Shown here: piece after piece, positions 1 to 64,000 of the stretch | Position numbering within the stretch: position 1 is the first letter of the stretch | Layout: each line of letters starts with the position of its first letter | Sequence record: OP752703.1 | DNA: 64,000 nucleotides | Direction: 5' to 3' (one strand) | The notes under the pieces: model-generated | Databases searched by the model: none | What the model was told of the DNA's origin: nothing | The model's input: only the letters and a program-made list of their open reading frames with translations | Made by a program: the position numbers and the translations under genes

Positions 1-1
1 T

Positions 2-172
2 CATCAGGACGCCATCCTAGCTGCCTTGATCGCCAAGGAAAGTGAAGGCTCAGAATTCCTAGAAGACCAGACAGAAGGCTCAATCGTTGACGCTACTGAA
101 CGTAGCGCAACTCCTTCTGAACGTCGCAAGGAACGCCTCCTAAACGCGATGGAAACTCCCGAAGAAGATTGA
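2..172 (+). CDS. 3' end of a gene running in from the left edge; acidic C-terminal tail
   Basis: Open frame from nt 2 (HQDAILAALIAKESEGSEF...METPEED*) ending TGA 170-172, followed by a terminator. Its position before uvsY/uvsW would fit UvsX, but no diagnostic motif is in the window. Confidence 0.6.
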   Translation, partial: HQDAILAALIAKESEGSEFLEDQTEGSIVDATERSATPSERRKERLLNAMETPEED

Positions 173-182
173 TAGATAAGAA

Positions 183-210
183 AAAGGGAGATTAACAATC
201 TCCCTTTTCT
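183..210. terminator. Intrinsic terminator hairpin
   Basis: AAAGGGAGATT-aac-AATCTCCCTTT followed by a T-run. Confidence 0.8.
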
Positions 211-226
211 TTAGGATAAATTTAAT

Positions 227-820
227 ATGACAGAACTTGGTATAATCAATAAACTAATTAATGAACGAAACGAAGACTTGAAGGCCGCAAACTTAAAGAT
301 CGGCCAAGTCTATGGCGATAAGCTAACCAAAGTGTTTTCCATTCTGTACTCAAAACCTAATCTTGCTATCACTTGGGAACTTGTAGAACTTCAATCAAAG
401 AAAGTCGTTAATGTCTCTGGACGTTTCCAGCTAGAGATTGGTGAAGTTGTTAAGGTAGGAGAAGAATCGGTAACGGTAACTGCTGAGAATCAATCCTCAC
501 ACAATCGTTTCGCTAACTTCACCTTCCCTATCATCATGCTTGAAACCGCAACGGTAGAAGAGCTTGTAGAATTTGTGAACAAGATTTCAAATTATGGTGC
601 AGGCGACACAATCACTTCCGCTGATATTAGAAAGATGATTGAAGATGAAGCTGACACATTTGAGAATGCGTTACTTGAAAACCCTGAAAGGTTAGAAGCA
701 CTTACCAAACCCAAGCGCCCACAAACCCTACATGGTTTTTCTACGGAAGGTTTGACGGATAATCAATTCTTACAACTTTCGTGGTATAATCATGATAACG
801 ATAAAGGTCAATTAAATTAA
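227..820 (+). CDS. Hypothetical protein
   Basis: 197-aa ORF, AGGA RBS, phage-like codon usage. Confidence 0.75.
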   Translation: MTELGIINKLINERNEDLKAANLKIGQVYGDKLTKVFSILYSKPNLAITWELVELQSKKVVNVSGRFQLEIGEVVKVGEESVTVTAENQSSHNRFANFTFPIIMLETATVEELVEFVNKISNYGAGDTITSADIRKMIEDEADTFENALLENPERLEALTKPKRPQTLHGFSTEGLTDNQFLQLSWYNHDNDKGQLN

Positions 821-822
821 TC

Positions 823-1278
823 ATGGCAACATTGCAAGAAGAAATCGAATTGATTGAATTGGACGTGATTGGAGCGCAGAAAAAACTAGACTTTGCCACC
901 GAGGATTTGAAGATCGACGGTAAGAATCTAGAAGCTTGCTGTATTAAACACGCCTCTCTACTGGCTTACTACGATGAAATACAAGTGCAACTTAAGTATT
1001 CGTTGAACAAAGCCAAGCTCCTAGAGCTAAAGACCAAGAGTGAAATTTACGTATACATTAAAGAGAATTCCAAAAGGGATTACACCGACTCGGCGATCAA
1101 GATCGTCATTGATGGTAACCCGGAATACATTAAGGCACGTGAATTAGTTCTAATGGTTGAAGAGGTTTACGACAGAGCAGTAGCAGTGGTAGAAAGTTTC
1201 CGAACACGTTCATTCGATCTAAGAAACATTATTAGTATTAGAGAGAATGAGTTACAAGATGTTATCATTAGAGCGTAA
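823..1278 (+). CDS. uvsY: UvsY-like recombination mediator
   Basis: Helical 151-aa protein with 'RDYTDSAIKIVIDGNPEY' and 'VESFRTRSFDLRNI', resembling T4 UvsY; adjacent to uvsW. Confidence 0.7.
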   Translation: MATLQEEIELIELDVIGAQKKLDFATEDLKIDGKNLEACCIKHASLLAYYDEIQVQLKYSLNKAKLLELKTKSEIYVYIKENSKRDYTDSAIKIVIDGNPEYIKARELVLMVEEVYDRAVAVVESFRTRSFDLRNIISIRENELQDVIIRA

Positions 1279-2809
1279 TAAAGCTATCATCAAAGTCCTA
1301 GACGAGCTAAACACAGTTGTTATGGGTTTAGACCGCAGAGACTATAAACATTTCTATGAAGCGTTAGGGTTCTTCACGAAGGGCTACCGCTTCCATCCAA
1401 GGTTCAAGACTGGACGATGGGATGGCAAGGTGCGCTTCTTCGATATGAACGGCAAGACCAGCATCAACATGCTTCCGTTGATTATTCCAGAGTTAGAGCA
1501 GAAAGGCTACACCTTTGAGTTAATCGACCAGCGATCACCGGCTAACGTTACTGTGCCTGCGATTGATGAAAATTATATGTCGCATGTTATCATGGATGGG
1601 TCGCCAATCATACTAGGTGAACATCAGGTCGAAGGCATCAATGCCGTCACCGACAATGCAGGCGGTATCCTGTTGGCAGCAACGGGTGCAGGTAAATCTT
1701 ACATTTGTGCATCATTGATTAGACTATATAATGAACACACAAAGTTCCGATGCTTGGTCATCGTACCAAACAAGGATTTGATTAACCAAACTGCTAAAGA
1801 CATTAACGATATGGGTATTGAGGCCGGTCGATATTATGGTGACGTAAAGGAACCTAATCATTTGAACGTAGTCTCAACGTGGCAGTCGCTACAGAACAAC
1901 CCACAGTTGATGGCAGGCTTTGACGTAATCATTGTTGACGAATGTCACGGTGCTGCGGCAAACGTCCTAAAACAAATGATCCTAGACTACGGAAAGGGAG
2001 CCAAGGTTCGCATCGGTCTAACTGGTACGTTGCCAAAGGAACCCGCAGACGCAATGTCTGTAATGTATGTTCTAGGCGAAGTAGTCTATGAAGTACCAGC
2101 TTACGTCCTAATCGACAAGGGCTGGCTAGCGAAGCCTAACCTATATGTGAAAACATTGGTAGAGGATTTGACTGGCGAGTGGAACTACTTCAAACAGAAA
2201 TCGCCCGAAGAAGCGGCGAAGATGACTTACAAGAAATTCAAGAAAGAATTCTACCCTGAATACGCAGGCGAGAAGGCTTATCTCCAAGGCAACAAGAAAC
2301 GCCGAGATTGGATTGCTGATATGGTCAATGCAAAGGTACTCGAATCGGGTAACGCTTTCGTATTGGTCAACAATATTCCGTTCGGTAAGAAGCTGGCAGA
2401 CTCTATCGATAATGCTTACTTCGTTTATGGTCAAGATGAAACGGAAGTCCGTAAGAAAATCTATGCACTATTCGCTGAACGCGATGACGTGGTAGTGGTT
2501 ACGACCTTCCAGCTAGCATCTACTGGTCTAAACATTAAGAGAATCTTCAATCTCTTCATGATTGATGCTGGTAAGAGCTTCATCCAGATCATCCAGTCCA
2601 TCGGACGTGGTTTGCGTAAGGCTAAGGACAAGGATTCGGTAAACATCTACGATGTTAACTCGGACTTGAAGTATGGCGATAAACATATGAAGGATCGCAT
2701 AAAATACTACAAAGAAGTTAAGTACGATTTCAAGCACGACAAGATTGAGTACTCCAAGAATTTATCAATAGAAACAGTTGACTTGGACGATACTCTTGTA
2801 GTATATTAG
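1247..2809 (+). CDS. uvsW: UvsW-like superfamily 2 DNA helicase
   Basis: Walker A ATGAGKS, DECH box, GLTGT, motif VI QSIGRGLR; T4 UvsW-type N-terminus (WDGKVRFF). Confidence 0.92.
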   Translation: MSYKMLSLERNKAIIKVLDELNTVVMGLDRRDYKHFYEALGFFTKGYRFHPRFKTGRWDGKVRFFDMNGKTSINMLPLIIPELEQKGYTFELIDQRSPANVTVPAIDENYMSHVIMDGSPIILGEHQVEGINAVTDNAGGILLAATGAGKSYICASLIRLYNEHTKFRCLVIVPNKDLINQTAKDINDMGIEAGRYYGDVKEPNHLNVVSTWQSLQNNPQLMAGFDVIIVDECHGAAANVLKQMILDYGKGAKVRIGLTGTLPKEPADAMSVMYVLGEVVYEVPAYVLIDKGWLAKPNLYVKTLVEDLTGEWNYFKQKSPEEAAKMTYKKFKKEFYPEYAGEKAYLQGNKKRRDWIADMVNAKVLESGNAFVLVNNIPFGKKLADSIDNAYFVYGQDETEVRKKIYALFAERDDVVVVTTFQLASTGLNIKRIFNLFMIDAGKSFIQIIQSIGRGLRKAKDKDSVNIYDVNSDLKYGDKHMKDRIKYYKEVKYDFKHDKIEYSKNLSIETVDLDDTLVVY

Positions 2810-2837
2810 CGCATCAAATACGGATTAAAAAGAACAC

Positions 2838-3326
2838 ATGGTTATTTCAGACGAACATTCCCGCCCTATCTTGATCGATAGCATCGATACACCAATTGCC
2901 ACAGACCATTTTTGGGTACTAGATTTGGTGAATAGGGACTTCATGTTGCAAGAATTGGTCATGTTGGAAGAGATTACAACTCCCGTACTCGCATTCAATG
3001 TAGACGGATACTTGATCGAAGCACCGGCAGATTGGAACATTCTAATCTATTCCCCGGATACTTCACAGATCGATATCATCGAAATTTCAGAGTTGAGCCG
3101 AGGTAACTTCTCGGCCTTCCTGATGGACCACAGATTGAACCGTGTAAACAAAAATGTAATCAATGTGATTGACTACAACCCTTGCGGGACTATTCACGTT
3201 CCAACAATGAATAAGAATTTCATGCTATGCCACACCGCAGGCCCCCATCATTGGGTTTGCATTTCACCCACTGACAATTACGTTAAGCTACTAAAAGATT
3301 GTGCAGTTGGTGACCTACTACCATAA
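2838..3326 (+). CDS. Hypothetical beta-rich protein
   Basis: 162-aa ORF directly after uvsW; no motif recognised with confidence. Confidence 0.75.
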   Translation: MVISDEHSRPILIDSIDTPIATDHFWVLDLVNRDFMLQELVMLEEITTPVLAFNVDGYLIEAPADWNILIYSPDTSQIDIIEISELSRGNFSAFLMDHRLNRVNKNVINVIDYNPCGTIHVPTMNKNFMLCHTAGPHHWVCISPTDNYVKLLKDCAVGDLLP

Positions 3327-3335
3327 GGAAACACA

Positions 3336-3803
3336 ATGACTGACACTACTAAGGCCAAAAAGAAGGCCACAACGTCCAAGGTCAAGAAGAAAGAAACTTG
3401 GACTATCTCTGAGCTACAGATGTGGTTCAGAACCGCCATCGATCTACAGGGCGATGACTGGTATCCAGACGAAGAGGTTTGGGGCAAGATTGTAGATATG
3501 GTTTTCAAACTAAAACCGGATGACCCGGTACGTCCATCCCAGCCACGACCGGCCCAACCGCCAGTACAGCAGCCAGTCTACGGAGGCTATAATCCGAACC
3601 AACATAATCGTTCATTGTCACCGCATAATGAATTGATTGTCGGTCATCCAATTCAAAGCGACGGCCTATCACTAGTCCCGCCAAGCACCGATCCAATTCC
3701 ACCGGGCGCTAACGATATTGAGGCGCTACGCCGACAGTCGGAAGCTGGTACACTAAACGGCGGAAAGACAATTAAGTCTGGACAGCTAAATCAGTACGAA
3801 TAA
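3336..3803 (+). CDS. Hypothetical protein (Lys-rich N-terminus, Pro/Gln-rich middle)
   Basis: ORF with TAAGGA RBS. Confidence 0.75.
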   Translation: MTDTTKAKKKATTSKVKKKETWTISELQMWFRTAIDLQGDDWYPDEEVWGKIVDMVFKLKPDDPVRPSQPRPAQPPVQQPVYGGYNPNQHNRSLSPHNELIVGHPIQSDGLSLVPPSTDPIPPGANDIEALRRQSEAGTLNGGKTIKSGQLNQYE

Positions 3804-3806
3804 CAT

Positions 3807-4358
3807 ATGAAGAATGGTGTAAGGCTTAACGGAAGAATCCTCTGGTTTGATGGGGATTCTTCTTTTGAATTAAATACTCTGTACGATTACGTACTCTCTG
3901 GCAAAACTCTTAACGACCAATGCTATGTGATGGAAGAATCCGAAGATGTAGCAAAGTTCAACGCCTTACAGAACCAAGTTCAGTTGGGCGTCAAGACCGA
4001 GCTAAAGGATATCTCAAATGATTGGGATATCCCTGATTATTACCTAAACCTAAACGTTGAAGAGTATATTCAGAAGAAGTTATTGGAAGAGATTGACATT
4101 AACGAAGAGCTAGATGAACTCGACATTGATGACCGAATTGATCGTGTAGACACAGAGCTAAAGCTGTTCGAGCATTATGGTATGACGAATATCCTTCGTA
4201 CTGCCATTTATATTGTAGAAACCTTTAAGCAAAAGAACGTCATATGGGGTACAGGTCGCGGAAGTTCATGCTGCTGTTATTGCCTATATCTTATTGAATT
4301 ACATGACGTAGATTCAGTACAGTTTGATTTAGACCTAACGGAATTTTTCCGTGGATAA
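3807..4358 (+). CDS. DnaE (Pol III alpha)-like fragment 1, the region preceding the catalytic motif
   Basis: WGTGRGSSCCCYCLYLIELHDVDSVQFDLDLTEFFR parallels DnaE [33 protein letters not shown]. Confidence 0.8.
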   Translation: MKNGVRLNGRILWFDGDSSFELNTLYDYVLSGKTLNDQCYVMEESEDVAKFNALQNQVQLGVKTELKDISNDWDIPDYYLNLNVEEYIQKKLLEEIDINEELDELDIDDRIDRVDTELKLFEHYGMTNILRTAIYIVETFKQKNVIWGTGRGSSCCCYCLYLIELHDVDSVQFDLDLTEFFRG

Positions 4359-4387
4359 ATAAAACACACTTAGGAAATTAAACTTAA

Positions 4388-4723
4388 ATGGCAACTAACA
4401 AACCAAGAACCGTAAAAAGCATGCGTGGTGAAGAAGTTAACTTCGACCTAGCAGAGATTAAGAATAAAATTCTGGCTGATCCAGAACCGGAAGCGAGCCG
4501 TCAGCGCGCACGTTTCATTGACAGCAAGCGTCGTAGAACCCGTAGACGCGGTGACGAGATTGTAGCTGAACAGAAGAATAATGAAGCCGCAGTACGTGCA
4601 GCTATCGCTGAACAGAAACGCGCTCAGATTCTTGAAGAGAAAGAATCGGTCCCTCACGTAAACGTTGATGAAGTAGTAGTTTCCGATGAAGCTCCGGTAA
4701 CGAGAAAAATTAAGAGAGACTAA
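4388..4723 (+). CDS. Hypothetical charged protein
   Basis: ORF with TAAATA late-type promoter at about 4356 and AGGA RBS. Confidence 0.75.
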   Translation: MATNKPRTVKSMRGEEVNFDLAEIKNKILADPEPEASRQRARFIDSKRRRTRRRGDEIVAEQKNNEAAVRAAIAEQKRAQILEEKESVPHVNVDEVVVSDEAPVTRKIKRD

Positions 4724-5035
4724 ATGGAAATTGAAGCATTAGGCGACAGTGTACTGTTTGACTTCGTTCAAACAATTAAAAAGGGTATGTTCCACCATGA
4801 CACCGATTGGGGTTTCACGTTGGACAAGAGCGTTGACTATGACGTAAGAAAGTCACGTTGGGGTCAGGTTGTATTTGCTGGTCCTGATGTTGAAAATGTA
4901 AAGGTTGACGATTACATCCTAATCGAAGGCGCTAAATGGACAAACGCCGTAGTAGTAAATGGCCGTAAGTTATGGCGAACCAAGGAAGATTTTATTGAAG
5001 CCATTTCGGACGAACGACCGGAAGCAATGAACTAA
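4724..5035 (+). CDS. GroES-like co-chaperonin
   Basis: IEALGDSVL...GQVVFAGPDVENVKVDDYIL pattern of Cpn10 / T4 gp31. Confidence 0.75.
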   Translation: MEIEALGDSVLFDFVQTIKKGMFHHDTDWGFTLDKSVDYDVRKSRWGQVVFAGPDVENVKVDDYILIEGAKWTNAVVVNGRKLWRTKEDFIEAISDERPEAMN

Positions 5036-5036
5036 A

Positions 5037-5858
5037 ATGATTTTTATTACGATACTGATTCTTGTCACTATCGCAATAGCGTCGGCCGCTGCATACTTCT
5101 CAGTGTATGGTTTGGCCCAATTGTTTACAGGGGCAGTAATCTCTGTAATCATTATGGGTGCATCCATCGAAGCTGGTAAGTTGATAGCGGCTTCGTTTTT
5201 GTATCGATACTGGCAAAAGATAGGGCTAGCCCTTAAAGCATATCTACTGAGTGCAATCTTTGTTCTAATGATTATTACTTCGATGGGTATCTTCGGATTC
5301 CTAACCGCAGCATATCAGAAGGACACTCTACCGATTGCAGAAATTGCTCAGAAGATTGAACTACTAGAACACGAACGTCAAGAGTTGATCGAACGTAGGG
5401 ACCGAATCGACAAGCAGGTTGAAAGTGTATCTGCTAATATGGTAAGGTCTAAGGAACGTCTAGCAAAGAGTTTCCAGACGGAACGAACCTCGATTGAAAC
5501 ACGCCTAGGTGAATTGACGCCTGAGCTACAGAAACTAAAGACGGATCAGATCAATGTTAAGGCAAAGGTCGGTCCTATTATGTTGGTAGCCGAAGTAATG
5601 GGACAAGACCCGAACAAAGCTGTATTCTGGTTCATCTTGATTCTAATCTCGGTCTTTGACCCTCTGGCTGTCGCTCTAACACTTGCCGTAAACATCGCCC
5701 TACGAATCCGTAAGGAAGAGAAGGAAGAGGCTATAAGGCTCGCTAAGGAAGAGCAAGAGAGAAAGGAAAGGGCAGAACTACCTGACCTTACAAATACTAA
5801 CAAAGCATCCCTAGATGCTTACATTAAAAAGATTGCTAAGGCGCAGCAATCCGAATAA
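5037..5858 (+). CDS. Membrane protein with several TM helices and a central coiled coil
   Basis: Three N-terminal hydrophobic segments, a coiled coil, and a C-terminal FDPLAVAL TM segment. Confidence 0.75.
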   Translation: MIFITILILVTIAIASAAAYFSVYGLAQLFTGAVISVIIMGASIEAGKLIAASFLYRYWQKIGLALKAYLLSAIFVLMIITSMGIFGFLTAAYQKDTLPIAEIAQKIELLEHERQELIERRDRIDKQVESVSANMVRSKERLAKSFQTERTSIETRLGELTPELQKLKTDQINVKAKVGPIMLVAEVMGQDPNKAVFWFILILISVFDPLAVALTLAVNIALRIRKEEKEEAIRLAKEEQERKERAELPDLTNTNKASLDAYIKKIAKAQQSE

Positions 5859-5862
5859 CTAC

Positions 5863-5891
5863 TTGATTTGGCCGTTGTGTATCGCTATAAT
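5863..5891 (+). promoter_or_regulatory. Sigma70-type promoter for the clamp loader operon
   Basis: TTGATT-N17-TATAAT. Confidence 0.7.
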
Positions 5892-5918
5892 GTGACCCAT
5901 CACATATAAGGATACACA

Positions 5919-6863
5919 ATGGCCAAATTAGTTTTAAACGAAAAGTATCGTCCTAAGAAGCTAGAGGACTACATTTTCGCTAACGATCTTACTCGCAGCG
6001 TAGTAAGCAAGTGGATCGAAGAGAAGAACATCCCTCACATCTTCATGCACGGTCATCAAGGCACCGGCAAGACCTCCCTAGCATATCTCCTAAAGAATGA
6101 ACTCGGTATTGATGATTCCGACTTCCTGCTAATTGACTCTTCCAGTGATGGTAATATCGCTACCCTACGTAATGATGTAGCGAACTTCATGGACACTATC
6201 CCTATGGGTGAGGCAAACCTAAAGATCGTTCTATTTGACGAAATTGACGGTATGTCCATTGCTGCTCAGAAGGCTCTCCGTGGATTCACCCAGCATCCTT
6301 CGACTCAGTACGTTCGATTCATTATGACCTGTAATAACCCGAATGCGGTTATCCCAGCCATCCACTCACGCGCACAGGAAATTCAGTTCAAGTCTCTCGA
6401 CAAGGACAGTATGCTAGAACGTCTGGCAGAAATTCTTGTAACCGAAGAAATTGAAACCGACCTAGACAACATGGAAGCTTACGTAGACCGCTTCTACCCT
6501 GACTTCCGTAAGCTTCTAGAAAGCGTTGACCAGTTCACTATCGATGGCAAACTAACCCCTGCTGACGAGATTGACGTAAGTGCGTCGGAAGACTTTGAGT
6601 TGGTTGTACTTGAAATCTTTGAAGAGAATAAGTACGACAATGCCGACATTCGTGAGGCTTTGAGTATGGTAATGTCCGATGCTGATTGGGACAATCTATA
6701 CAAATTCCTCTACGAGAATATGCACGAAATGGGTAAGTTCGCTGACAAGGATATGTGGGCTAGAGGTATTGTTGTCGTGGCCGACCACATGTATAAGCAT
6801 TCGCAGGTAGCTGTACCGGAATTGAATGCAACAGCTATGTTTGTAAGGTTGGGTCTGCTATGA
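5919..6863 (+). CDS. Clamp loader AAA+ ATPase subunit (gp44/RFC-like)
   Basis: EKYRPKKL, GHQGTGKT, LFDEIDG, AIHSR (SRC-like) motifs. Confidence 0.92.
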   Translation: MAKLVLNEKYRPKKLEDYIFANDLTRSVVSKWIEEKNIPHIFMHGHQGTGKTSLAYLLKNELGIDDSDFLLIDSSSDGNIATLRNDVANFMDTIPMGEANLKIVLFDEIDGMSIAAQKALRGFTQHPSTQYVRFIMTCNNPNAVIPAIHSRAQEIQFKSLDKDSMLERLAEILVTEEIETDLDNMEAYVDRFYPDFRKLLESVDQFTIDGKLTPADEIDVSASEDFELVVLEIFEENKYDNADIREALSMVMSDADWDNLYKFLYENMHEMGKFADKDMWARGIVVVADHMYKHSQVAVPELNATAMFVRLGLL

Positions 6864-7177
6864 TTGAAGTATTGACAGAAGAACAGAAAGAAAAAGACTT
6901 CAAGGCTATCTACGCAATTAAAGATAAGAACGAGAAGCTTTCTTGGACCCGTCGCCAGAAGAATCTAGAAGAGTTGATCGCTACTGAAATCAACCCTCTA
7001 GCTGAACAGATTCTAGCGTTGCAGATGCAGCAGCAGGATTTGATCGACAAGGCAATGGAAGCCCGAGAGAAAATGGTTAAGGAATGCATTCACCCGAAGG
7101 GATCATTGGTTCACTTCAACACGCATATCCTTTGTAAGTTCTGTAACCGTAAACTATCACGACCAAAGACAAAATGA
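6860..7177 (+). CDS. Hypothetical coiled-coil protein with C-terminal CxH...CxxC
   Basis: ECIHP...LCKFC; translationally coupled to its neighbours. Confidence 0.7.
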   Translation: MIEVLTEEQKEKDFKAIYAIKDKNEKLSWTRRQKNLEELIATEINPLAEQILALQMQQQDLIDKAMEAREKMVKECIHPKGSLVHFNTHILCKFCNRKLSRPKTK

Positions 7178-7647
7178 CCGACACCGAGAAGAAAGAACGA
7201 AAGCTGGATATGTTTGAAGTCCTCAAACAGATTGACGCTGGTAATCGAACTTTTCTAGATACTCTGGATGAAGATGCTAAGAAGGAATTCGTACCATTGT
7301 TGACGATGCGTTGGGCATCGTCAGCAGGCGGTATGCAGGCCGTCCTATTGAACGAGTTGGTAAACCCGATGGTATTCAAGGCTCACAACCACCCGGCCCT
7401 TCTATACAAGTTAATGGTAGCTTCTTCCAGTGGAAAGCAAAGGCGATACCGATGGCTGAAATCAAAGTCCAAGACTAAAGACAACAAGTTGACCATCAAA
7501 ACAATTGCAGGCTATTATAAATGTACCGCCAAGGATGCTGGTTACTACGCCAAGCGTCTACCTCTTGAAGATATTCTTGAAATGGCCGAAGCATTAGGTT
7601 ATGATTCCGACACTATTAAAGAACTAAAAGCTGAACACAAGAAATGA
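7174..7647 (+). CDS. Probable clamp loader small subunit (gp62-like)
   Basis: Helical protein with RWASS...LLNELVN and RRYRWLK, downstream of gp44-like gene. Confidence 0.6.
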   Translation: MTDTEKKERKLDMFEVLKQIDAGNRTFLDTLDEDAKKEFVPLLTMRWASSAGGMQAVLLNELVNPMVFKAHNHPALLYKLMVASSSGKQRRYRWLKSKSKTKDNKLTIKTIAGYYKCTAKDAGYYAKRLPLEDILEMAEALGYDSDTIKELKAEHKK

Positions 7648-8333
7648 CTGAGAATATCAAACCCTTTTACGAATGCGAATACTGTTTCAAGAAGCTGACC
7701 ACTCAGGCCAGACTTGACAAGCATAACTGCGAAGCAAAGAAGCGTGCAGACTACATGGCAACGAACAAGGGTAAGAGCGCATTCTACTGTTATGAAATGT
7801 GGAATTCACTTCGTGGATTCAAAGTTAATGGTGTAGAAACCTTTATGGACTCGAAATATTTCAAGTCCATTGAGCGTTTTATTAAGTTCTGCAACAGCAC
7901 TGGTATTCCAGATCGTAAGCATTACATTGAATACATGATTTCAAAGGAAGTAATGCCATTCAATTGGACTAATCCTGAAATCTATGATGAATACATCCAG
8001 CACTTTGATAACACGAAAACGCCAGAGGAAATGGCTAGAATCAGCATGGACACCCTATTCGATCTTGCAGACCTATTTGATTGTGAGATTAGTGAGGTTC
8101 TAAGTCACATGTACGCATCTGACCTGATGAAGCTCGTAGTAGCCCGTAAACTAAGCCCATGGATTCTACTGCCAAGTAAATCCTTCAAGAATTACATGAG
8201 AACGGAAGTTACTGCGGAACAGACAGTGTTGATTAACTCAACGATCAATTATGACATTTGGGGACGAAAGTTTCGAGAGAATCCAGAGGCCGTACAACAG
8301 ATGAAAGAAATCGTTAAGGAAATGGATTTCTAA
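7644..8333 (+). CDS. Hypothetical protein with N-terminal C2HC zinc finger
   Basis: YECEYCFKKLTTQARLDKHNC. Confidence 0.75.
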   Translation: MTENIKPFYECEYCFKKLTTQARLDKHNCEAKKRADYMATNKGKSAFYCYEMWNSLRGFKVNGVETFMDSKYFKSIERFIKFCNSTGIPDRKHYIEYMISKEVMPFNWTNPEIYDEYIQHFDNTKTPEEMARISMDTLFDLADLFDCEISEVLSHMYASDLMKLVVARKLSPWILLPSKSFKNYMRTEVTAEQTVLINSTINYDIWGRKFRENPEAVQQMKEIVKEMDF

Positions 8334-8337
8334 GTCA

Positions 8338-8363
8338 TAAATAGAGGGATCAAGTATCCCTCT
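8338..8363 (+). promoter_or_regulatory. Late-type promoter (TAAATA) abutting a hairpin, heading the virion paralogue array
   Basis: TAAATA 8338-8343; AGAGGGAT-caagt-ATCCCTCT 8343-8363. Confidence 0.55.
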
Positions 8364-8368
8364 AATAA

Positions 8369-9640
8369 ATGTCAAATTACACTTCCCGCTATCAGATTTT
8401 TTATACTGATAAAGATAAGACCCCAATTAGCGTCCCGCGTTCGTTAGTAGTAACTGACGCGGGCGATATTGTATTCATTGGTAAGAACCGTAAAGAATAC
8501 GGTGAGGTATTCAATACCAACGTTCTACATTTACTAGAACACTTCGCTTGTCCAGAAGGCAGCGATGGAATGCCAGACTACAATACTGTCATTAAACCAA
8601 CACTACGTAATCCCACGGTGGGACAAATTTGGTTTAATAAAACTAAAAAGTCTCCTTTCCTTTGGAACGGAACTAAGTGGGTATCCTTTGCTTCTCGTAA
8701 CCGAACTATCGGCGGAAACAATGGTGTACTCTATAATGGAAATCAAATTCCAGCCCCTCTTTCCAACATCAATGGAACACTAACCCCAATGCCTTACAGT
8801 GATTGTGCATGGACGGTATCTCCGTTCGGCATGACGGCTGCTACGCGCCTAACATATCTTGAATGTTACACTGACAAGGATGCATGGGTAACTATGCGTT
8901 ACATGGTTCAAGGCTCGCTAGAATTGGTAGAAGGTTATGCTAACTATCAGATCATTGGTGTAGGTGGATCAAATGAATGGAATGGTGGAAACAATGGTGT
9001 TCCTCCGTCAACCCCAAACATTCCGGGCTTGACTCCAACCCCATCAGTCACACGTTCAGGTACTCCGCAGCCAACCGCCCCGGTAACCCCGTCCGTCACG
9101 CCAACTATTACACGTACTCCGGGTATGACCCGCAGCCTGACCCCAACGCCAACGGCAAGCCGTACAGAAACGCCTGTACCGTCCGTCACGCGCACTCAGA
9201 CGCCTACCCCATCACCGACCCCAACGATTACTCCGACTGTTTCTCCGAGCGTCCCACCGCCGATCTGGATCAACATCTTCGATCAAAAGACGGTGAAGGA
9301 CGTTGCAGTAGGAACCGATTACTCATTGAACTATCGTATCACCGAAGCCGGTTTGATTATCATCTACGATAATTACGGTTTGAGTATTCCTAGCCAGTGG
9401 ATTTATAACGACAGTCCGGTTAATTATTCCATTAGGGTAAGTAATGTTGTCGGAGAACCACTAACTGGATTCGTAGATGATTGGCTGAATACGGGCGTTC
9501 AGAGAACATGGGGTATTGTAACTACAAATACTACTGCCGTTGGAACCTATACGGTTACCTTCTTGGTTGAAATTATGAGAAACGGCGATCAGCAGATCAT
9601 GGACCGTTGCAATATTACTCTGCAAATCAACGTGATTTGA
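8369..9640 (+). CDS. Virion/fibre-like paralogue 1 (shared N-domain, S/T/P stalk, beta-rich tip)
   Basis: YGE...LLEHFACPE...GQIWFN...CAWTVSP...ANYQIIG domain followed by TPTPSVT repeats. Confidence 0.8.
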   Translation: MSNYTSRYQIFYTDKDKTPISVPRSLVVTDAGDIVFIGKNRKEYGEVFNTNVLHLLEHFACPEGSDGMPDYNTVIKPTLRNPTVGQIWFNKTKKSPFLWNGTKWVSFASRNRTIGGNNGVLYNGNQIPAPLSNINGTLTPMPYSDCAWTVSPFGMTAATRLTYLECYTDKDAWVTMRYMVQGSLELVEGYANYQIIGVGGSNEWNGGNNGVPPSTPNIPGLTPTPSVTRSGTPQPTAPVTPSVTPTITRTPGMTRSLTPTPTASRTETPVPSVTRTQTPTPSPTPTITPTVSPSVPPPIWINIFDQKTVKDVAVGTDYSLNYRITEAGLIIIYDNYGLSIPSQWIYNDSPVNYSIRVSNVVGEPLTGFVDDWLNTGVQRTWGIVTTNTTAVGTYTVTFLVEIMRNGDQQIMDRCNITLQINVI

Positions 9641-9671
9641 GATAATAAATACACAGGATTAAGGATTTAAA

Positions 9672-11978
9672 ATGGCAAATTGCGCAGATTTTAGTTACAC
9701 CATTTACTATACAAATCAGGATAAGGGTACTATCCAGATTCAGAAGTCGGAGCTAAACACTACGACTCTTGACATTGCCCTTATTGGTAAGATTCGTCTA
9801 GAGTATGGTGAAATTTTCAATGAAAATATTCTCCACTTGTTGGAGAACTTTGCTGCTCCTGCTCTTCCGTCAGAAGACAAGCCGGATACCAGCAAGACTT
9901 TCAACGCTATTCTAAGTAACCCAACGGCAGGACAGGTGTGGTACAATACCACAGCTAACCGTCCATTCGTATATGGTAGTGATGGTGTTTGGAGAACATT
10001 TGGTAGCCTAGATGACGTAGCCGGTAACTCCGGGGTAATCATGGGCGACGGTAATAATGCTCTACCTATTCCAGTTTCTCAGGATGGTTACAACTTTAGT
10101 CTAGCTGAATGTAGTTGGAGCGTTTCACCATTCCACTTCCCTGATGAAGTTGACTTCCTACAATGTTATGTTAAGGAGGATGGTACTGTAGTTTCTGAGT
10201 ATCGCCTAGAAGGTTCATTGAATCTTATCAAGGGATTTGCCAACTATCAGATTCTAGCCATTAAGGGTAATACCAACTATGGTAATATTGATTCGGATAA
10301 CTGCGCACCGGGACCGCTACCGTCGATTACTCCGACCCCAACAATGACGCCAACCCCGTCAAACACTTCTCCGGTAACTCCGACGCCAACCATTACTCCA
10401 TCAGTAACGGTTTCTCAGACTGCGGATATTACCCCAACAGTAACACGTTCAGTAACTCCGTCAGTATCGGTTTCAGCTACTCCGTCACCGACACCGCCGT
10501 CAACTCCGACTGCTACGGTAACTCCGACCATTTCATTGACGCCTTCAACGTCATTGACTCCATCGGTAACCCCAACTATTTCAGTAACTCCATCCGTTAC
10601 GCCTTCAACTGCGTTTAATAATGGTGACGTATTCGCCGTGGCCTTCCGTCCATTCTCACTAGACGCTGGTACAGAGGCTATGTACGACCGTAAGATGGAT
10701 ATGAATTGGGGTACATTCAATTCTACCTACAGCTACACCACTAACTACTTCCCTGTAGCTAATGGTTCTGCTCCTGTAGAATCTCGTATTGGTACAATGA
10801 TGCGTGACTGGTATATTCAAGTCGCCTCTCCTGTAATCTATGGTTATGGTGTGAACTTAGGCGTCGGTGTATACCCGGCTGCTGCTCTATCATTTGAAGG
10901 ACAGTTGAACCAGCCTGTCTCCTTGACTGCTGACAACATTTTGGCTTATGTTGGTTTCATTAATAATTCTGATGCAGCAAATGTACTGTCAACTATCCAG
11001 ACCTTCACATTTGATGGCGTAACTTTCCAACAGACTCTAAAGACTGCCACCTTGACCAATCAGAATATCGATGATATGTTCAGAATTGATGAAAATCTAA
11101 TTCTGGTCAAGAGTCATTTGATTCTAAACGGCGAAGAAAAGGGAACTGCATTCGGCGTATATCGCAACGAACCAACAGGTCTAAATCTAGTTGGTGCGCC
11201 AGTAACTTATGTCGATTATATCGAAGCCGTTGCTGTAACCAACCAGAACCATATTGCTATTGTTGATACCAATAATGAACTAACTCATTACGTATATGAT
11301 GCGACTAATGGTTTGAATGCCGTAAGCACTCTAGACCTATCAACTCTAACTACCACGCCTATCAATGCCATCAAGTATGACAAGGATAGCTTGAATCTAT
11401 ACGTAATGTATGCAGTTGATGCGAATACTACTGGATTCCGTCAGATCAATACAAGTGCAACAACCTATACACTAGGTACTTCCATTACTCTGCCAATCGT
11501 AGCTGAAATGGAACTATGCTCTTCGATTGACGTATTCAATGACCGTGTTCTATACTTGGATATTACTGATCCTGCGGCAAAGCTAATGAAGACCTTAACC
11601 CACTTCGGTGGAGCTTTCAGTCAGACCGGTTCTATTGCACAAATTCCAACAGGCCGTGATCCACAGTCTGTATCGTTCATCGTGCCTAACCTACCGCGTC
11701 CAAGCTTCACGCCAACGCCGTCAGTAACTCCGTCACATACTCCAACACCGAGTTCGACACCGCCAGTAACACCAAGCACAACTCCACCGTCTACTCCACC
11801 GAGTACGCCGCCTAATACTCCACCGAGTACGCCGCCAGTAACGCCAAGCTCTACTCCCGCAGCGTCATCGGAACCACCAATTGGCTGTAATTGTGAAGAA
11901 TATGGTCCCGGTTGTTATGATACAGGAGGCGGATGCCAGTGTCCGGGTGAAGAGTTTGAACGCCCGTGTAACCTATAA
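9672..11978 (+). CDS. Virion/fibre-like paralogue 2 (two stalks, propeller-like middle, 6-Cys C-terminal module)
   Basis: Shared LLENFA domain; repeated beta-strand region; ends GCNCEEYGPGCYDTGGGCQCPGEEFERPCNL. Confidence 0.8.
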   Translation: MANCADFSYTIYYTNQDKGTIQIQKSELNTTTLDIALIGKIRLEYGEIFNENILHLLENFAAPALPSEDKPDTSKTFNAILSNPTAGQVWYNTTANRPFVYGSDGVWRTFGSLDDVAGNSGVIMGDGNNALPIPVSQDGYNFSLAECSWSVSPFHFPDEVDFLQCYVKEDGTVVSEYRLEGSLNLIKGFANYQILAIKGNTNYGNIDSDNCAPGPLPSITPTPTMTPTPSNTSPVTPTPTITPSVTVSQTADITPTVTRSVTPSVSVSATPSPTPPSTPTATVTPTISLTPSTSLTPSVTPTISVTPSVTPSTAFNNGDVFAVAFRPFSLDAGTEAMYDRKMDMNWGTFNSTYSYTTNYFPVANGSAPVESRIGTMMRDWYIQVASPVIYGYGVNLGVGVYPAAALSFEGQLNQPVSLTADNILAYVGFINNSDAANVLSTIQTFTFDGVTFQQTLKTATLTNQNIDDMFRIDENLILVKSHLILNGEEKGTAFGVYRNEPTGLNLVGAPVTYVDYIEAVAVTNQNHIAIVDTNNELTHYVYDATNGLNAVSTLDLSTLTTTPINAIKYDKDSLNLYVMYAVDANTTGFRQINTSATTYTLGTSITLPIVAEMELCSSIDVFNDRVLYLDITDPAAKLMKTLTHFGGAFSQTGSIAQIPTGRDPQSVSFIVPNLPRPSFTPTPSVTPSHTPTPSSTPPVTPSTTPPSTPPSTPPNTPPSTPPVTPSSTPAASSEPPIGCNCEEYGPGCYDTGGGCQCPGEEFERPCNL

Positions 11979-11986
11979 GGTATTAA

Positions 11987-13267
11987 ATGACAACGTATAC
12001 AATTCGTAAAACCGATATAAATGAACCTACAATCACTGTCCCGCAAGAGACAGTGATTCGCGGTGTCGTGGACTTGCCTATTATAGGTCAATTTAAAACT
12101 GATTATGGTACTGAGGTAAACCAGAGTCTATTAAATCTTCTAGAAAACTTTGCTTGCCCCGAAGCACCGGGAGCGACAGATGATGATGATGCTGTTCCTG
12201 ATCTTTCTAAAACTTCTGATGACCAGCTAGGAAATCCTACGGCTGGACAGTTGTGGTACAACAGTACCCGTGAGAAGATTTATTATTGGGATGGTACTAC
12301 ATGGGCTGCTGCTCCTATTCGCAATCAATATGCTGCGAATTGGGGACGTGCATTACACGGTCAGTATCTTCCAAAGCCAGTAGCTAGAGACGGTAGAGTT
12401 TTTGAATACAGTGAATGTATCTGGTCAGTATCACCGGCAGTATTCTCTGCGGCAATTGATACTTTCAACTGTAACACCGATCAAAATGCTAAGGTAACTG
12501 TGCAGCAGCGTTATGCAGGCCGTGAAGGTCTAGTTAACAGTGTAGCAAACTATTTGATTATCGGTATCGACAACAACGTTAATAATGGGCGTTGGGATAT
12601 TGTCACACCTATTCAAGTATCCCCTACACCATCTCCGACTGCATCGGTAACGCCAACCGTAACTGCAACTGTAACTCCTTCGGTTACTACTTCGGTAACG
12701 CCATCCATTTCTCCAACGCAGACGCCAACACAGACGCCTTCGAGAACTCCGGCTGTAACTCCGTCGAATACACCGCCAGTTACTCCACCGGCAACACCTA
12801 CACCTACTCCGTCCAATACAGTGGTGACATATTGCTGGACCTCTGGTCAGTTGTGTCTAGGTTTCTTGGGCGATAATAATGGTACTCCTGATTTCCGTAG
12901 ATTCTGGAAAGATAATACTTCTGGACAACCAACCCCGGATTCGTGTGCATACAATACTACTTACCATAGCGCTTTTGGCCTCATTTATTATAGTTATCCG
13001 GTGCGTTTCCTAACTCTAGCAGCCTCGGTCCCGATAACTATTACTGCTTCAAATGGAGCGCAAAATAGTCAGAATATAATTTTCAATACTACAAAGTCTC
13101 CGAGTGAAAATTATTTTCAGGAAACTGTCACAAGAACGCTTAATGTTGGCGGCGTAGACGTACCTATTCAGGCACTAATGACTTGGAATAAGCGCGCAGG
13201 TAATAGTAATGCCGCAGACGGTACTTTAACGGTACAACTTTCATTCCCTAACGGGGGTAGATGCTAA
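11987..13267 (+). CDS. Virion/fibre-like paralogue 3
   Basis: LLENFACPE...GQLWYN...ECIWSVSP domain, S/T/P stalk, unique tip. Confidence 0.8.
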
Positions 13268-14370
13268 TGGCTTCATTTTACACAGTACATCGAACTGATA
13301 TTTCGGCACCTTCAATTGAAGTGCCGAAGTTTTCACGTAACACTACAGACCTTGGTATTACCTTAACTGGTAAGATCAACCGTGAGTATGGTGAAGAACT
13401 TGACCAAGCGTATTTGAACGTATTGGAAAACTTCGCTTGCCCGGAAGATTCTAATAATCCCGGCAACCCTGATTTGTCTAAGACTTCTCAGGAGCAGTTG
13501 AGTCGCCCTACTATAGGTCAACTTTGGTATAATAGTTCAAAGGAAAAGATTTTCTTCTGGACTGGAACAATCTGGACTGGAACAGCAAACCGTGGTGAGT
13601 ACGCTGCCAATTGGGGTAGAATCTATTCTGGTGAACAACTACCAAAGCCGGTTAATCCTGTGACTGGTAGAGTATTTGAATATAGTGAATGTATTTGGTC
13701 AGTATCTCCTGCTGCCTTCCTAGGTAAGCCGGGCTACTTGGCATGTTCAACGGATTCCGATGCCAAAGTAACCATGCGCTATCGTTATTCAGGAACCAAT
13801 AACATCATCGGTAATCCTTCGGACAATCCAGAAGTACATGGTATTGCGAACTTCTTGATTATTGGCATTCCGGGTGTTGTTGAGCATGATTATGGTGTAT
13901 CCCCGCCAGAACCGTCATCTACGTCAACTCCTACTCCAACACCGACGCCTTCGACAACGCCAAGTTCAACGGTAACTCCGACTCCTACTGCATCAGTTAC
14001 TCCTACAACTACGCAGTCCTTGTCGCCGACACCGACGCCTGCTCCGTCGAATTCTGCAACGCCTGCTCCATCGTCTACGCCGACAATGACACCTTCGAGT
14101 ACACCGGCCTCAACACCGCCAGTTACTCCGTCACCAACACCAGCCGGTCGATTCGATTGGGTATTGACTAACTCATGGGCTGGTCAGGAAAATCATGGTT
14201 GCCGACCAGACGATTTGGACACTGGACAAGCTCTGGACCAAGCTAATGCCTACTTCCAGCAATATCCATGTGATATGGAAAGCTTAGGTGCATACTATCA
14301 AGTAAATTGGTGTGACCCCGGTAGCCCAACCTCAATCGGTGTATATGGTTGGGAATGTATGATTATATAA
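13261..14370 (+). CDS. Virion/fibre-like paralogue 4 (short 4-Cys tip)
   Basis: Same N-domain; stalk; tip ending YGWECMII. Confidence 0.8.
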
Positions 14371-14385
14371 GATATAAATATCCAC

Positions 14386-15429
14386 ATGAATGAATATATC
14401 GTAAGTCATACCGACCCAACCGAAAAACCGATAGTAATTGAAGAAGCAGAGACAGCGAAAGCTGGCTCTGCTCTTACTCTGTTGGGCAGAATTAAACCTG
14501 AGTATGGCGAGATTCTAGATCAAGACTTCTTGAATCTTCTAGAGAACTTTGCATGCCCCGAGAGTCCAGACTCTATTGACATTAGAACTTCTTGGCCTGA
14601 TCTTTCACAGACTAGTGATAATCAGTTAGAGAAGCCTATCCTAGGTCAGCTATGGTATAACTCTACTAGAGAACTTCCTTACAGTTGGGATGGTACTCGC
14701 TGGAATCCTATTGCGCTTCGTGAAAACCTAGCAGCAAATTGGGGACAAGTATATCATGGCGCACAACTTCCAAAGCCTGTCAGCCCGCTAACAGGTCAAG
14801 AGTTTGATTATGAAGACTGCATCTGGTCAGTAGCTCCTGCAAGCTTTGTAGGTAAGCCGGGTTATATGGCCTGTGCAACGGATGACCAAGCTGTAGTAAC
14901 TATGAAGTATCGTTTGGCGGGAACCAATACCATTATCAGTGGTATTGCCAACTATTTGATTATTGGTATTAAGGGTAACTACAATATCGGAACTATCATT
15001 CCGCCGATTGAGATTACTCCATCGACAACGCCAACGGCTACACCAACGCCAACTCCGTCATTGACCCCATCGATCACTGCATCTATTACAGCTTCGATTA
15101 CACCGTCTCCGACACTTTCGTTGACACCAACGCCAACACCGTTGCCATCTAACTCCGCAACACCGGCTGTATCTCAGACAGCGTTCCCAACGCCGACTCC
15201 GACCAACACGCCATCGTCAACGCCACCGGCAAGACCGTATTACCAGATGACCAGCGAGCGTTGCACTTACCACCCTAATTGGGAAGTTATATATGGATGC
15301 CCGGAAGAACCGTCTAACTATAACTGTCAAACCGTTGCGGATATTGGTAATAGACAAACAACTACTTCTGACTGTTATTCTGGTAATGGCGTTTTGCGCT
15401 GTGTCCGACAGTGGGAATGCAGACTATAA
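14386..15429 (+). CDS. Virion/fibre-like paralogue 5 (short 6-Cys tip)
   Basis: Same N-domain; stalk; tip ending RQWECRL. Confidence 0.8.
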   Translation: MNEYIVSHTDPTEKPIVIEEAETAKAGSALTLLGRIKPEYGEILDQDFLNLLENFACPESPDSIDIRTSWPDLSQTSDNQLEKPILGQLWYNSTRELPYSWDGTRWNPIALRENLAANWGQVYHGAQLPKPVSPLTGQEFDYEDCIWSVAPASFVGKPGYMACATDDQAVVTMKYRLAGTNTIISGIANYLIIGIKGNYNIGTIIPPIEITPSTTPTATPTPTPSLTPSITASITASITPSPTLSLTPTPTPLPSNSATPAVSQTAFPTPTPTNTPSSTPPARPYYQMTSERCTYHPNWEVIYGCPEEPSNYNCQTVADIGNRQTTTSDCYSGNGVLRCVRQWECRL

Positions 15430-15453
15430 ATATTGAACTAGACAAAGATTATT

Positions 15454-17046
15454 ATGACTGAGTATATCGTTAAATTTACCGACAAGTCGAAGACCCCTAT
15501 TACCGTCTATGAAAATAGTATTGATAATTCTTCGACTGACATTTCACTTCCGGGCCGAAAGAAGCTAGAATATGGACGCGATCTTAACGCGAACTTCCTG
15601 CACATTCTAGAAAACTTCGCGTGTCCAGAAGACCCGGAAAATCCGGGTTTCCCTGATTTCGAGAAGGCTTCATTCCAGTCTGATACTAATAAGAAGCTCC
15701 TAACCGCTCCGGTCGAAGGTCAATTATGGTTTAACTTGACCCAAGAAACTCTATTCGTATGGAATGGATCGGCATGGCTTGCTCTTGGTATGGATGGAGA
15801 TATTGCATCCAATTGGGGTGTCCTAACTGACGGCATGCAGATTCCACGTCCTAAGAACAAGTACGGATATACTTTCAAGTATGAAGAATGTGCATGGATC
15901 GTTTCACCATTTAAGTTGGAAGGCTCTTTCCGTTATATGCAGTGTACCACTGACGATAATGGTTGGGTAACTATGACTTACACCCCTGAATCACCCAATG
16001 CCGCTCCTATCAAGGGCTGCGCCACTTACATGATTGTAGGTATTAAGGGTAACGTAAACTTGGGTCAACAGGAAGGTATTCCTGATGCTACTCCAATTCC
16101 GTCACCAACCCCAACCCCAACTCCTTCGATTACAAAGTCTGCACAACCAACACCAACCGCGTCGGTAACTCCTACTCCGTGGGTATCTGCTACTCAGACT
16201 CCACAGCCGACTCCATCAGCCACACCCCCTCCATCAGCCTCGCCAACTCCAACCCCGATCAATTATATTGCATCGATTTCGGCAAGTCCGGCAGGGCAGG
16301 TAGCACCGGGTGCTAATATTTGTTATACTATTAGCTTGAACTATCCTGCACCGGCAGCGGGTAAGGATGTTCGTCTGATCCGTTCAGGTGATACGTCTAA
16401 TATCTGTGCGTCCACCGAAGGAGAAACAGTTGGTCCGATTATCAGTGACGAAACAATTCAATTCAGTGCAGGACAGCTATCTACACAGATTTGTCGTACT
16501 GCACCGGCTGCTCCACCACCGCCACCAACTCCTACGGCTACACCGCGTTATGCATGTAAGCAAGTAGCTGCCGATGGTAACGTATGGGGTGCAACATATT
16601 GGACTGGATTCATGTGTCAGACTAATAATGGTGGTCCGCAAGATTACTTTACAAATACTTCGGGTGGTAGTGGTAACTATTATCCATGTACTCAGTGGAC
16701 TGCATGTAATAATGCTACTTCATTCTCTTCAACTCAAACGATTGCAAACAATCCAGTAAGAGGAAATAGAGTATATTACAACGCAGTACCAGCAGCACAG
16801 TTAGTAATGCAGATTCAGATTCCGGGTGTAGCTTCTTCTAATGTATTCAACACTTACATTTATGGTACAACTCCACAGACTCAGACACACATTTTGACTG
16901 CTGGTAGCCGTACCTTCACTCTAGTAATCAATATGAATCCAGTTCTAGTAAGTACCAGCGGCTCCAACAAAACTTGGACCATCTACACTGACTACACGGT
17001 AACTGACAATCAGACTGGCGTAGTAACTGCCTTCTGTAACATTTAA
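15454..17046 (+). CDS. Virion/fibre-like paralogue 6 (Ig-like middle and beta-rich tip)
   Basis: Same N-domain ([10 protein letters not shown]); stalk; [10 protein letters not shown] Ig-like segment; poly-Pro linker. Confidence 0.8.
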
Positions 17047-17056
17047 GGAAATATTA

Positions 17057-17557
17057 ATGGCTATCGTATGTAACTCAATCGTCCCGCCTCTCTCGGTATC
17101 ACTACCGGGAGGCTGCACAGGATTCCAGCAGAATGATACCTACCCATCAGCGTGTGGTGCAGGTACGTCTTCTGCAACGTGTAATCTTAACATTAGCGGT
17201 GGCGTTCCACCGTATAATACCAGCTTCTCCTACATTCAGACTCCGAACATCGTTCAATTCTGTACCCTAAACGCTGCGGCATTCACTGGCGGCGGTGGTA
17301 CTAATCCAGCATTCGGATTTGCATTCAGTGGAAGTAACATGTGTAACATTTTCATTAGAGGCATTCTGCAAGTAGCTTATACTGTAACTGACTCTTCGGG
17401 TCAACGTGTAGATGGTAATGCTCAGTACGATGTTCATGTGGAACGTTCAGTCGCATCTGCTGGCTGTGATTGTTCAGCTTATGGACCACGTTGTTATGAC
17501 GTAGGTGGTGCTTGCCGATGTGCCGGTCAAGAATACGATCTACCTTGTTACTTGTAA
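17057..17557 (+). CDS. Cys-rich virion-associated protein sharing the 6-Cys C-terminal module of 9672..11978
   Basis: Ends GCDCSAYGPRCYDVGGACRCAGQEYDLPCYL; lacks the shared N-domain. Confidence 0.75.
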   Translation: MAIVCNSIVPPLSVSLPGGCTGFQQNDTYPSACGAGTSSATCNLNISGGVPPYNTSFSYIQTPNIVQFCTLNAAAFTGGGGTNPAFGFAFSGSNMCNIFIRGILQVAYTVTDSSGQRVDGNAQYDVHVERSVASAGCDCSAYGPRCYDVGGACRCAGQEYDLPCYL

Positions 17558-17563
17558 AAACAC

Positions 17564-17601
17564 AAAGCCCTTTCATGATCTAAATAATCTGAAAGGGCTT
17601 T
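17564..17601 (+). terminator. Hairpin with a TAAATA late promoter in its loop
   Basis: AAAGCCCTTTCA-tgatcTAAATAatc-TGAAAGGGCTTT. Confidence 0.7.
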
Positions 17602-17605
17602 TTAA

Positions 17606-17773
17606 ATGTATATCTTTGTAAGAAAATCAGATAGAATGATCGTTGGTTACGCAAACCGTCCCGTAAGTGAAGAGGATATGGAGCGTCAGGGTAACTTGGT
17701 TTTTCAGGTTGACAAGTCGGAGTTTTCCGATACAATGTTAGGTCAAACCTTGGAAGACTTTGATATCAAATGA
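17606..17773 (+). CDS. Small hypothetical protein (55 aa, not in the ORF track)
   Basis: MYIFVRKSDRMIVGYANRPVSEEDMERQGNLVFQVDKSEFSDTMLGQTLEDFDIK*; stop overlaps the next ATG (ATGA). Confidence 0.6.
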   Translation: MYIFVRKSDRMIVGYANRPVSEEDMERQGNLVFQVDKSEFSDTMLGQTLEDFDIK

Positions 17774-18438
17774 AACGTATCACTAATCTACAAACTGGTA
17801 AAAATGCTGAATACATTCAGCGCCAGTGGATTCATGTTGGGGCAATCCGTGACCGACTTATCTCTGCCACTGAGTGGACTCAGAACGGAGATAATCTACT
17901 AACTCTTGAATCATATATCTTGTGGTCTGATTGGCGACGTAAGGTCTATGATGTTTCTGAGGCAACGTATTCTTCTCCCGAAGAAGCTGAGGCAGCACTA
18001 AATGTGTTGAATGATTCTAAGCCTCTAACCGTTAACACTTCTACCGTAATGCGACAAAAGAAGTATCGACTTGATCTATCTTCTATTGATGCTGCAAAGC
18101 GAGACGGTAAACGAATCGTTAGAGAATTCCTAAATGATTATATTGAAAATTCATTACCGGAAAGTATTAACATCATCAACCTAAAGTATCAGAGTTACTT
18201 ACTATGGAAGGATTCTGGTATGGATCACTTCCTACATTTCCCTATCTTGCAGACGCATAAGGAAATGGAAGACTTGGATATCAATGAAACTATTGACGAT
18301 ATCCTAAGCACTTACAAGACTGCTACTGAACTAGTGGCTAATCAGATTAAAATCAGCAAACAGATAGAGTGTGAAATTGAAGACGCTCCTAATCTTAAAA
18401 CTATTATTGCAATTGTAAAGAAAATGCACGGCTATTGA
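17770..18438 (+). CDS. Tail-fibre assembly chaperone-like protein
   Basis: IRDRLISATEWTQNGDNLL...WSDWRRKVYDV resembles the R..LL..SDWTQ..D...W..YRQ.LRD tail assembly chaperone motif; follows the fibre array. Confidence 0.55.
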   Translation: MKRITNLQTGKNAEYIQRQWIHVGAIRDRLISATEWTQNGDNLLTLESYILWSDWRRKVYDVSEATYSSPEEAEAALNVLNDSKPLTVNTSTVMRQKKYRLDLSSIDAAKRDGKRIVREFLNDYIENSLPESINIINLKYQSYLLWKDSGMDHFLHFPILQTHKEMEDLDINETIDDILSTYKTATELVANQIKISKQIECEIEDAPNLKTIIAIVKKMHGY

Positions 18439-18452
18439 CCGTGCATTTTTCA
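18421..18452 (+). terminator. Intrinsic terminator
   Basis: AAAATGCACGG-ctattga-CCGTGCATTTT(T). Confidence 0.7.
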
Positions 18453-18469
18453 TTTGGTATCCTATAGAA

Positions 18470-19060
18470 ATGGATATTGATATTGACTTAAGTAGTAAAT
18501 TTAAATCTAAAGCCCTGTTCCCCAATGCCCCTAGGGCGTCCCGTGTGGAGAACGGAGAGCTAGAAGAACACCTTGTCGGCCTGTACTTCCAGAAAGTCCC
18601 TGTGGACCCTGTGACGGGCCTTACAGCCATTCCTTTCAAAGACACAGACGCTCATGGAATCTTTAAGATTGACATGCTCCCATCAGTCTTACTAGGAAAC
18701 TTCACGGCTATAGAAGACAAACAGCAAATTAGAGAATTAACAAAGATTCCTCCTGACTGGACTCTTCTTGAAGATGAAAGTATTGTGGAGAAGTTGTTCC
18801 AGATTTCCAAACATGCCGAACTAATCACCAGAGTAAAGCCGAAGTCAATCTCAGAATTAGCAGATTGTTTAGCGCTGATTCGCCCGGAGAAGAGGCATTT
18901 GGTCAATAAATATATTGCTAACCGTAAAGACCCTGAGCTATTGAAGGAGCTTTACATTAAAGATGGTAAGGGTGCATACAGAAAGTCGCACGCCATTCCA
19001 TACGCTATGCTTATTGTTATTGAATTACATCTGATTAAGGAAGGATTGTATGAAGTTTGA
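18470..19060 (+). CDS. DnaE (Pol III alpha)-like fragment 2 carrying the catalytic aspartates
   Basis: Starts MDIDIDL (DnaE PDxDxD); FKIDML (K.DFL); LFQI...KPKSISELADCLALIRP; YRKSHAIPYA (FNKSHAAAYA). Confidence 0.8.
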   Translation: MDIDIDLSSKFKSKALFPNAPRASRVENGELEEHLVGLYFQKVPVDPVTGLTAIPFKDTDAHGIFKIDMLPSVLLGNFTAIEDKQQIRELTKIPPDWTLLEDESIVEKLFQISKHAELITRVKPKSISELADCLALIRPEKRHLVNKYIANRKDPELLKELYIKDGKGAYRKSHAIPYAMLIVIELHLIKEGLYEV

Positions 19061-19421
19061 ATTGTTTCAAAACATTATGGAGCAGACTAATGCTGCCCAA
19101 GCTCGTTTGACTGACACGCAGAAGCTAGTTCTGGTTAATGTATATGCCGCAGCTACGCCAGAAATGGCCTACGACACTGTTGCTGGCGCACCTAACACGG
19201 TGGCTGCACGTAATCAGCTTCGCTCCGCAGGATTGATCGTAGTAGACGATCAGAACTCTAGGGCTGGCGTAACCGATCAAGGACAGGAAGCGTTGGTGAA
19301 CAACAACCTGATTGATGAATCCGGCCAGCTTACGGAAGAAGGAAATAACTTGCTACAAAATACACAGCAAGATAAGAGAATGTTTACCAATGAAGGCTAT
19401 AAGATTATCGACAAGCTTTAA
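19050..19421 (+). CDS. Hypothetical protein, possibly winged-helix-like
   Basis: ORF coupled to the DnaE fragment; 'LRSAGLIVVD..RAGVTDQGQEAL' pattern. Confidence 0.7.
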   Translation: MKFELFQNIMEQTNAAQARLTDTQKLVLVNVYAAATPEMAYDTVAGAPNTVAARNQLRSAGLIVVDDQNSRAGVTDQGQEALVNNNLIDESGQLTEEGNNLLQNTQQDKRMFTNEGYKIIDKL

Positions 19422-19930
19422 AGTTTGTTGAGAGTCTTATTGACGTATTCAATGTTATCTGGAATTGGCTTACGCTTTTTGCGTTTGCTTTTGATAACAC
19501 CGCCCATTTTATATGTCGGAAGGGGACCGATTACGCGAGTAACGAATTCTGTAGGATAAGCTCGGATAAGTGGAGCAACTACACCGGCTAGACCTAGGCG
19601 GGAGAATTCGATAGAGAGAGGGTGGGACTTATGACGTTCTGAGTAGAACCAGTCTTCGGCGATTTTGACGACTGCCATTTCATCAATGGAGTTTGGACTG
19701 CATAGGTCCAGTACGTAACCGACGATCTGTTTATTGTGTACGTTATCGACAATTACAAGCACATTGTCATTATTGTACCTAATCAGAGTAATAAAGGGAT
19801 ACCCTGTATACCCCTCGGGGTGAGGTTCGGTAATAAGAGGAATTGATTGAGTCTTTCGCATTATAGTCAACTTTAGTTTCTTATAAGTATTTATGGACCC
19901 AAAATGCTCTTGTATAATACAATGTAGCAT
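19418..19930 (-). CDS. Hypothetical protein (true start may be about 19863, MRKTQS)
   Basis: ORF; minus-strand TAAATA near 19890. Confidence 0.7.
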   Translation of the reverse strand: MLHCIIQEHFGSINTYKKLKLTIMRKTQSIPLITEPHPEGYTGYPFITLIRYNNDNVLVIVDNVHNKQIVGYVLDLCSPNSIDEMAVVKIAEDWFYSERHKSHPLSIEFSRLGLAGVVAPLIRAYPTEFVTRVIGPLPTYKMGGVIKSKRKKRKPIPDNIEYVNKTLNKL

Positions 19931-19963
19931 AAATAAAGTTATAAATTAAATGGACATTCTTCA

Positions 19964-20653
19964 ATGCTAACAATCAAATCACTCTTGGAAGAAGTCAGGG
20001 CCTTCAATCTAGATACAGACGAAGAACTTGACCTTGATGCACTAGAAAACATCGATCTAGAACAACTTCTAGGCGGTGAATATAACGATGATCTTAACGA
20101 TGCAATCGAAGGGGTGGATTTTAATGACCTATCATCACTAACACTTGCGGACCTAGCTGACTATTATGATGCAGAAGATTCGGAAGATGGTATTGATCGT
20201 GATGACGGTTTGGATGGGGAAAGTGAGCAAGAAGAACTAGAAGCATCTGCAAAGGCCGATGACGAAGCTTCAACACTAGATGACGTTGATCCAGATAATG
20301 CTGACTTAGCACAGGCTGATGGTATCGATCAAGACCTTGATGATCCTCTATCTGCAAGTGAAATGGACGCAGCAGCCGATGGCGAAGAAGACCCGGACTA
20401 TCAGGGTAACATCCGAACCGTTCGTGGTGCAAACCTTGTATTCAAACGTAAGACCGAAGATGGGAACTTTGAAGAGCTTTGGGTTTACAACGTAGGCAAT
20501 GATATGCGTCGTGAAACTCAGATTCGTCGCGCTATCCTTTCTGGTACAGACATTGATCCAACTTCTCAGGCCAGTAAAGACGGCGACCAGTATGCCGAAA
20601 CTAGCTCACTAGGAAATGTCCAGTTCCTACACATCGTAGGTCTGCCGCAGTAA
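19964..20653 (+). CDS. Highly acidic hypothetical protein with a conserved-looking C-terminal domain
   Basis: D/E-rich N-terminal two-thirds; TAAATA upstream. Confidence 0.8.
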   Translation: MLTIKSLLEEVRAFNLDTDEELDLDALENIDLEQLLGGEYNDDLNDAIEGVDFNDLSSLTLADLADYYDAEDSEDGIDRDDGLDGESEQEELEASAKADDEASTLDDVDPDNADLAQADGIDQDLDDPLSASEMDAAADGEEDPDYQGNIRTVRGANLVFKRKTEDGNFEELWVYNVGNDMRRETQIRRAILSGTDIDPTSQASKDGDQYAETSSLGNVQFLHIVGLPQ

Positions 20654-20667
20654 TTTTTAAATAATGC

Positions 20668-20696
20668 TTGCCTTGTTAGTACGTTTCCTGTAGAAT
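20668..20696 (+). promoter_or_regulatory. Sigma70-type promoter
   Basis: TTGCCT-N17-TAGAAT. Confidence 0.55.
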
Positions 20697-20725
20697 AGGT
20701 GCGTACTAACAAGGAACATTTAAAT

Positions 20726-21370
20726 ATGACTTCACACTCGCCGCTAATCATCGGCATCAACGGCATCGCAGGGGCCGGTAAAGACACCATTGCAAATATG
20801 GTAGCACTATCCCTCGACAGAGACAATGGCTTTAAGGTTAAGACCTTCGCCTTTGCAGACAGACTCAAACAAGCCAGTGCCGTGGTATTCGGCGTTCCCC
20901 TAGAACATTTCTACGACCGTATCAAGAAAGAAGAAGTAGTTCCTTTCTGGAATATGTCCCCCCGCCAGATGGCACAGAAGATGGGTACGGAAGCCTGCCG
21001 TCAAGGTATTCGTGACGATATCTGGTTCAAGGCCCTCCATCAAGAGATTATGGCATCTGGCGTTGATGTGGCATTCATCACTGACGTTCGTTTCGACAAC
21101 GAAGCTCTTTATGTTCGTGGTGAAACATTTGAACCTGTAGAAGGAACAAACACTATGGCTCCCCATAACCCCTATCCGGGTGTCGTAGTAAACATTTTCC
21201 GCACTAACCAAAGCCTAATTGCCGATTCAGATCATGTATCTGAAAAGGGTATCAAGACTGAGCTAAAGGATGAAACCATTGAGAATGTCAACGGTAATCC
21301 ATTCGCAGCCGCAGCAGCCCTACAGAGGATCGTCATTAGCGAACTAGAACATAGAAGAGGTAAAGCATGA
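20726..21370 (+). CDS. Deoxynucleoside monophosphate kinase (T4 gp1-like)
   Basis: IIGINGIAGAGKDT, FADRLK, PRQMAQKMGTE, ITDVRFDNE, HVSE; start chosen from AAGGA RBS. Confidence 0.9.
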   Translation: MTSHSPLIIGINGIAGAGKDTIANMVALSLDRDNGFKVKTFAFADRLKQASAVVFGVPLEHFYDRIKKEEVVPFWNMSPRQMAQKMGTEACRQGIRDDIWFKALHQEIMASGVDVAFITDVRFDNEALYVRGETFEPVEGTNTMAPHNPYPGVVVNIFRTNQSLIADSDHVSEKGIKTELKDETIENVNGNPFAAAAALQRIVISELEHRRGKA

Positions 21371-21969
21371 GTAATAGTTCACATTTTAATAAGTTTCTAG
21401 CTATTGACCTAGAAACGTCTGGTATGTCTTTCCAGAATGATGATCCATCCAATAATTACGAATATCAGATCGTGTCTATTGGCCTGATCGTATCAAATAC
21501 AAAGACGTATAGTGAAGACGCTGTTCTGTATCGTGAGATTAGATGGAACGGTACTTCACAGTGGAACGCAAAAGCTGAGTCTATTCACGGTCTAACCAAA
21601 GAATATCTCGAAGAGTCTGGTATGGACGAAGAGGATGCACTAGCAGATATTGCCGAATTCATTCTAGAACACTTCGACTCAACCCAGCCCATCGTTCTAA
21701 TGGGACACAACGTGGTATCATTCGATAAGCCGTTCTTTAAGGCACTCCTACGAAAACATGGTATTATGTTCAAGTTCTCCCACCGAGCCTTAGATAGTTT
21801 CCCTGTAGGTCTTCTAATCGTAGATGCTTACGACTCAAACGAACTATTCGACAAGATGGGCTTCCCGCCACGTAAAGAGCATAATGCTCTAGAAGATATT
21901 AGATATACTTTGAAAGCCTTTAGAGGCGTCAAAAACATTATGGATGAAATATTGGATGGAAATGAATAA
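21367..21969 (+). CDS. DEDDh 3'-5' exonuclease (DnaQ-like)
   Basis: AIDLETSG, GHNVVSFD, HNALED. Confidence 0.9.
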   Translation: MSNSSHFNKFLAIDLETSGMSFQNDDPSNNYEYQIVSIGLIVSNTKTYSEDAVLYREIRWNGTSQWNAKAESIHGLTKEYLEESGMDEEDALADIAEFILEHFDSTQPIVLMGHNVVSFDKPFFKALLRKHGIMFKFSHRALDSFPVGLLIVDAYDSNELFDKMGFPPRKEHNALEDIRYTLKAFRGVKNIMDEILDGNE

Positions 21970-22216
21970 CGCAGAAATTCACGGGTTTCTAACCCGCACA
22001 CTAAACGAGTTAAAAGCACAGCGCTCTCTAATCACCAAGCTGGAAAAACAGATCAAGGATGATAAGAAGGACACTGAAAGCAAGATCAAGAAACTCTCAG
22101 GAGTCATTGATAGCCAGCAACGCCACATTACCGATCTACAGCGAAAGGTAGTACAGGCTAGACAAGATTTCAACGAAGTCAAAGACCTAGCACAGCGTAC
22201 AGCTTCGCGTAGATAA
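21962..22216 (+). CDS. Coiled-coil hypothetical protein
   Basis: Heptad-rich ORF; start overlaps the upstream stop region. Confidence 0.65.
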   Translation: MNNAEIHGFLTRTLNELKAQRSLITKLEKQIKDDKKDTESKIKKLSGVIDSQQRHITDLQRKVVQARQDFNEVKDLAQRTASRR

Positions 22217-22260
22217 AAATTAAAGTTCCTCAATAAATAGGTTATTGAGGAACTTTTTTT

Positions 22261-22665
22261 ATGTTCAATACGATAAAAGCCAAAATTAATCTATACAAAT
22301 GGGGCTTTATATCTCTATCTGTCCTAGCTCTGACCGTAGCGATTGCGGTCCAAACCGTTCGCCTTAATAATGTTAAGCACGAAGCCGAAGGATTTAAGGA
22401 AACGGTCAAAACACAGACTGCACAGATTGACGACCTTAAAAATTCTCTAATGGAGTACCAGCGCAACACGGAAGAAGCATTTAAAGCCCTTGACGCTCTG
22501 CGCGAAGATTTAAAGAGAATTGATGGTGATACCAGAGATTTGAAGCGACGCAACATTGCACCCAAAGTTGAAAAGGGTGGAGCTAACGCAGCAGACTTAG
22601 AAGTCAAGGCAAATGATTTAAGTAATTCAATCTTTAGCCGTTTAGAAAATGCTTCTAAGGAGTAA
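22261..22665 (+). CDS. Inner-membrane spanin (Rz-like)
   Basis: Single N-terminal TM helix then coiled coil; TAAATA and GAGGA RBS; paired with a lipoprotein. Confidence 0.75.
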   Translation: MFNTIKAKINLYKWGFISLSVLALTVAIAVQTVRLNNVKHEAEGFKETVKTQTAQIDDLKNSLMEYQRNTEEAFKALDALREDLKRIDGDTRDLKRRNIAPKVEKGGANAADLEVKANDLSNSIFSRLENASKE

Positions 22666-22667
22666 CC

Positions 22668-23024
22668 ATGAAGAGTAAACTATTAATCGTAGCACTGACG
22701 GTACTGCTGTCTGCATGTTCTGTCAAGCAGGAACCCGTTAAGCCAGTTATTGTGAAGGATTTCGTAATCGTTGATCCTGACCCTGTACCACCCCTAGTTC
22801 TAGACAATCCTAAATGGAAGGTTTGGAATAGTAAACAATTAGCCGCAGAGGCCGACAAGCCAGAAAATGCGGACAATGTATTCTACGTTCTTACAAAAGA
22901 TGAATTCACCAAGCTTATGAATAATTTGGTAGAAATTTCGGATCGTGTATCACGATATAGAGTAAATACTAATTATTACCAGACACGTATTAAAGAGTAT
23001 AGAAATAGTAAGGAACAGAAGTAA
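22668..23024 (+). CDS. Outer-membrane spanin lipoprotein (Rz1-like)
   Basis: Signal peptide with lipobox LLSA-C and Pro-rich segment (PDPVPPL). Confidence 0.75.
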   Translation: MKSKLLIVALTVLLSACSVKQEPVKPVIVKDFVIVDPDPVPPLVLDNPKWKVWNSKQLAAEADKPENADNVFYVLTKDEFTKLMNNLVEISDRVSRYRVNTNYYQTRIKEYRNSKEQK

Positions 23025-23353
23025 TGGAATTGCTTAAACTTCTACTAGAAAAGAAAGAAGAAAAACCTAAAAAGCCTAAAATCGTTTTCGTTGAAACCGA
23101 TGGTAGAGAGGCTTTTCCTGTAGATACTATGACTGCATTGAAGAAAGAGATAAATAAACAAGCTAAAGACTTGGAATTGCAATGGAATGGTCCGGTGCAA
23201 TTGGTTGATGCAGTGTTTGCTGAACTTAACGTACCAAAACCTCTAGCAAATCTTAAAGATCGTTGGGAGCAATATACTCAACTCCTAGCTGTAGCTGTAC
23301 GAGCCTTGCGCGATTCCCGAGGAATGAAATCCGCTTGGTCACAAACTGTATAA
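23024..23353 (+). CDS. Hypothetical protein
   Basis: Coupled ORF (TAATG overlap). Confidence 0.75.
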   Translation: MELLKLLLEKKEEKPKKPKIVFVETDGREAFPVDTMTALKKEINKQAKDLELQWNGPVQLVDAVFAELNVPKPLANLKDRWEQYTQLLAVAVRALRDSRGMKSAWSQTV

Positions 23354-23375
23354 AATTTAAAGGATACCATATACA

Positions 23376-24464
23376 ATGAACCACCCTAATCTAGATGCAA
23401 TGCGTCGTCTTGCCGGTCTTCCGGTGTTGAATGAATCTGCTGATCCCCTAACCCGTAAGTATGAGGGTATGGACAAGAACGGCCTAGAAACTTCCCGTAA
23501 GTACCTAAAGAGCGTACTAGAATCCACCCACAAGGATTCGGTTAAGCATAAGGGTGCTCAGGTAGAGCTAGACGTTATCGACCGCGTAAGCAAGTCAATC
23601 GAAGACGCCAATAAGAAGTTGACCGAAGCGAAGGAATCAAAGTCCGAAGAAAAGAAGAAGGACGATGAAGACGCTAAGAAGGACGACAAGAAAGAAGAAG
23701 CTAAGAAGAAGCACGAAAAAGACGAAGATGATAAGGACGCGGACAAGGACTACTGGAAGAAGAAGTCTGAAAAGGACCGTGACGATCATGATGCTGAAAA
23801 GGACGATAAGAAAGAAGCGGCCAAGAAGAAGCATGAAAAAGATGAAGATGACAAGGACGCCGAAAAGGACGATAAGAAGGAAGAAAAGAAGAAGTTGAAC
23901 GAAGCTGAATCGTGCGCCGAAGAAAAGAAGAAGGACGACGAAGACGCTAAGAAGGACGACAAGAAGGAAGAGAAGAAGGCCAAGCACGAACGCGACGAAG
24001 ACGATAAGGACGCCGAAAAGGACGACCGTAAGGAAGAAGACAAGAAGAAGCGTGAGAAGAAGCTTGACGACAAGGACGCTAAGAAGGACGACCGTAAGGA
24101 AAAGGAACTAAAGGAATCAATTGAATCCATTGTTGACCGTATCCTACGTGAAGCGGGTCTTGTTAATGAAAACGATAGCACCAGCAAGCTAACCCAGCTT
24201 GACGTTCTTGGTAAGCTAGAACTACCGAAGGGTAAGTTCCTAGACAAGGTTCCGTTCCAAGGTAAGGAAGATAGCAGCAAGCTAACCCCATTCAAGGTTC
24301 TAAGCGCTATCACTAATCCAGATGGTAAGGGTCTAGAGAAGCACAACGAAACCGGCTTTAAGCCTCTAGGCGTTCCTTCCGAAGATAACCCGAAGGGTGA
24401 ATTCGGTGATTCAGACATGGATCAGGATAAGGAATTCAAAAAGGTGTCTCTTAGGGGACAGTAA
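23376..24464 (+). CDS. Lys/Asp/Glu-rich prohead core/scaffold-like protein
   Basis: MRRLAGLPVLNES and ILREAGLVNE motifs, multiple L-x-E sites, charged repeat core. Confidence 0.65.
   Translation: MNHPNLDAMRRLAGLPVLNESADPLTRKYEGMDKNGLETSRKYLKSVLESTHKDSVKHKGAQVELDVIDRVSKSIEDANKKLTEAKESKSEEKKKDDEDAKKDDKKEEAKKKHEKDEDDKDADKDYWKKKSEKDRDDHDAEKDDKKEAAKKKHEKDEDDKDAEKDDKKEEKKKLNEAESCAEEKKKDDEDAKKDDKKEEKKAKHERDEDDKDAEKDDRKEEDKKKREKKLDDKDAKKDDRKEKELKESIESIVDRILREAGLVNENDSTSKLTQLDVLGKLELPKGKFLDKVPFQGKEDSSKLTPFKVLSAITNPDGKGLEKHNETGFKPLGVPSEDNPKGEFGDSDMDQDKEFKKVSLRGQ
23640..24110 (+). repeat. Imperfect coding repeats (EEKKKDDEDAKKDDKKEE / HEKDEDDKDAEKD)
   Basis: Near-identical gaagaaaagaagaaggacga(t/c)gaagacgctaagaaggacgacaagaa blocks at about 23646 and 23918. 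Confidence 0.8.
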
Positions 24465-24478
24465 GGTGTCTCTTAGGG
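24441..24478 (+). repeat. 16-bp direct repeat flanking the stop codon
   Basis: AAGGTGTCTCTTAGGG at 24441-24456 and 24463-24478. Confidence 0.9.
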
Positions 24479-24837
24479 AAAGCGACGGCATAGAAAAGGA
24501 TGACGATGGATACTATTCCATCGACACCACTAAGGTCAAGATTCCCAATGAAGTAAAGCGAGCCATCACTGACCGTATTAAGGAACTTCACGAAGCTATT
24601 GCTTTAGAAGACGAAAAGGGTTATAACGATGGTGGTGTTAAGCAGAATGCAGTAGATGCTCTATCACAGATTCTACAGAACGTAGAGACTGGCAACGTAG
24701 AAGGCATCAAGGAAGCTCAGATTTTCCTAGGCACTCTAATGAGTCCTATTCTGAACCTACTACCGCAGCAGCTTTTCAACTGGCTTGGCACTGCACTAAA
24801 CGTCATTCAGAAGACCGGAGCAAAGGTCGAAGATTGA
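24466..24837 (+). CDS. Hypothetical protein; either GTG start or a +1-frame continuation of 23376..24464
   Basis: Open frame VSLRESDGIEKDDDG...; no ATG with RBS nearby. Confidence 0.7.
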   Translation: MSLRESDGIEKDDDGYYSIDTTKVKIPNEVKRAITDRIKELHEAIALEDEKGYNDGGVKQNAVDALSQILQNVETGNVEGIKEAQIFLGTLMSPILNLLPQQLFNWLGTALNVIQKTGAKVED

Positions 24838-24890
24838 CAAACAAGAATCACTCTTGATAAGATAAGCCCTGTTAATAGCAGGGCTTTTCT
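24834..24890 (+). promoter_or_regulatory. Sigma70-type promoter followed by a hairpin
   Basis: TTGACA-N18-TAAGAT, then AAGCCCTG-ttaatag-CAGGGCTT(TT). Confidence 0.55.
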
Positions 24891-24894
24891 TTTT

Positions 24895-25137
24895 ATGTAC
24901 GTTTGTATTTGTATGGGAGTAACTGATAAGGAAATCAGAGAAAGAGTTAAGAACGGACACACAATGGCTGACCTAATACGTGATCTTCACGTAGGTCAAG
25001 GCTGTGGAAGTTGTAGGGAAGAGTTAAGAGAACTTGTTAAGAAAGAGACGCCTCAAACAGAAGGCGTCTTTGATATTTTGGCAATTAATGCTCGGGCAAT
25101 TTCTTCCATGCCATCAGGGAAATTGATGGTGAATTGA
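24895..25137 (+). CDS. bfd: Bfd-like [2Fe-2S] ferredoxin
   Basis: YVCICMGVTD...GQGCGSC four-Cys Bfd motif. Confidence 0.85.
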   Translation: MYVCICMGVTDKEIRERVKNGHTMADLIRDLHVGQGCGSCREELRELVKKETPQTEGVFDILAINARAISSMPSGKLMVN

Positions 25138-25397
25138 AAGTAATCGTTAGCGGTAGGTGAAATGATGTTGAAGATCACCGGTTGCTGTTCAACGATCTTT
25201 ACGCTAAACTCTGCCGGGTCATCCGCAAGATACTTGGCTGCGATTTGTTTAATCACACCGTGGACTTGATCTACCGCAGTTTTTCGGTTAAGATGACCCA
25301 TGATTAGATTTTGGGCCTTTTCGGAATTACGACGACGCCTTGTGACTTTAATCATCGCAGTATTGAGGTTTGGATTTGTGAGTTCATTTAATTTCAT
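25053..25397 (-). CDS. Hypothetical protein
   Basis: ORF with TAAATA 5 nt before ATG; its 3' end overlaps the bfd 3' end. Confidence 0.7.
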   Translation of the reverse strand: MKLNELTNPNLNTAMIKVTRRRRNSEKAQNLIMGHLNRKTAVDQVHGVIKQIAAKYLADDPAEFSVKIVEQQPVIFNIISPTANDYFQFTINFPDGMEEIARALIAKISKTPSV

Positions 25398-25488
25398 GAA
25401 ACTATTTATCCATACTATATCTAAATAGAGTTATCCTACGGGATATACAACGCAATAAAAATGTTCACTAACTATGGGAGTCATATAC

Positions 25489-26601
25489 ATGAACACTAAC
25501 TATAAGCACGACCTTGTAATTTTCCTTGGCCGCATGCAGCCGCCTACGATTGCCCACGTAGCTTCAATCATGGAAGCTCTAAAGTACGGTAAGTTCGTAA
25601 TGGTGGGTCTAGGAACCCACAACAGTCCCCGCACGCCTAAGAATCCTTGGACCACTGAGGAACGCATTGAAATGCTAAAGGCAGCAATCCCCGTCCAGTT
25701 CCATCCTCGCCTTGTATTCGTGGGTCTAGAAGACTTCCCGAACGATTCAGAGTGGGTCGCTAACGTTGGCAGTCTTGCACGTGCAGCTTCACGCCAGCTT
25801 GTTGGTAAGGATGACAACATCGCAATCCTTGCGCATAAGAAGGACGACAGCACCTACTACCTAGACTACTTCAAGTTCTTGAAGGATATTATTCCGTTCG
25901 ATGAAGTTAAGCTATCGGACACGCAGGCGGTCCTCTCAGCTACCAAGATTCGTGAGCTAATGTTCACTGGCTATCTTGGATTCTGCGCCCCGGCTCTACC
26001 GGAAGGCGTCATTGATTGGATTAGTAAGTGGATTGGTAGTGAAGGCCATCAATATGTCCAGAATGAATGGGACGAAGGTATTAAGTATGAGAAGGCATTC
26101 CATAATGCTCCTTACGGTAACACCAACTTCTACACCGCAGATAGCGTTGTAATTCAGTCGGGTCACATCCTGCTAGTACAGCGTGGTAAGGCACCGGGTA
26201 AGGGTCTATGGGCGCTACCGGGCGGTCATGTCAATAACAATGAGACTGGCTTTGAGGCATCACTACGTGAGCTAGAAGAAGAAACTTGCATCAAAGTTCC
26301 TCGTAAGGTTCTAGTAGGTAGCCGTTACGGTATGAAGTTATATGACGACCCTGATCGTTCACTACGCTGCCGTATCAGCGGTAAGTATGGTCGTACTGTT
26401 ACGAACGCAAACTTCTACAAGCTAAACGATCAGGAATCATTGGCTCGCGTTAAGGGAGCAGATGACGCTGTAGTAGCTAAGTGGGTTGCGATTGACGTAT
26501 TCTTAAATGAAATGAAGCCAGTGATGTTTGAAGATCACTATAACATTGGCGCGGATGCGATCAAGCTAGTGCCAGACGAACGAGCAATGGCACTATTGTA
26601 A
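25489..26601 (+). CDS. nadM: Bifunctional NMN adenylyltransferase / Nudix ADP-ribose pyrophosphatase (NadM-Nudix, NatV-like)
   Basis: GRMQPPTIAH, SATKIR, Nudix box GGHVNNNETGFEASLRELEEET, GADDA; GGGAG RBS. Confidence 0.92.
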   Translation: MNTNYKHDLVIFLGRMQPPTIAHVASIMEALKYGKFVMVGLGTHNSPRTPKNPWTTEERIEMLKAAIPVQFHPRLVFVGLEDFPNDSEWVANVGSLARAASRQLVGKDDNIAILAHKKDDSTYYLDYFKFLKDIIPFDEVKLSDTQAVLSATKIRELMFTGYLGFCAPALPEGVIDWISKWIGSEGHQYVQNEWDEGIKYEKAFHNAPYGNTNFYTADSVVIQSGHILLVQRGKAPGKGLWALPGGHVNNNETGFEASLRELEEETCIKVPRKVLVGSRYGMKLYDDPDRSLRCRISGKYGRTVTNANFYKLNDQESLARVKGADDAVVAKWVAIDVFLNEMKPVMFEDHYNIGADAIKLVPDERAMALL

Positions 26602-26640
26602 TTTACACCAGAGGGGGCTATAATGGCCCCCTCTTCTTTT
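26596..26640 (+). promoter_or_regulatory. Promoter whose -10 lies in the loop of a terminator hairpin
   Basis: TTGTAA-N17-TATAAT; AGAGGGGGC-tataatg-GCCCCCTCT plus T-run. Confidence 0.7.
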
Positions 26641-26654
26641 ATGGATGATCTAAA

Positions 26655-27263
26655 ATGCACAGCATGTCCCAAATTGCTTCAATCGTTGGCCTGAACACTC
26701 TTGATGTTATGGTCCTATACAGTTACGGTAGCCGCGTCTACGGAACCGAACGCCCGGACAGTGACTACGACTACGTAATTGTCACCGATAAGGAAGGGTT
26801 CGTTTCTGAGCAGGGCGAAACTGCCGAGCTAAGTGTTCAGGCTTACCATATTGATGAATGGAAGAAGCTTCTAGAGCGTCACGATATCATGGCTATGGAA
26901 TGCAACTTTAGTCCGTATGATGACCTGACCCTGCCCTTCACCCTATCAAAGGGAACCCTACGCTCTTCTATCAGTAAGGTAGCAAGTAACAGTTGGGTGA
27001 AGTGTAAGAAGAAGTTGACGGTGGAAGAGGATGCACGTCTAGTCGGAATTAAGAGTCTCTTCCACTCGTTCCGAATTCCTATGTTTGGTATTCAGATTGC
27101 GACCACTGGTGGAATCTACGATTACAGTTGTGCCAATGACCTATGGAAGGAAATGGAACCTCTAATCGAAAGCGACACTACGTGGGAAGAAATTTATGAA
27201 ATCTACAAGCCCCGTCACAACGAACTAATGACGGAATTCCGAAAGGTTGCGGAGAAAGAGTAA
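26655..27263 (+). CDS. Pol-beta-superfamily nucleotidyltransferase
   Basis: YGSRVYGTERPDSDYDY (GS..DxD) plus a helical C-terminal domain. Confidence 0.85.
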   Translation: MHSMSQIASIVGLNTLDVMVLYSYGSRVYGTERPDSDYDYVIVTDKEGFVSEQGETAELSVQAYHIDEWKKLLERHDIMAMECNFSPYDDLTLPFTLSKGTLRSSISKVASNSWVKCKKKLTVEEDARLVGIKSLFHSFRIPMFGIQIATTGGIYDYSCANDLWKEMEPLIESDTTWEEIYEIYKPRHNELMTEFRKVAEKE

Positions 27264-27499
27264 TGTATCTACTAACTGAATTCATTAAAGCATGGCACGG
27301 CCATGAAGGTAAGATCAAATGGAAGCGAATCAAATGTCGCCTTTGGTTTGATTCATTGGACAAGATGAAAGAATTCGTGGACGAAAATACCGAAATCAAG
27401 AACTATGTCCCTCACCCAGCGGATGGTAACTATTACGATAAGGATAATGCTGAGAAGTGGGATGATTATTACACCAAGGAAATGACATTCTCAAAATGA
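27263..27499 (+). CDS. Hypothetical protein
   Basis: Coupled short ORF. Confidence 0.6.
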   Translation: MYLLTEFIKAWHGHEGKIKWKRIKCRLWFDSLDKMKEFVDENTEIKNYVPHPADGNYYDKDNAEKWDDYYTKEMTFSK

Positions 27500-27717
27500 A
27501 GAAATATAAAGAACGATTCTGTAATTGGCTAGGCAATGACGCTCACCCTGTGTTTGTAACTATCATCGCCTATCTGACTTGGCTTGGTATTTGCTTTTAT
27601 ACATTTTTGACAGGTGATGACGGCTCACAACAGCAATTGAAACGTAAACAAGGTAAAGATGGTAAGACGCTTTATAAACGCAGCGGTCTGCTGCATATTT
27701 TTGACAAGTGGAAGTAA
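27496..27717 (+). CDS. Small membrane protein
   Basis: One hydrophobic segment; ATGA overlap. Confidence 0.55.
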   Translation: MKKYKERFCNWLGNDAHPVFVTIIAYLTWLGICFYTFLTGDDGSQQQLKRKQGKDGKTLYKRSGLLHIFDKWK

Positions 27718-27781
27718 TACACAACGGAAGTTTATCGCGTAGAGCGTTCATACTTCAATGAAACATATAAGGAACAAGGAA

Positions 27782-28174
27782 ATGAGTGACACCGAATTTA
27801 AAGTATCAGGCGATGATGATGTACTTCTACAGAAAACTATCGAATTAGTATTTCTGCAACATAACCCTTATAGTAATAACGCCACTGCAAAATCGTGGGC
27901 AGTTGTTAAAGGTGTTGGCTTAGTATTCTATTGGTACAAGACTCTCAAAGAAACTAACCCTCTACCTGTTGACCTAAAGGCTGACGGCGTGTATGCTATC
28001 GTAAAGCCTTGGTTAGAGAGTGATGAAGCCAAGAACGTTCTACGTTTACATGAATATCAAGGCGGTGATGGTAGCTACAAAAACGGATGGGAAGTTACCA
28101 ATTATCATAGCGAAAGTAACTCAGCCTATCAAATCTTAGTGGTAAGGCCGGTTGAAATCTATTACGGAAAGTAA
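27782..28174 (+). CDS. Hypothetical protein
   Basis: AAGGA RBS before MSDTEF. Confidence 0.7.
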   Translation: MSDTEFKVSGDDDVLLQKTIELVFLQHNPYSNNATAKSWAVVKGVGLVFYWYKTLKETNPLPVDLKADGVYAIVKPWLESDEAKNVLRLHEYQGGDGSYKNGWEVTNYHSESNSAYQILVVRPVEIYYGK

Positions 28175-28232
28175 TTATGATATCGTATTACAAAAATGTA
28201 ACCGGTAAGATTTGGTCCGAAGGAAGTGTTAA

Positions 28233-28493
28233 ATGAGCATTATCCACAGGATTAGAGAGATATACCGAAAGTGGCATATATGTTCTCAACAGATAAAATT
28301 TACTTACCGAGAAGCACGACTTACCAGCTTTTATGGATATAATAAATCCACTAATACTATGGATAAACGTGACTATGGAATGTTTCTTAAAATCTTTATC
28401 AAATTCCTCAGAGTTGATAATCCATACCTAGTATATAACCCCGTATCATATCCAAAATGGATGAATGATAATAAACAGAAGAAAATAAAATGA
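28233..28493 (+). CDS. Hypothetical basic protein
   Basis: ORF with AAGGAAG upstream; AT-rich. Confidence 0.5.
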   Translation: MSIIHRIREIYRKWHICSQQIKFTYREARLTSFYGYNKSTNTMDKRDYGMFLKIFIKFLRVDNPYLVYNPVSYPKWMNDNKQKKIK

Positions 28494-28921
28494 ACATCAT
28501 TACACAAATTAATGCAGACAAGATTGCTGCAATGAAGTCGGGCGACAAGACCCGAAAAGAAACCCTAGCTCTAGTTCAGGCTGCTATCAAGCAAGTCGAA
28601 GTAGACACCCGCAAGGAACTAAATGAAGTCGAAGTTATCCAGATTCTATCGAAGATGGTTAAGCAACGTGTTGATTCTATCACTCAGTTTACCGCTGCTG
28701 GGCGTCTTGAACTTGCTGCCATTGAAGAAGCCGAAAAGGCTATCATCACCGAATACATCCCGGTTCAAATGTCAGAAGCCGAGATTCGTTCTAAGGTATC
28801 AGAACTAGTTTCACCGGGCGATAACATCGGCCAAGCAATGGGTAAGGCTAAGGGCGTATTCGCTGGTAAGGCAGATATGGGTCTAGTCTCCAAGATTGTT
28901 AAAGAAGTCCTACAAGGATAA
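28490..28921 (+). CDS. YqeY/GatB-domain protein
   Basis: AAMKSGDK.RK.TL, KMVKQRVDSI.QF..AGR.ELA..E, GKADMG. Confidence 0.9.
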   Translation: MNIITQINADKIAAMKSGDKTRKETLALVQAAIKQVEVDTRKELNEVEVIQILSKMVKQRVDSITQFTAAGRLELAAIEEAEKAIITEYIPVQMSEAEIRSKVSELVSPGDNIGQAMGKAKGVFAGKADMGLVSKIVKEVLQG

Positions 28922-28928
28922 TATAACA

Positions 28929-29075
28929 ATGATTGATGAAGAAGACTTGGAAGAAGAAGTCGAAGAAGAGATTGATCCTGAAACTGAATTAAGAATTGAG
29001 GCTCGTAAGAGTATTCAGAACGCTATCGCTTATATGAATATGGGTCGTAGATTCTGTTGTGGAGGTAATGAATGA
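28929..29075 (+). CDS. Small acidic protein (48 aa, not in the ORF track)
   Basis: MIDEEDLEEEVEEEIDPETELRIEARKSIQNAIAYMNMGRRFCCGGNE*; AAGGA RBS; ATGA overlap. Confidence 0.55.
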   Translation: MIDEEDLEEEVEEEIDPETELRIEARKSIQNAIAYMNMGRRFCCGGNE

Positions 29076-29671
29076 GTATCCCCAATCTACGTAACGTTTA
29101 CCGTCAGCCTGTAAAGGGAAACTTTGAAACAGATGAATACTGTTTCTTTTGGGCTGGTCCTTTCTCTAACTGGCATCCTAGTGTGTTCAAGTACGATGGT
29201 GTAACATACAACTGTGCCGAGCAGGGTATGATGCATCAAAAGGCTATCCTATTCGGCGACCTAGAATCAGCCGACCTTATCATGAAGACCGATGACCCGA
29301 AGCTACAGAAGGCTCTAGGTCGTGGCGTGAAGGGTTATGTAGAATCGGAGTGGGTAGATAAACGATATGATATTGTTTACGGTCTTCTGCACGCTAAGTT
29401 TGACCAGAACATTGATCTTGCCGACATTCTTCTAGCAACTGATGATCTATGCATTGTGGAAGCTTCCCCTTACGATAAGGTGTGGGGGATTGCGATGGGT
29501 GTAGACAAGTACCCTCAGATTCTTGATAAAAGGAACTGGAAGGGTGAAAACCTATTAGGTAGTATCTTGATGGATGTTCGTTATGACTTCCAGCAAATTA
29601 GATATTATGAGTCTGTCAATGATGAAGTCATGGGGGAAATGGAATGTGACCAATATAGTATACACTCTTGA
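29072..29671 (+). CDS. NADAR (YbiA-like) family hydrolase
   Basis: PFSNWH, AEQGMMHQKA.LFGD, VEASPYDKVWGI, GENLLGSILM. Confidence 0.9.
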   Translation: MSIPNLRNVYRQPVKGNFETDEYCFFWAGPFSNWHPSVFKYDGVTYNCAEQGMMHQKAILFGDLESADLIMKTDDPKLQKALGRGVKGYVESEWVDKRYDIVYGLLHAKFDQNIDLADILLATDDLCIVEASPYDKVWGIAMGVDKYPQILDKRNWKGENLLGSILMDVRYDFQQIRYYESVNDEVMGEMECDQYSIHS

Positions 29672-29903
29672 TAAGGCTAAGGATAACGTACCTCCTAAAG
29701 TAACGGAGCATAGTGGCAATGTGTTTACTATCATTAATCCAAAAAAACTTTTTGAACAATGGTGCGATTTAAATCTTAGTGTGAAACAATATACTACCGT
29801 AAAGAAATTCATATGGTTTGATTTACATGAGCTAATACCCCATCGTATAATGGCTTCTCCGAACACCCACTTCGTCGGTTGTACGTATCATCCTAAAGTA
29901 TAA
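29646..29903 (+). CDS. Hypothetical protein (probable GTG start)
   Basis: Open frame with GGGGGA upstream. Confidence 0.45.
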   Translation: MTNIVYTLDKAKDNVPPKVTEHSGNVFTIINPKKLFEQWCDLNLSVKQYTTVKKFIWFDLHELIPHRIMASPNTHFVGCTYHPKV

Positions 29904-30057
29904 AATATGCAATTATATCCAAGTAACCCATTGAAATCAAAGTTACATTTATTCTTGTCGAACTACGATGCGGATGATGATATGGCGGTTCTTCATTTCG
30001 TAGAAGCTAGAACACATAATGTTGTACTGAAAATTGTAAACATATAAAGGAAAATAC

Positions 30058-30360
30058 ATGAACGCATTTCTAGAAAGTTTTAAGGCTGAACGATGGAAGA
30101 GTCAGTACATTCGTTACAAGCCGGAAGAAGAAAAGGGTACTTTGGTGTATTACGTCACGGTTCCACCGGACGATGCAAAGGCATTCGAGTTGGTTGAGCA
30201 GGCACTTGAAAATGCTGTTGAGTTCGACCATGTAGTAGGTGTCAATGTGGAATCGGTTGTCGATCTATTCGACAAGAGTAAGATGAACCAGATCATCCGC
30301 TTTGACTACGACAAAGACAAGGTGTATACTTGGCATCAGCCGGAAGGCGTGATTTCGTAA
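30058..30360 (+). CDS. Hypothetical protein
   Basis: AAGGA RBS; typical codon usage. Confidence 0.75.
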   Translation: MNAFLESFKAERWKSQYIRYKPEEEKGTLVYYVTVPPDDAKAFELVEQALENAVEFDHVVGVNVESVVDLFDKSKMNQIIRFDYDKDKVYTWHQPEGVIS

Positions 30361-30558
30361 TAATGTTAAGAAGAATTTTAAGAAAGCTATTATCATTGAT
30401 ACCACATAATAGTGGTGAATATGTTATATGGTCTATAGACCCTCGTACTTGTAGGTCGAAATTATATTATTCTTCACATAAAGCATTGTATCAGCACTAT
30501 CAGCGTCAATTTGACGCTGCAAATAAATTGTCTAATATATTAGACAAAAGGAAAAATA

Positions 30559-30771
30559 ATGGCATCAAATCTAAGCAAGAAGTTTGAAGAAGTAGTAAAG
30601 GCATCTGATCGATTTACTTCGGAATGGTCAAATACATTGGGTTCATTCAATCCTAACAGTCCTAGCAGTCAGCGTGACAAGGACATTCTAGTAATGCGCT
30701 TTGAAGGATTAAAGGAAGCTGTCGAGAAGCTAGGTGAAGCTTTGGAAGAAACAAAAGTTTCGCAGGACTAA
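30559..30771 (+). CDS. Hypothetical protein
   Basis: AAGGA RBS. Confidence 0.7.
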   Translation: MASNLSKKFEEVVKASDRFTSEWSNTLGSFNPNSPSSQRDKDILVMRFEGLKEAVEKLGEALEETKVSQD

Positions 30772-31240
30772 GAGTCCATCGGAAAAGAAATACCAATATA
30801 AAGGAATATTTAAATTGTCTTCAATACCCATGGCAATCATCAAAGCCAAACGCAATCTATTCACATACGTCTATCAATTGTATGGTAAACCCTATAACAG
30901 CTTAGGTGCCTTATTGGCGATGCCGACTCATGATGGGGAATTTGCACCATTTGCAGTTATCGTTAAAGAATATAACGATGATGATGATAATGTGTCTATT
31001 CTTCTTCTTGAAGAGAATGTAGGTTCTAATGATCCCATTGGAAAATACCTATACTCATTAGGAGAGATTCTTGTAACACAGGATCAGCTTAGTGAGGAAA
31101 CCATTAATTGTTTCAACGGATATATCAATAAAGTAGTATTTACCCAATTCCCCGAACTAAAAGTACAGTATGATAGTCTTAAAGGACTACCGAAACTGAG
31201 TAAGTTTAGTTTAAAGCCAGTGAATGATTCTTACATCTGA
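30734..31240 (+). CDS. Hypothetical protein (start uncertain)
   Basis: 168-aa open frame, AT-rich. Confidence 0.6.
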   Translation: MKLWKKQKFRRTKSPSEKKYQYKGIFKLSSIPMAIIKAKRNLFTYVYQLYGKPYNSLGALLAMPTHDGEFAPFAVIVKEYNDDDDNVSILLLEENVGSNDPIGKYLYSLGEILVTQDQLSEETINCFNGYINKVVFTQFPELKVQYDSLKGLPKLSKFSLKPVNDSYI

Positions 31241-31268
31241 CAGATACAACATTCTAAGTACCGACGCA

Positions 31269-31294
31269 TAAATAACTCCTATACATTAGGAGTT
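31269..31294 (+). promoter_or_regulatory. Late promoter plus RBS-sequestering hairpin of the homing endonuclease
   Basis: TAAATA 31269-31274; AACTCCTA-tacat-TAGGAGTT hides the AGGAG RBS. Confidence 0.75.
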
Positions 31295-31297
31295 TTT

Positions 31298-32086
31298 ATG
31301 TTTGTGGTATATGGTTTGTATTATGATAGTAATCTGTTTTATATCGGAAAGACTACAGCCGATAGAGTTGGCCTTCGTCTAGTAGAACACAAGTCTGCAT
31401 CTAAGAAGGCAGCATATCTTGTTACTAGAAAGATCAACAAGCTTCTACGAGAAGGATATGAAGTAGCCATAAGGGTTCTGCATACTTTCGACAATGAAGA
31501 AGCGCAGTTAGCAAAAGAAGTAGAGTTAATCGAATTCTATGGCAAAGTGAATGATGGAGGTATCCTCTATAACTCTGCTGACGGTGGTATAGGTGTAATT
31601 GGTTATACACATACCGAAGAATCTAAAAAGAAAATGTCGCTTGCTAAGATCGGGAATAAGAACAACGTTGGCGTAAAGCGACCAGATATGGTTAAGCGTT
31701 GGGCTAAGAAAGTTTACCTCTATGATTTGGATGGCAACCCGCTTGACAAAGAATATGAATCATGCCATGCTGCTGGCGAAGATTTAGGTATCTCTCATAA
31801 GAAAGTAAGTGAACATATTAGGTTCAATAGAAAGTGTAAAGTTGACAGATGGTCGGACTATATTCAATTCTCTTATGATGATGTGGAAAAGCTCCCAGCA
31901 TATGAAGAGAATAGGAAATTGAAGCGTGTCGTTCAAAACACTCTTGACGGTGACTTAGTTATGGAGTATGATTCAGTTCAAGATGTACTAGATAAGAATC
32001 CAACATTCAAGAAGGCTTCTATCGTAAGTGCATGTAACGGTACTACTAAACATGCTTACAAGTTCAATTGGAAGTATGTGGAATAA
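31298..32086 (+). mobile_element. Free-standing GIY-YIG homing endonuclease with NUMOD3/NUMOD1-like DNA-binding repeats
   Basis: VYGL...FYIGKT...RL.EH; NSADGG; HTEESKKKMS; KKVYLYDLDG and RVVQNTLDG repeats. Confidence 0.85.
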
Positions 32087-32144
32087 ATAGTGGTATAATC
32101 TAAGGAGCCAATCATGAACGATAAGAACGGATGGTAACTTAAAA

Positions 32145-32195
32145 AGGGGTTTGGTAGTCAAACCCCTTGACTTACAGGCAGAGACGCCTTATAAT
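32145..32195 (+). promoter_or_regulatory. Sigma70 promoter for nadV overlapping an inverted repeat
   Basis: TTGACT 32167-N17-TATAAT 32190; AAGGGGTTTG-gtagt-CAAACCCCTT. Confidence 0.75.
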
Positions 32196-32264
32196 TCTCA
32201 ACATCGAAACACAACAACAACTCAACGTAACAAATTCATTCAATCACTAAGGAGTTTAGGATAT

Positions 32265-33674
32265 ATGAATATTAATACTGACAACATCGTGCTTAGAACC
32301 GACGGATATAAAGTGCTTCAATACAAGCAGTATCCGCCGAAGACCACTAAGGTATTCTCATACGGTGCATCACGCGGTAGCAAGTACACTGATAAGACCC
32401 TATTCGCCGGTCTACAGTACTACCTAAAGGCTAATCTAGCCAAGCCCCTAACCCACGCAGACATTGACTTTGCTAAGATCGTCCTAGACGCTTATGGTAC
32501 GGGCTTCAATGAAGCTGGCTGGCGCTACATCGTAGACAAGCACGCTGGCATCTTCCCGCTACGTATCCGTTCACTACCGGAAGGAACTATTGTACCAACT
32601 GGTACGGTTCTATACACGGTTGAGAACACGGACAGCGAATGCTTCTGGCTTGTCAGCTACCTAGAGACTGCAATTCTTCGTGACGTATGGTACATGACCA
32701 CGGTCGCTACCAACTCGCGTCTATGTAAGGAAGTAATCCTAGAAGGTCTAGAGAAGACTTCGGACAACGCTGCCGATCAGGAAGTGATGTTCAAGCTACA
32801 CGACTTCGGCGCTCGCGGTGTTAGTTCACACGAAAGTGCTGGTATGGGCGGTCTGTCGCACATCATCAACTTCAATGGTTCGGACACCCTAGAAGGTATT
32901 ACGTTCGCTATGAAGTACTATGACGCACCGGTCAGTGCATTCGGTATTCCGGCTTCGGAACACAGCACGATCACGTCATGGGGCCGTAATGGTGAGTACG
33001 ACGCTTATGCCAACATGGTTGAACAGTTTGCAAAGCCGGGTGCAATCTTCGCTTGCGTAAGTGATAGCTACAACATTTACGAAGCTGCACGTGGCTGGGC
33101 AACCTCGGGTCTACTAGACAAGGTTAAGGAAAAGGGTGCCATCGCGGTTATCCGTCCTGACAGTGGCGATGCAATGACTGTTCCGATCAAGATCATTGAA
33201 ATCCTTATGGAAGAAGTTGGTTACACGGTCAACAGTAAGGGTTTCAAGGTTCTACCTGACCACGTTCGCGTAATTCAGGGTGACGGCATCAACCGTGAAT
33301 CGCTAAAGGTTCTAGTTCAGAACATGATCGACGCCGGTCTAAGCCTAAGCAACCTAGCCTTCGGTATGGGTGGCGGTCTACTACAGCACGTCAACCGTGA
33401 CGATCTAAAGTTCGCACAGAAGTGCAGTGCTGCTCAGGTCGCTGGTGTATGGCGTGATGTTTACAAAGACCCGGTGGATTCACCGGACAAGAAGTCGCTA
33501 AAGGGTCGCTTGTCGGTCATTCGTAATGTAGAAACGGGCGAGTACCGTAACCACGTAACGGATTACCCGATTCCCGAAGGCTTTGAAGATGCGATGGTAA
33601 TCGTATACGACAATGGCATCGTGGACAGTGCAATGCTAACGCTTGAACAGGTTCGCGCTAACTCGAACAAGTGA
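32265..33674 (+). CDS. nadV: Nicotinamide phosphoribosyltransferase (NAMPT)
   Basis: TDGYK, LHDFGARG, PASEHS, VSDSY, IRPDSGD, IQGDG, FGMGGGLL; start from AGGAG/AGGA RBS. Confidence 0.95.
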   Translation: MNINTDNIVLRTDGYKVLQYKQYPPKTTKVFSYGASRGSKYTDKTLFAGLQYYLKANLAKPLTHADIDFAKIVLDAYGTGFNEAGWRYIVDKHAGIFPLRIRSLPEGTIVPTGTVLYTVENTDSECFWLVSYLETAILRDVWYMTTVATNSRLCKEVILEGLEKTSDNAADQEVMFKLHDFGARGVSSHESAGMGGLSHIINFNGSDTLEGITFAMKYYDAPVSAFGIPASEHSTITSWGRNGEYDAYANMVEQFAKPGAIFACVSDSYNIYEAARGWATSGLLDKVKEKGAIAVIRPDSGDAMTVPIKIIEILMEEVGYTVNSKGFKVLPDHVRVIQGDGINRESLKVLVQNMIDAGLSLSNLAFGMGGGLLQHVNRDDLKFAQKCSAAQVAGVWRDVYKDPVDSPDKKSLKGRLSVIRNVETGEYRNHVTDYPIPEGFEDAMVIVYDNGIVDSAMLTLEQVRANSNK

Positions 33675-33730
33675 TTGACTTTACAACACAGTAAGACTAG
33701 AATGGCCCTACTAACCTAGGGCCATTTTTT
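33675..33730 (+). promoter_or_regulatory. Promoter fused to a terminator hairpin
   Basis: TTGACT-N17-TAGAAT; AATGGCCCTA-ctaacc-TAGGGCCATT(TTT). Confidence 0.7.
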
Positions 33731-34039
33731 ATGCAGGAAGCTGAATTAGACTTCTCGATAATTGTTAAAGCTAAACAGCTAGCTAACAAATATCCAGAAC
33801 AATATGAATATTTCTACAATACTACTGGTGATATTCATATGTTTTACATCAATGTTGGTGTAGGCGGTGGAGTTAGGATTGAAATATATCCATTCTTCAA
33901 TTATCCGTATAAGCAGTTAAGTAAATATGATGTTTACTCGCCCTCATTTAAACGAGAAAAGAACGCTGTATTCGTAACTAAGATTTCAAACGAATGGACA
34001 GTCATGAGAGACAATTCAAGGAATACACATGAAAAATGA
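33731..34039 (+). CDS. Hypothetical protein
   Basis: AT-rich ORF. Confidence 0.6.
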   Translation: MQEAELDFSIIVKAKQLANKYPEQYEYFYNTTGDIHMFYINVGVGGGVRIEIYPFFNYPYKQLSKYDVYSPSFKREKNAVFVTKISNEWTVMRDNSRNTHEK

Positions 34040-34784
34040 TTATATTAACATCTTCGCAGAAGAAAGCCGCAATAGTTATAATAAATGCTATGATATAACT
34101 TTAGTTATGATTAAAAAGGCAGTAACTCGTTACCCAAGTAGATTCTCTGTAGAAGTGTTCGATAATGGTAATTCGTTTGTACTTAAAGATAAGGAAGAAG
34201 GAATCTATAGATTCAGTAGGCATAATAAACCTATAACTGATGCTTACTATTCAGATCAATCTTCCCGAATTATGTCTACTGAACTTGCATCACTTTGTTC
34301 TCGTTTAGATTCGATCTGTGCTGAAAACAACAAGTGGAACGCCCGCTTTCTAAATCTAGCTAAGACTGTTGCAGCTTATTCCAAAGACCCATCCACTAAG
34401 GTCGGTGCTGTGATTGTAGATGATGACGACAACGTTAGAACGATTGGCTACAATGGTTTCCCTCGCGGCGTAAAGGATACAGAAGAACGACTAAATGATC
34501 GTTCGATTAAGTATCCTCTAACAGTTCATGCAGAGTTGAATGCCATTTGTACCTGTGCTAGAGTAGGCGTACCTACTAAGGGTGCGACAATGGTATGTAC
34601 CCACTTCCCTTGTGCAGACTGCGCTGGTGCAATCGTTCAGGCAGGCTTTAAGGAAGTAGTGGTTCTAGCCCCAAGTGAGGATTTCGATTCTCGCTGGAAT
34701 GAAACTAATAACTTCGCTCGCACAATCTTTACCGAAGGTAACGTTGATGTGATAGTCTTCACAGAAGACGAAATAAAGGAATAA
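34029..34784 (+). CDS. dCMP deaminase with an N-terminal extension of about 105 aa
   Basis: SKDPSTKVGAVI, GYNGFPRG, HAELNAI, PCADC. Confidence 0.92.
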   Translation: MKNDYINIFAEESRNSYNKCYDITLVMIKKAVTRYPSRFSVEVFDNGNSFVLKDKEEGIYRFSRHNKPITDAYYSDQSSRIMSTELASLCSRLDSICAENNKWNARFLNLAKTVAAYSKDPSTKVGAVIVDDDDNVRTIGYNGFPRGVKDTEERLNDRSIKYPLTVHAELNAICTCARVGVPTKGATMVCTHFPCADCAGAIVQAGFKEVVVLAPSEDFDSRWNETNNFARTIFTEGNVDVIVFTEDEIKE

Positions 34785-34788
34785 TGGT

Positions 34789-35424
34789 ATGACCACCGAC
34801 CCACTAGATTTCTTGGATGGCCTAATCGCTAAAGACAAGATGATCGCTGATATGAACATTCAATCGCCAGTTGTATATAACCCTACGTTCTTGACCAAGG
34901 ACGAAGCGGATGCGTATTACAACTATTTCTTAAACATTGAGTGGGACGAACGTACTCCGGCTCGCCGTGAGGCTTTCTACTCGACCGTAGGAAAGGATTA
35001 CACGTATGGTTCGGGTGAGTTCGCCCGTACTTACACCCCACGTTCTATGCACGATGAATCTAATCTACTGCACCTTTCCAATAAGTCATTTTTGGCGTTC
35101 ACTGAATCGTACTTCAAGCCATTTGAACTATGCTTCTTGAACCGTTACGAGAATGAGAAACAGCAATTGGGCTGGCACGCTGATGACGATACTGCCATCG
35201 ACCACACGCGTCCGATTGCCGTAATCTCTCTAGGCGCTGAACGTGAAATTTACATCAAGCCGATTGGTGGTAAGGATTCAGAGAAGGAGAAGATTCGTCT
35301 TGCTCACGGTTCTCTGCTATTGATGCTACCGGGTATGCAGCAGACTCATGTTCACAGAATTCCTAAGAACGACCGTCCGTGCGGCCCTCGTATCTCACTA
35401 ACCTATCGAGGTTACATTGGCTAA
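34789..35424 (+). CDS. alkB: AlkB-family 2OG-Fe(II) dioxygenase
   Basis: WHADDD, ISLGAER, HGSLLLM, HRIPK, RISLTYR. Confidence 0.9.
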   Translation: MTTDPLDFLDGLIAKDKMIADMNIQSPVVYNPTFLTKDEADAYYNYFLNIEWDERTPARREAFYSTVGKDYTYGSGEFARTYTPRSMHDESNLLHLSNKSFLAFTESYFKPFELCFLNRYENEKQQLGWHADDDTAIDHTRPIAVISLGAEREIYIKPIGGKDSEKEKIRLAHGSLLLMLPGMQQTHVHRIPKNDRPCGPRISLTYRGYIG

Positions 35425-35800
35425 CATTTCTCACGAACAACTGAGCAAACTAACAGAAGGTCAATTATTTGATCTTAGTCAGACTATCATTGCCAACTTG
35501 AAGAAGAGGGCAACTAGAGTACAGCCGAAGACATACCATATCATCCAACATTACTCTGGATGTTATACTTTCCCTCCTTACACTACGCAGACTCCGAATT
35601 TCATCAAGGACGAATTTGCGAAGTTCAAGGAAAAATTTAAGAACTTTGTTCAGACTGACCCTAAAACCGGGCGTATACATGTGTCCCCCGTAGCTTACTA
35701 TCATTTCATCAGAAAGTTCTACAAGTATATCAAAGATGAAGATGCTAGTCCTGTAGAATTGAAATTTGAAATTGTATTAAAGGAAGACCCTACTAGGTAA
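35417..35800 (+). CDS. Hypothetical protein (TTG start)
   Basis: Open frame with GAGG upstream. Confidence 0.6.
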   Translation: MANISHEQLSKLTEGQLFDLSQTIIANLKKRATRVQPKTYHIIQHYSGCYTFPPYTTQTPNFIKDEFAKFKEKFKNFVQTDPKTGRIHVSPVAYYHFIRKFYKYIKDEDASPVELKFEIVLKEDPTR

Positions 35801-35820
35801 TGTCAGCATCAATATGTGAG

Positions 35821-35862
35821 TTGACTAGTAGGGTAGACTAGGCTATACTAACCCTACTATTT
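35821..35862 (+). promoter_or_regulatory. Promoter with -10 inside a hairpin loop
   Basis: TTGACT-N17-TATACT; TAGTAGGGT...ACCCTACTA plus T-run. Confidence 0.7.
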
Positions 35863-35878
35863 TTAAGGAATACAAACA

Positions 35879-36409
35879 ATGTCAACGATCATTGTAATGA
35901 CTGGCCTTCCGGGGTCAGGGAAGGACACTTGGATCAATAATTTCCTAAAGTCAGAGCGTGGTTCAACCTATAAGGTTGTCAGCACTGATATGTACTTGGA
36001 AGAGATTGCAAAGGAAGAAGGTCTAACCTATAACGATGTATTTGAAGAGCGCTTTAGGGACGCTGAGAAGCGTATGAATGCTGCTGTTCAGGTATACGTT
36101 AAGGAAGACGTGGACGTTATCTGGAACCAGACTAACCTCGGGTTGAAGAAGCGTGCAAAGATTCTTAACATCTTTAAGAAGTATGAGAACAAGTTCTGTA
36201 TCTCCATCATCATTGATGAAGACGTTCACCGTCAGCGTCTCGATGCTCGCGCAGAACGTGAAGGAAAGACTATCTCTGAGTCAGTGATTCGTAAGATGAA
36301 CTACGACCGAGTAGAGCCTTCTCTAGAGGAAGGATTCCATTCAGTAATGGTTCTGGATACTTCTGGCGATACTCCTGAGTTGGTGTCGTTTACTCAGGTT
36401 CAACACTAA
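35879..36409 (+). CDS. P-loop polynucleotide kinase-like protein
   Basis: VMTGLPGSGKDTW, VSTDMY, WNQTNL, RLDAR. Confidence 0.8.
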   Translation: MSTIIVMTGLPGSGKDTWINNFLKSERGSTYKVVSTDMYLEEIAKEEGLTYNDVFEERFRDAEKRMNAAVQVYVKEDVDVIWNQTNLGLKKRAKILNIFKKYENKFCISIIIDEDVHRQRLDARAEREGKTISESVIRKMNYDRVEPSLEEGFHSVMVLDTSGDTPELVSFTQVQH

Positions 36410-36420
36410 CTAAATTATAG

Positions 36421-36461
36421 TTGACAAGTCAAACGCCGCTAGTTATACTAGCGGCGTTTTC
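36421..36461 (+). promoter_or_regulatory. Promoter with -10 at the loop of a 12-bp hairpin
   Basis: TTGACA-N17-TATACT; AAACGCCGCTAG-ttata-CTAGCGGCGTTT. Confidence 0.8.
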
Positions 36462-36479
36462 AATTTCAAGGAATAACAA

Positions 36480-37790
36480 ATGGCTGTTATGCTGGTCGAA
36501 TCGACCGATCCCAATCTATCGTTCCATCTTAAAAAGAACCCTGCCACTGGCTTGGTTGTAAAGCGTATGCGTAAGGGCGCACTATCTGGCTGGTATCCTA
36601 ACGGTGATACACAGAAGTACGCACTGTTCTTCCACGATGACACCAACAACTCTTCATTTGCTAACGATGGAAAGAACTACACTGATATGACGCGCTACAC
36701 CAGCACGTACTTCGTGTTCCATTCCATTAGCACTATGTTCAGTTCGGTTCTAAAGCTGGATGCTTCGCAGCAAGTATTCAAGCACAAGATCACCATTCCG
36801 TCTGTGCAGATGCGTGCAGAGAAGACCATTGGTCATCTTAACAAGTTCTTGAACCTTGGCCTAACCGTAACCAAGAAGTCTGAGGGCATCGATAGCCTCG
36901 CGCTATATTCGGTCACGTTGGAGCTAGAATCGACGTTCAATGAGTTCATGATGCGTACCTACGTACTCTTCTACCTTCTTCACGCAGACCTGTTCCAGAG
37001 CGATCTAGGCTATATGGAAGGTATGATTGAAAAGGTTACCAAGATTCTAGTAGAGCTAAAGGCTGAATACTTCCTATGGTATCTGTTCAATAAGAACATC
37101 ATCTGCCGTGAATCAACATTCAAGAAGCTACAGCCGACTCTAGGCAACGGTAGCCAAGACGGAAAGATTGAACTACACTATGGCGGAACGCAGCAGCAAC
37201 GCAAGGCGTTCGTTGACTCCCAAATGGACTTCAAAAATGATGTATTGGATATTGGTTGCGGTGAGGGTTATTTCCTACTACCGTATGCTAAAAAACTTCA
37301 TAATGGTAAAACGATTACTGGCGTCGATAAGGACGCAAGGCTTATCAACGGTATTGCTAACAAGGTTGAAGACCGTAAGCAAGAAGATAAGGTAAGTCTG
37401 TTCACGTCGATGGACGATTTCTACGCACAATATGATAATTCTGTCAAGGATATTATCTGTGTTGAAGTAATCGAACATATGCCTGAGAAGGATGCGTTTA
37501 ACCTTCTACGTGAAGCTTTGATGAAGGTTCGTTTCCGTAAGGCAATCATCACGACTCCGAACCGCGACTTTAATCAATTCTACAAGACTATGGTTGGTTT
37601 CCGTCATGACGATCATCACTTTGAATTTAATAATGCAGAGTTTGAGGCATTCATCAAATCGGTAAATGATTCGATCTGGATGGAAGAAGACTGTCCGTAT
37701 TGGGAATTTGAATACATGCCCGTAGGCGATATCGTCAACGGTATCTCAATGGCTCAGGCCGTTGTAATCACTAACAAGATGGAAGAATAA
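36480..37790 (+). CDS. hen1: Hen1-type 3'-terminal RNA 2'-O-methyltransferase
   Basis: N-terminal LSFHLKKNP; VLDIGCGEG; VEVIEHM; TTPNRDFN; FRHDDHHFEF. Confidence 0.88.
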   Translation: MAVMLVESTDPNLSFHLKKNPATGLVVKRMRKGALSGWYPNGDTQKYALFFHDDTNNSSFANDGKNYTDMTRYTSTYFVFHSISTMFSSVLKLDASQQVFKHKITIPSVQMRAEKTIGHLNKFLNLGLTVTKKSEGIDSLALYSVTLELESTFNEFMMRTYVLFYLLHADLFQSDLGYMEGMIEKVTKILVELKAEYFLWYLFNKNIICRESTFKKLQPTLGNGSQDGKIELHYGGTQQQRKAFVDSQMDFKNDVLDIGCGEGYFLLPYAKKLHNGKTITGVDKDARLINGIANKVEDRKQEDKVSLFTSMDDFYAQYDNSVKDIICVEVIEHMPEKDAFNLLREALMKVRFRKAIITTPNRDFNQFYKTMVGFRHDDHHFEFNNAEFEAFIKSVNDSIWMEEDCPYWEFEYMPVGDIVNGISMAQAVVITNKMEE

Positions 37791-37791
37791 A

Positions 37792-39096
37792 ATGGATTAC
37801 TCTCTACAAAACAAGATCGCTCGCCGCTTGAAGCAGCTAAAGCGTGACAATGTAAAGTTTATCTCAGGAACGATTGCTCCTGCACAATCCTGTACCGATG
37901 TTATGTCTATTGAGCCGGTACACACGGCTCTAGAATATTACGAAGAAAAGGATATGGACCTAAAGCTATCCGTCCAGCTAAAGTGGATGGGGTCGCGTGG
38001 TAGCATGTATCTCTTCCAAGGTAAGCTAGAAGATTCTTTCCTAGTAACACGTAGTGGTTTCAAGATCGGATACGGTTCTGACCGTCTAGAAGACTCGAAG
38101 AATTTCTTCAAGCATTGGTACAAGAAGGTATTTGACGATGCCGCCTTTGCTGGTGCCAGTGAAGTCATTCTAGATGGCGAGGCTATGCCGTGGAATGCAA
38201 TCGGTGAAGGTTTGATTCAGCGTCAGTTCGTTGGCTACTCAATGGCCGTGCATGCCGAAGTTGACTTCCTAGAAAAATACAATTTTGGCGATGCAATCCG
38301 TAATACGATTATGTCCGATGCTATGGGTGATTACGACAAGCTAGAGCCTGAACAAAAGAAGAAGCATCCGATGCGTGAGACTTATGAAATCATCGCAGAA
38401 GGTTTGGCTAATTACGATAACGATACTCAGCGTGAATGTATTGATAAGTTCGACACTCAGTTGGATAATTACAATCGTAATGAAAAGCCCTTCTTCGTAG
38501 CGTTCGACATTCTTCGAATTAAGTACCCGGACGGTACAGTAATGGTAGATGAAGGCTGGCTAGCTTCACACGTCACCAAATACAGCTTCCTGCGTACCAA
38601 GTGGCCTGCACCGGCTAAGAAGATGGTCAAGCGAATCATGGATGCTATCGCTGAAAAGAACGATTATGTGTCTGGTGATAATATTTCATTCAGGGATATT
38701 TTCGACATTGGCCTTCCTGTTGGGGCCGATTCGGATACCCAAGAGCAGTTGGAAGAGCTTATGGCTCTTGTTCAGAGCTTTGGGTTTGAAGGTATCATGG
38801 TTAAGCCCGAATTCCCTATGGATACCGATGCTGTTCACGCCATGAAAATTCGTAATCCCGAGTATCTACGTTTGATTTATGGTCATGACTATACGATTAA
38901 GGGTAAGTACGAAGCGCTAGTTGAAGGTAAGCGAACAGGTAAGAAGCGTAAGCTATCGCATAATGAATATCGCCTAGGTATTCAGATGCTAAAGCTGAAT
39001 GAATCTTCTCCAACCTATGAAGAAGACTTCGAGCGCATTGCCAAGAAGATTCTTTTCGACATTGAAGAAGAATCAACGGTTGATAGTCGTCTATAA
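37792..39096 (+). CDS. Pnkp-type RNA ligase (stand-alone ligase domain)
   Basis: KWMGSR (adenylylated Lys motif), DGEAMPW, EGIMVKP, KIRNPEYLRLIYG, C-terminal VDSRL. Confidence 0.85.
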   Translation: MDYSLQNKIARRLKQLKRDNVKFISGTIAPAQSCTDVMSIEPVHTALEYYEEKDMDLKLSVQLKWMGSRGSMYLFQGKLEDSFLVTRSGFKIGYGSDRLEDSKNFFKHWYKKVFDDAAFAGASEVILDGEAMPWNAIGEGLIQRQFVGYSMAVHAEVDFLEKYNFGDAIRNTIMSDAMGDYDKLEPEQKKKHPMRETYEIIAEGLANYDNDTQRECIDKFDTQLDNYNRNEKPFFVAFDILRIKYPDGTVMVDEGWLASHVTKYSFLRTKWPAPAKKMVKRIMDAIAEKNDYVSGDNISFRDIFDIGLPVGADSDTQEQLEELMALVQSFGFEGIMVKPEFPMDTDAVHAMKIRNPEYLRLIYGHDYTIKGKYEALVEGKRTGKKRKLSHNEYRLGIQMLKLNESSPTYEEDFERIAKKILFDIEEESTVDSRL

Positions 39097-39152
39097 CTCT
39101 TGATAATTATATCGGGTTGAGTACAATGGAGTCCTACAAACAAGGACAAACC

Positions 39153-39857
39153 ATGACTACTCAACCCGAAACCGTTTCTGAACCGCAGCTACTAGACAGC
39201 ATCAAGGACTTTGATGAATACATCCAGCTTGCTATCCGAACGGAATCCCCACAGTCAAATAAAACGGACCTCGAAGTCCTACGTATCGCTCTAGGCTTGA
39301 ACGCAATTACTGCTGATATCCTAGACGCTTTCAAGAAGCAAATCTTCTACGGAAAGGAAGAGAAGCTAAACGAAACTCTACTTCCTAACATCAATCAGAT
39401 CGCTAACCTAGTAATGCATCTAACCATGCTTCTACATGGTGTACCGGATGGTGAAGGTAATCTAGTCAAGGATGAAAACACCGGCCTGCATCTAGCCGAA
39501 GAACTACCGGGTGACATTCGTACCCTTCACGCTCTACTAGGTGTCATCACCGAAGGCGGCGAGCTAGCTGAAATCATGGTCAAGGCCATTGAGAATGAAG
39601 GTGAGATTGACGCAGTTAATCTACACGAAGAGCTACACGACATTAGCTGGTACAGTGCTATCGCCCATGACGCTAATGGTCTAGACTTCCTAATCGGTCT
39701 ACGCAACAACATCAACAAGCTAATCAAGCGTTACCCTCAGAAGTTTGATTCACACTTTGCTGCTAATCGTGATCTAACGGCTGAACGTGAGCAGCTTGCC
39801 GAAGGTCTAGTTGCTGAACGAAAGGCTCGCTCTGACCAGTCAGAGAATGATGAATAA
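39153..39857 (+). CDS. mazG: MazG-like nucleoside triphosphate pyrophosphohydrolase
   Basis: LLGVITEGGELAE...NLHEELHDISWY...NINKLIKRYP. Confidence 0.8.
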   Translation: MTTQPETVSEPQLLDSIKDFDEYIQLAIRTESPQSNKTDLEVLRIALGLNAITADILDAFKKQIFYGKEEKLNETLLPNINQIANLVMHLTMLLHGVPDGEGNLVKDENTGLHLAEELPGDIRTLHALLGVITEGGELAEIMVKAIENEGEIDAVNLHEELHDISWYSAIAHDANGLDFLIGLRNNINKLIKRYPQKFDSHFAANRDLTAEREQLAEGLVAERKARSDQSENDE

Positions 39858-39898
39858 TAATTAATTTCATAGTAAATAAACAGATAGGAGGCTTCACA

Positions 39899-40369
39899 AT
39901 GAACAAATCAATACTAGTGTTGACACTTGCTCTAATCCTATCTGGCTGTGGGAAAAAGACTGATGATGAAATTCGATACGATGCTATCGACCAACGTACA
40001 GTCAGATTTCTTGATAGAGCCGAGACAGGGTTAAAGCCTTGTCTCGATTCTATTGGAAACAAAAACAGCACGGATATGACTATCGCAATTAATTGTCAAA
40101 CAGCAGTCCAGTTGTATAGGAAGTACGGCGGACGCCCACATTTAGAACCACTACCCTTGACGTTGATTAGGGATAGTGATAAGATTCGCGCTATAAAGCT
40201 AGTTGACGATTTAGATATTGTCGATGCTAGATTTGCTGAAATTGAAGAAAAGTACAAAGACAACATGTACTTTAATCAAGTCCTAATGACTCAATCATTT
40301 GCCCAACAGGCAGCGGACACAGCATCATCTAAAATCGATGAAGCCAAAGAAGTTGACAGTAAAAATTAA
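39899..40369 (+). CDS. Lipoprotein
   Basis: Signal peptide with lipobox LSG-C; GGAGG RBS. Confidence 0.8.
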   Translation: MNKSILVLTLALILSGCGKKTDDEIRYDAIDQRTVRFLDRAETGLKPCLDSIGNKNSTDMTIAINCQTAVQLYRKYGGRPHLEPLPLTLIRDSDKIRAIKLVDDLDIVDARFAEIEEKYKDNMYFNQVLMTQSFAQQAADTASSKIDEAKEVDSKN

Positions 40370-40541
40370 GGCGCTTATAATGACTATTCGAGACTGGATG
40401 AAACAAAACATCATCGATACAAAAGCTAGATTACAGGAAGAAGAGGTTGAAATTCTCGAACAGAGGGTTTATAATTCTCCTGCACTAGACGAAGAGTCTG
40501 AGCGCGAACCACCATCAACTAACCTATACAAGAAAACTTAA
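40299..40541 (+). CDS. Hypothetical protein (start uncertain)
   Basis: Fills the gap between two genes. Confidence 0.45.
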   Translation: MPNRQRTQHHLKSMKPKKLTVKIKALIMTIRDWMKQNIIDTKARLQEEEVEILEQRVYNSPALDEESEREPPSTNLYKKT

Positions 40542-40543
40542 AT

Positions 40544-41131
40544 ATGACCAATCCTGCTATTATCCTTGACCTTGACGATACCCTAGGTAACATCAAAGAG
40601 CGTCTACAAAACATTTATCGTAAGAAGACTGGCCGTACTGACATTCACTACCGTGACTGGAAGGACTTTGGTTCGGTTCATTATGATTTCAGCTTTGATG
40701 ACCTAACTCAATTCTTCATTGAAGATAATACTCTACGACTAATGCGTCCACATGCTGGCACCATTGAAACCACTGCACGCCTAAAGTCACTAGGCTATGA
40801 TATTCACATTGTAACCGCACGTGGCTGGCACCCGGATGCTCAGGCTATTACCGAGGCTTGGCTAACCGAAAACAATATTACATTCGATCAAGTACATATC
40901 GTTCCGTTCGGTCAGTGTAAGGAAGAACTAACTCGTACCATCCCCAATATTGCATTCTTCGTAGATGATCGCATCGACCACTGCCTAGCTATGCACAAGT
41001 CGGGTCGAGTAGACAAGCAGGTTCTAGTTTATGCACAGCCGTGGAACGAAGATCAGTTTGTGGAACATGAAGGTAAGGACGATAGCTTCCAGCGAATCGA
41101 AGATATCCGCGAAATCCTACGATTCCTATAA
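40544..41131 (+). CDS. HAD-family 5'(3')-deoxyribonucleotidase-like phosphatase
   Basis: ILDLDDT, IVTAR, FFVDD, QPWN. Confidence 0.85.
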   Translation: MTNPAIILDLDDTLGNIKERLQNIYRKKTGRTDIHYRDWKDFGSVHYDFSFDDLTQFFIEDNTLRLMRPHAGTIETTARLKSLGYDIHIVTARGWHPDAQAITEAWLTENNITFDQVHIVPFGQCKEELTRTIPNIAFFVDDRIDHCLAMHKSGRVDKQVLVYAQPWNEDQFVEHEGKDDSFQRIEDIREILRFL

Positions 41132-41148
41132 TGGTATAAATCAGTCCT

Positions 41149-41185
41149 AGATTCTTACCCCTATATAATGGGGTAAGAATCTTTT
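41149..41185 (+). promoter_or_regulatory. 13-bp inverted repeat with TATAAT in the loop
   Basis: AGATTCTTACCCC-tatataat-GGGGTAAGAATCT(TTTT). Confidence 0.6.
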
Positions 41186-41199
41186 TAAAGGACTAGATC

Positions 41200-41484
41200 A
41201 TGCGACACATCAATAAAGAACGTTTCACAAAACTTGTTGACAAAGGTGCTATGCTTGTTGATATGCGTAGTCCTGTTGCTTTCCGCAATGGTCACATTGC
41301 CGGGGCAAAGAACCTAACTCTAAGACAGTTCGCTAATCATTTAATGACTGTTAAAGATAAAGCTACCACAATCATTGTGTATTGTGATACCTTCTGTGAA
41401 GATGATTTAAAGCATGCTTTAAACTATGCCAGTCAGTTGGGATTTGATAAAATACTAACTGCGGATTATCATTTTATAAAATAA
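41200..41484 (+). CDS. Rhodanese-domain protein
   Basis: LVDMRSPVAFRNGHIAGAKNL...IIVYC. Confidence 0.85.
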   Translation: MRHINKERFTKLVDKGAMLVDMRSPVAFRNGHIAGAKNLTLRQFANHLMTVKDKATTIIVYCDTFCEDDLKHALNYASQLGFDKILTADYHFIK

Positions 41485-41485
41485 T

Positions 41486-41511
41486 AAAAATCCCGCCTAG
41501 GCGGGATTTTT
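41486..41511. terminator. Bidirectional terminator between convergent genes
   Basis: AAAAATCCCGCC-ta-GGCGGGATTTTT. Confidence 0.85.
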
Positions 41512-41515
41512 TATT

Positions 41516-42529
41516 TTATTCAAATAATTCAATACATATACCATGATCGATACGGGTGGTCGTATTAGGTGCAAGTAACTGTAATGCAATACCTGAATTT
41601 TGCCACACTTCTGCTCTTAAAACGTCGCCTGCGGTTACAGGGAATATAGGGGTATTAAGGTCGCGGGTAAGTCCCACACCACCGGTAGTATCTCCTTCCA
41701 ATGCGATAGTTCGTTCAAATCCACAGCCCGGAATAGGATTATTATTCAATGTTATGCCAGCACTTCTAATACCGGTAGCATTATTACCAAATGTTACGCG
41801 ACCTGTTACGCGAGCATATCTAGCCCATGATGGCATCACGAACCCATCAACGCCATCCCATATATCGAATTGGTCATATACTTTAGTGTCCCATACTACT
41901 TTAGTGAATGCACCACTGGTGGTAGACTGTAATGCTCCTCTGCGATACATTGCGGCAGGTATTGCAGGGCCAATAGCACCACGCATTTTCTCTTGATATA
42001 AGGACGCGAAATTCGGCTTTCCACTTAATTCGGTCCATGAAGGAGTATAACTATTGGCTTTAGCTCCTACGTCTTCCGCAGTTAATGTGACGTTTCCAAT
42101 CTTACCATTAACCGCTGACACGGATTCATGGACGCCAATACGCTGCCATATCCCAGCAGCAAACATTACCAAATCACCTACGACAAATGTAAATGAACCG
42201 TTCCCAAAATTCTGAGTACCACCTACAGAAACTTTATAGAAATCACCTACAGCACCAGTACCATCAATCACTGTAGGGGTATTTGTACTTGCATCCCATG
42301 CACCCTTATATGTTAAACCAGATACATTCAAATATCTGAGAGGAATCGTACCAGATTCATCCAATTGAACGAATTCAGGTACATTTGTTAAATCGTCAAA
42401 TGACCCTGTTGATGCAACTGTAGCAATATTTAATAGTTTTGCTTTCTCTTGATCTGTGAATGCATTTGTGTTATTTTGAGACTCATATGCGACTTTAATT
42501 ACATTACCTAGAGTGGATAATTCAGCCAT
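41516..42529 (-). CDS. Tail-fibre/structural protein
   Basis: VASTGSFDDL, YKGAWDASTNTP..GDFYKV, W.ELSGKP fibre motifs; C1q-like beta tip. Confidence 0.65.
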   Translation of the reverse strand: MAELSTLGNVIKVAYESQNNTNAFTDQEKAKLLNIATVASTGSFDDLTNVPEFVQLDESGTIPLRYLNVSGLTYKGAWDASTNTPTVIDGTGAVGDFYKVSVGGTQNFGNGSFTFVVGDLVMFAAGIWQRIGVHESVSAVNGKIGNVTLTAEDVGAKANSYTPSWTELSGKPNFASLYQEKMRGAIGPAIPAAMYRRGALQSTTSGAFTKVVWDTKVYDQFDIWDGVDGFVMPSWARYARVTGRVTFGNNATGIRSAGITLNNNPIPGCGFERTIALEGDTTGGVGLTRDLNTPIFPVTAGDVLRAEVWQNSGIALQLLAPNTTTRIDHGICIELFE

Positions 42530-42535
42530 TACTTT

Positions 42536-43288
42536 TTAACCTCCATTAATATTATGTGTAACTGGAATTCCTTGATTTGTTACTATTTCTCCATTATTCC
42601 CCACAAATGTGGGTGATGATGGAGCAGTCCAAGTGTTTTGATACTGTATGGCAGGATCGTATACCTTTTCTGCCCACAAGGTAACACGCTGTCCTCGGCC
42701 AGAAAGGAAAGCACGAATATTCCACACTCTGCCTTGTTCGCGTAGCGTAATGATGGTGGTTTCGTTTGATCTTGCATACGTTAGTACGTCGAAGTTCAAT
42801 GGAGTCGTTGTTAAGTTATATGCATCATATGAATTAACATCTAGTGATGCATCATATACCGTAACTCTACGGAAATCGATAACCTCAGTCCCCGTAACTG
42901 TTTGCACCCACGCTTTACTATTGTTGGCATCATAATACGTATACACAATACGTACATTATTCATGGTCAAAGACAACTGAGAACCCGCTGAATTAATATT
43001 TCCGCTAGTAGCAAGGATTACCGGGGGAGGCGATGATAATCCGATTTTTGTAGGGGTTTGACCTCTCACGGTATTATGACCGTTACCTTCGAGGAAGGTT
43101 AGACCTTCCCCTAATAGTAAGTCTGATTCTTGATTGATAGGAACACCACCTAGAGTAACGCCGTCACCAACAAAGAATTGTTGTAAGTCTATATCCCATG
43201 CAGGCTCGCCATCATCTAATACCACTTGTAGTCTTTCAGCGGAAGTACCACGTCTAACTAAAATTTTACCTAACAAATTCACGTCCAT
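42536..43288 (-). CDS. Tail-fibre-like protein with an Mtd_N-type N-terminus
   Basis: ILVRRGTSAE...LDDGEPAWDID...FVGDGVT. Confidence 0.65.
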   Translation of the reverse strand: MDVNLLGKILVRRGTSAERLQVVLDDGEPAWDIDLQQFFVGDGVTLGGVPINQESDLLLGEGLTFLEGNGHNTVRGQTPTKIGLSSPPPVILATSGNINSAGSQLSLTMNNVRIVYTYYDANNSKAWVQTVTGTEVIDFRRVTVYDASLDVNSYDAYNLTTTPLNFDVLTYARSNETTIITLREQGRVWNIRAFLSGRGQRVTLWAEKVYDPAIQYQNTWTAPSSPTFVGNNGEIVTNQGIPVTHNINGG

Positions 43289-43304
43289 TCTAATTTCCTT
43301 TTAA

Positions 43305-46300
43305 TTATTGGAACTCGCCAGCATCGTACCCTTCTGACGGTTCTGCTGGCATTTCAGTACCGTCTAGCGTATTCTTGAAATCTTCTGGTTGGGTGGTATA
43401 TTGCATACCATCAAAAGATGCGTCGAATATATTAATTGTAATAACTTTATCTACTTGTGTAGTTACTGGGGTTGATTCTACACGGAATCCTACAGTATAC
43501 GTTCCGATTGTTGTAGGAGTTCCAGTTACCGCACCTGACTGCATATTAACTACAAGACCATCTGGTAATGGTTTGCTTGGATCGATAGTGAATATGTAAT
43601 TTGGGTTAGGTCCACCAGTAACACTTAGCTGGCCTTCATATGGGATTTTAACCATTCCCTCTTCTGGTATCTGCAATACATCAAGAACTAGTTGAGGAAC
43701 TGGCGAAGGCGTTGGCGTTGGGGATGCTTGGGCTGATGGAGTTACGGTATTACTTGGAGTTACTGTCTGTGTCACTGTCGGAGTAACCGAAGCAGTTTGG
43801 CTCGGAGTTACTGCCGGTGTTCCACTTGGAGTTACTGCCGGTGTTGACGAAGGTGAGAAGCTAATCGTCGGAGTTACTGTCGGAGTAATCGAAGCAGTTT
43901 GGCTTGGAGTTACTGCCGCTGTTTGTGTAGGTGTAGCCGTAGGAGACGACATTGGACTTGACGTTGGCGTTGGGCTTGGTAATACTGGAATAGTGTCTCG
44001 AATGCCAATGAACCCAATGTAAGTAGACGTTACATCGCTGGAATCATTTACATTACTTGAATATTTCCAAGATTGCGCACGCAGAATCATTCTATGTACG
44101 TCATAGTGTAAGTATGTCATATTCATTAGAGGATTATCGTAGTTAACAATGTTCAACTTAGCCCATGGTGAATGGGTGGTTGCATCCCAAAAAGTATGAG
44201 AATTTGTTGGTACGATATTAGTTCTAATGTAATCATAATTTACTACAGTGGTGGGCTGACCATCAACGATTTGTCCACTTTCAGAGATATATTCAAATGT
44301 GTAAGGGTCGAATGCATAAATTATATTACTATTATATGAAGACGCTAGCATTTTTGTAAAATCTGCCGAAGTAGTGATATGAGTAAATGTAGGTAGATTA
44401 TATGCGCTTACATCGGAAACAATGAAATCTGACCCAATTAGAGATTCATATCTCTTAGCAATGATCTTACTAGTGAAGCCGTCAGCGGAGCCATCATCTA
44501 CATTTACTGTAAAGATTACAGTGAAGTTCGGGTTAGGCGGCTGAGAGGTACTACCGATAAATTCACCAGCATTACCTAGATATCTTGCAGGAGCATTTTG
44601 GATAGTAAATGTTCCGTCACCATTATTTCTATTGATTGCTGTCATGATTAGAACTTCACCATCAACGGATGCAGTGGTCTTGGTGATGAAGTAAATTCTA
44701 TCATGTAATGTATTGGTTTCATCATCGTATGCTTTATCAACATACAATCTATCAATTGTTCCAAGTAAAACATTTCGTATCAGTGGTGATAGGTTGACCG
44801 TCTTAGTCGGTATAGGTAATGTTTGGCCTACCGGAGTAGTTGACCAATCTAAAAGATTGTTTTCTGTCAATTCCCACATATGCATTTGATATGTACCATC
44901 TGCCACATTACTCTCAGCCAAAATTAAAGAATTGCTACGAGGTAAGAAGGAAAAGTTACTGTACTTAATATCAGGATTGCTATTAGGTCCAGTGTACGCT
45001 AATTTGGTTACGTTATATCCATCGTCACTTAGAAGTGCAATAGTAAATTTATTTAATTCATCAGCGTGGTCAAGGGTAATGATTTTTGAAGTTTGTTCTA
45101 CTTCATTCCCATTCTCATCCTTTTCTACCAAGAAATAGCTGTTACGTACCATCAATTTATCATCATGGATTAAGCCTGTTGTGTCAGATGCTCTTGCGTT
45201 GTCTGATGGAACTGAATCACTTACATTACTTTCAATATAATATAGAGTGTTTTCAGTTGGAACTGGTGTCATTGATGGAGTTATTGACGGTGTTGGTGTT
45301 GGTGTTGGTGAAACATCGGGAGCTTCTGTTACGATAAACACAAGCTCCTTAGTGAACGATCCACCTACAGAATCGACCATCGTTACTGGAATGGTATGTG
45401 TTCCCGGTGTTCGGATGTAACCATAGAAGTACGGCTGTTGTGGATCAACAGTATCATCGAAAACTAATTCAGGATAATTCTCAGGAGTTACACTTGGAGC
45501 AGAGAATGTATATGGAGCAATACCACCGCTTGGATTTACTGTAACCTCGATATTAGATGTAGTTTCTATTTCTTTAGCACCACCGAACCACATATCTAAC
45601 GTCTCTTGGTATACGTAAATGGTTACCATTTCAACATCATATTTAGAACCGGAGTCTACACGAACGCCTATTTCATACGAACCCGCCGCAGTAGGTACGC
45701 CAGAGATTACACCACTGCTAATATCTAATGTTAATCCCTGCGGTAGACCTCCTGACCAAATTGAGTAGGTGTAAATTCCATTACCTCCACTAGCATTTAG
45801 CTGGGATGCGTAAGGTTGATCTATAACGCCCCTAGATGCAGCAACATCCGTAACATTCAATATTACGTCAGGGATTCCCGAAGGAGTTACTGACGGTGTT
45901 GGTGTAGGAGTAGGTGTATTAGATATAGAAACTGATGGAGTTATAGTTGGTGTTACTGAAACGAATGGAGGGACAACGCCACCTTTTTCAGAATAGACAC
46001 TTTCGATTCCATTTACAACTGCCTTAATTCGGAACAAATAGGTTTCACCCGGCTGTAAACCTATACCGCTTAATGTCATATGGCGAGGCCAGTCAAGCTC
46101 AGGGTTTTCCTTGAAATCAGCATATACTCTCCATAACTGATCTTCATTAGGTGCAATAGTTTGCCACAAAATCTGGTCAGGTTTCGGATTAAGCGTACCT
46201 TGCCATGAATTGATATCAATCATAGCACGTACTAGTGTTGTATACGGATCGAAATAGAAGGTCCAATCATCATCAAGGAACGGAAGAACTACTAATGCTG

Positions 46301-47852
46301 ATGGGCTTGGCGTGACACTAGGAGTTACCGCAGCAGTTACGCTAGGAGTGGCCGTCAATGTAGGTGTAGTGCTTGGTGTAATCGAAGCAGTAACCGATAT
46401 TGAAGCTGTTACTGTCGGAGTAGCGGTAGCTGATGGATCAGGAGTAGACGCAGGTGTTCCACTATTTGACACCGTAGGAGTAATCGTCGCTGTTACCGAT
46501 GGGGTAGCAGAATTAGTAGGAGTAACTTCCGCTGTTACTGACGGAGTATTGCTTGGCGTAACGTCAGGTGTACCACTGTTACTTACAGTCGGTGTTATGG
46601 TAGGTGTTACTGACGCCGTTGGAGAAGGTGTAGCACCAGCAGTCACACTAGGAGTTGCAGAAAGCGACGGGGTTGTACTTGGTGTTACCGAAGCAGTAAC
46701 CGATACCGAAGCTGTTACTGTCGGAGTGGCAGTAGCCGATGGGTCAGGAGTAGCTGCTGGTGTTCCACTATTTGAAATGGTAGGAGTAATCGTCGCTGTT
46801 ACCGATGGGGTAGCAGAATTAGTAGGAGTTACTGCGGATGTTCCAGTAGGTGTATTGCTTGGTGTAGCACCCGGAGTTCCTGAATTACTTACAGTCGGTG
46901 TTATTGACGCTGTTACAGTTGCCGTTGGAGAAGGCGTAGCACCAGCAGTCACACTAGGAGTCGCTGAAAGTGACGGAGTAGCGGATGCCGTTGGAGAAGG
47001 TGTAGCACTCACATCAGGCGTTGCGGAAATTGTAGGAATAAAATACGGAGACGGCGTTCCATACAAAGTAGGAGTCAAATACACTGACGGGGTTGCATAC
47101 AGCGATGGCGTAGTTGTCATCGTTACAGACGGAGTGTTCGTAGCTGTTACAGATGGCGTTACCGATGGCGTAGCAGTACTAGTAGGCGTTACCGAAGTTG
47201 CCGGAGTTCTAGTCTGTGATAGAGTAGGCGTTGCGGTAACAGATGGTAGAATATATAGAATTTTAGAATCTGATGTACTGGACTTTGTTCCTACCTTAGC
47301 CTTAATTTGCATTAGGAAATTAGAGCCTCTAACCATATTACGAGGAATAGACATAGGGTATCCAGTGAATGGAATACTTACCCACATGTTAGTAGTGGAA
47401 CACCATACCTCAATAAAGTCGGGTAGTTTTGTAGTATCACCCTGCCATGAGTTAATTATAGCGATAGCTTCTTCACTATTATGTGGAACCCAAGTCATAT
47501 CTCTACCAGACATGTTAGGAACCGCATCCAAGGTCCAGTCCGATTCTATAAATGGAAGTACCATGTTAGTAGTCGGAGCGGATGTTGGCTGCGGAGTATT
47601 ACTCGGGTACGGTGTATTAGTCGGGGTTGCACCGGGGGTCGGGCTAACTCTAGCTGTACGAGAAGGGGTTACTGTTGGTGTCGCCGATGCTGTTGGCGTC
47701 GGAGTTATTGTTACGCTTCGAGTGACGGAAGGCGATGGTGGTGGAACTGGCGAGATTTCAGGACTCGACCCTCCACACCCACAACATCTACTGTTAACAC
47801 TGCTTATCGCTAACGGAACAATATCTGGCTCGGCGGCCGGTCTGATAATCAT
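43305..47852 (-). CDS. Giant S/T/P-rich virion protein (1515 aa) with two putative Ig (He_PIG-like) domains and a duplicated beta domain
   Basis: LPQGLTLD..SGVISGVPT.AGSY and LPDGLVV..SGAVTGTPT..GTY; two VLPF..DW...INSWQG...PD domains; long TPS stalks. Confidence 0.85.
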   Translation of the reverse strand: MIIRPAAEPDIVPLAISSVNSRCCGCGGSSPEISPVPPPSPSVTRSVTITPTPTASATPTVTPSRTARVSPTPGATPTNTPYPSNTPQPTSAPTTNMVLPFIESDWTLDAVPNMSGRDMTWVPHNSEEAIAIINSWQGDTTKLPDFIEVWCSTTNMWVSIPFTGYPMSIPRNMVRGSNFLMQIKAKVGTKSSTSDSKILYILPSVTATPTLSQTRTPATSVTPTSTATPSVTPSVTATNTPSVTMTTTPSLYATPSVYLTPTLYGTPSPYFIPTISATPDVSATPSPTASATPSLSATPSVTAGATPSPTATVTASITPTVSNSGTPGATPSNTPTGTSAVTPTNSATPSVTATITPTISNSGTPAATPDPSATATPTVTASVSVTASVTPSTTPSLSATPSVTAGATPSPTASVTPTITPTVSNSGTPDVTPSNTPSVTAEVTPTNSATPSVTATITPTVSNSGTPASTPDPSATATPTVTASISVTASITPSTTPTLTATPSVTAAVTPSVTPSPSALVVLPFLDDDWTFYFDPYTTLVRAMIDINSWQGTLNPKPDQILWQTIAPNEDQLWRVYADFKENPELDWPRHMTLSGIGLQPGETYLFRIKAVVNGIESVYSEKGGVVPPFVSVTPTITPSVSISNTPTPTPTPSVTPSGIPDVILNVTDVAASRGVIDQPYASQLNASGGNGIYTYSIWSGGLPQGLTLDISSGVISGVPTAAGSYEIGVRVDSGSKYDVEMVTIYVYQETLDMWFGGAKEIETTSNIEVTVNPSGGIAPYTFSAPSVTPENYPELVFDDTVDPQQPYFYGYIRTPGTHTIPVTMVDSVGGSFTKELVFIVTEAPDVSPTPTPTPSITPSMTPVPTENTLYYIESNVSDSVPSDNARASDTTGLIHDDKLMVRNSYFLVEKDENGNEVEQTSKIITLDHADELNKFTIALLSDDGYNVTKLAYTGPNSNPDIKYSNFSFLPRSNSLILAESNVADGTYQMHMWELTENNLLDWSTTPVGQTLPIPTKTVNLSPLIRNVLLGTIDRLYVDKAYDDETNTLHDRIYFITKTTASVDGEVLIMTAINRNNGDGTFTIQNAPARYLGNAGEFIGSTSQPPNPNFTVIFTVNVDDGSADGFTSKIIAKRYESLIGSDFIVSDVSAYNLPTFTHITTSADFTKMLASSYNSNIIYAFDPYTFEYISESGQIVDGQPTTVVNYDYIRTNIVPTNSHTFWDATTHSPWAKLNIVNYDNPLMNMTYLHYDVHRMILRAQSWKYSSNVNDSSDVTSTYIGFIGIRDTIPVLPSPTPTSSPMSSPTATPTQTAAVTPSQTASITPTVTPTISFSPSSTPAVTPSGTPAVTPSQTASVTPTVTQTVTPSNTVTPSAQASPTPTPSPVPQLVLDVLQIPEEGMVKIPYEGQLSVTGGPNPNYIFTIDPSKPLPDGLVVNMQSGAVTGTPTTIGTYTVGFRVESTPVTTQVDKVITINIFDASFDGMQYTTQPEDFKNTLDGTEMPAEPSEGYDAGEFQ
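46320..46980 (-). repeat. Tandem 306-bp (102-codon) duplication inside the stalk
   Basis: ggagaagg(t/c)gtagcaccagcagtcacactaggag at 46621 and 46927; gaagcagtaaccgata at about 46384 and 46690. Confidence 0.8.
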
Positions 47853-47858
47853 TATTTG

Positions 47859-48170
47859 TTACACTCCTAAAGAAATTCCAATTTCAAAGTTCCATGCTGA
47901 AATGTCAGGTCTTGCGACCCTATAAGTACCCGGCATACTTAATGTTACTTGCTGCATATTCGCATCAAATCGAATAGCAGAGTATTGTACCGTGGCTAAT
48001 GTGATAAAGTTTCCATTAATATCCGCACGTTGTACGGTTAGAACTGGACCTACTTCCATGTTTAGCCCGTCAGGATTATAGACAGAAAGTAAAACGCATT
48101 CACCATCTGCGATTGTGAATTCGTCTGATACGGCTTCTGTAAGACCCGGTGCTAGAATACTTGTTGCCAT
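47859..48170 (-). CDS. Hypothetical protein, probably structural
   Basis: AAGGA RBS and TAAATA upstream; heads the minus-strand structural operon. Confidence 0.75.
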   Translation of the reverse strand: MATSILAPGLTEAVSDEFTIADGECVLLSVYNPDGLNMEVGPVLTVQRADINGNFITLATVQYSAIRFDANMQQVTLSMPGTYRVARPDISAWNFEIGISLGV

Positions 48171-48215
48171 TTTTTGGTGTCCTTAATTTACCTGTTATTT
48201 ATACTCTTAGGAACA

Positions 48216-48242
48216 AGAAAGGGGCCGAAGCCCCTTTCTTGT
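48216..48242 (-). terminator. UUCG-loop terminator after phoH
   Basis: Minus strand AGAAAGGGGC-ttcg-GCCCCTTTCT. Confidence 0.8.
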
Positions 48243-48260
48243 TTAACTGTTTTGAGAAGA

Positions 48261-49067
48261 TTAGGAAATGTTACTACCGTCTTCATCTTCAAGAGCGATG
48301 ATCCAACTCTTGACAAATCCAGAACGAACGATATCATGCTTAGTGTAATGAATGTGGTCGAAGCCCTTCATACGGTTAGATACTCGTACAAACTTATGGA
48401 AACCAGACTCTTCCTTGGTGTTGTTCGCAAAGTCATTCTGTGCAATGTCGCCGCAGACGATGATACGTGAACCCTTACCAACACGGGTCATTACGGTGTG
48501 AATTTCTTCGAACGTTAGGTTTTGCACTTCGTCAACGATGATGATACTATTGTCCCAAGTTAGACCACGTAGGAACGAAGTAGGCATGAACTTAATGACC
48601 CCTTCTTCAACCATGTCGTCATAGGTGCTTGCTCGACCAGTTAGGTCATGCATAGAATCACGGTATACAGCTTCGTATGGTGCTAGCTTTTCCTTTTCGT
48701 CACCCGGTAGGAAACCGATATCACGTGACGGGACGGCACTGCGAACGATGACAATTTGCTTCTGTCCATCACCACCAAATACACTCTGTGATGCCAACCA
48801 AAGAGCTAGATACGTTTTACCTGTACCAGCGCTACCACTTGCAATAATATGATTGCCGGTGAAGTAGGATTCGATCATGGCGGATTGACGAATGTTTAGA
48901 GGCTTTAGATTCTTGAAATCGTGTTCTGTCCAATTTCTTTTCTTAGGGCCTTCTGCACGGGCAGCGCGATCTTGGAATTCATGATTAATGTAATCAAGAC
49001 GCTCTCTGTCGAAACGGGTCAATCTCTTTGTTTTTTCATTACGGTGGGATTTATTCTTTCGTGCCAT
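48261..49067 (-). CDS. phoH: PhoH-family ATPase
   Basis: GSAGTGKT, IGFLPGD..EK, FLRGLTW, DEVQN, GDIAQ.D, DIVRSG. Confidence 0.95.
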   Translation of the reverse strand: MARKNKSHRNEKTKRLTRFDRERLDYINHEFQDRAARAEGPKKRNWTEHDFKNLKPLNIRQSAMIESYFTGNHIIASGSAGTGKTYLALWLASQSVFGGDGQKQIVIVRSAVPSRDIGFLPGDEKEKLAPYEAVYRDSMHDLTGRASTYDDMVEEGVIKFMPTSFLRGLTWDNSIIIVDEVQNLTFEEIHTVMTRVGKGSRIIVCGDIAQNDFANNTKEESGFHKFVRVSNRMKGFDHIHYTKHDIVRSGFVKSWIIALEDEDGSNIS

Positions 49068-49069
49068 GT

Positions 49070-49346
49070 TTAACTCCTAGAGTGTTTGGCGGGTTTTACA
49101 ACTTCGTGAGGGTGAAACTGTTAACGATTGTATAGGTTTCTGTGAAGAGTGTCAATCGTTATCTCCTAGAATTGAATAGGAGAGAGTGCCGAAGTTGTAA
49201 GACGGAGTTTGGCTATGTGAGTGGAATAAGATCGAGACAGGAGTTTTTGGGTTATATGTTCGCATCAGAACCGACTTGATTAAATACTAGTGTAAATCTT
49301 AAACAGGCACTCTCTATTGTGTCTATTCGATTAACGTAAATATTTA
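49070..49346 (-). ncRNA. Candidate structured leader RNA upstream of phoH
   Basis: Nested inverted repeats 49096-106/49190-200, 49122-130/49153-161, 49162-168/49177-183, and long-range 49181-190/49306-315. Confidence 0.4.
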
Positions 49347-49371
49347 TGATGGAAATTTAAGGAATAACCAA

Positions 49372-49662
49372 ATGCTTGATACTGCTAAAGAAAGTGCTTA
49401 CATTTATGATGGGAAAGAAGTTAGATTGACTGGACGCTTGGCTAAACGCCCGGTGTATGGTAAGAATAACCCTAACGTAGCTGTAGGTGAAATGACTATT
49501 GTTGAAATCGCTCCAAAAATTGGTAGTGCTATCTCTTCCGATCCAAACTTGGTACAATGGGTAAACCCCCGACATTTGTTCTATGTTGTATCTGAACAAG
49601 TTGTTGTCACCAACGAGTTGATCGACTCGCTAATTGAAGAGAATAGTAAATCAGATGATTAA
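49372..49662 (+). CDS. Hypothetical protein
   Basis: TAAGGA RBS; TAAATA upstream. Confidence 0.7.
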   Translation: MLDTAKESAYIYDGKEVRLTGRLAKRPVYGKNNPNVAVGEMTIVEIAPKIGSAISSDPNLVQWVNPRHLFYVVSEQVVVTNELIDSLIEENSKSDD

Positions 49663-50164
49663 ACAAATCAGCGTAATCGCAGCCGTAGATAATTCCTACG
49701 GCTTCGGGAAGGATGGAAAGATTCCGTGGCACTACCCGGAAGACTTTAAATTCTTCAAAACAAAGACAGAGAACTCTGTCGTAATCATGGGTAAGGCTAC
49801 CTATGATGATCTTGTAGGATACACCAAGGGGGATAATTTCCTACCTACCCGTGAGTGTATCGTCCTCACACGCTCCACAGAGACGCCTCCTTACGCCAAC
49901 GTAACATTCGTCACCAACCATGCGGACGCTCTAGAGAAGGCTCGCACGTTTGACTGTGAAGTGTTCTACATTGGTGGAGAGAACGTCTTTACCTATGGTC
50001 TAAGTGTAGCTGATACGGTGTACCTAACCCATATCAATAAATATTTCGATTGTGACAAGTTCTTCCCTCTGGATAAACTATCACAGCATTTCATGGTAGG
50101 TACGAGTAAGGCTTCTGAGAAGCACTCTGAACTAACCTACAAGACGTATGTAAGGAACAAATAA
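49655..50164 (+). CDS. frd: Dihydrofolate reductase
   Basis: IAAVD..YGFGKDGKIPWHYPEDFKFFK, VIMGKATY, YIGGE, CDKFFP. Confidence 0.93.
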   Translation: MIKQISVIAAVDNSYGFGKDGKIPWHYPEDFKFFKTKTENSVVIMGKATYDDLVGYTKGDNFLPTRECIVLTRSTETPPYANVTFVTNHADALEKARTFDCEVFYIGGENVFTYGLSVADTVYLTHINKYFDCDKFFPLDKLSQHFMVGTSKASEKHSELTYKTYVRNK

Positions 50165-50165
50165 A

Positions 50166-50711
50166 ATGGCTAGGAGCTTAATGGAAATTCTAATGGAAGA
50201 AAAGATTACCGATCTAGGTAAGGACGGTACGTATATCGCTGTGCGTTTCACAAAAGAATCACAGGACAAGCTACAGGCTCTTGCTAAGAGTCTAGAAGTG
50301 GATAACATTGTCGCCAAAGACAAGTATCATGTTACTGTTGTATTCAGCCGCAAGCCTTTCACTAATTTCACTATCAGTGGAAAGCTAAAGAAGCCATGGC
50401 TAGTCCATCCTACCGAACTTGAAATCTTCCCGACTCAATCGGGTTCAAGAGCTTTGGTTCTACGTCTGGATGCTCCTAAGCTTGTTCAGCGCCATGAATA
50501 TTTCAAGAAAGAACATGGTGCAACATATGACTATGATGAATACAAAACTCATGTTACACTAAGCTATGACGTTGGCCCGGATTGGGAAATTCCAGAAGAC
50601 TTCAAGGCTGATCGCATGTTCAAGACTTTGAGCATTGACGAAGAGTATTACGAGCCTCTGAATAACGATTGGGCTAGCAAATCAACTGAATCAAACGAAG
50701 ATAAGGAATAA
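50166..50711 (+). CDS. acb1: Acb1-like (T4 gp57B) 2H phosphoesterase, anti-CBASS nuclease candidate
   Basis: GTYIAVRF...YHVTVVFSR...LVLRLD...HGATYDYDEYKTHVTLSYDVG...EYYEPL..DW mirrors T4 57B; two HxT motifs. Confidence 0.85.
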   Translation: MARSLMEILMEEKITDLGKDGTYIAVRFTKESQDKLQALAKSLEVDNIVAKDKYHVTVVFSRKPFTNFTISGKLKKPWLVHPTELEIFPTQSGSRALVLRLDAPKLVQRHEYFKKEHGATYDYDEYKTHVTLSYDVGPDWEIPEDFKADRMFKTLSIDEEYYEPLNNDWASKSTESNEDKE

Positions 50712-50712
50712 A

Positions 50713-50859
50713 ATGACCCCTGATGTAAATGAAACTGTAGAAGAAACCGGCTGTGGTATTGAAGATACCTGCGCTATGGACGTGACCAAGACTCTTTCAG
50801 AAGAGCAGAACAAAGAAATGATGGAACACGCCCTAGGCGGATTAGACGATCTTCTTTAA
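50713..50859 (+). CDS. Small acidic protein (48 aa, not in the ORF track)
   Basis: MTPDVNETVEETGCGIEDTCAMDV...GLDDLL*; TAAGGA RBS. Confidence 0.55.
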   Translation: MTPDVNETVEETGCGIEDTCAMDVTKTLSEEQNKEMMEHALGGLDDLL

Positions 50860-50879
50860 TCTTCTACAACTTAGATAAA

Positions 50880-50910
50880 GTGAAGGCCGCTTACGCGGCC
50901 TTTACTGTTT
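50880..50910. terminator. Bidirectional terminator
   Basis: GTGAAGGCCGC-ttac-GCGGCCTTTAC between convergent genes. Confidence 0.75.
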
Positions 50911-52219
50911 TCAGGTTTTGTTCCATCATCAACTCAGGAGTTAAAGCTTCTAGAGCATCGAGGGTGTCGATTAGGGCATCCATTTCTTCTTCTAGCTTCT
51001 TTACTTCGTCTTTCGTGATGCGATACATTGGTAGAGCCACATAGGTGGTCGCCCTGTCCACTGTTAGGTTCTTTACATTGGCTACAGCCTTTTCGATGAA
51101 TTCCTGCTTAGTGAATGATTTGAAGTCTACCTTCAAGCACCACTCAATGAATCGTGCCTTTAGGTCTGCAAGATAAATGTCATTCTGCAAGCATTCAATC
51201 TGGTAGTTCAGACTCTTCTGATACAATGGAATTCGTCGCTTGTACCATAACTCAACCACTGCTTCTGGACTGTCAAGAGTTACAGGAGACGTTGATTCAA
51301 TATCCCAAAACACGAAGTTTTCGGTCATCTTCTCAGTCAGCTTGAATATTTTGATTAGTTCATCCACACCCTTGGCTGATAGCTCACGTGGACATTCAAT
51401 GATCCATTTCCAACCATCCTCAGTTGACATATTGTGATAGTCTTTGATTATCTTTTCGTCTAGAAGAGCGTTTAAGACTTTCTTGTACTTGTCATTGTCA
51501 TACTTTGGTGGTAGCTCAGTAATCTCTAGGCGAGTGGTATTGATGATCTTGATTACACCAGTCATTAGAACCTGACGATCTTCCTTTTCAATCGTACCGT
51601 GCCAGTTCTTAATGTATGGAGTTAGCTTTGTCTTGACCTTGCCATACTTTAAGACTTCTTTACAAGCCTTCACTACGTCAGCTACGTTATAGCCTAGAAT
51701 ATCGCTCTTGTAACCGTTACCGATACCCTCACCCGGATTCAATAGAATGGTAGGGATGATCGGAATGAAGTATTCAGGTTCAATTCTATCGCCGTCATCA
51801 TAAAGATACGTGACGATATCTTGATCTTCCTTCTTGAACATGGTATGCCAGTTGTCGTGCAACTTAGTGTTAATGTAACGGTAGCCACCACTCTTGTTAG
51901 AAAGGCGAGTACCGAACTGACCTTGCTTTGCTAGCCACGGAACGTTGTTAGCTCCGGGGAAGTCCTGTGCTAGGCCGACAACGGCAGTCATCATGGAAGC
52001 TTCACCATGATGATATGCGGTCATTTCAGAAGCCTTGGCCGCAAGCTGTGAGACTCGCGGCATATCCGTCTTCGGAATGTTAAGGCAGGTATGAATGATC
52101 TTACGATGGGTGATCTTCAAACCATCCATCAAATGCGGTAATGCTCGACGGTTGTCGTAGTCCGCATAGACAGGCCATTCATCTTGAATGAAATTAGCAA
52201 CAGTAATCTTATTATCCAT
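50891..52219 (-). CDS. Type II topoisomerase subunit A (gp52-like)
   Basis: RRALPHLMDGLK...RK, YHHGE, GQFGTR, RYI active-site Tyr, IPTILLN; start set at MDNKITV. Confidence 0.93.
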   Translation of the reverse strand: MDNKITVANFIQDEWPVYADYDNRRALPHLMDGLKITHRKIIHTCLNIPKTDMPRVSQLAAKASEMTAYHHGEASMMTAVVGLAQDFPGANNVPWLAKQGQFGTRLSNKSGGYRYINTKLHDNWHTMFKKEDQDIVTYLYDDGDRIEPEYFIPIIPTILLNPGEGIGNGYKSDILGYNVADVVKACKEVLKYGKVKTKLTPYIKNWHGTIEKEDRQVLMTGVIKIINTTRLEITELPPKYDNDKYKKVLNALLDEKIIKDYHNMSTEDGWKWIIECPRELSAKGVDELIKIFKLTEKMTENFVFWDIESTSPVTLDSPEAVVELWYKRRIPLYQKSLNYQIECLQNDIYLADLKARFIEWCLKVDFKSFTKQEFIEKAVANVKNLTVDRATTYVALPMYRITKDEVKKLEEEMDALIDTLDALEALTPELMMEQNLKTVKAA

Positions 52220-54113
52220 AGATGAATTCCTTACGGTCGTCGGCACGCTTGGCGTCGAAGGCAATGCTTAGAGCTTCATCATCCAATTCACTTTCATAGC
52301 GGATTGGGATTAGGTATTTTTCATCGAACATATATTTCTTGAAGTATTTTGTGTCGTTACTACCAAGTCCCTTCAAATACGTTGTAGTGAATGGCTTGGT
52401 TTGTTTTGTCTTCCATTCCTCGAATTCCTTCAACGAGAAGAACTCTAGTTCATTCTTGCCTTGGAACACTCGAACAATAGGAGTTTGTAGCTTATATAGG
52501 AAGTCTTGCTTTAGCAAGTTAGGAGCAAGCTTGTGAATGATATTCATAATCAGGGATGCGATGTGAATTCCGTCATGGTCTTGGTCAGTTGAAATTACAA
52601 GCTTGCCATATCGCAAATTATATGGATACTGTACCTTACCAATCTCTAGACCTAGAATCTTTACAAGGCTTTCCAACTCTTGATTAGCTAGAATGTCCTT
52701 TAACTTCATGCCAGTTACATTGATCGGCTTACCCTTCAACGCAAACACTCCTTGGGTTTCAGGGTTTCGGGCAGACTGTAGCGACTTAGCCGCTGAGTCA
52801 CCTTCTGCGATGAACAGTAGGCATTGTGAGCGCATCTTACTTGAAGCAGTTTCATACTTTTCAATGCTACGTAGAGCGCTTACATTGTTCTTACTGGCAT
52901 CCTTTAGCTTTGCACGTGCGGCAATGGCATCTTCCATTTCCTTTTTGTGTTCAGCCCATAGGATAATCTCTTGAACGATTGGAGACTTGATGATGGCCTT
53001 AATAGTCTTTTCATCAACCTTTAGGGACATACCCCAATCCTTCGGCTGGGTGATTAGTAGCTCTTTCGTCTGCGAATCATAGCGAGGATTGTTGATTGTT
53101 GCATTACTGAGCATAAAGAAATGGTTTCTAATGTCAGAAGGTTTCATATCCTGACGAGTCTTCTTCTTGATATGCTCACGAATTCCAGACACAATCTGAC
53201 TCATAATATAATCAATATGAGTACCACCATTCTTAACGTTTGAACTGTTAACGAAACCAACCTGTTGGAAGCCCTTGTCACTATGGAAGACGCTGATCTG
53301 GAAACGATCATGGCCGAAGTCAACACGATCTGCCTTTGGAGAGAATAGATCGGCGAAGTTAGCGAATGTCTTGAAGTTGATTAGGGTATCGTTGAAGTAA
53401 ACTTTAAGGTGAGTGTTACAGGCTGCAATCTCGTAGGTTCTACGCTCCAACATATTGAAGTGATCGTCGTCAAGAGTAATCTCTAGACGTTCGTAATCAG
53501 GGATGAAGGAAATTCTGGTGAATTTTTCCTTTGACTTCGTGACCTTAGCGTCAGTCTTGTCGCCCATGTTATTGCTGTAAACTGTTACAAGCTTGTTCTT
53601 ACCATCAGCAGTCTCTACCTTGAATTCCGTAGAGAAGATATTAGTAAGAGTTGAACCTTCACCGTTCTGACCAGTTGTCACTGAGTCTTCTTCGTCATCG
53701 AAGTTAGTACCACTTCGTAGTTCGCCGAAGATCATTTCTGGAATGTACTGATCGTATTCTGAATGGATAACGACAGGAATACCACCGTTATCGTATACAC
53801 AGATTTGACCTGTGGTACGATCTACATTAACTTTAATGGTGTTTACGTGTTGACCGTCTTCGGTCTTTGAGAAGTCGGCGGAGTTTGAAATGATTTCATC
53901 AAACAACTTTAAATAAGCCGGACTGTAATTGACAGTAGTCCATTCAACTTTATCGTTCTTGATAAGGAATGTCTCTACAGGTTCTACCTTGACTGCGCCC
54001 AAGTATCGACCCGGACGCTTCAAGACGTGTTCTACCGCTGTTAGCTTTTTATATTTGTCTTCTAGAGACTTTACTTTCTTCGTCATTATGTTTGTACCAA
54101 AAACTTGTGACAA
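52212..54113 (-). CDS. Type II topoisomerase subunit B (gp39+60-like; ATG probably about 54086)
   Basis: EHVLKRPGRY, DEIISN, GQNGEG, EGDSA, PLKGK-like ALKGKPIN, TDQDHDG, YLKGLG. Confidence 0.93.
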   Translation of the reverse strand: MSQVFGTNIMTKKVKSLEDKYKKLTAVEHVLKRPGRYLGAVKVEPVETFLIKNDKVEWTTVNYSPAYLKLFDEIISNSADFSKTEDGQHVNTIKVNVDRTTGQICVYDNGGIPVVIHSEYDQYIPEMIFGELRSGTNFDDEEDSVTTGQNGEGSTLTNIFSTEFKVETADGKNKLVTVYSNNMGDKTDAKVTKSKEKFTRISFIPDYERLEITLDDDHFNMLERRTYEIAACNTHLKVYFNDTLINFKTFANFADLFSPKADRVDFGHDRFQISVFHSDKGFQQVGFVNSSNVKNGGTHIDYIMSQIVSGIREHIKKKTRQDMKPSDIRNHFFMLSNATINNPRYDSQTKELLITQPKDWGMSLKVDEKTIKAIIKSPIVQEIILWAEHKKEMEDAIAARAKLKDASKNNVSALRSIEKYETASSKMRSQCLLFIAEGDSAAKSLQSARNPETQGVFALKGKPINVTGMKLKDILANQELESLVKILGLEIGKVQYPYNLRYGKLVISTDQDHDGIHIASLIMNIIHKLAPNLLKQDFLYKLQTPIVRVFQGKNELEFFSLKEFEEWKTKQTKPFTTTYLKGLGSNDTKYFKKYMFDEKYLIPIRYESELDDEALSIAFDAKRADDRKEFIYG

Positions 54114-54145
54114 TTATATAGCAAGTCTCTGGTCAAACGCAACTA

Positions 54146-54391
54146 TTAAGAGAAAATCTTCGCAGCAGCCTGTTCGTAGGTGTCGAAAATATCTTCTTCA
54201 TCTACGTGGAAGATAGCTGGGATTTTGCTATCACGAATGGTATATTTAACGACCGTTTCTACAGTCTTGTCTAGCTTTCCATAGCTTCCTAGGTGGATAT
54301 TTTCAATCTTCCCCTTGGATACAATTTTACTGAACCTATTGACGAAATACACGTCGGTCCCGGCTTGGAACATGTAATCTATTGTTGGCAT
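54146..54391 (-). CDS. Small beta-rich protein (paralogue of 54402..54659)
   Basis: Y.F..G..V.FV...K..I..IH..Y.K pattern. Confidence 0.7.
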   Translation of the reverse strand: MPTIDYMFQAGTDVYFVNRFSKIVSKGKIENIHLGSYGKLDKTVETVVKYTIRDSKIPAIFHVDEEDIFDTYEQAAAKIFS

Positions 54392-54401
54392 ATATCAATC
54401 C

Positions 54402-54659
54402 TTAAAACTTATTGTCATTTATTGCTTCTTCTAGAGTCGCATACAGTTGACTTTGACATGCATTTATGTTAGTCGCACAGTATTCCCCTTCCGTTACTTT
54501 CGCAACGTACCTAATTTCAGTTATAACGTCGCTACCCTTCTTGTAAATGTCCATGTGAACTTGAAGAATAGTTACTTTATAGAACTTTTTCTTGGTTTTG
54601 TCAACCATTATTACCGGCTGGTTGATTTGGAACTTATAATTAGCCGAAAACATTTCCAT
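54402..54659 (-). CDS. Small beta-rich protein (paralogue of 54146..54391)
   Basis: Same pattern; AAGGG RBS and TAAATA upstream. Confidence 0.7.
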   Translation of the reverse strand: MEMFSANYKFQINQPVIMVDKTKKKFYKVTILQVHMDIYKKGSDVITEIRYVAKVTEGEYCATNINACQSQLYATLEEAINDNKF

Positions 54660-54751
54660 CCCTTATAGTGCATAAAAGATATTTATTCAGGTACTAGCAA
54701 ACAGCGTTCTACTGTGATAGAATTGGGGCCTAATTAATCAGGAAAACTTTA

Positions 54752-56659
54752 ATGCAAGACTTAAATTATGATGAACTGATCGAAACGTTGCAGAAAGCAG
54801 ACAATGCTTACTTCAATTCAGTAGGTGATGAACATCTTTCCGACTCAGAGTACGACCGTCTAAAGAATCGTGCAAGGTCTATCAATCCTGCACACCCCTA
54901 CTTTACCCGTGTAGGTTCGGATGTTCGTGGTGGTAAGATTCGTCTACCGTACACCATGGGTTCTCTAGACCAAATTCATGCTGGTGAATACGAAGCTTGG
55001 GCTAAAACCTATGCTCCTAATAACAAGACCGTTATCGTTTCTCGTAAGAAGGACGGTATTAGCGGTATGAATGAATATCGTGGTGGCGAATTCCAGATTG
55101 CCTATAGTCGTGGTAACGGCATGGAAGGTGCAGACATTACCCGTCACGCAAACCATATCTCCAACTTCCCTAAGAAGCTAGACGGGGAAGATTACTTCGT
55201 TGTTCGTGGTGAGTACATCATGCGCAACTCAAAGTTCAAGGACAATTGGGCTGGTAAGTTCGCCAATCCTCGCGTAACTGTGGCCGGAACCATGAACCGC
55301 TCCGAATCTCGTAAGGATATCCTAGCGGACATTGATTTTATCGCATACGAAATTGTTGCAACCAATGGCAAGCCCGCTGGCACTAAGGCCGAACAACTAA
55401 GGCGTCTAGAGGAACTAGGGTTCCAGACTGTCTATTGGGAAGAATTCCAGTCCAATGATCTACGTGATGCAGTTCTAGAAGCTCTCCTAATTGATTACCG
55501 TGCCAACAGTGACTATGAACTAGACGGCATCGTTCTAACTGTAGACGACATTGAGCGCGTAGAAAGCAACCGTAAGTCTATCTCTCTAAACCCGGAACAC
55601 TCGGCTAAGTTCAAGGTTAATGCTGCTTCTGATGAAGTCAGTGCTACCGTGACCAACGTTCTATGGGAAATCTCCAAGAATGGTTTGTTCAAGCCACGTG
55701 TAGAAATCATGCCAGTCAATCTATTCGGCACCATGGTTACCTACGCTACCGGCCACAATGCTAAGTTCATTGTTGATAACGGAATTGGTATTGGTGCAAC
55801 TATTAAGATCACCAAGGCTGGTACGGTCATCCCTTACATCGTAAGCGTCCCCAAGGCGGCTTCTAAGACTTCGATTCCACCGCAGGAAGTTGGAAGCGAG
55901 TGGGAATGGAATGACACTAATGTAGATATTGTCTTGAAGGATATCGATTCGCATCCGGTTGTTAGAATGAAGCAAATTCTAGACTTCATGGAAACGTTGA
56001 ATGTCGAACTATTGAAGGAATCTTCGGTTAAGAAGCTTGTCGATCATTACCAGCTACAGACCATGGAATTCTCAGATGCTATCTTGACTATTGCCGATCT
56101 ATTTGAAAATGAATGGGTGAATGTTCTAGGATCAAACGGTAGTAAGTCTTACAACAGCTTCCATCGCCGCCTACAGAATCTTGATTTGGCAACCTTCCTA
56201 GGTGCTGTTAAGTATTTCGGTGCAGGCTTCGGTGTACGTAAGTCTAAATCTGTGCTATCATTCCTTAAGAATGAATCAGATGTATGGACCCTAAGCAAGC
56301 ATATGGTTGCTACTTTTGATGGTTTCAGTGATGTGACTGCTGAGAAGTTCGTGGCTGGTCTAGCTCAGACTAAGAACTTGTTCGATAGTCTGAACAAGCG
56401 TGGGTTGGTCAAATTGGTAAGTGTCACCAAGACGGACGAGCTACAAAAGCTTAACGTTGTAATGACTGGCTTCCGTGATCCAGAATTGGCTGCTGAGATT
56501 GAGAAGCGTGGCGGTAAGAACGGTTCATCAGTGTCATCAAAGACAACCCACCTACTGACTACTGATCCAACTAGTACTAGCGGTAAGGCTAAGAAGGCAC
56601 GTGATTTGGGCATTCCTATCATGACTCCTGACCAGTTCAAAGACCAATTCAACCTCTGA
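54752..56659 (+). CDS. ligA: NAD-dependent DNA ligase
   Basis: SDSEYD, MGSLD, KKDG, SRGNG..G.DIT, VRGE, DGIV, OB fold, C-terminal BRCT (VVMTG...SVSSKTTHL). Confidence 0.95.
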   Translation: MQDLNYDELIETLQKADNAYFNSVGDEHLSDSEYDRLKNRARSINPAHPYFTRVGSDVRGGKIRLPYTMGSLDQIHAGEYEAWAKTYAPNNKTVIVSRKKDGISGMNEYRGGEFQIAYSRGNGMEGADITRHANHISNFPKKLDGEDYFVVRGEYIMRNSKFKDNWAGKFANPRVTVAGTMNRSESRKDILADIDFIAYEIVATNGKPAGTKAEQLRRLEELGFQTVYWEEFQSNDLRDAVLEALLIDYRANSDYELDGIVLTVDDIERVESNRKSISLNPEHSAKFKVNAASDEVSATVTNVLWEISKNGLFKPRVEIMPVNLFGTMVTYATGHNAKFIVDNGIGIGATIKITKAGTVIPYIVSVPKAASKTSIPPQEVGSEWEWNDTNVDIVLKDIDSHPVVRMKQILDFMETLNVELLKESSVKKLVDHYQLQTMEFSDAILTIADLFENEWVNVLGSNGSKSYNSFHRRLQNLDLATFLGAVKYFGAGFGVRKSKSVLSFLKNESDVWTLSKHMVATFDGFSDVTAEKFVAGLAQTKNLFDSLNKRGLVKLVSVTKTDELQKLNVVMTGFRDPELAAEIEKRGGKNGSSVSSKTTHLLTTDPTSTSGKAKKARDLGIPIMTPDQFKDQFNL

Positions 56660-56670
56660 ATTGGTCTTTC
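56639..56670 (+). terminator. Intrinsic terminator after ligA
   Basis: AAAGACCAATTCA-acctc-TGAATTGGTCTTT. Confidence 0.7.
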
Positions 56671-56787
56671 ACATACCTTAATGGTATAATTAAACGAACG
56701 GAACTCGTTGTCCTGTGTAGGTTTTTACCTACACAAAAATGCAAGAATAAATATAAATGTAATAAAATTAATTCGAGGACGAGTTGA

Positions 56788-57453
56788 ATGAAAAGCAATT
56801 TTGAAGAAGAGGATGCTCCAATAATTATGATGGCCGGTAATACGCAGAAAGTTCCAGCATACAGTCAAGTTGTCCCGGTCAATATCCATCACTTCTACCT
56901 AACTGGTACGGTTGATGAACCTGAAAAGTACACAGAAATGGTTCAGGTAATGAAGACCGCAGAAGAGCATGACACGATTTACCTATACATCAACAGTCCC
57001 GGTGGCTATTTGAGTTCAGCAATTCAGATTATCTCAGCAATACGTAATAGTCCTGCTCAGATTATCACAGTTCTTGAAGGTGAAGCATACTCAGCAGGTT
57101 CTCTAATTTTCCTAGCAGGACATAAGCTGGTTGTAAATGGTCTAACATCATTTATGATTCACAAGTACAGTCATGGTGTTGTTGGTAAGGGTTCGGACGT
57201 TGCAAGTCAAGTAGCTTTCTCTGAAAGATACTACGATCAAATTTGTAAGAATATCTATAAGGATGTTCTAAGCGAAGATGAAATGGAGCGCATGCAGCGT
57301 GGTGAAGATTTCTGGTTTACTGCGGGTGAACTAGTGCAGCGTCTACGTCTATATGGCCGTGAAGTTATCACTTCGGAAGACGTTGAAGAAGAAATTAAAG
57401 AACTAGACGCTCCTAAAAAGAAGAAGACCCAAAAGGCAAAAACCGTCAACTAA
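56788..57453 (+). CDS. clpP: ClpP-like serine protease
   Basis: LYINSPGG, AYSAGS (catalytic Ser), FMIH (His), DFW. Confidence 0.85.
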   Translation: MKSNFEEEDAPIIMMAGNTQKVPAYSQVVPVNIHHFYLTGTVDEPEKYTEMVQVMKTAEEHDTIYLYINSPGGYLSSAIQIISAIRNSPAQIITVLEGEAYSAGSLIFLAGHKLVVNGLTSFMIHKYSHGVVGKGSDVASQVAFSERYYDQICKNIYKDVLSEDEMERMQRGEDFWFTAGELVQRLRLYGREVITSEDVEEEIKELDAPKKKKTQKAKTVN

Positions 57454-57486
57454 TACTTGACGGTTTTACCGTTTTTGCAGTACAAT
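57439..57486 (+). promoter_or_regulatory. Primase promoter with -35 in an inverted-repeat arm
   Basis: AAAACCGTCAA-ctaatac-TTGACGGTTTT; TTGACG-N18-TACAAT. Confidence 0.6.
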
Positions 57487-57493
57487 CTTCGAT

Positions 57494-58570
57494 ATGAGTA
57501 CATACACAACTATCGCAGATTTGGTCAACGACCACGTAACCTATGAATACCATTTCAATCCTAACGATTGGAACAAATGCTACTGTGAAGTATGCGGTGA
57601 TGGTAGTCGAACGAAAGGCCCACGTGGTGGTTGGAGTTTCCAAGCCGAAATGGCTTTCTATAGCTGCTTCAACTGCGGTATCAAGGCCAGTTACGATCCT
57701 AACCGTGACTTCCCTATCTGCCGAGATATGCGTAGAGTAATGGAGTCCTTTGGGATTCCACTAAAAGAAGCACGCTTCATTGCAAATAAAAACAAGTTCA
57801 TCGACAAGCCCGTTGAAGAGGAATCGACCTCGGACGAAGTTGTCGTTAAGCCTGTAATCAACTTGTACGTAAAGTCGCACGAAAGTCCTGACTATTTTGT
57901 ACCACTCAGCACCCTTCCAAATAGTAACGTTCTTGCCGAACAGGCAAGAGCTTTGCTGTGGGACAAATGGGGACATAGAGACACGGACTATCCATTCATG
58001 CTATCTACTGGCGTGTCTAAATCCCCTGATCCCAAAGAAAAGTCTATGGCTAAGATGCTAATGGGCCGCATCATCATTCCTTATTACAAGAATGGTGGCT
58101 TAATCTATTATCAGGCCCGTGCTATCGATGAAGAAGACCCTAAGCGTTACATTAATATGCAGGTTCCAAAGACGAACATCATCTTCAATATGGATGCCAT
58201 GTACCGCAATCACGACAGACCTCTATATATTTTTGAGGGAGCTATGGATGCTATCCATGTGGATGGTGTAGCTGTAATGGAGAACAACCTATCAGCGTCT
58301 CAGGTAGAACTCTTGAATAGATGCTATCGAAAAAAGGTTATCGTACCTGATATTAATCAGGATAAAGCTGCTGCCGGTGATAACAAACTTATACAGATTG
58401 GGGTCTATGAGAATGGTTGGGGTGTAGCACTTCCAGAAATTGGTAGTGGTAACAAAGACCTTTGCGATGGAATCAAGCGATATGGTAAATTATTCGTACT
58501 ACAATCACTTGTCCAGAACACTTATTATGGGCAAGAAGCCCAGCTACAGGCAAGTTTCCTTAATTATTAA
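57494..58570 (+). CDS. DNA primase (gp61-like)
   Basis: Zn finger CEVCGD...CFNCG; IIIPYY...YYQAR; TOPRIM FEGAMDA, VPD. Confidence 0.88.
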   Translation: MSTYTTIADLVNDHVTYEYHFNPNDWNKCYCEVCGDGSRTKGPRGGWSFQAEMAFYSCFNCGIKASYDPNRDFPICRDMRRVMESFGIPLKEARFIANKNKFIDKPVEEESTSDEVVVKPVINLYVKSHESPDYFVPLSTLPNSNVLAEQARALLWDKWGHRDTDYPFMLSTGVSKSPDPKEKSMAKMLMGRIIIPYYKNGGLIYYQARAIDEEDPKRYINMQVPKTNIIFNMDAMYRNHDRPLYIFEGAMDAIHVDGVAVMENNLSASQVELLNRCYRKKVIVPDINQDKAAAGDNKLIQIGVYENGWGVALPEIGSGNKDLCDGIKRYGKLFVLQSLVQNTYYGQEAQLQASFLNY

Positions 58571-58628
58571 TTTTCGATATAAATAGAAGTAGCAAACCTA
58601 CGTCACACTTTTTTACGGGAATTCGGTT

Positions 58629-58820
58629 ATGGCTCAGAAATATGTCAAGGTAAACGCTGGTGAAATTAGTCCTGATGATCTGCGTGTCATGATGGCATCG
58701 CAGACGAAGCTAACTGCGCTTGCGGAAAGAGTAGCTGATGCGCGAAATTGTAAGGTTGAATTACATGGTAAATCATTCCGTGAACTCTTCCTTGCAGAGG
58801 TTAAAGAGATTCTTCAATAA
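58629..58820 (+). CDS. Small hypothetical protein
   Basis: 63-aa ORF after TAAATA. Confidence 0.55.
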   Translation: MAQKYVKVNAGEISPDDLRVMMASQTKLTALAERVADARNCKVELHGKSFRELFLAEVKEILQ

Positions 58821-58875
58821 TAAATAAACTAAATCCAAGCCCATAAATAAAGCAAGTTCATATTGGAAATAATAG

Positions 58876-61587
58876 ATGGCTTGCAATAATTCTATCGACC
58901 GACCGATTGATTCGTTCATCAAATACTTCATCGGCGATGCAAAACCTTATCACACAAAGATTCTAGAAATCGTAGAACGTTACGTATTCCGTGAGTCTAT
59001 CGACGTGTCAGTCGAAGAAACCACTAATATGACTATCGGGCTAAAGAATACGCCGGGTTGTACTGCTGTAGGTTTCGGTGTAGACTACGACAGTGATTGT
59101 GGTTTTGATGCACTAAGCTGCTGTGACCTTTTCCAATGTATGGGTGGCTTTGGACTTATCTTCGATAACTCCGATCTACTAAACACATACAATGTCGTCT
59201 CAACTGATGCCATCACTGGCGAAATCGTTGTTGAAGGCGAACACATCTATGACACTTATCTAAATGTCACTTCCCTTCCTGACCTTAATACGATTGTAGT
59301 TGCTGGTGACCAGTCAAACTACTTCCGTAGCCATGAGCTATTCTGGATGGTTAGGAAGCAGTCTGCCGAAGTTATGTTCAAGGCTGGTAATCTATTGGTG
59401 ATTAAGGGAGACTATGTTGGTCTTCTACGCCAAAAGAAAGTCATTGAACTAATGAACTCAGGCCGTGACGATGGCATTTATAACGTAATCAACGTCAGTC
59501 GTTCAGGTAACAACACTACTATCACAGTAGATCGTCCATTTGAATCCGAATTGTACTTTGGTCAGGCAATTATTCAGACCAATAACAAAAACAATGGTGT
59601 CTATCAGCTAGAAAGCTTTGAAGTTAAGCCTGATGGAACCTACCTACACCTTTATGAAGGAACTCCCCTACGTTTTGATGACAGTGACCTAGAAGGTGGT
59701 TATGGTTCTATCATGCTGCGTACTGGCTTGATCCCTGATCGCAGAGCTTGGTTGGACAATACTTCAAACCCTGATAACAACCGTGAATGGAAGATCGTTC
59801 AGGTTCGTTATGATATTGAAAATGAAAATACAATCGTAGTCGTAGATGGAACTCTAGCGGAATCAACCGGTGGTGTTCTTAACATGTACGGTTATGAGAC
59901 TGGTGCAGGCTTCGATGGAGCAAACGAATGTTCCAAGCCTAACCCATTCACCGTACACGCGTCAATCAGCGAGTTCCTAAAGATTAACGTTTATGATGGT
60001 CCGATTCCTTCGCCGACTCCATCACCTACGATTTCTCCAACTCCTACGTTGACTCCGACACAGACCCCATCGTTCGGTGTAACTATTACCCCTACTCCGT
60101 CTTCATCGTTGACGCCAACGCCAACGGCTTCGGAAACTATTACACCAACACCGTCAGTTACACCGACTCAGACGCCTTCTCAGGGTGCTTCACCGACTCC
60201 GACTGCTACAAAGTCTGTAACTCCGACTCCTTCGGCTTCAATTACTCCTACAAATTCTCTAACACCTACCCCAACGCCTTCAATGACGGCTACTCCGGTA
60301 TTGTGTGAGAAGACTCCATTCGATTATGCAACCATTTCTACCTATTGGACAATGGCTAATGGTGAAGACTTCGACCCGCATCTAAGCCTAACTGATCCTG
60401 CTAGAAATATTCTAGTTGGTTGGAACCGCGTTGACCATGACGAAGACTACATCGTATGGGCTGGTGATGACCAGAAGACTCCGGGTGTTGAATCATTCCT
60501 ATTGAATATGAACAGTATCAAATCTCAATACGATATGAACGAGATTCAGTTCAAACTATCTGGTTTCTGGTACACCCGTGTTCATGACGGTAACGTTCGT
60601 GTGGTCATCAGCATTTGGTCTGGTGGACGTATGACACAGAGTGGTCATAATTGGGTTAATATTGTAGGCGAAGGTAAAAATGCTCGCGTAATGCCGCCAA
60701 AGGATTCGTTCGAATTCTTTGTTAATACCGATAAGACAGTTCTGGACGTTGAAAATACGGGCGTTTATGGTGATGATATGGCCTACATTACCTACGATTT
60801 CTGTAAGGGCTTCTTCTTCCCAACGATCTTGCGTCCTGCGGTAACTCCGACCCCAGCACCAACGCCGTCGAATACTCCTACGCCGTCTAACACCGTAACT
60901 CCGTCCATTACAGTAACTCCTACGATTTCTGTAACGCCAACGATTACGCCAACGATTTCCAATACTCAGACGCCTTCCCCAACGGCTCAGAGTACGCCTA
61001 CGGCTTCGTCTGCTCCAACGCCACCGGTAACTCCGTCGAATACTCCTACACCGTCATTGTCGAACACTCCGTCTATTACGGTAACTCCGACAATCTCTGT
61101 AACGCCTTCTGCGCCTCCGTCAAGAACACCTGACGCAACGCCTTCGTTGACTGCACCGGTAACGCCTACACAAACGCCGTCGAACACTGCAACGCCTTCT
61201 GCGCCTCCGTCAAGAACACCTGACCAGACGCCTTCGGTAACAGCACCGGTAACACCGACTCAGACGCCAACACCGACTCAGACGCCTTCGGCACCGCCTA
61301 CAAGAACGCCTGATGCAACACCGACGAATACGCCTACAAATTCGGCTACACCGTCAACTACGGTAAGTTTGACTCCAAGTATTACTCCGACACCGGAAAC
61401 AACGAAGTCACTAACACCGACGATTACGCCGACACTATCGAATTCAAGTACGGCAACAGCAACACCAACGCCAACGTCTGATCCAACACCTACTCAGACG
61501 CCAACGCCAACATCGACACCAGCAGTATCGCCAGTCTATGTAGACCTAAACTATAGTCCGGCAGGATTAGATGGTGAAATGACATAA
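58876..61587 (+). CDS. Large virion protein with two S/T/P stalks
   Basis: N-terminal KPYHTKI motif and Cys cluster, beta-rich body, TPTPS repeats; TAAATA upstream. Confidence 0.8.
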   Translation: MACNNSIDRPIDSFIKYFIGDAKPYHTKILEIVERYVFRESIDVSVEETTNMTIGLKNTPGCTAVGFGVDYDSDCGFDALSCCDLFQCMGGFGLIFDNSDLLNTYNVVSTDAITGEIVVEGEHIYDTYLNVTSLPDLNTIVVAGDQSNYFRSHELFWMVRKQSAEVMFKAGNLLVIKGDYVGLLRQKKVIELMNSGRDDGIYNVINVSRSGNNTTITVDRPFESELYFGQAIIQTNNKNNGVYQLESFEVKPDGTYLHLYEGTPLRFDDSDLEGGYGSIMLRTGLIPDRRAWLDNTSNPDNNREWKIVQVRYDIENENTIVVVDGTLAESTGGVLNMYGYETGAGFDGANECSKPNPFTVHASISEFLKINVYDGPIPSPTPSPTISPTPTLTPTQTPSFGVTITPTPSSSLTPTPTASETITPTPSVTPTQTPSQGASPTPTATKSVTPTPSASITPTNSLTPTPTPSMTATPVLCEKTPFDYATISTYWTMANGEDFDPHLSLTDPARNILVGWNRVDHDEDYIVWAGDDQKTPGVESFLLNMNSIKSQYDMNEIQFKLSGFWYTRVHDGNVRVVISIWSGGRMTQSGHNWVNIVGEGKNARVMPPKDSFEFFVNTDKTVLDVENTGVYGDDMAYITYDFCKGFFFPTILRPAVTPTPAPTPSNTPTPSNTVTPSITVTPTISVTPTITPTISNTQTPSPTAQSTPTASSAPTPPVTPSNTPTPSLSNTPSITVTPTISVTPSAPPSRTPDATPSLTAPVTPTQTPSNTATPSAPPSRTPDQTPSVTAPVTPTQTPTPTQTPSAPPTRTPDATPTNTPTNSATPSTTVSLTPSITPTPETTKSLTPTITPTLSNSSTATATPTPTSDPTPTQTPTPTSTPAVSPVYVDLNYSPAGLDGEMT
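61080..61320 (+). repeat. Coding tandem repeats (PSAPPSRTPD(A/Q)TPS.TAPVTPTQT)
   Basis: acgccttctgcgcctccgtcaagaacacctgac occurs twice about 90 nt apart, plus a third degenerate copy. Confidence 0.75.
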
Positions 61588-61588
61588 G

Positions 61589-61615
61589 AAAAGGGGCCAA
61601 AAGGCCCCTTTTTCT
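61589..61615. terminator. Bidirectional terminator
   Basis: AAAAGGGGCC-aaaa-GGCCCCTTTT between convergent genes. Confidence 0.85.
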
Positions 61616-62833
61616 TTATTCCGGTAGTAGTGCCTTGCGCATATCTTCATTAGCTTCACGTAGAAGCTTGATTGCCTCTGCGCGCTTTCGATCAGCCGAT
61701 GCCTTTAGAGTCTTAGATAGAGTTGCGGCATCCATGGTCATATCCGGGGACATAACTTCTTCATCGTCTTCATCTTCATCCCAACGATGATCGATGTTGT
61801 AGGCCGCTTCTAGGTAAGCTAGCGGGAACTTCGTCGTCATTAGATTGGTATCAGCCTGTGAACCCTCTCCAGCCTGCGGTGAGTAAGACTTGCGTAGCTG
61901 GTTGAAAATATTCTGAATGGCATAACCGTCGAATAGATTCTTGAAGCCGACCATACCCTTGAACATAGTGTTGAAGCTGGAAGTCGCCCAACCAGTATCA
62001 CCGCCCCTTGAAGGGAAGCGAGCGTAGCTTAGGAACCAATAATCCATACATGCATGGTCATACTTAACGTCAAGGTTCTGTTCAGCGCGTAGAGGCTTCA
62101 ATACTTCTTCAACTACTTCGTCTCCAAGATGCATATTAGCATAATCGCCGTACTTTAGATTCATCTTTAGAACGGCAGCAGTTTCAGTGTCGCCTGCGGC
62201 TTCGGCAGCTTCAATCTGAGCCTTAATCTCGTCGTCCTTTCCAGCCTTCCACGCATCATATGTTTCTAGAACCTTCTTTAGGTAATCAACCGTAACAGCA
62301 GGATCACTATAACCTTCACCTAGAGGCACTACACTCTTTAGGGACTCGAACACATCTTCACGGATCATCATGTGAGCAATCTCACCGACCTTTCCACTAT
62401 AATCCTTCATACCGAATAGATTACCGTGCATGGCTTCACCTAGAGCATCGAAAGTCTCAAAGGGATCATCCTTACATTCATTGTAACGAACATAACCCTT
62501 ATCGGCTAGACCTGACACGTCATCAGATGCATTCCAACCTAGATCGTCTGGACCCTTTGCAATGCCTTCACGGTGTGGCTTGCGGCGAGTTAGGCTTCGC
62601 TCAAAGAAGTGAGTAAATGCCTTTAGCTTACCTTCCTGACCATCATCGGGGGTCATCCAACCGTAGTCAGAGTATTCACCGTAGACGGGAAGCGGGATGA
62701 TTTCCCATGCCCAATTGTTGTAGCAGTAGCTTTGGTAGTCACGTACAACCTCAACCAATAGGAACATTACAACACGTTCGCCATCGTGGATAGGAAGCTG
62801 AGTTAGACCGCAAGTTTTATTCCAAGAACCCAT
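61616..62833 (-). CDS. Hypothetical protein (405 aa)
   Basis: Long ORF; N-terminus MGSWNKTCGLTQLPI...GEYSDYG. Confidence 0.85.
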   Translation of the reverse strand: MGSWNKTCGLTQLPIHDGERVVMFLLVEVVRDYQSYCYNNWAWEIIPLPVYGEYSDYGWMTPDDGQEGKLKAFTHFFERSLTRRKPHREGIAKGPDDLGWNASDDVSGLADKGYVRYNECKDDPFETFDALGEAMHGNLFGMKDYSGKVGEIAHMMIREDVFESLKSVVPLGEGYSDPAVTVDYLKKVLETYDAWKAGKDDEIKAQIEAAEAAGDTETAAVLKMNLKYGDYANMHLGDEVVEEVLKPLRAEQNLDVKYDHACMDYWFLSYARFPSRGGDTGWATSSFNTMFKGMVGFKNLFDGYAIQNIFNQLRKSYSPQAGEGSQADTNLMTTKFPLAYLEAAYNIDHRWDEDEDDEEVMSPDMTMDAATLSKTLKASADRKRAEAIKLLREANEDMRKALLPE

Positions 62834-62844
62834 TTAGTTATACC

Positions 62845-63348
62845 TTAAATGTTGAAGTGAGACTTTAGCTGCGCAATGGTATCAGCAGCAGAAGTGTGTA
62901 GTACACCATGTCCGCCAGCAGCAACCCATGGATCAATAGACTTTGCACGGTCATCGATTAGAATGCCCTGCACACCGTCTACAACAGCGTATGCTGCCTT
63001 GTCCGGGGACTTCGGTACAACGATGCACTCAATGTCCGGGTAGTGTTCAGCGTACCAATCACGCTTCTGCTGCGGACCTTCCTTCGGAGTGTAACCAGAA
63101 GCGGTTAGAATCTTAACCGTTTCAAAGTTAGCGATTAGGAAGTCTAGTAGTTCATCAGCATCTTCCATCTTCGGTAGATGGCGGAAGAACGGCTCAACGG
63201 TATCGTTACGGCGCTGAACTAGAGTCCAGAACTCAGACTTCTTAACGAAGTCTTCCGGGCGCTTACCAAAATGAATGCGGCAGTATTCCGACATGTCCGC
63301 GACGACGCCATCACTGTCAACAAAAATCGGGGTCTTAATCTTAGTCAT
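62845..63348 (-). CDS. HAD-family 5'(3')-nucleotidase-like phosphatase
   Basis: IFVDSDGVVAD, ILTA, LIDDR...W..AGG.G.LH. Confidence 0.85.
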   Translation of the reverse strand: MTKIKTPIFVDSDGVVADMSEYCRIHFGKRPEDFVKKSEFWTLVQRRNDTVEPFFRHLPKMEDADELLDFLIANFETVKILTASGYTPKEGPQQKRDWYAEHYPDIECIVVPKSPDKAAYAVVDGVQGILIDDRAKSIDPWVAAGGHGVLHTSAADTIAQLKSHFNI

Positions 63349-63385
63349 TATATTCTCGTTAAATGTATTAGTCCTAACGCAAGCG

Positions 63386-63874
63386 TTAGATAGAACTGAA
63401 ATGTGAAAGGGTTAGCATGGGAGTGTCACAGCCCGGAATAACGTGTCGTGACAGTAGTAGCCAAAGGCTGTAAGGGTAGGTAGTGAATCCATTCTTTACT
63501 ACGGTTTCAAGGGAAACCGCATTTTTGATGTTATCTTCCTGTCGCCTGTAATCAGCCTCAACACTGGCAGAAGCCTCTTTGATACTTTTTACGAAAGTAC
63601 GGTTAGGTTTGTCTGCGAACACTTCTTTGAAGAAGCCGTGGGTGAAGCCCATACGATCTTTGTAGAATTCTTCAAATGAAGGAAGGGCGTAAACTGACAA
63701 AGTTCCACTCTTATAAAGGACTCCGGCCATGTGAATTAGATGCTTCACAAAGTCTTCTTCATCCTTCACGATGAAGTTAGCAGTAGTGGCATAGCTAGTA
63801 TAGGTCAAGCACATAGGGAACTGCTTCAAGTTAGTCTCTTTGAAGCTATCGGGCCATTGGTAGTCGGTAGTCAC
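63386..63874 (-). CDS. Hypothetical protein (GTG start)
   Basis: AAGGA RBS; perfect promoter upstream. Confidence 0.75.
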   Translation of the reverse strand: MTTDYQWPDSFKETNLKQFPMCLTYTSYATTANFIVKDEEDFVKHLIHMAGVLYKSGTLSVYALPSFEEFYKDRMGFTHGFFKEVFADKPNRTFVKSIKEASASVEADYRRQEDNIKNAVSLETVVKNGFTTYPYSLWLLLSRHVIPGCDTPMLTLSHFSSI

Positions 63875-63903
63875 TTCGTTATCCTTCGTATTAGTGTCTG
63901 CAA

Positions 63904-63932
63904 ATTATAGGCCATAGATGGTAGTCTGTCAA
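63904..63932 (-). promoter_or_regulatory. Consensus sigma70 early promoter
   Basis: Minus strand TTGACA (63932-63927)-N17-TATAAT (63909-63904). Confidence 0.85.
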
Positions 63933-63959
63933 CTCTTGGGTAATAAATAAGGATTAAAC

Positions 63960-64000
63960 ATGGAAACCATAATGACCAAACATATTAAAGATATCTTCGA
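63960..64000 (+). CDS. 5' end of a late gene running off the right edge
   Basis: TAAATA, AAGGA RBS, then METIMTKHIKDIF. Confidence 0.45.
   Translation, partial: METIMTKHIKDIF

Follow-up and report, generated by a model that had tools for sequence, protein, structure and literature searches.

The window analysed here, 64,000 nucleotides of record OP752703.1, comes from Stenotrophomonas phage RAS14, a jumbo phage, and is identical in phage CM1; the features given below with window coordinates lie on its plus strand. A UvsW-type helicase gene (1247..2809; Pfam ResIII, Helicase_C and UvsW_N) is the upstream neighbour, in the same replication module, of an ORF of 183 aa at 3807..4358 (referred to here as N-half). 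A second ORF, of 196 aa, is found at 18470..19060 (C-half), and both are annotated as 'hypothetical protein'. A first-pass annotation of the DNA had proposed that they form a DnaE-like polymerase core divided at the catalytic motif, about 380 aa in all and about 14 kb apart; they add up to 379 aa and the gap between them measures 14,111 nt. What lies in this gap? It contains clamp-loader genes (5919..7647; Pfam AAA, DNA_pol3_delta2 and Gp44_lid; phrog_225 'clamp loader'), in which a small ORF stands between the gene for a large AAA+ subunit of gp44 type (5919..6863) and that for a small subunit resembling gp62 (7174..7647). Next comes a conserved gene matching phrog_11058 (7644..8333), whose homologue immediately precedes C-half in phage RsoM2USA and in RaK2 lies a short way upstream of it, and whose orthologue in XacN1 (ORF238) matches both halves in phyletic pattern. 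The remainder (8369..18438) is filled by six paralogues of phrog_15511 (8369..17046) and three small ORFs. A fibre array had been placed in this interval, a label that is not confirmed: the array is made of these paralogues, and the interval also includes the clamp-loader genes; the authors of the XacN1 study saw no tail fibres and detected no fibre homologues. The phrog_15511 block is missing between the halves of RsoM2USA, and six copies per genome occur only in RAS14, CM1, XacN1 and Xoo-sp13, which is evidence, from sequence comparison, for a clade-specific insertion that would have moved the halves apart.

A terminator-like hairpin read from the sequence (18420..18450), with a stem of 12 bp and a T run after it, ends 19 nt upstream of the C-half start codon and is the best such site within positions 1..20000. 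It would separate C-half from the paralogue block and place the halves in different transcription units in RAS14, so their co-expression is an assumption. A stand-alone DnaQ/epsilon-like 3'-5' exonuclease gene (21367..21969; Pfam RNase_T PF00929, E 1.6e-7; NCBIfam models for epsilon and for the PolC exonuclease score under their cut-offs) begins 2.3 kb downstream of C-half, and its product is a possible partner of the split polymerase. No sliding clamp gene was recognised in the window. Hen1 and Pnkp-like RNA-repair genes and NAD-salvage genes are also present there.

In N-half a small N-terminal α/β domain (about residues 1-75) precedes the first, helical portion of a palm with its nucleotide-binding loop. 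Residues 100-180 match positions 13-93 of the 260 in Pfam PF07733 (DNA_pol3_alpha) above the gathering score (E 7.7e-9), phmmer aligns residues 53-180 with E. coli Pol III alpha 256-391, and a profile search finds residues 285-392 of the same protein (E 8e-5). The AlphaFold model (pLDDT 93) retrieves C-family polymerases as 14 of its 15 best Foldseek matches in the PDB. The glycine/serine-rich loop, WGTGRGSS (residues 147-154; 4245..4268), is invariant at W147, G148, G150, R151, G152, S153 and S154 in 98 homologues, and the protein ends in ...DLTEFFRG, only three residues beyond the last DnaE-homologous position. C-half resumes with the palm β-sheet and reduced fingers. Its Pfam match, to PF17657 (DNA_pol3_finger), exceeds the gathering score with E 3.3e-5, and its model (pLDDT 89) has Pol III alpha, DnaE1 or PolC as all of its top 17 Foldseek matches in the PDB, the best ten with query-normalised TM values of 0.48-0.58 and probability 1.0. 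Because the dedicated PHROG families reach E 1.8e-45 for N-half (phrog_11127) and 4.1e-58 for C-half (phrog_11778), a chance match is excluded by far.

Where are the catalytic residues? C-half is as first described: the ORF opens with MDIDIDL and contains FKIDML, LFQI, IRPEK and RKSHAIPYA. The metal-binding aspartate strand D2-I-D4-I-D6 (18473..18487) follows directly on the start codon and aligns with T. aquaticus Pol III alpha 463-467, and in K66-I-D68 (18665..18673) D68 is by alignment the third catalytic aspartate, matching T. aquaticus residue 618, which we take to be E. coli D555. All three catalytic aspartates thus appear to lie in the second fragment, as had been suggested (D2/D4/D68 for 463/465/618). 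The fingers helix K172-S-H174-A-I-P-Y178-A (18983..19006) has a weak local alignment to E. coli 758-765, making H174 a putative steric gate equivalent to H760 of the E. coli enzyme (PMC8485763). Taken singly, the local alignments behind D2/D4, D68 and H174 are weak (domain scores of 0-10 bits); the assignments are made because residue order, invariance and fold matches concur. Conservation was read from cluster representatives, 98 for N-half and 120 listed of the 404 found for C-half. In these 120, D2, D4, D6, K66, D68, R138, P139, K141, H174 and Y178 are all invariant. The cut site is equally constant: all 98 and 120 representatives are stand-alone proteins of 176-201 aa, nearly all C-half homologues open with M-D-I-D-I-D, at the aspartate motif itself, and nearly all N-half homologues share a common terminal motif.

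Pfam, PHROG and PDB searches, together with the AlphaFold models, confirm the pair as a stripped-down Pol III alpha-like (C-family) polymerase core. The bacterial enzymes (DnaE1, with E. coli structures 2HNH/5FKV and T. aquaticus 2HPI/3E0D, and PolC) share with it the palm fold and the nucleotide-binding loop, as well as three catalytic aspartates and a steric-gate histidine on the fingers helix. They are, however, single chains of about 1,100-1,400 aa, whereas RAS14 has two chains of 379 aa in total. About 150 residues separate the aspartate strand from the third aspartate in Pol III alpha, against 64 in C-half, which has no thumb-sized insert, and the fingers are cut to about 110 aa. PHP, helix-hairpin-helix and OB domains have no Pfam match in either ORF, as expected from the first reading for PHP and OB; no clamp-binding motif was identified in the pair, and the tau-binding part is absent as well. 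The pair scores far under the cut-offs of the NCBIfam DnaE models, and a tblastn of the window with three phage DnaE-type polymerases gave no match beyond the two halves.

The split enzyme is already known from comparative genomics, and RAS14 is one more member. The guess that similar fragments might have been annotated was right: in 2018 the XacN1 homologue received the label 'DNA polymerase III alpha subunit', and Iyer et al. 2021 (PMC7824862; Viruses 13:63) described, from jumbo phages of group 2.2, a "minimal, split DNA polymerase III alpha" (PHROG 11127 and 11778). Its N-terminal protein binds NTP and its C-terminal protein binds metal and template; their genes are far apart, and a family B polymerase is present as well. 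Nothing essential differs from the RAS14 pair. A literature search found no experimental paper on the split enzyme, in line with the earlier supposition that no function has been demonstrated, nor any two-chain model, complex or activity. New here, beyond Iyer et al., are a member in a 141-kb phage, rare forms, single-chain or permuted, that occur naturally outside jumbo phages and beside genes for a primase or helicase, a phage DnaE of full size interrupted in the same loop by a homing-endonuclease gene, and the reading of the paralogue array as a clade-specific insertion into the polymerase/clamp-loader module.

What could such a pair be doing? The reading we favour, with a probability of roughly 65%, is that the products of both genes are the chains of a single minimal C-family (Pol III alpha-type, Pol-beta fold) accessory DNA polymerase. 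N-half would give the helical part of the palm, its loop holding the phosphates of the incoming nucleotide, and C-half the β-sheet with metal-binding D2, D4 and D68 and the shortened fingers with H174. Since this active site is composite, it should form only upon association of both chains. Chain association and catalysis are inferred; the use of dNTPs is suggested by the alignment of invariant H174 with the E. coli steric gate. With PHP, thumb, clamp-binding, helix-hairpin-helix and OB parts absent, the enzyme alone is expected to be short-range and without proofreading, and its role would most likely be short-patch synthesis, in primer extension, gap filling or repair. One point speaks against a polymerase: there are no thumb or duplex-binding domains to hold primer-template DNA. 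Is it then a template-independent nucleotidyltransferase, tailing DNA or RNA ends or making a nucleotide signal like other Pol-beta-fold enzymes? Only the nucleotidyltransferase core and reduced fingers are left, and the Hen1, Pnkp-like and NAD-salvage genes mean that end-modification chemistry exists in RAS14. However, the retained part of the fingers faces the incoming dNTP in Pol III alpha and keeps its histidine invariant, the structural neighbours are all templated C-family polymerases with no CCA-adding enzyme, poly(A) polymerase or cyclic-nucleotide synthase among them, and the half genes are placed among replisome genes rather than RNA-repair genes. We consider this alternative unlikely.

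Do the halves work together at all? Their genes lie 4 to 224 kb apart in the roughly 95 phage genomes that have both, in an order that varies among lineages; they are probably in distinct transcription units in RAS14, and AlphaFold folds each confidently alone. They might have independent roles, such as that of non-catalytic replisome adaptors of polymerase descent. Yet invariant catalytic aspartates and a nucleotide-binding loop are unexpected for adaptors, and co-occurrence, the check proposed at the outset, is near-perfect genome by genome. By tblastn, N-half is found in 99 phage records and C-half in 96, with agreeing counts per host genus (four of the 99 are Clostridium phages, and the one inspected encodes a full-size DnaE); the phyletic patterns of the halves in XacN1, ORF245 and ORF228, are identical, and in five representative pairs the longest contigs of the two partners are equal in size. 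The pair is carried by the RAS14 relatives XacN1, RaK2, 121Q, GAP32, PA5oct and Atu_ph07, and by the 141-kb phage Alishewanella Slicko01. RsoM2USA has the compact order of N-half, clamp-loader genes and C-half, all inside 4.2 kb; in RaK2, N-half is located 1 kb upstream of gp44 and C-half lies between UvsW and gp61/gp41. Natural single chains exist in both orders, N then C in P0297 (375 aa) and P0347 (336 aa) and permuted, C then N, in P0364 (398 aa), each from one metagenomic contig. The P0347 gene overlaps a PF03090 Replicase gene and that of P0364 is upstream of an AAA_25 helicase-like gene. Co-occurrence and fusion argue for the two-chain core as first conceived, with association inferred, and make separate action quite improbable.

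Is the split enzyme instead the main replicative polymerase? It sits in the clamp-loader module, where T4 keeps its own polymerase gene, and a small metagenomic element, L008, has a fused form with a Rep/primase gene and no second polymerase on its 8 kb. However, domains for proofreading or processivity are missing from the mini-enzyme, and RAS14 and all relatives examined encode a complete family B polymerase with an exonuclease domain, reported throughout the group by Iyer et al. (PMC7824862). In RAS14 it has 882 aa and lies outside the window (98718-101363 of the record); XacN1 ORF343, in which PF00136 and PF03104 are found, is 68% identical to it. The earlier view that the pair is not the replicase therefore stands, and a replicase is very unlikely. 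That the ORFs, which are annotated as hypothetical and are small pieces of a normally 1,100-aa protein, are decaying remnants of a broken dnaE is refuted by hundreds of homologues with equal lengths, boundaries and invariant catalytic residues in phages of gamma-, beta- and alpha-proteobacteria.

Because the genome has a full family B polymerase gene at another place, the preferred reading makes the split enzyme an accessory polymerase beside a replisome of the T4 type, with a family B polymerase, a clamp loader, a primase and UvsW. A minimal X-family polymerase with only a nucleotidyltransferase fold and fingers serves repair in a large DNA virus (PMC11646218); like the RAS14 pair it has a Pol-beta-fold palm and fingers and, as proposed for that pair, assists the family B replicase of a virus with a large genome, but it is a single chain of family X, not C, and the likeness is functional only. 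The proposed role also has a cellular parallel in a second, short-range C-family polymerase beside the main replicase. DnaE3 of Bacillus-type replisomes lengthens RNA primers before PolC takes over. Such a role would fit because primase and helicase genes neighbour the split and fused forms; DnaE3, however, binds the clamp and is one chain of full length, and in RAS14 the hand-off partner would be the family B enzyme.

How did the split arise? In Clostridium phage CS266P4 (OP172778; genes 00014, HNH and 00016), an HNH endonuclease gene breaks a full-size DnaE between PF07733 positions 102 and 103, in the same loop before the aspartates as in RAS14, and the second piece opens with M-D-I-D-V-D. 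Its pieces are full-size (PHP and palm; palm, fingers and helix-hairpin-helix) and adjacent, with the endonuclease gene still between them, whereas the RAS14 halves are distant and no endonuclease gene was found adjoining either. Enzymes split by free-standing homing endonucleases, such as the ribonucleotide reductase of Aeromonas phage Aeh1, are known as 'genes in pieces' in T4-like phages. There, too, an essential enzyme is divided within its conserved catalytic region and the chains reassemble, as would those of RAS14, but in Aeh1 the enzyme is another one and its pieces remain adjacent. The enzyme was probably first divided as a homing-endonuclease 'gene in pieces', with the break in the DNA for the catalytic motif, and genome rearrangement probably moved the pieces apart afterwards; in the RAS14/XacN1 clade the 10-kb paralogue block would have been inserted between the halves later.

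The window corresponds to positions ~186001-250000 of the record of Stenotrophomonas phage RAS14 (OP752703.1), and its sequence is also identical in phage CM1; two jumbo phages of Xanthomonas, XacN1 and Xoo-sp13, are their nearest relatives. RAS14 carries two plus-strand genes of interest here, both annotated as 'hypothetical protein'. The first, at 3807..4358, encodes 183 residues ending in ...DLTEFFRG (hereafter the N-half). It matches positions 13-93 of the 260 in Pfam DNA_pol3_alpha (PF07733, E 7.7e-9), aligns with E. coli Pol III alpha residues 256-391 and is covered end to end by phrog_11127 (E 1.8e-45). The second, at 18470..19060, encodes 196 residues starting with MDIDIDL and holding FKIDML, LFQI, IRPEK and RKSHAIPYA (the C-half). 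It matches Pfam DNA_pol3_finger (PF17657, E 3.3e-5) and is covered end to end by phrog_11778 (E 4.1e-58). Both ORFs are thus present as first described, in coordinates, sizes and motifs, and the Pfam and PHROG matches agree. The suspicion in the first-pass annotation that similar fragments might already be annotated in related phages was also right: both PHROGs are labelled 'DNA polymerase', and RefSeq labels both halves likewise. In RAS14 the halves lie 14,111 nt apart on one strand, and XacN1 is arranged alike. The class, a minimal split Pol III alpha of group 2.2 jumbo phages, was described by Iyer et al. 2021 (PMC7824862), and the RAS14 pair is one more member of it. As in their description, a stand-alone N-terminal protein of ~180 aa carries that part of the Pol III alpha palm which binds NTP, a stand-alone C-terminal protein of ~190 aa carries the metal-binding aspartates and the template-binding fingers, the two genes sit at separate places of one genome, and the genome also encodes a family B polymerase with UvsW, a clamp loader and a DnaG-type primase. 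Iyer et al. suggest a role in one-strand synthesis or repair and propose the two-chain version as a model of the ancestral form; a literature search for experimental work on the split enzyme found nothing beyond that paper. For annotation the gain is that two 'hypothetical proteins' of RAS14 can be named as subunits.

How would two short chains build one active site? AlphaFold2 models made with 98 homologues of the N-half and 120 of the C-half have mean pLDDT values of 93 and 89, respectively. In the N-half model a small alpha/beta domain (residues ~1-75) leads into three long helices and then the nucleotide-binding loop; the C-half model is a five-stranded sheet with a helical remnant of the fingers after it. 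Compared with the PDB using Foldseek, the N-half finds C-family polymerases in 14 of its 15 best matches and the C-half in all of its top 17, these being Pol III alpha/DnaE1 of E. coli, Thermus and Mycobacterium, and PolC. For the C-half, the ten leading matches have a probability of 1.0 and a query-normalised TM of 0.48-0.58. The first-pass annotation had placed all three catalytic aspartates on the second fragment, and profile alignments put them there as well: D2, D4 and D68 of the C-half, invariant in the 120 homologues, align with Thermus 463, 465 and 618, though each alignment is weak by itself. The same kind of alignment, again individually weak, pairs S173-H174 with E. coli S759-H760. 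These weak local alignments are collinear and consistent with the fold matches, and the residues involved never vary. The full invariant set comprises D2, D4, D6, K66, D68, R138, P139, K141, H174 and Y178 among the 120 C-halves, and W147, G148, G150, R151, G152, S153 and S154 among the 98 N-halves. One chain thus carries the nucleotide-binding loop and the other chain the metal ligands with the sugar gate, which predicts a composite active site built from both. The C-half has no thumb, because only 64 residues separate D4 from D68, compared with ~150 in Thermus, and in the model the chain stops ~15 residues past the steric-gate helix.

The place of the cut is constant. All 98 N-half clusters measure 176-201 aa, and all 120 C-half clusters listed (404 were found) measure 186-201 aa; the aspartate motif immediately follows the initiator methionine in nearly all C-half homologues, and nearly all N-half homologues terminate at one common short motif. 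An exhaustive profile search returned, among its best 150 representatives, 102 stand-alone full-size C-halves, 45 shorter fragments and three proteins of >300 aa. The two halves also travel together, as the co-occurrence check proposed in the first-pass annotation bears out genus by genus. Searching phage records with tblastn found the N-half in 99 and the C-half in 96, with N-half/C-half counts of 34/34 for Escherichia, 11/11 for Pseudomonas, 8/8 each for Erwinia and Salmonella, 4/4 each for Xanthomonas and Yersinia, and 10/11 for Klebsiella. The four surplus N-half records are Clostridium phages, of which the one examined, CS266P4, has a full-size DnaE; two Alishewanella phages that initially showed a C-half only proved by profile search to have the N-half too. 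Likewise, in the orthologue table of the XacN1 paper, ORF245 (N-half) and ORF228 (C-half) have an identical pattern of presence and absence over ten phages. The distance between the halves varies. RsoM2USA has them 4.2 kb apart and Slicko01 11 kb; the gap is 14-15 kb in RAS14, XacN1 and Xoo-sp13, and in RaK2, where the C-half is upstream, it is 34 kb. They are farther apart still in PA5oct (44 kb), Atu_ph07 (182 kb) and Phosso (224 kb). Slicko01 is an Alishewanella phage of 141 kb (halves at 620-1132 and 11971-12582 of its comparison locus, L004), so the split mini-polymerase is not confined to jumbo genomes.

Are the halves ever found as one protein? Three metagenomic proteins, each from one contig, join them in a single chain. 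P0297 (375 aa; locus L007, 1066-2193) runs from N-half to C-half through a linker of ~10 residues; in P0347 (336 aa; L008, 3171-4181) the N-half is represented by its palm part, ahead of the C-half; and P0364 (398 aa; L009, 871-2067) is permuted, the C-half coming first and the N-half palm part second. When P0347 was used to look for more fused forms, it gave split C-halves only, and fused forms are therefore rare. These single-chain forms offer Rosetta-stone evidence for the halves working as a single enzyme; together with the co-occurrence they lend indirect support to the idea that two separate chains would reconstitute one active polymerase. P0347 is encoded by a gene that overlaps a PF03090 'Replicase' gene upstream of it, and an AAA_25 helicase-like gene comes after the P0364 gene; these neighbours place the mini-enzyme beside priming and unwinding functions.

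Bacteria use C-family polymerases as their replicases, and these are normally large, multi-domain proteins. With bacterial DnaE and PolC the RAS14 pair shares the three catalytic aspartates and the nucleotide-binding loop of the palm. Unlike them, it lacks the N-terminal PHP domain and is without thumb, clamp-binding, helix-hairpin-helix and OB domains, none of which has a Pfam match. The absence of PHP and OB domains claimed earlier is upheld, as Pfam gives no PHP, helix-hairpin-helix or OB match in either half. The PHP model PF02811 matches neither the halves nor the neighbouring ORFs, control phage DnaE proteins scoring E 1e-40 or better, and Pfam and tblastn find no further DnaE-like pieces (PHP, helix-hairpin-helix) within the window. 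Against the NCBIfam DnaE/PolC models the N-half scores 16-31 bits versus cut-offs of 434-1806, and the C-half has no match. Lacking PHP, thumb and C-terminal domains and scoring far below the cut-offs, the pair lies outside the bacterial DnaE/PolC equivalogs. The two-chain version of 379 residues shows how little of a C-family enzyme may suffice.

What is such an enzyme doing in a phage with a T4-type replisome? It is not the replicase, as the first-pass annotation had already argued: RAS14 has a full-length family B polymerase at record positions 98718-101363, outside the window, 68% identical to XacN1 ORF343, an 882-aa family B polymerase with an exonuclease domain (PF00136, PF03104). A whole group of jumbo phages thus runs bacterial-type and eukaryote-type polymerases in parallel. 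We propose that the two halves would together make a minimal, heterodimeric DNA polymerase whose active site is composite. It would be selective for dNTPs through a steric-gate histidine, short-range and without proofreading, and would act alongside the T4-type replisome, extending primers, filling gaps or taking part in repair. To this statement as a whole we give a probability of roughly 0.65; we are more confident of the homology and of joint action by the two chains, and less so of the specific role. In the window the UvsW helicase gene precedes the N-half, which is followed by three small ORFs and then by gp44-like and gp62-like clamp-loader genes. RsoM2USA has a compact block of N-half, homologues of ORFs 4388, 4724 and 5037, gp44-like and gp62-like genes, the 7644 homologue and C-half. 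In RaK2 the block is in two parts, one from the N-half to gp44 and the other from UvsW via the 7644 homologue to the C-half, before gp61 and gp41. In RsoM2USA the 7644 homologue is thus the gene immediately upstream of the C-half, and in RaK2 it lies a short way upstream. The two conserved ORFs of this polymerase/clamp-loader module, 5037..5858 and 7644..8333, have no match in Pfam, NCBIfam or PDB sequences and no PHROG function. The former occupies what we take to be the position of the T4 sliding-clamp gene (gene 45), and a sliding clamp was sought in both and not recognised with Pfam, PHROG, NCBIfam or PDB sequences. A stand-alone DnaQ/epsilon-like exonuclease gene lies at 21367..21969, 2.3 kb downstream of the C-half, and RaK2 has one ~5 kb upstream of its C-half. 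This exonuclease could be a proofreading partner of the mini-polymerase; the PHP domain, its usual docking site, is absent. Further along the window are genes for a two-subunit topoisomerase II (50891..54086), an NAD-dependent DNA ligase with a BRCT domain (54752..56659) and a DnaG-type primase (57494..58570).

A more specific reading is that the pair, rather than serving general repair, is a primase-coupled starter polymerase, which would lengthen new primers by a few nucleotides before the clamp-bound family B polymerase takes over, and whose ancestor would be the self-contained replicase of small Rep-primase elements like that of L008. Pol alpha and DnaE3 do extend primers and then hand over in cellular replisomes. 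We regard this version as unlikely. Were it true, jumbo phages would have a two-polymerase replisome combining bacterial-type and archaeo-eukaryotic-type enzymes.

The origin of the split may be glimpsed in phages that carry larger dnaE genes. The Clostridium phage CS266P4 (comparison locus L011, 3029-6597) has a DnaE-type gene of full size that is interrupted between PF07733 positions 102 and 103. The first piece holds the PHP domain and the first palm part; an HNH endonuclease gene (HNH_3) follows, and the second piece starts M-D-I-D-V-D and holds the remaining palm, the fingers and the helix-hairpin-helix. This cut site coincides with that of the mini-enzyme, immediately ahead of the aspartate motif. 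In RAS14 the N-half stops near profile position 96, and the C-half opens with the aspartates. The two differ in that CS266P4 has the HNH_3 gene between its pieces, whereas the ORFs flanking the RAS14 halves have no HNH or LAGLIDADG match. No Rfam group I intron model matches the CS266P4 interval at E up to 0.1. Dulem virus 36 (L012, 2915-6811) has a DnaE-type gene interrupted elsewhere, by a LAGLIDADG gene that separates the fingers from the helix-hairpin-helix. These two splits indicate that homing endonucleases break phage dnaE genes into working pieces, and by analogy we infer that the jumbo-phage split may have arisen by such a cut. A split-intein DnaE of the cyanobacterial type is rejected because DnaE homology runs to N-half residue 180 of 183 and from C-half residue 2, so that segments of the size of intein halves would not fit. 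Joining of the halves by an intein or intron is likewise rejected, as homology reaches the ORF ends and the halves lie 4-224 kb apart in variable order; the region 3' of the N-half stop codon contains no aspartate motif.

The stretch between the halves had been called a fibre array, a label that is not confirmed. Beyond the clamp-loader genes it holds six tandem PHROG 15511 paralogues (8369..17046), which share an N-terminal module of ~280 aa and differ in their C-terminal parts, with three small ORFs on their 3' side. The XacN1 authors observed no tail fibres and found no fibre homologues, and the sole fibre-like signals here are weak matches of ORF 17770..18438. Because the paralogue block is missing between the halves of RsoM2USA, and six copies per genome occur only in RAS14, CM1, XacN1 and Xoo-sp13, the clade to which the family is restricted, it is read as a clade-specific insertion; on this comparison of genomes, the 14-kb gap appears to reflect its entry into the polymerase/clamp-loader module. 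A short piece of PHROG 15511 (profile positions ~198-273) also occurs within ORFs of 1514 and 903 aa at 43305..47852 and 58876..61587. The RAS14 label 'D-alanyl-D-alanine carboxypeptidase' for 14386..15429 is unsupported by Pfam. A strong terminator-like hairpin (12-bp stem and T run) at 18420..18450 separates the block from the C-half; a sigma-70-like promoter match at 18435..18463 overlaps it, and a transcript from there would have next to no leader. The T4-type late-promoter octamer TATAAATA stands just upstream of two array paralogues, at 14373..14380 and 15425..15432, and the four copies of the motif in the window are no more than expected by chance. Finally, the window also carries NAD salvage and RNA repair genes, as described for this phage group: an NMN adenylyltransferase-Nudix fusion (25474..26601), a nicotinamide phosphoribosyltransferase (32265..33674) and a Hen1 methyltransferase with a Pnkp-ligase-like partner (36480..39096).

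Follow-up and report, generated by a model that had tools for sequence, protein, structure and literature searches.

Six adjacent paralogous genes of the Stenotrophomonas jumbo phage RAS14/CM1 combine a fibre-related N-terminal module, Thr/Pro/Ser stalks and dissimilar tips: a probable set of virion-attached adhesins

Sets of adjacent paralogous genes whose products share a conserved N-terminal region for binding to the particle or to a partner and differ in their C-termini are represented by the tailspikes TSP1-4 of phage CBA120 and by gp526-534 of RaK2, as well as by phiK64-1 (PMC10253068). These sets occur in large myoviruses; their products are trimeric tailspikes whose body is a beta-helix depolymerase and whose heads, of the T4 gp10-like (XD) or D1 type, mediate assembly. 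Tandem genes are also found for the fibre proteins of uncultured myoviruses, Atu_ph07 (gp176) and RaK2 (ORF065), whose N-terminal module of about 110 aa, named N1 here, is homologous to that of the proteins described below. These N1 fibre proteins are about 630 aa long, with a fibre shaft and a C-terminus of collar or fibre type. In ordinary tail fibres the shaft is a structured trimer and not a low-complexity tether.

The DNA analysed here, a stretch of 64 kb (the window), comes from the Stenotrophomonas jumbo phage RAS14/CM1. It contains an array of six adjacent paralogous ORFs on the + strand (8369-17046), followed by a seventh ORF at 17057-17557. All six products have the same plan: a common N-terminal domain of about 200 aa (the N-domain), a Thr/Pro/Ser stalk and a tip dissimilar from the other tips. 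Contrary to the CBA120 and RaK2 tailspikes, they display no sign of a depolymerase or a beta-helix (neither the six proteins nor 89 family members matched a pectate-lyase or beta-helix family), their tether is disordered and their tips are small (57-452 aa). Contrary to the N1 fibre proteins, they carry a low-complexity stalk. Phage XacN1, which possesses an orthologous array, is distantly related to RaK2-like phages. The features of the locus are the following.

8336-8343, + strand: promoter-like CATAAATA motif, 25 nt before the start codon of gene 1
8369-9640, + strand: gene 1, 423 aa (phrog_15511, E 2.7e-105); N-domain 8369-8995, Thr/Pro/Ser stalk 8996-9274, tip type A 9275-9637
9645-9651, + strand: promoter-like ATAAATA motif, 20 nt before the start codon of gene 2
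9672-11978, + strand: gene 2, 768 aa; N-domain 9672-10298, stalk 10299-10619, large tip type C 10620-11678, second stalk 11679-11882, six-Cys knob 11883-11975
11987-13267, + strand: gene 3, 426 aa; N-domain 11987-12595, stalk 12596-12844, tip type D 12845-13264
13261-14370, + strand: gene 4, 369 aa; N-domain 13261-13884, stalk 13885-14157, Cys-rich mini-tip type G of 70 aa 14158-14367 (variable slot)
14373-14380, + strand: TATAAATA motif, 5 nt before the start codon of gene 5
14386-15429, + strand: gene 5, 347 aa; N-domain 14386-14988, stalk 14989-15255, Cys-rich mini-tip type J of 57 aa 15256-15426 (variable slot)
15425-15432, + strand: TATAAATA motif, 21 nt before the start codon of gene 6
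15454-17046, + strand: gene 6, 530 aa; N-domain 15454-16071, stalk 16072-16275, two-domain beta-rich tip type B 16276-17043
17057-17557, + strand: gene 7, 166 aa; conserved core 17057-17452, six-Cys knob 17462-17554
17770-18438, + strand: tail-fibre-assembly or tail-chaperone-like gene, 222 aa, two genes downstream of the array
18420-18450: terminator-like hairpin at the end of the chaperone-like gene

The start of gene 4 is at 13267 in the RAS14 record and at 13261 here. No copy of the N-domain was found elsewhere in the 64-kb window. The array is embedded in a block of replication and nucleotide-metabolism genes on the same strand, as in the XacN1 clade, whereas the N1 fibre genes of the other phages are localized beside baseplate genes, after a gene of the gp177 family. 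The window encodes a second stalk-rich protein, and the same-strand gene after it matches 'tail protein' (E 4.5e-54); tail-related genes thus do occur among the replication genes of this phage.

The six N-domains share 34-52% identity in pairwise alignments over about 200 aa (E 1e-35 to 1e-73), and their multi-alignment reveals 44 invariant columns. These columns include the motifs from which an earlier sequence-only reading had recognized six consecutive paralogues, a proposal that is confirmed. All six proteins matched phrog_15511, a group of unknown function (E 1e-99 to 5e-127). The family profile recovered 223 cluster representatives at E<=1e-30, and the domain is N-terminal in all of them, as it is in the six array proteins. 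Cellular genomes essentially lack the full N-domain, and no signal peptide was detected at the N-termini of the array proteins. N1, the first 110 aa or so, comprises two short strands, one helix bearing the LLENFA motif and beta-hairpins with the GQLW..W motif; the second half, N2, is a beta-sandwich with two invariant Cys. The AlphaFold model of the gene 5 N-domain has a pLDDT of 94. In BFVD, the N-domain model matched predicted tail-collar fibre, collagen-repeat fibre and gp10-C-domain baseplate proteins (E 5e-5 to 7e-4; one protein containing a gp10 C-domain, E 6.5e-4), as well as Atu_ph07 gp176 (E 2e-3). With CBA120 TSP3, the fold search in the PDB gave a local match only, over 29-35 columns and with non-significant E values (1.2-2.4). 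N2 has no known relatives, and the detectable kinship with fibre proteins concerns the N1 half of the anchor only. N2 and the stalk are restricted to the XacN1-like clade: the N1 fibre proteins are devoid of N2, and a Thr/Pro/Ser stalk is present in 3 of 237 of them versus 129 of 150 representatives of the N-domain family.

N1 is homologous to the N-termini of tail-fibre-type proteins from hundreds of viral contigs. The module was found in more than 400 viral loci, mostly in tandem arrays, which bears out the statement in the sequence-only reading that LLENFA-type domains are widespread in phage structural proteins. Arrays of 3-5 genes are common and three genes are typical (48 of 77 loci). 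Proteins with the tail-collar domain PF07484 were matched by N1 with E values of 1e-11 to 1e-6, and the collar protein P0193 by pairwise BLASTP with an E value of 4e-19; the six array proteins themselves match neither PF07484 nor tail-fibre PHROGs. In the distant arrays, tail-fibre and tail-collar PHROGs were matched by the C-terminal parts of all three tandem N1 genes, and one N1 protein displays weak matches to the 'head decoration' and 'virion structural protein' PHROGs. The similarity extends to Atu_ph07 gp176 (hhalign 98.3%, E 1.4e-14), which is present in purified virions (14 peptides, 36% coverage by mass spectrometry; PMC6102473 Table S5) and whose gene adjoins the baseplate wedge genes and the gene of a giant virion protein. 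RaK2 ORF065, annotated as 'virion structural protein', contains the N1 motifs (HMM E 3e-7) in the same synteny, and N1 genes of marine contigs likewise lie beside genes for the baseplate wedge and a giant baseplate-associated protein. In XacN1, the slot after the baseplate gene of the gp177 family contains no N1 gene, so that the array is the only N1 set there. From the kinship of N1 with fibre N-termini, including a virion protein, it is plausible that the N-domain is a docking module, as had been proposed, and we infer that the array proteins are carried on the virion.

A Thr/Pro/Ser stalk follows the N-domain directly in 6/6 proteins of the window and in 16 of 19 proteins of IMG/VR loci. 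The six stalks begin at residues 202-210, are 68-107 aa long and contain 63-75% of Thr, Pro and Ser, in agreement with the earlier description of a stalk preceding an unrelated tip. Stalk length is kept position by position. In the AlphaFold model of gene 6 the stalk is disordered, with a pLDDT below 50; a disordered segment rich in Ser, Thr and Pro, as in mucin-like stalks, is thus present, and this tether may be O-glycosylated. Gene 2 has an additional stalk at aa 670-739. In XacN1, the virions give at least two Schiff-positive bands, the proteins of which were not named, and the baseplate module includes a GT9 gene. The analogy with a cellulosome drawn in the sequence-only reading is limited to the idea of a single docking module combined with Pro/Thr-rich linkers and various functional modules and does not extend to homology, the array proteins having no Pfam match to dockerin or cohesin and cohesin structural matches with E values of 0.3-1.3 and a TM of 0.15. 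Cellulosomes are secreted cellular systems, not phage ones.

The tips show no mutual similarity by BLASTP, with one exception: genes 2 and 7 are similar over their last 31 aa (58% identity, E 2e-11). Most tips matched nothing known. The record labels gene 5 as 'D-alanyl-D-alanine carboxypeptidase', for which Pfam gave no support. The tips have even numbers of Cys and a terminal Cys, a pattern that fits extracellular domains closed by disulfides. The tiny Cys-rich tips described earlier were found in genes 4 and 5, and the beta-rich or Ig-like description fits the model of gene 6, where the tip forms two beta-sandwich-like domains (aa 273-349 and 368-530, pLDDT about 80-96) with no significant match in a PDB search. 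The propeller-like fold suggested for gene 2 finds no support in the sequence, this tip displaying neither a PDB match nor internal repeats.

The tip types were compared by position in eight related genomes. Tip type is nearly constant at positions 1, 2, 3 and 6, whereas tips of a small repertoire are exchanged at positions 4 and 5; the tip swapping anticipated among relatives is confined to these two slots. The tip at position 1 is of type A in six of the seven genomes holding this position, and that of gene 1 is orthologous in XacN1 and Xoo-sp13 (38-41% identity). The core of the gene 2 tip is conserved in all relatives (28-34% identity), and the orthologues end with the knob, another Cys-rich module, a different sequence that is not Cys-rich, or nothing. 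The gene 6 tip is the best conserved, with 53-54% identity to XacN1 and Xoo-sp13. Tip G was found again at position 5 in L090 and L091 and tip J at position 4 in L089, while position 4 of XacN1 and Xoo-sp13 has an A-type tip.

Gene 7 has no match in Pfam or PHROG. Its core shares 51-53% identity with XacN1 and Xoo-sp13, its C-terminal ends differ among genomes, and its XacN1 orthologue aligns along the entire tip of the N-domain protein P0127 (E 9e-39). From these alignments gene 7 is a putative 'free tip', a tip-like module. The sequence-only reading had placed a tail-chaperone-like gene after the array; gene 7 was rejected as a chaperone because the PF16778 and PHROG signal is absent, and the description would apply to the gene at 17770-18438. 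The PF16778 score is 15.5 bits there, below the cut-off of 26.6; the L090 orthologue reaches 27.5 bits and two further orthologues 17-18 bits, over the same 40 or so residues. The L090 orthologue also matches the PHROGs 'tail assembly chaperone' (5e-9) and 'tail fiber assembly' (5e-6), and a profile search gave a match to PDB 2kz6 (E 2.7e-4). W36, T37, Q38 and D41 are invariant in 8/8 orthologues. A motif region of about 40 residues appears to be common to this gene, its orthologues, PF16778 and PHROGs 4697 and 4912, whereas most of the C-terminal side of the 222-aa product is a long stretch unrelated to PF16778 proteins.

Genes 1, 2, 5 and 6 are each preceded by an ATAAATA motif that is T4-late-like. 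Seven genomes have it unchanged in the spacer before gene 1, and six have it 20-21 nt upstream of gene 2. Upstream of gene 5, TATAAATA is an exact T4-late-like octamer, kept at 5 nt in six genomes, a distance that may be too short for it to act on gene 5 itself; upstream of gene 6 it is kept at 21-23 nt in six genomes. For this class of motifs 15 of 22 sites are intergenic, a strong enrichment (binomial 3e-13). On this basis the module appears to be transcribed from promoters of the T4 late type, which would give indirect support to the earlier designation of these genes as late.

Taken together, the six genes probably represent a virion-attached adhesin set derived from tail fibres, which would make them a further type of multi-receptor-binding-protein system. 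Against this stand the text of the XacN1 paper, where the orthologues ORF232-237 are not named as virion proteins, the position of the array within the replication block, the electron microscopy of XacN1, whose authors reported no tail fibres, the restriction of anchor kinship to N1, with N2 and most tips matching nothing known, the chaperone-like gene scoring below the Pfam threshold, and low-complexity tethers unlike ordinary fibre shafts. The same observations could be read as virion proteins that form whiskers (decoration fibres) on the capsid or neck, not baseplate or tail fibres, which would widen the capture radius or adhere to slime and would not be primary receptor binders. Atu_ph07, which has gp176, shows hair-like whiskers, apparently mainly capsid-associated; the 'head decoration' match of the distant array points the same way, and thin flexible tethers with small tips are easily missed by negative stain, which fits the XacN1 report. 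We regard this as unlikely, in view of the N1 genes beside baseplate genes in Atu_ph07, RaK2 and marine contigs, of annotated matches that are mostly tail fibre or tail collar, and of the fibre-assembly-like gene accompanying the array.

It is quite unlikely that the proteins are absent from the virion and act in the infected cell or after lysis, as soluble binders of envelope or exopolysaccharide, decoys or cell-surface modifiers, with the N-domain serving in oligomerisation or another role. Such a function would agree with the replication and nucleotide-metabolism context, with the lack of visible fibres in XacN1 and with the text of the XacN1 paper, which does not mention ORF232-237 among the virion proteins. 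In secreted bacterial carbohydrate-active enzymes, Thr/Pro linkers typically join a constant module to small binding modules, an architecture that the array proteins resemble. However, they have no signal peptide, N1 has proven virion and fibre proteins among its homologues, the fibre-assembly-like gene is adjacent, the motifs are T4-late-like and further tail-related genes are scattered among the replication genes of the window. Very improbable, finally, is an effector system similar to polymorphic toxins, in which the N-domain would serve for trafficking or loading and the tips would be released payloads. HINT or pretoxin-HINT domains do form the tip in 3 of 89 family members, the plan of a constant head, a linker and a hypervariable end is similar, and two tips are very small and Cys-rich. 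But the tips of the window match no toxin, enzyme or HINT family in Pfam or PHROG, no immunity-like small genes are interleaved within the array, four of six tips are stably inherited and not hypervariable, and other family members have tips matching domains of adhesin or binding type (SprB repeat, DUF285, fn3, Barwin).

The sequence-only reading as a whole is partly supported: its display kit on the virion agrees with the fibre-related anchor, and its location on the particle is opposed by the replication-gene setting and by XacN1 virions with no visible fibres. In the adhesin set that we favour, the anchor would dock all six paralogues to particle sites of one kind, most likely on the baseplate or tail. 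The rigid trimeric shaft would be replaced by the disordered Thr/Pro/Ser tether of 68-107 residues, which, if extended, would span roughly 20-30 nm, and the small globular tip at its end, often closed by disulfides, would bind a host-surface structure. The free tip-like protein of gene 7 and the fibre-assembly-like gene would round off the module. Positions 1, 2, 3 and 6 would provide the core tip set and slots 4 and 5 the exchangeable tips of what is most likely a set of host-binding tentacles, presumably borne by the phage particle.

The window is identical (100%) to the Stenotrophomonas jumbo phages RAS14 (OP752703.1, 319.6 kb) and CM1. Six adjacent open reading frames are located on the + strand at 8369-17046, with a seventh at 17057-17557.

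Genes of the array
8369-9640, + strand: gene 1, tip type A
9672-11978, + strand: gene 2, tip type C
11987-13267, + strand: gene 3, tip type D
13261-14370, + strand: gene 4, tip type G
14386-15429, + strand: gene 5, tip type J
15454-17046, + strand: gene 6, tip type B
17057-17557, + strand: gene 7

The first ~200 residues of genes 1-6 (the N-domain, composed of N1, the first ~110 residues with the LLENFA motif, and of N2, the second half) display pairwise identities of 34-52% (E-values from 1e-35 to 1e-73) and 44 invariant columns. All six N-domains are followed by a stalk of 68-107 residues in which Thr, Pro and Ser together represent 63-75% of the composition, and gene 2 contains a second Thr/Pro/Ser segment close to its C-terminal end. 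The tips comprise 57 to 452 residues and are mutually dissimilar, except that the end of gene 2 corresponds to the end of gene 7. These identities and stalk compositions bear out the sequence-only reading of six consecutive paralogues sharing an N-terminal domain and a stalk, with unrelated tips. An HMM built from the six N-domains detected no further copy in the window, and no signal peptide is apparent at the N-termini of the array proteins. The stalk DNA contains no long identical tracts pointing to recent gene conversion; its similarity is only low-complexity (60-70%). In the RAS14 record the array genes are annotated as hypothetical, with the exception of gene 5 (14386-15429, + strand), where the label "D-alanyl-D-alanine carboxypeptidase" has no Pfam or PHROG support and is probably a low-complexity artefact. 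No published description of such an array was found in the literature.

The seven proteins were compared with Pfam, the PDB sequences and PHROGs, and the sole match was phrog_15511, recovered by all six N-domain proteins and without an assigned function. With the N-domain profile as query, 223 relatives emerged from 1.84 billion representative sequences at E≤1e-30, and 5136 at E≤1e-3. In these proteins, 196 to 1786 aa long, the domain is invariably N-terminal, and the Thr/Pro/Ser stalk comes immediately after it in 129 of the 150 best relatives. Of the genome assemblies of 185,579 species, a single one contains the full N-domain, which there lies on a contig of a metagenome-assembled bin. About 20 of 150 family representatives have the size of the N-domain alone. 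Some arrays include such genes of ~200-210 aa, annotated or called, without stalk or tip.

N-domain-only genes in related arrays
L003, 12001-12633: position 5 of the Xoo-sp13 array
L012, 9211-9819
L013, 9977-10612

The AlphaFold model of the N-domain, obtained from the family alignment (pLDDT 94, pTM 0.73), predicts for N1 two short strands, a helix (residues 40-54) bearing the LLENFA motif and hairpins (89-108), and for N2 a beta-sandwich (115-195). No significant fold match was found in the PDB, where the top hit was the AP22 tail fibre gp53 (E 0.019). In a viral predicted-structure library, the orthologues came first, followed by four significant matches (E 5e-5 to 7e-4): a tail-collar fibre protein, a collagen-repeat fibre, a gp10-C-domain baseplate protein and a tail-collar-domain protein. 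The protein gp176 of the phage Atu_ph07 matches the model in this library with an E-value of 2e-3.

Judging from sequence comparisons, N1 is the N-terminal module of tail fibres. Distant relatives (E 1e-11 to 1e-6) of ~690 aa have residues ~1-110 in common with the N-domain and carry the phage tail collar domain PF07484 towards the C-terminus; on uncultured myovirus contigs, their genes adjoin those of proteins of 4000-5000 aa. Atu_ph07 gp176 contains the N1 module (hhalign 98.3%, E 1.4e-14), and its C-terminus matches a tail-fibre PHROG. Its gene lies four genes away from that of the giant virion protein gp180, with the baseplate wedge genes gp181 and gp182 right after, and gp176 is present in purified virions (14 peptides, 36% coverage; PMC6102473, Table S5). 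A gene of the gp177 family (~200 aa, with structural or baseplate annotations in RaK2-like phages) stands before the N1 genes in Atu_ph07, in marine contigs and in RaK2, where the next gene, ORF065 ("virion structural protein"), displays the N1 motifs (E 3e-7). More than 400 IMG/VR loci encode N1. Among the 77 N1-only loci fetched, 66 contain three to five tandem N1 genes (median protein of 630 aa). The one N1 array inspected has three such genes, each with a C-terminus of fibre or collar type. N2 and the stalk are restricted to the XacN1-like group: among proteins from the IMG/VR loci, 16 of 19 with the full domain contain a stalk, against only 3 of 237 with N1 alone.

The tips were compared between RAS14, the related phages XacN1 and Xoo-sp13 and five metagenomic arrays. 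In these eight genomes, the orthology of the array genes follows their position, and the stalk length is conserved at each position from 1 to 6 (about 90, 106, 90, 95, 90 and 68 residues, respectively). Tip swapping, which the sequence-only reading suggested looking for in relatives, is seen at positions 4 and 5, which carry an A-type tip (~130 aa), a Cys-rich mini-tip G (70 aa) or J (57-64 aa), or no tip; in contrast, the types A, C, D and B are held at positions 1, 2, 3 and 6 in nearly all genomes. RAS14 is the only one of the eight arrays with mini-tips at both positions 4 and 5. Tips are less conserved than N-domains, with identities between RAS14 and XacN1 of 32-54% for the tips and 56-66% for the anchors. 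Farther arrays, on contigs of 316-350 kb and shorter, comprise three or four genes with other tip types; 14 tip clusters were obtained from 14 arrays, and 50 from 115 representative tips together with those of the three phages. Pfam matches are few among the family tips (SprB repeat, DUF285, fn3, Barwin, Gly_rich_2 and HINT). The metagenomic members P0074, P0177 and P0178 have HINT or pretoxin-HINT tips, an indication that the ends of some relatives are self-processing; the window tips contain no such domains. In the gene 6 model the stalk is disordered and the tip comprises two beta domains predicted with confidence, without significant match in the PDB. The gene 2 tip had been described as propeller-like, a description left unsupported since this tip has neither a PDB match nor internal repeats. 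Among the tips of the seven window proteins and of 115 family members, 72% contain an even number of Cys, the first Cys tends to be close to the stalk, and a Cys is found among the last five residues in 21% of family tips (8.5% expected) and in six of the seven window proteins. This pattern is compatible with disulfide-closed extracellular domains.

Gene 7, initially considered as a tail chaperone, behaves rather as a free-standing tip, because the XacN1 orthologue aligns with the entire tip of an N-domain protein (E 9e-39); the chaperone assignment is therefore rejected. A core of 132 aa is conserved in all relatives, and the C-terminal end behind it varies: RAS14 has a six-Cys knob there, XacN1 and three metagenomic genomes have a ~150-aa module, and the others have a Gly-run. 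The knob, with its six Cys, is shared with the last 31 residues of gene 2 (58% identity, E 2e-11), the orthologues of which end past the second stalk with the knob, another Cys-rich module, a different sequence that is not Cys-rich, or nothing. By BLAST, RAS14 gene 7 matches only its orthologues and, via the knob, gene 2 and its close relatives P0002 and P0007. This direct comparison contradicts, for RAS14 gene 7, a single-linkage cluster with 43 metagenomic tips, the join passing through the longer XacN1 orthologue. A HINT domain in the C-terminal extension of XacN1 gene 7 (..YTHN..) was also discarded, having no Pfam match and no similarity to a HINT-bearing member of the family.

Features of the window outside the array
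7644-8333, + strand: 229-aa gene, phrog_11058, Cys/His-rich N-terminal motif
17770-18438: fibre-assembly/tail-chaperone-like gene, two places beyond the array
36480-39096, 32151-33674, 25474-26601, 50891-56659: Hen1 and Pnkp-like RNA-repair pair; NAMPT and NadM/Nudix NAD-salvage genes; topoisomerase II subunits; NAD-dependent DNA ligase
41516-42529, - strand: 337-aa gene, PHROG "tail protein" (E 4.5e-54) and "minor tail protein"
42536-43288, - strand: 250-aa gene without PHROG match, next after 43305-47852
43305-47852, - strand: 1515-aa protein, five Thr/Pro/Ser-rich segments, the longest at aa 203-523
58876-61587, + strand: 903-aa protein, stalks at aa 370-482 and 648-891, phrog_24956 domain between them

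The genes bordering the array encode a UvsW-like helicase, clamp-loader subunits and a Pol III alpha fragment; genes of dNMP kinase type and for NAD salvage, RNA repair, ligase and topoisomerase are located farther away. The synteny of the array is kept in XacN1, Xoo-sp13 and five metagenomic relatives and, since these replication-type neighbours are kept across relatives, its location is not a classical structural module. In all relatives, the gene at 7644-8333 immediately precedes the array, and its product is 55% identical in XacN1 and Xoo-sp13. The gene was ruled out as a gp177-family counterpart (BLASTP not significant, hhalign probability 0.2%); the window contains no gp177-family gene, the XacN1 counterpart being ORF329 (E 2e-32) in the baseplate module. 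This module (L094, XacN1 192000-222000) is ordered as wedge genes, ORF325, ORF326, ORF327, ORF328 and ORF329; ORF325 encodes a giant protein of 3313 aa with short Thr/Pro/Ser segments towards its end, and ORF328 a family-9 glycosyltransferase. No N1 gene is found in the XacN1 baseplate module, and the array (ORF232-237 in XacN1) is therefore the sole N1 set of the clade. The product of 17770-18438 scores 15.5 bits, below threshold, with the Pfam tail-fibre-assembly profile; one orthologue passes (27.5 for a cut-off of 26.6) and matches the PHROG "tail assembly chaperone" (E 5e-9), and a profile of eight orthologues matches PDB 2kz6 across an invariant motif (E 2.7e-4). A strong terminator-like hairpin (18420-18450, 12-bp stem and T-run) closes this gene. 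A sigma-70-like site with 11 of the 12 consensus positions lies shortly 5' of it (17709-17736); the sigma-70 promoter scan is at chance level (35 sites, 30 expected).

The label "late genes" is plausible by analogy, unproven as it is. The motif ATAAATA is invariant in the spacer 5' of gene 1 in seven genomes, and genes 1, 2, 5 and 6 are each preceded by one copy, with a spacing conserved in six genomes. Of the 22 ATAAATA sites in the window, 15 lie between genes, for a non-coding share of only ~7% (binomial 3e-13), mostly 20-28 nt 5' of a start codon, and the four exact TATAAATA sites are all upstream of stalk-bearing genes or their operons.

Examples of ATAAATA/TATAAATA sites
8336-8343, 14373-14380, 15425-15432, 19928-19935, 31267-31274, 48196-48203, 58842-58849

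The element behaves as promoter-like and corresponds to the T4 late-promoter core, hence the plausibility of late expression. Upstream of the operon of 43305-47852, the exact TATAAATA is located at 48196-48203, and a CATAAATA motif is found 26 nt 5' of the start of 58876-61587. The protein encoded by the latter, the N-terminal 370 aa of which are 53-54% identical in XacN1 and Xoo-sp13, indicates that mucin-like stalks are a broader trait of the phage.

The best-supported reading, which we hold to be rather probable, is that the array encodes a set of adhesins which derive from tail fibres and are anchored to the virion. The common N1 and N2 anchor would attach the six paralogues to the virion, a flexible and possibly glycosylated tether would separate anchor and tip, and the tips would form a set of four core and two exchangeable types. 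Attachment as capsid or neck whiskers is unlikely; N1 is found elsewhere in fibre proteins encoded near baseplate genes. That the proteins are not part of the virion at all is quite unlikely: the replication-type neighbourhood speaks for it, an objection weakened by three points of context (the XacN1 N1 set, the tail-protein neighbour and the fibre-assembly-like gene). A polymorphic-toxin-like system, to which the HINT ends of some relatives could be related, is very improbable, the window tips having none.

Among known systems, the array comes closest to the multi-receptor-binding-protein complexes of CBA120 and RaK2 and to the N1 fibre arrays; N2, the disordered stalk, the small non-enzymatic tips and the genomic location set it apart from both. 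XacN1-like jumbo phages, which infect Xanthomonas and Stenotrophomonas, are reported without tail fibres, and at least two glycoproteins in XacN1 virions are Schiff-positive. XacN1 encodes glycosyltransferases, one of them inside the baseplate module; to tie these enzymes and glycoproteins to the stalks is speculation. A more specific proposal, tentative and rather doubtful, is that in this clade of jumbo phages the rigid trimeric shafts of the tail fibres were swapped for mucin-like Thr/Pro tethers, O-glycosylated by phage glycosyltransferases, giving four fixed and two exchangeable "tentacles" with small disulfide-closed heads. If true, this tentacle set would be a flexible glycoprotein-based host-capture apparatus, undescribed for any phage, and would explain why XacN1 apparently lacks fibres, shows glycoprotein bands and has a wide host range.

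The analysis defines N1 as a portable module for fibre anchoring that occurs in tandem arrays on hundreds of viral contigs. Because the array contains the only genes of the clade with this fibre-protein N-terminal module, it is the foremost candidate for a role as host-recognition apparatus. Confirmation would mean that the multi-receptor logic of a constant anchor and variable ends can work with tethers that are disordered and possibly glycosylated, in place of structured shafts, and a function would be given to an uncharacterised family with thousands of metagenomic relatives (5136 at E≤1e-3).

Follow-up and report, generated by a model that had tools for sequence, protein, structure and literature searches.

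A probable Hen1–Rnl RNA repair cassette next to a stand-alone kinase gene in a Stenotrophomonas jumbo phage

[quoted passage not shown] Colicin-cut tRNA is repaired only with all three proteins, methylation makes the repaired tRNA resist re-cutting, and the Rnl–Hen1 heterodimer alone ligates RNA whose ends have already been healed (PMC4411300). The complex is a heterohexamer in which the phosphatase is not a metallophosphoesterase; a HAD domain on the kinase polypeptide fills that role. The classic Pnkp–Hen1 system of Clostridium thermocellum and Anabaena variabilis instead combines kinase, metallophosphoesterase, and ligase in one Pnkp polypeptide of ~870 aa. Among phages, T4 Pnkp and Rnl1 work without a methylation step, and Ruegeria phage RpAliso carries a naturally split version of this T4-type system.

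Gene content and relation to described systems

The window analyzed here, a 64-kb stretch of DNA, is 100% identical to the Stenotrophomonas phages RAS14 (OP752703.1, bases 186001–250000) and CM1; the genome of this jumbo phage measures 320 kb. Each ORF named in the original prediction was found in place, and ORF coordinates together with Pfam domains confirm its observation of consecutive genes for a kinase, a full-length Hen1, and a separate Pnkp-type ligase. All three are labeled "hypothetical protein" in the RAS14 annotation, as are the HAD and Acb1 genes discussed below. The first gene (35879–36409, plus strand) encodes a 176-aa P-loop kinase of the Pnk fold (AAA_33, E 2e-20), the second (36480–37790, plus strand) a 436-aa Hen1 with Hen1_N (E 2e-44) and a SAM methyltransferase domain, and the third (37792–39096, plus strand) a 434-aa RNA ligase, Rnl (PNKP_ligase, E 2e-20). 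A domain search of the kinase and the ligase found no phosphatase domain fused to either protein, also as predicted.

In PDB sequence searches, the best match of each of the three proteins is a chain of one complex, 4XRP. Hen1 aligns over its full length with 4xrp_C (E 6e-32), Rnl aligns across both halves with 4xrp_B (E 2e-24), and the kinase matches the Pnkp1 kinase domain, 4xrp_A (E 5e-6). Hen1 is laid out as an N-terminal ligase-activating domain followed by a C-terminal RNA 3′-terminal 2′-O-methyltransferase, and four phages show no variation in its SAM motif (LDIGCGEG), its metal motif (EVIEHMP), or FRHDDHHFE. Invariant residues of Rnl in a four-phage alignment include the motif I lysine K64 (KWMGSR), D128/E130, E333-G334..K338, and K352/R354, and motifs III–V are likewise invariant. 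The scores lie far below family thresholds: Hen1 reaches 86 bits against an NCBIfam equivalog cut-off of 340 bits, and Rnl 64 bits against a TIGR04075 cut-off of 750 bits. A complex prediction with Rnl, Hen1(1–235), and the kinase scored 0.00, which gives no answer either way.

These phage genes are a variant of a known bacterial RNA repair system. With Pnkp1–Rnl–Hen1 they share a separate ligase bearing the motif I lysine and a full-length Hen1 possessing both domains. The kinase differs: it belongs to another, stand-alone family and lacks the PNKP-type HAD that is fused to the T4-like 5′-kinase in Pnkp1. The three phage genes lie side by side, whereas in Capnocytophaga hen1 lies at a distance; in Flavobacterium, Dysgonomonas, and Niabella, Hen1, Rnl, kinase, and HAD_PNKP form one gene run. 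With classic Pnkp–Hen1, the locus has in common a kinase, a Hen1-activated ligase, and the predicted chemistry of 2′-O-methylation at the junction, and its ligase and methyltransferase domains have homologs there; its kinase and ligase, however, are separate genes, and the single three-domain polypeptide is not found. Hen1–Rnl also sets the phage apart from T4. The original prediction of a classic Pnkp–Hen1 system taken apart is replaced by assignment to the Pnkp1–Rnl–Hen1 type, in which the ligase is naturally separate, with a kinase from a backbone family of its own. That type also determines which piece is missing. The fused metallophosphoesterase of classic Pnkp is absent, as had been stated, but the component to be expected is a PNKP-type HAD.

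A phage counterpart is found in Xanthomonas phage XacN1, whose orthologous ORF197–199 occur in the same order, with identities of 52% for Hen1, 40% for Rnl, 45% for the kinase, and 48% for the HAD. Yoshikawa et al. (2018) listed "PNKP" and Hen1 of XacN1 as tRNA repair genes, using "PNKP" for the ligase-only ORF197, and did not discuss the missing phosphatase or the cassette nature of the pair (PMC5852040). GenBank labels ORF197 "metallophosphoesterase." More distantly, Vibrio phages RYC and vB_VpaM_sm033 encode Hen1 and Rnl homologs 27–31% identical to those of the window. Their Rnl accompanies a Hen1–kinase–HAD_PNKP fusion of 717 or 726 aa, so that the phosphatase is present, whereas in CM1 the genes are separate and the phosphatase is absent.

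A cassette-like Hen1–Rnl pair and a backbone kinase

The gene order AlkB, kinase, Hen1, Rnl, MazG, HAD, rhodanese is common to XacN1 and the viral loci L025, L042, and L043. The sister phage Xoo-sp13 (complete genome) and the metagenomic relatives L026 and L027 retain this backbone, including kinase, MazG, and HAD, without Hen1 and Rnl; in Xoo-sp13, tblastn gave no match for either protein, and a profile search found no PNKP_ligase anywhere in the genome. Hen1–Rnl thus behaves as a two-gene cassette, positioned exactly between two conserved jumbo-phage backbone genes, kinase and MazG. Elsewhere, viral contigs L020, L024, and L044 contain the Hen1 and Rnl pair with no kinase detected nearby, and four others (L012, L013, L015, and L021) contain classic-type Hen1 and Pnkp pairs. 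Wherever both genes of a viral locus are readable, Rnl is paired with Hen1. Most Hen1 proteins of the viral loci were identified by BLAST or tblastn; Hen1_N was confirmed with Pfam for the window, RYC, sm033, L025, L042, L043, and L044.

A 13-bp GC-rich hairpin followed by UUUUCAAUUU lies between the kinase and Hen1 genes (36431–36459, plus strand). Folding of the stretch that includes it (36405–36480) gave −23.4 kcal/mol (z −6.6), and none of 200 shuffled sequences folded as well. By eye, a similar hairpin occurs at the kinase–Hen1 gap of XacN1 and 3′ of the Xoo-sp13 kinase. A promoter-like site (36421–36449; TTGACA-17-TATACT, 11 of 12 matches) overlaps the hairpin. From its sequence, the hairpin appears to be a strong terminator-like element dividing the kinase from Hen1. 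Because of this division, and because the kinase persists where the cassette is missing, the kinase may have another role.

The AlphaFold2 (AF2) model of the kinase (pLDDT 93) best resembles polynucleotide kinases, namely mouse PNKP and C. thermocellum Pnk (TM 0.71–0.73), and PSTK fits it about equally well. Across 21 homologs, P-loop residues G9..K15, D37, T85, R92, and R124 are invariant; the conserved set takes in the catalytic Asp (D37), T85, and both lid arginines, R120/R124. Two positions depart from expectation. The Walker A motif reads GKD rather than GKS/T, and three residues past the catalytic Asp a Leu or Ile replaces the Arg (Arg38) that T4 Pnk requires for polynucleotide binding. 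Homologs of the kinase directly adjoin Rnl1-type ligases in RpAliso and in Synechococcus phage BUCT-ZZ01. The RpAliso kinase, 38% identical to that of CM1, directly follows its ligase and has a separate HAD_PNKP protein nearby (PF25109, E 2e-29), for which RAS14 and CM1 have no counterpart. The kinase of the window is 15–19% identical to the kinase domains in Vibrio-phage Pnkp1-like fusions, and BLASTP against phage RYC gave E 0.34. The protein is a backbone gene product of its own Pnk-fold family, outside the mobile cassette, and not a fragment of Pnkp; its sequence and model suggest that it is probably an RNA 5′-OH kinase.

We weighed two readings that would remove a protein from RNA repair. 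The kinase could be a backbone kinase for nucleotides or other small molecules, leaving Hen1–Rnl to seal and methylate nicks with 3′-OH and 5′-phosphate ends by itself. Its retention in cassette-less relatives, the hairpin, the GKD motif, and the missing Arg38 equivalent all point this way, as do the viral pairs that have no neighboring kinase detected and the sufficiency of the Rnl–Hen1 heterodimer for pre-healed RNA (PMC4411300). The nearest folds are nonetheless polynucleotide kinases, the top PDB sequence match is Pnkp1, and members of the family adjoin Rnl1-type ligases in two phages, including the one with the separate HAD_PNKP; we regard the reading as unlikely. That the ligase acts on DNA, and that the cluster forms a DNA repair module with the AlkB-like dioxygenase encoded directly upstream, appears very improbable. 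Relatives of Rnl weakly match DNA_ligase_A_M, but such matches are expected of any member of the nucleotidyltransferase superfamily; Rnl and the Pnkp ligase domain are by far the best matches, and Hen1 is the partner in every readable viral locus.

Candidates for 3′-end healing

The original prediction had offered two proteins as substitutes for the phosphatase. One of them, a 2H-fold protein encoded at 50166–50711, covers positions 1–143 of 144 of the Acb1 profile PF23474 (E 4e-40); it is specifically the anti-CBASS protein Acb1 and was rejected as an end-healing enzyme. The other is a 195-aa capped HAD of the NT5C type (40544–41131, plus strand; NT5C, E 1.5e-5). NT5C is the sole Pfam family above cut-off for this protein, and the PF25109/HAD_PNKP profile gives nothing even at E 10. 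A fold search with its AF2 model (pLDDT 93) placed the deoxyribonucleotidase-like 3bwv (TM 0.78) and cdN nearest, with Pnkp1 at rank 22 (TMq 0.49), and the protein's top Atlas look-alikes are all NT5C clusters (score 0.95). Sequence and model point to a probable deoxyribonucleotidase belonging to the phage's backbone of nucleotide-metabolism genes. A substitute role in 3′-end healing is poorly supported for either protein, and neither is convincing.

Genome-wide searches gave a consistent picture. A PNKP-type HAD is absent from the whole RAS14 and XacN1 genomes, as searched with PF25109 and a custom HAD_PNKP model (positive control RpAliso, 8e-51), and the phage genome contains no RtcB, LigT, or 2_5_RNA_ligase2. 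The calcineurin-like phosphatase of the Pnkp type, proposed as something the rest of the genome might hold, did not turn up either: the three metallophosphoesterases encoded there are unrelated to the Pnkp phosphatase. One is SbcD-like; the others lie at 69 kb (phrog_1649) and at 157.8 kb (phrog_547) of the RAS14 genome, the latter adjoining the PTH2 gene.

These results bear on two ways in which the 3′ end might still be healed. Were the HAD to remove the 2′,3′-cyclic or 3′-phosphate in trans, the phage would have a complete four-activity system. Its four catalytic motifs are all intact (D9, D11, T91, K126, D141, and D142), it stays in synteny with the cluster in every relative that carries the cassette, it matches phrog_415, named "polynucleotide kinase" (E 2e-14), and hhalign pairs its core with HAD_PNKP at 96.5% probability (E 7e-10). 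RpAliso provides a precedent for a separate HAD_PNKP acting in trans, and NT5C enzymes also hydrolyze 3′-nucleotides. Against this stand the NT5C assignment by Pfam, fold search, and Atlas; a cap insert of ~40 residues after motif I, which hhalign shows and PNKP HADs lack, capped HADs usually acting on small molecules; a genomic setting of nucleotide-pool genes (dCMP deaminase, MazG, and DHFR); and equal conservation (50–53% identity) in Xoo-sp13, L026, and L027, which have no Hen1 or Rnl. The HAD is a weak candidate for an RNA 3′-end healer, and we think the complete system distinctly improbable. Healing by an unrecognized phage protein or a host enzyme is a tentative prospect with somewhat better chances. 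A 5′-kinase implies breaks with a 5′-OH, the other side of which bears a 3′-phosphate or cyclic phosphate, and one of the two metallophosphoesterases that are not SbcD-like may be a candidate; phage phiN3 encodes a homolog of the 157.8-kb protein two genes away from its kinase homolog. Neither resembles the Pnkp phosphatase, however, and the phrog_547 protein has no specific link to the cassette, since it is found in 1335 phage records, including Xoo-sp13. RAS14 and XacN1 share 22 ORFs that Xoo-sp13 lacks; ten of these were scanned, and no recognizable phosphoesterase was seen among the ten.

Proposed mechanism and implications

By sequence, a phage-borne, Hen1-linked system of the heal, seal, and methylate kind is well supported. 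The methylating repair system originally proposed is in this respect upheld by homology to the reconstituted complex 4XRP; its classic Pnkp origin and its substitute phosphatases are not. We consider it rather likely that the Hen1–Rnl cassette seals and methylates RNA, with the backbone kinase probably providing the 5′-phosphate, and with no assigned 3′-end healer. Homology suggests that Hen1 would bind and activate Rnl through its N-terminal domain and that the Hen1 methyltransferase would 2′-O-methylate the 3′-terminal nucleoside. The joint so formed, whose most likely site is the anticodon loop of a tRNA, would resist re-cleavage by transesterifying ribonucleases. The kinase, as the most likely source of the 5′-phosphate, may also serve the T4 Rnl1-like ligase that the phage encodes elsewhere. 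Direct observation covers the identity of the genes, their intact catalytic motifs, where the cassette occurs among relatives, and the lack of known healing phosphatases; we infer the RNA substrate, the participation of the kinase, complex formation, and an anti-ribotoxin role, the last of which is plausible. As read, without a 3′-phosphatase, the system cannot heal the 2′,3′-cyclic phosphate ends left by ribotoxins. The tRNA toolkit of the phage comprises a T4 RnlA-like ligase, an Rnl2-like ligase, Thg1, PTH2, and tRNAs.

A broader and rather doubtful proposal is that this jumbo-phage clade runs a Hen1-dependent repair-and-immunize pathway that has either a new form of 3′-end healing or none, Hen1–Rnl being a mobile counter-defense cassette in both cases. 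A new healer could be the capped NT5C-like HAD, a small phage metallophosphoesterase, or an unknown trans-acting protein. With no healing, Hen1–Rnl may seal and methylate the nicks of metal-dependent tRNA nucleases, or may methylate tRNA in advance. If the proposal is true, the Hen1–Rnl cassette would work with whichever end-healing enzymes its virus already possesses.

A phage form of the Pnkp1-Rnl-Hen1 system

The window is 100% identical to the Stenotrophomonas jumbo phages RAS14 (OP752703.1) and CM1 and was placed by coordinates at bases 186001–250000 of RAS14. RAS14 lists all genes of this region as hypothetical proteins, and the CM1 record is without any annotation. The original prediction had listed a kinase, a full-length Hen1, a stand-alone Pnkp-type ligase, and an HAD hydrolase, and all four were confirmed as ORFs with the expected Pfam domains: an AAA_33 P-loop kinase (35879–36409, 176 aa), Hen1 (36480–37790, 436 aa) with a Hen1_N ligase-activating domain (E 2e-44) and an SAM methyltransferase domain, a PNKP_ligase protein, here Rnl (37792–39096, 434 aa), and the HAD protein (40544–41131).

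The best solved relative of the kinase, Hen1, and Rnl is the Pnkp1-Rnl-Hen1 complex of Capnocytophaga gingivalis (4XRP). Hen1 aligns end to end with the Hen1 chain (E 6e-32), both halves of the ligase align with Rnl (E 2e-24), and the kinase matches the kinase domain of Pnkp1 (E 5e-6). In contrast, classic Pnkp-Hen1 proteins match the phage proteins only in the methyltransferase core and the ligase C terminus, and the phage proteins score far under the cut-offs of the NCBIfam equivalogs. The ligase of the Pnkp1-Rnl-Hen1 system is a separate protein, and its phosphatase is a T4-type HAD fused to the kinase; repair of ribotoxin-cut tRNA needs all three proteins, and the methylated product resists re-cutting (PMC4411300). 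Because the ligase is already separate in that system, the gene split at this locus is mostly its normal state. The predicted split Pnkp-Hen1 system is thus borne out as a set of separate genes but not as a classic Pnkp taken apart, and the missing part is a PNKP-type HAD rather than the metallophosphoesterase originally named. The phage locus is a variant of this known system, in which a mobile Hen1-Rnl core sits next to an unrelated stand-alone Pnk-fold kinase and any known 3′-phosphatase is absent.

The motif I lysine of Rnl (K64 in KWMGSR) and motifs III–V are invariant among four divergent phage Rnl proteins, as are the SAM motif, the EVIEHMP metal motif, and FRHDDHHFE among four Hen1 proteins.

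Hen1-Rnl within a conserved backbone

The cassette lies among conserved backbone genes encoding NAMPT (32151–33674), dCMP deaminase (34029–34784), an AlkB-like 2OG-Fe(II) dioxygenase immediately 5′ of the kinase (34789–35424), a MazG-like pyrophosphatase (39117–39857), and rhodanese (41200–41484). In three metagenomic relatives (L025, L042, and L043), the genes run AlkB, kinase, Hen1, Rnl, MazG, HAD, and rhodanese. Two others (L026 and L027) keep the backbone, with 43 to 48% identity in the kinase, 42 to 45% in MazG, and 50 to 51% in HAD, and have no Hen1 or Rnl at the syntenic locus. The cultured and complete sister phage Xoo-sp13 has the order AlkB, kinase, MazG, one ORF, and HAD; across its whole genome, tblastn found no Hen1 or Rnl, and there was no PNKP_ligase match. 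Since the same genes flank the site in these three cassette-less relatives, Hen1-Rnl is a two-gene unit, present or absent precisely between the kinase and MazG. By the same gene orders, the kinase and HAD belong to the backbone and persist in its absence.

Between the kinase and Hen1 is a 13-bp hairpin with a U-run after it. The segment that holds it (36405–36480) folds at −23.4 kcal/mol (z −6.6), and a near-consensus promoter-like site overlaps the hairpin. A similar hairpin was seen, by eye only, 3′ of the kinase in Xoo-sp13 and in Xanthomonas phage XacN1. At 41486–41511 is a strong bidirectional terminator-like hairpin.

Other genes nearby were also noted. A 127-aa ORF upstream of the kinase (35417–35800) had no Pfam or PHROG match and gave weak DUF5448-like leads in the Atlas. 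An NADAR-domain protein (29072–29671, E 8e-44) is present in RAS14 and XacN1 and absent from Xoo-sp13, a pattern also seen for Hen1-Rnl. This gene could be a further accessory or anti-defense gene. On the minus strand, the product of 42536–43288 (250 aa) has an Mtd_N (major tropism determinant N-terminal) domain and adjoins a 1515-aa protein (43305–47852) whose Xoo-sp13 counterpart is annotated as mucin-16-like. These two may be receptor-binding or adhesin genes.

The kinase and candidates for 3′-end healing

A set of 21 kinase homologs keeps the P-loop, D37, T85, R92, and the lid arginines, and the family occurs in 21 phage records. Walker A reads GKD, not GKS/T, in the RAS14/CM1 clade. T4 Pnk has an arginine three residues past the catalytic aspartate; the kinase has leucine or isoleucine there, whereas fusion proteins of two Vibrio phages retain the arginine. 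The AF2 model (pLDDT 93) is closest to polynucleotide kinases, namely mouse PNKP and Clostridium thermocellum Pnk (TM 0.71–0.73), although PSTK fits about as well. Ruegeria phage RpAliso and Synechococcus phage BUCT-ZZ01 each have a homolog, with 36 to 38% identity, directly 3′ of a T4 Rnl1-type ligase. In RpAliso, a stand-alone HAD_PNKP (PF25109, E 2e-29) also lies ∼1.2 kb upstream, an arrangement that amounts to a naturally split T4-type Pnkp. In that phage, HAD_PNKP, ligase, and kinase all fall inside ∼3.6 kb (L100:3904-4530 and L099:1766-3483), and both Pnkp halves are annotated as polynucleotide kinase. The kinase of the window is still probably a repair kinase. RAS14 also codes for T4 RnlA-like and Rnl2-like ligases, Thg1, PTH2, and tRNAs that include two tRNA-Lys. 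Given these additional ligases and the Rnl1-type neighbors in other phages, the kinase may serve more than one ligase.

An enzyme for the 2′,3′-cyclic phosphate step had been proposed in the HAD protein. All of its catalytic motifs are present, and hhalign recovers a common core with HAD_PNKP at 96.5% probability, as expected for members of one superfamily. The same alignment places an insert of ∼40 residues past motif I, the site of caps in HADs. As a rule, HADs with a cap work on small molecules and those without one on macromolecules. Pfam assigns the protein to NT5C only, with no HAD_PNKP match even at E 10. Its AF2 model (pLDDT 93) is nearest to the deoxyribonucleotidase-like 3bwv (TM 0.78) and cdN, with Pnkp1 ranking 22nd, and its top look-alikes in the Atlas are without exception NT5C clusters, most of them viral. 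BLASTP against the HAD_PNKP domain of Vibrio phage RYC aligned motif I only (E 0.5), and a PNKP-type assignment was rejected. These family, fold, and Atlas assignments, the insert, retention in cassette-less relatives, and neighbors in nucleotide metabolism make a nucleotidase the best reading of the predicted protein. A role in RNA healing is unlikely.

The second proposed substitute, a 2H enzyme (50166–50711), does have the 2H fold; it is specifically the anti-CBASS phosphodiesterase Acb1 (PF23474, E 4e-40) and was not counted as part of the system. A DHFR gene (49634–50164) immediately precedes it, and the DHFR-Acb1 pair also occurs in L026 and L027.

Searches for other 3′-end healing enzymes covered whole phage genomes. 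PF25109 and a custom HAD_PNKP model found nothing in RAS14, XacN1, or Xoo-sp13 (positive control, 8e-51). Profile searches gave no RtcB, 2_5_RNA_ligase2, or LigT_PEase in RAS14 or XacN1, and PNK3P, sought in RAS14 alone, was not found there. The only HD-domain match in RAS14 was subthreshold. RAS14 has three metallophosphoesterases, all far from the locus and none with BLAST similarity to the phosphatase modules of viral Pnkp proteins. The one at 145 kb is SbcD-like and was rejected. The family of the one at 157.8 kb occurs in 1335 phage records, Xoo-sp13 included, and so is not specific to the cassette; in Sinorhizobium phage phiN3, its homolog is two genes from a kinase homolog. In RAS14, outside the window, this small metallophosphoesterase (157837–158406, phrog_547) is directly 5′ of the PTH2 peptidyl-tRNA hydrolase gene, and the two lie in L004:1501-2480. 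A three-genome profile identified 22 RAS14 ORFs common to XacN1 and missing from Xoo-sp13. Ten of these, in addition to Hen1 and Rnl, were domain-scanned and comprised the NADAR protein, a GNAT, weak subthreshold peptidase-like and alpha/beta-hydrolase-like matches, and ORFs without assignment, with no recognizable phosphoesterase among the ten.

Distribution and exchange of end-healing modules

Hen1 with Rnl was found in only 5 of 50,697 phage records: CM1, RAS14, XacN1, and the Vibrio phages RYC and sm033. XacN1 has the gene order of the window (ORF199 kinase, ORF198 Hen1, and ORF197 ligase), with the ligase mislabeled as a metallophosphoesterase. Its "PNKP" and Hen1 were already named as tRNA repair genes (PMC5852040), the only paper mentioning Hen1 in a jumbo phage that our literature search found. 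The Vibrio phages differ in pairing Rnl with a Hen1-kinase-HAD_PNKP fusion. Hen1_N, methyltransferase, kinase, and HAD_PNKP domains form one protein of 717 aa in RYC (L006:7001-9154) and 726 aa in sm033 (L007:6998-9178), just downstream of the Rnl gene and annotated only as polynucleotide kinase.

IMG/VR yielded 13 further Hen1 loci in several layouts: classic Hen1 with Pnkp, a metallophosphoesterase-ligase fusion, the Vibrio-type fusion, bare Hen1-Rnl pairs, and a truncated Rnl beside a TnpB-like gene. Hen1-adjacent Rnl proteins in L022:5929-7982 and L019:401-1273 are only 290 aa and are without the N-terminal part. Because the short Rnl of L022 lies immediately 3′ of a TnpB/Cas12f-like ORF, this ligase may be disrupted by transposon insertion. 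Some Hen1 contigs resemble giant viruses of eukaryotes (L044 and L013/L014, with Rnl or Pnkp); L044 carries ATG8, FtsH-like, and FNIP/LRR genes, and the name of contig L013 is of the GVMAG type.

In bacteria, a colinear Hen1-Rnl-kinase-HAD_PNKP run was found in about 30 Bacteroidota species, among them Flavobacterium, Dysgonomonas, and Niabella (L053 and L055-L084). Far fewer species, 10, were reported to have Pnkp1-Rnl-Hen1 in 2015, and hen1 was then described as distant from pnkp1-rnl (PMC4411300). Listeria sensu lato has Hen1 and then an Rnl-like region preceded by ∼1.4 kb, which would fit a putative long Pnkp.

Comparison of these layouts shows that Hen1-Rnl is the mobile core, around which viruses freely exchange the end-healing modules: a fused Pnkp1, a classic Pnkp, a kinase on its own, or no module. 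Studies of Hen1-linked RNA repair have been confined to bacteria and have not established its natural substrates (PMC4411300). The lack of a known 2′,3′-cyclic phosphatase leaves a definite gap, which a novel end-healing enzyme could fill. The cultured phages RAS14/CM1, with the cassette, and Xoo-sp13, naturally without it, offer a tractable setting for finding substrates during infection and allow junction methylation to be tried as a counter-defense against anticodon nucleases or HEPN toxins.
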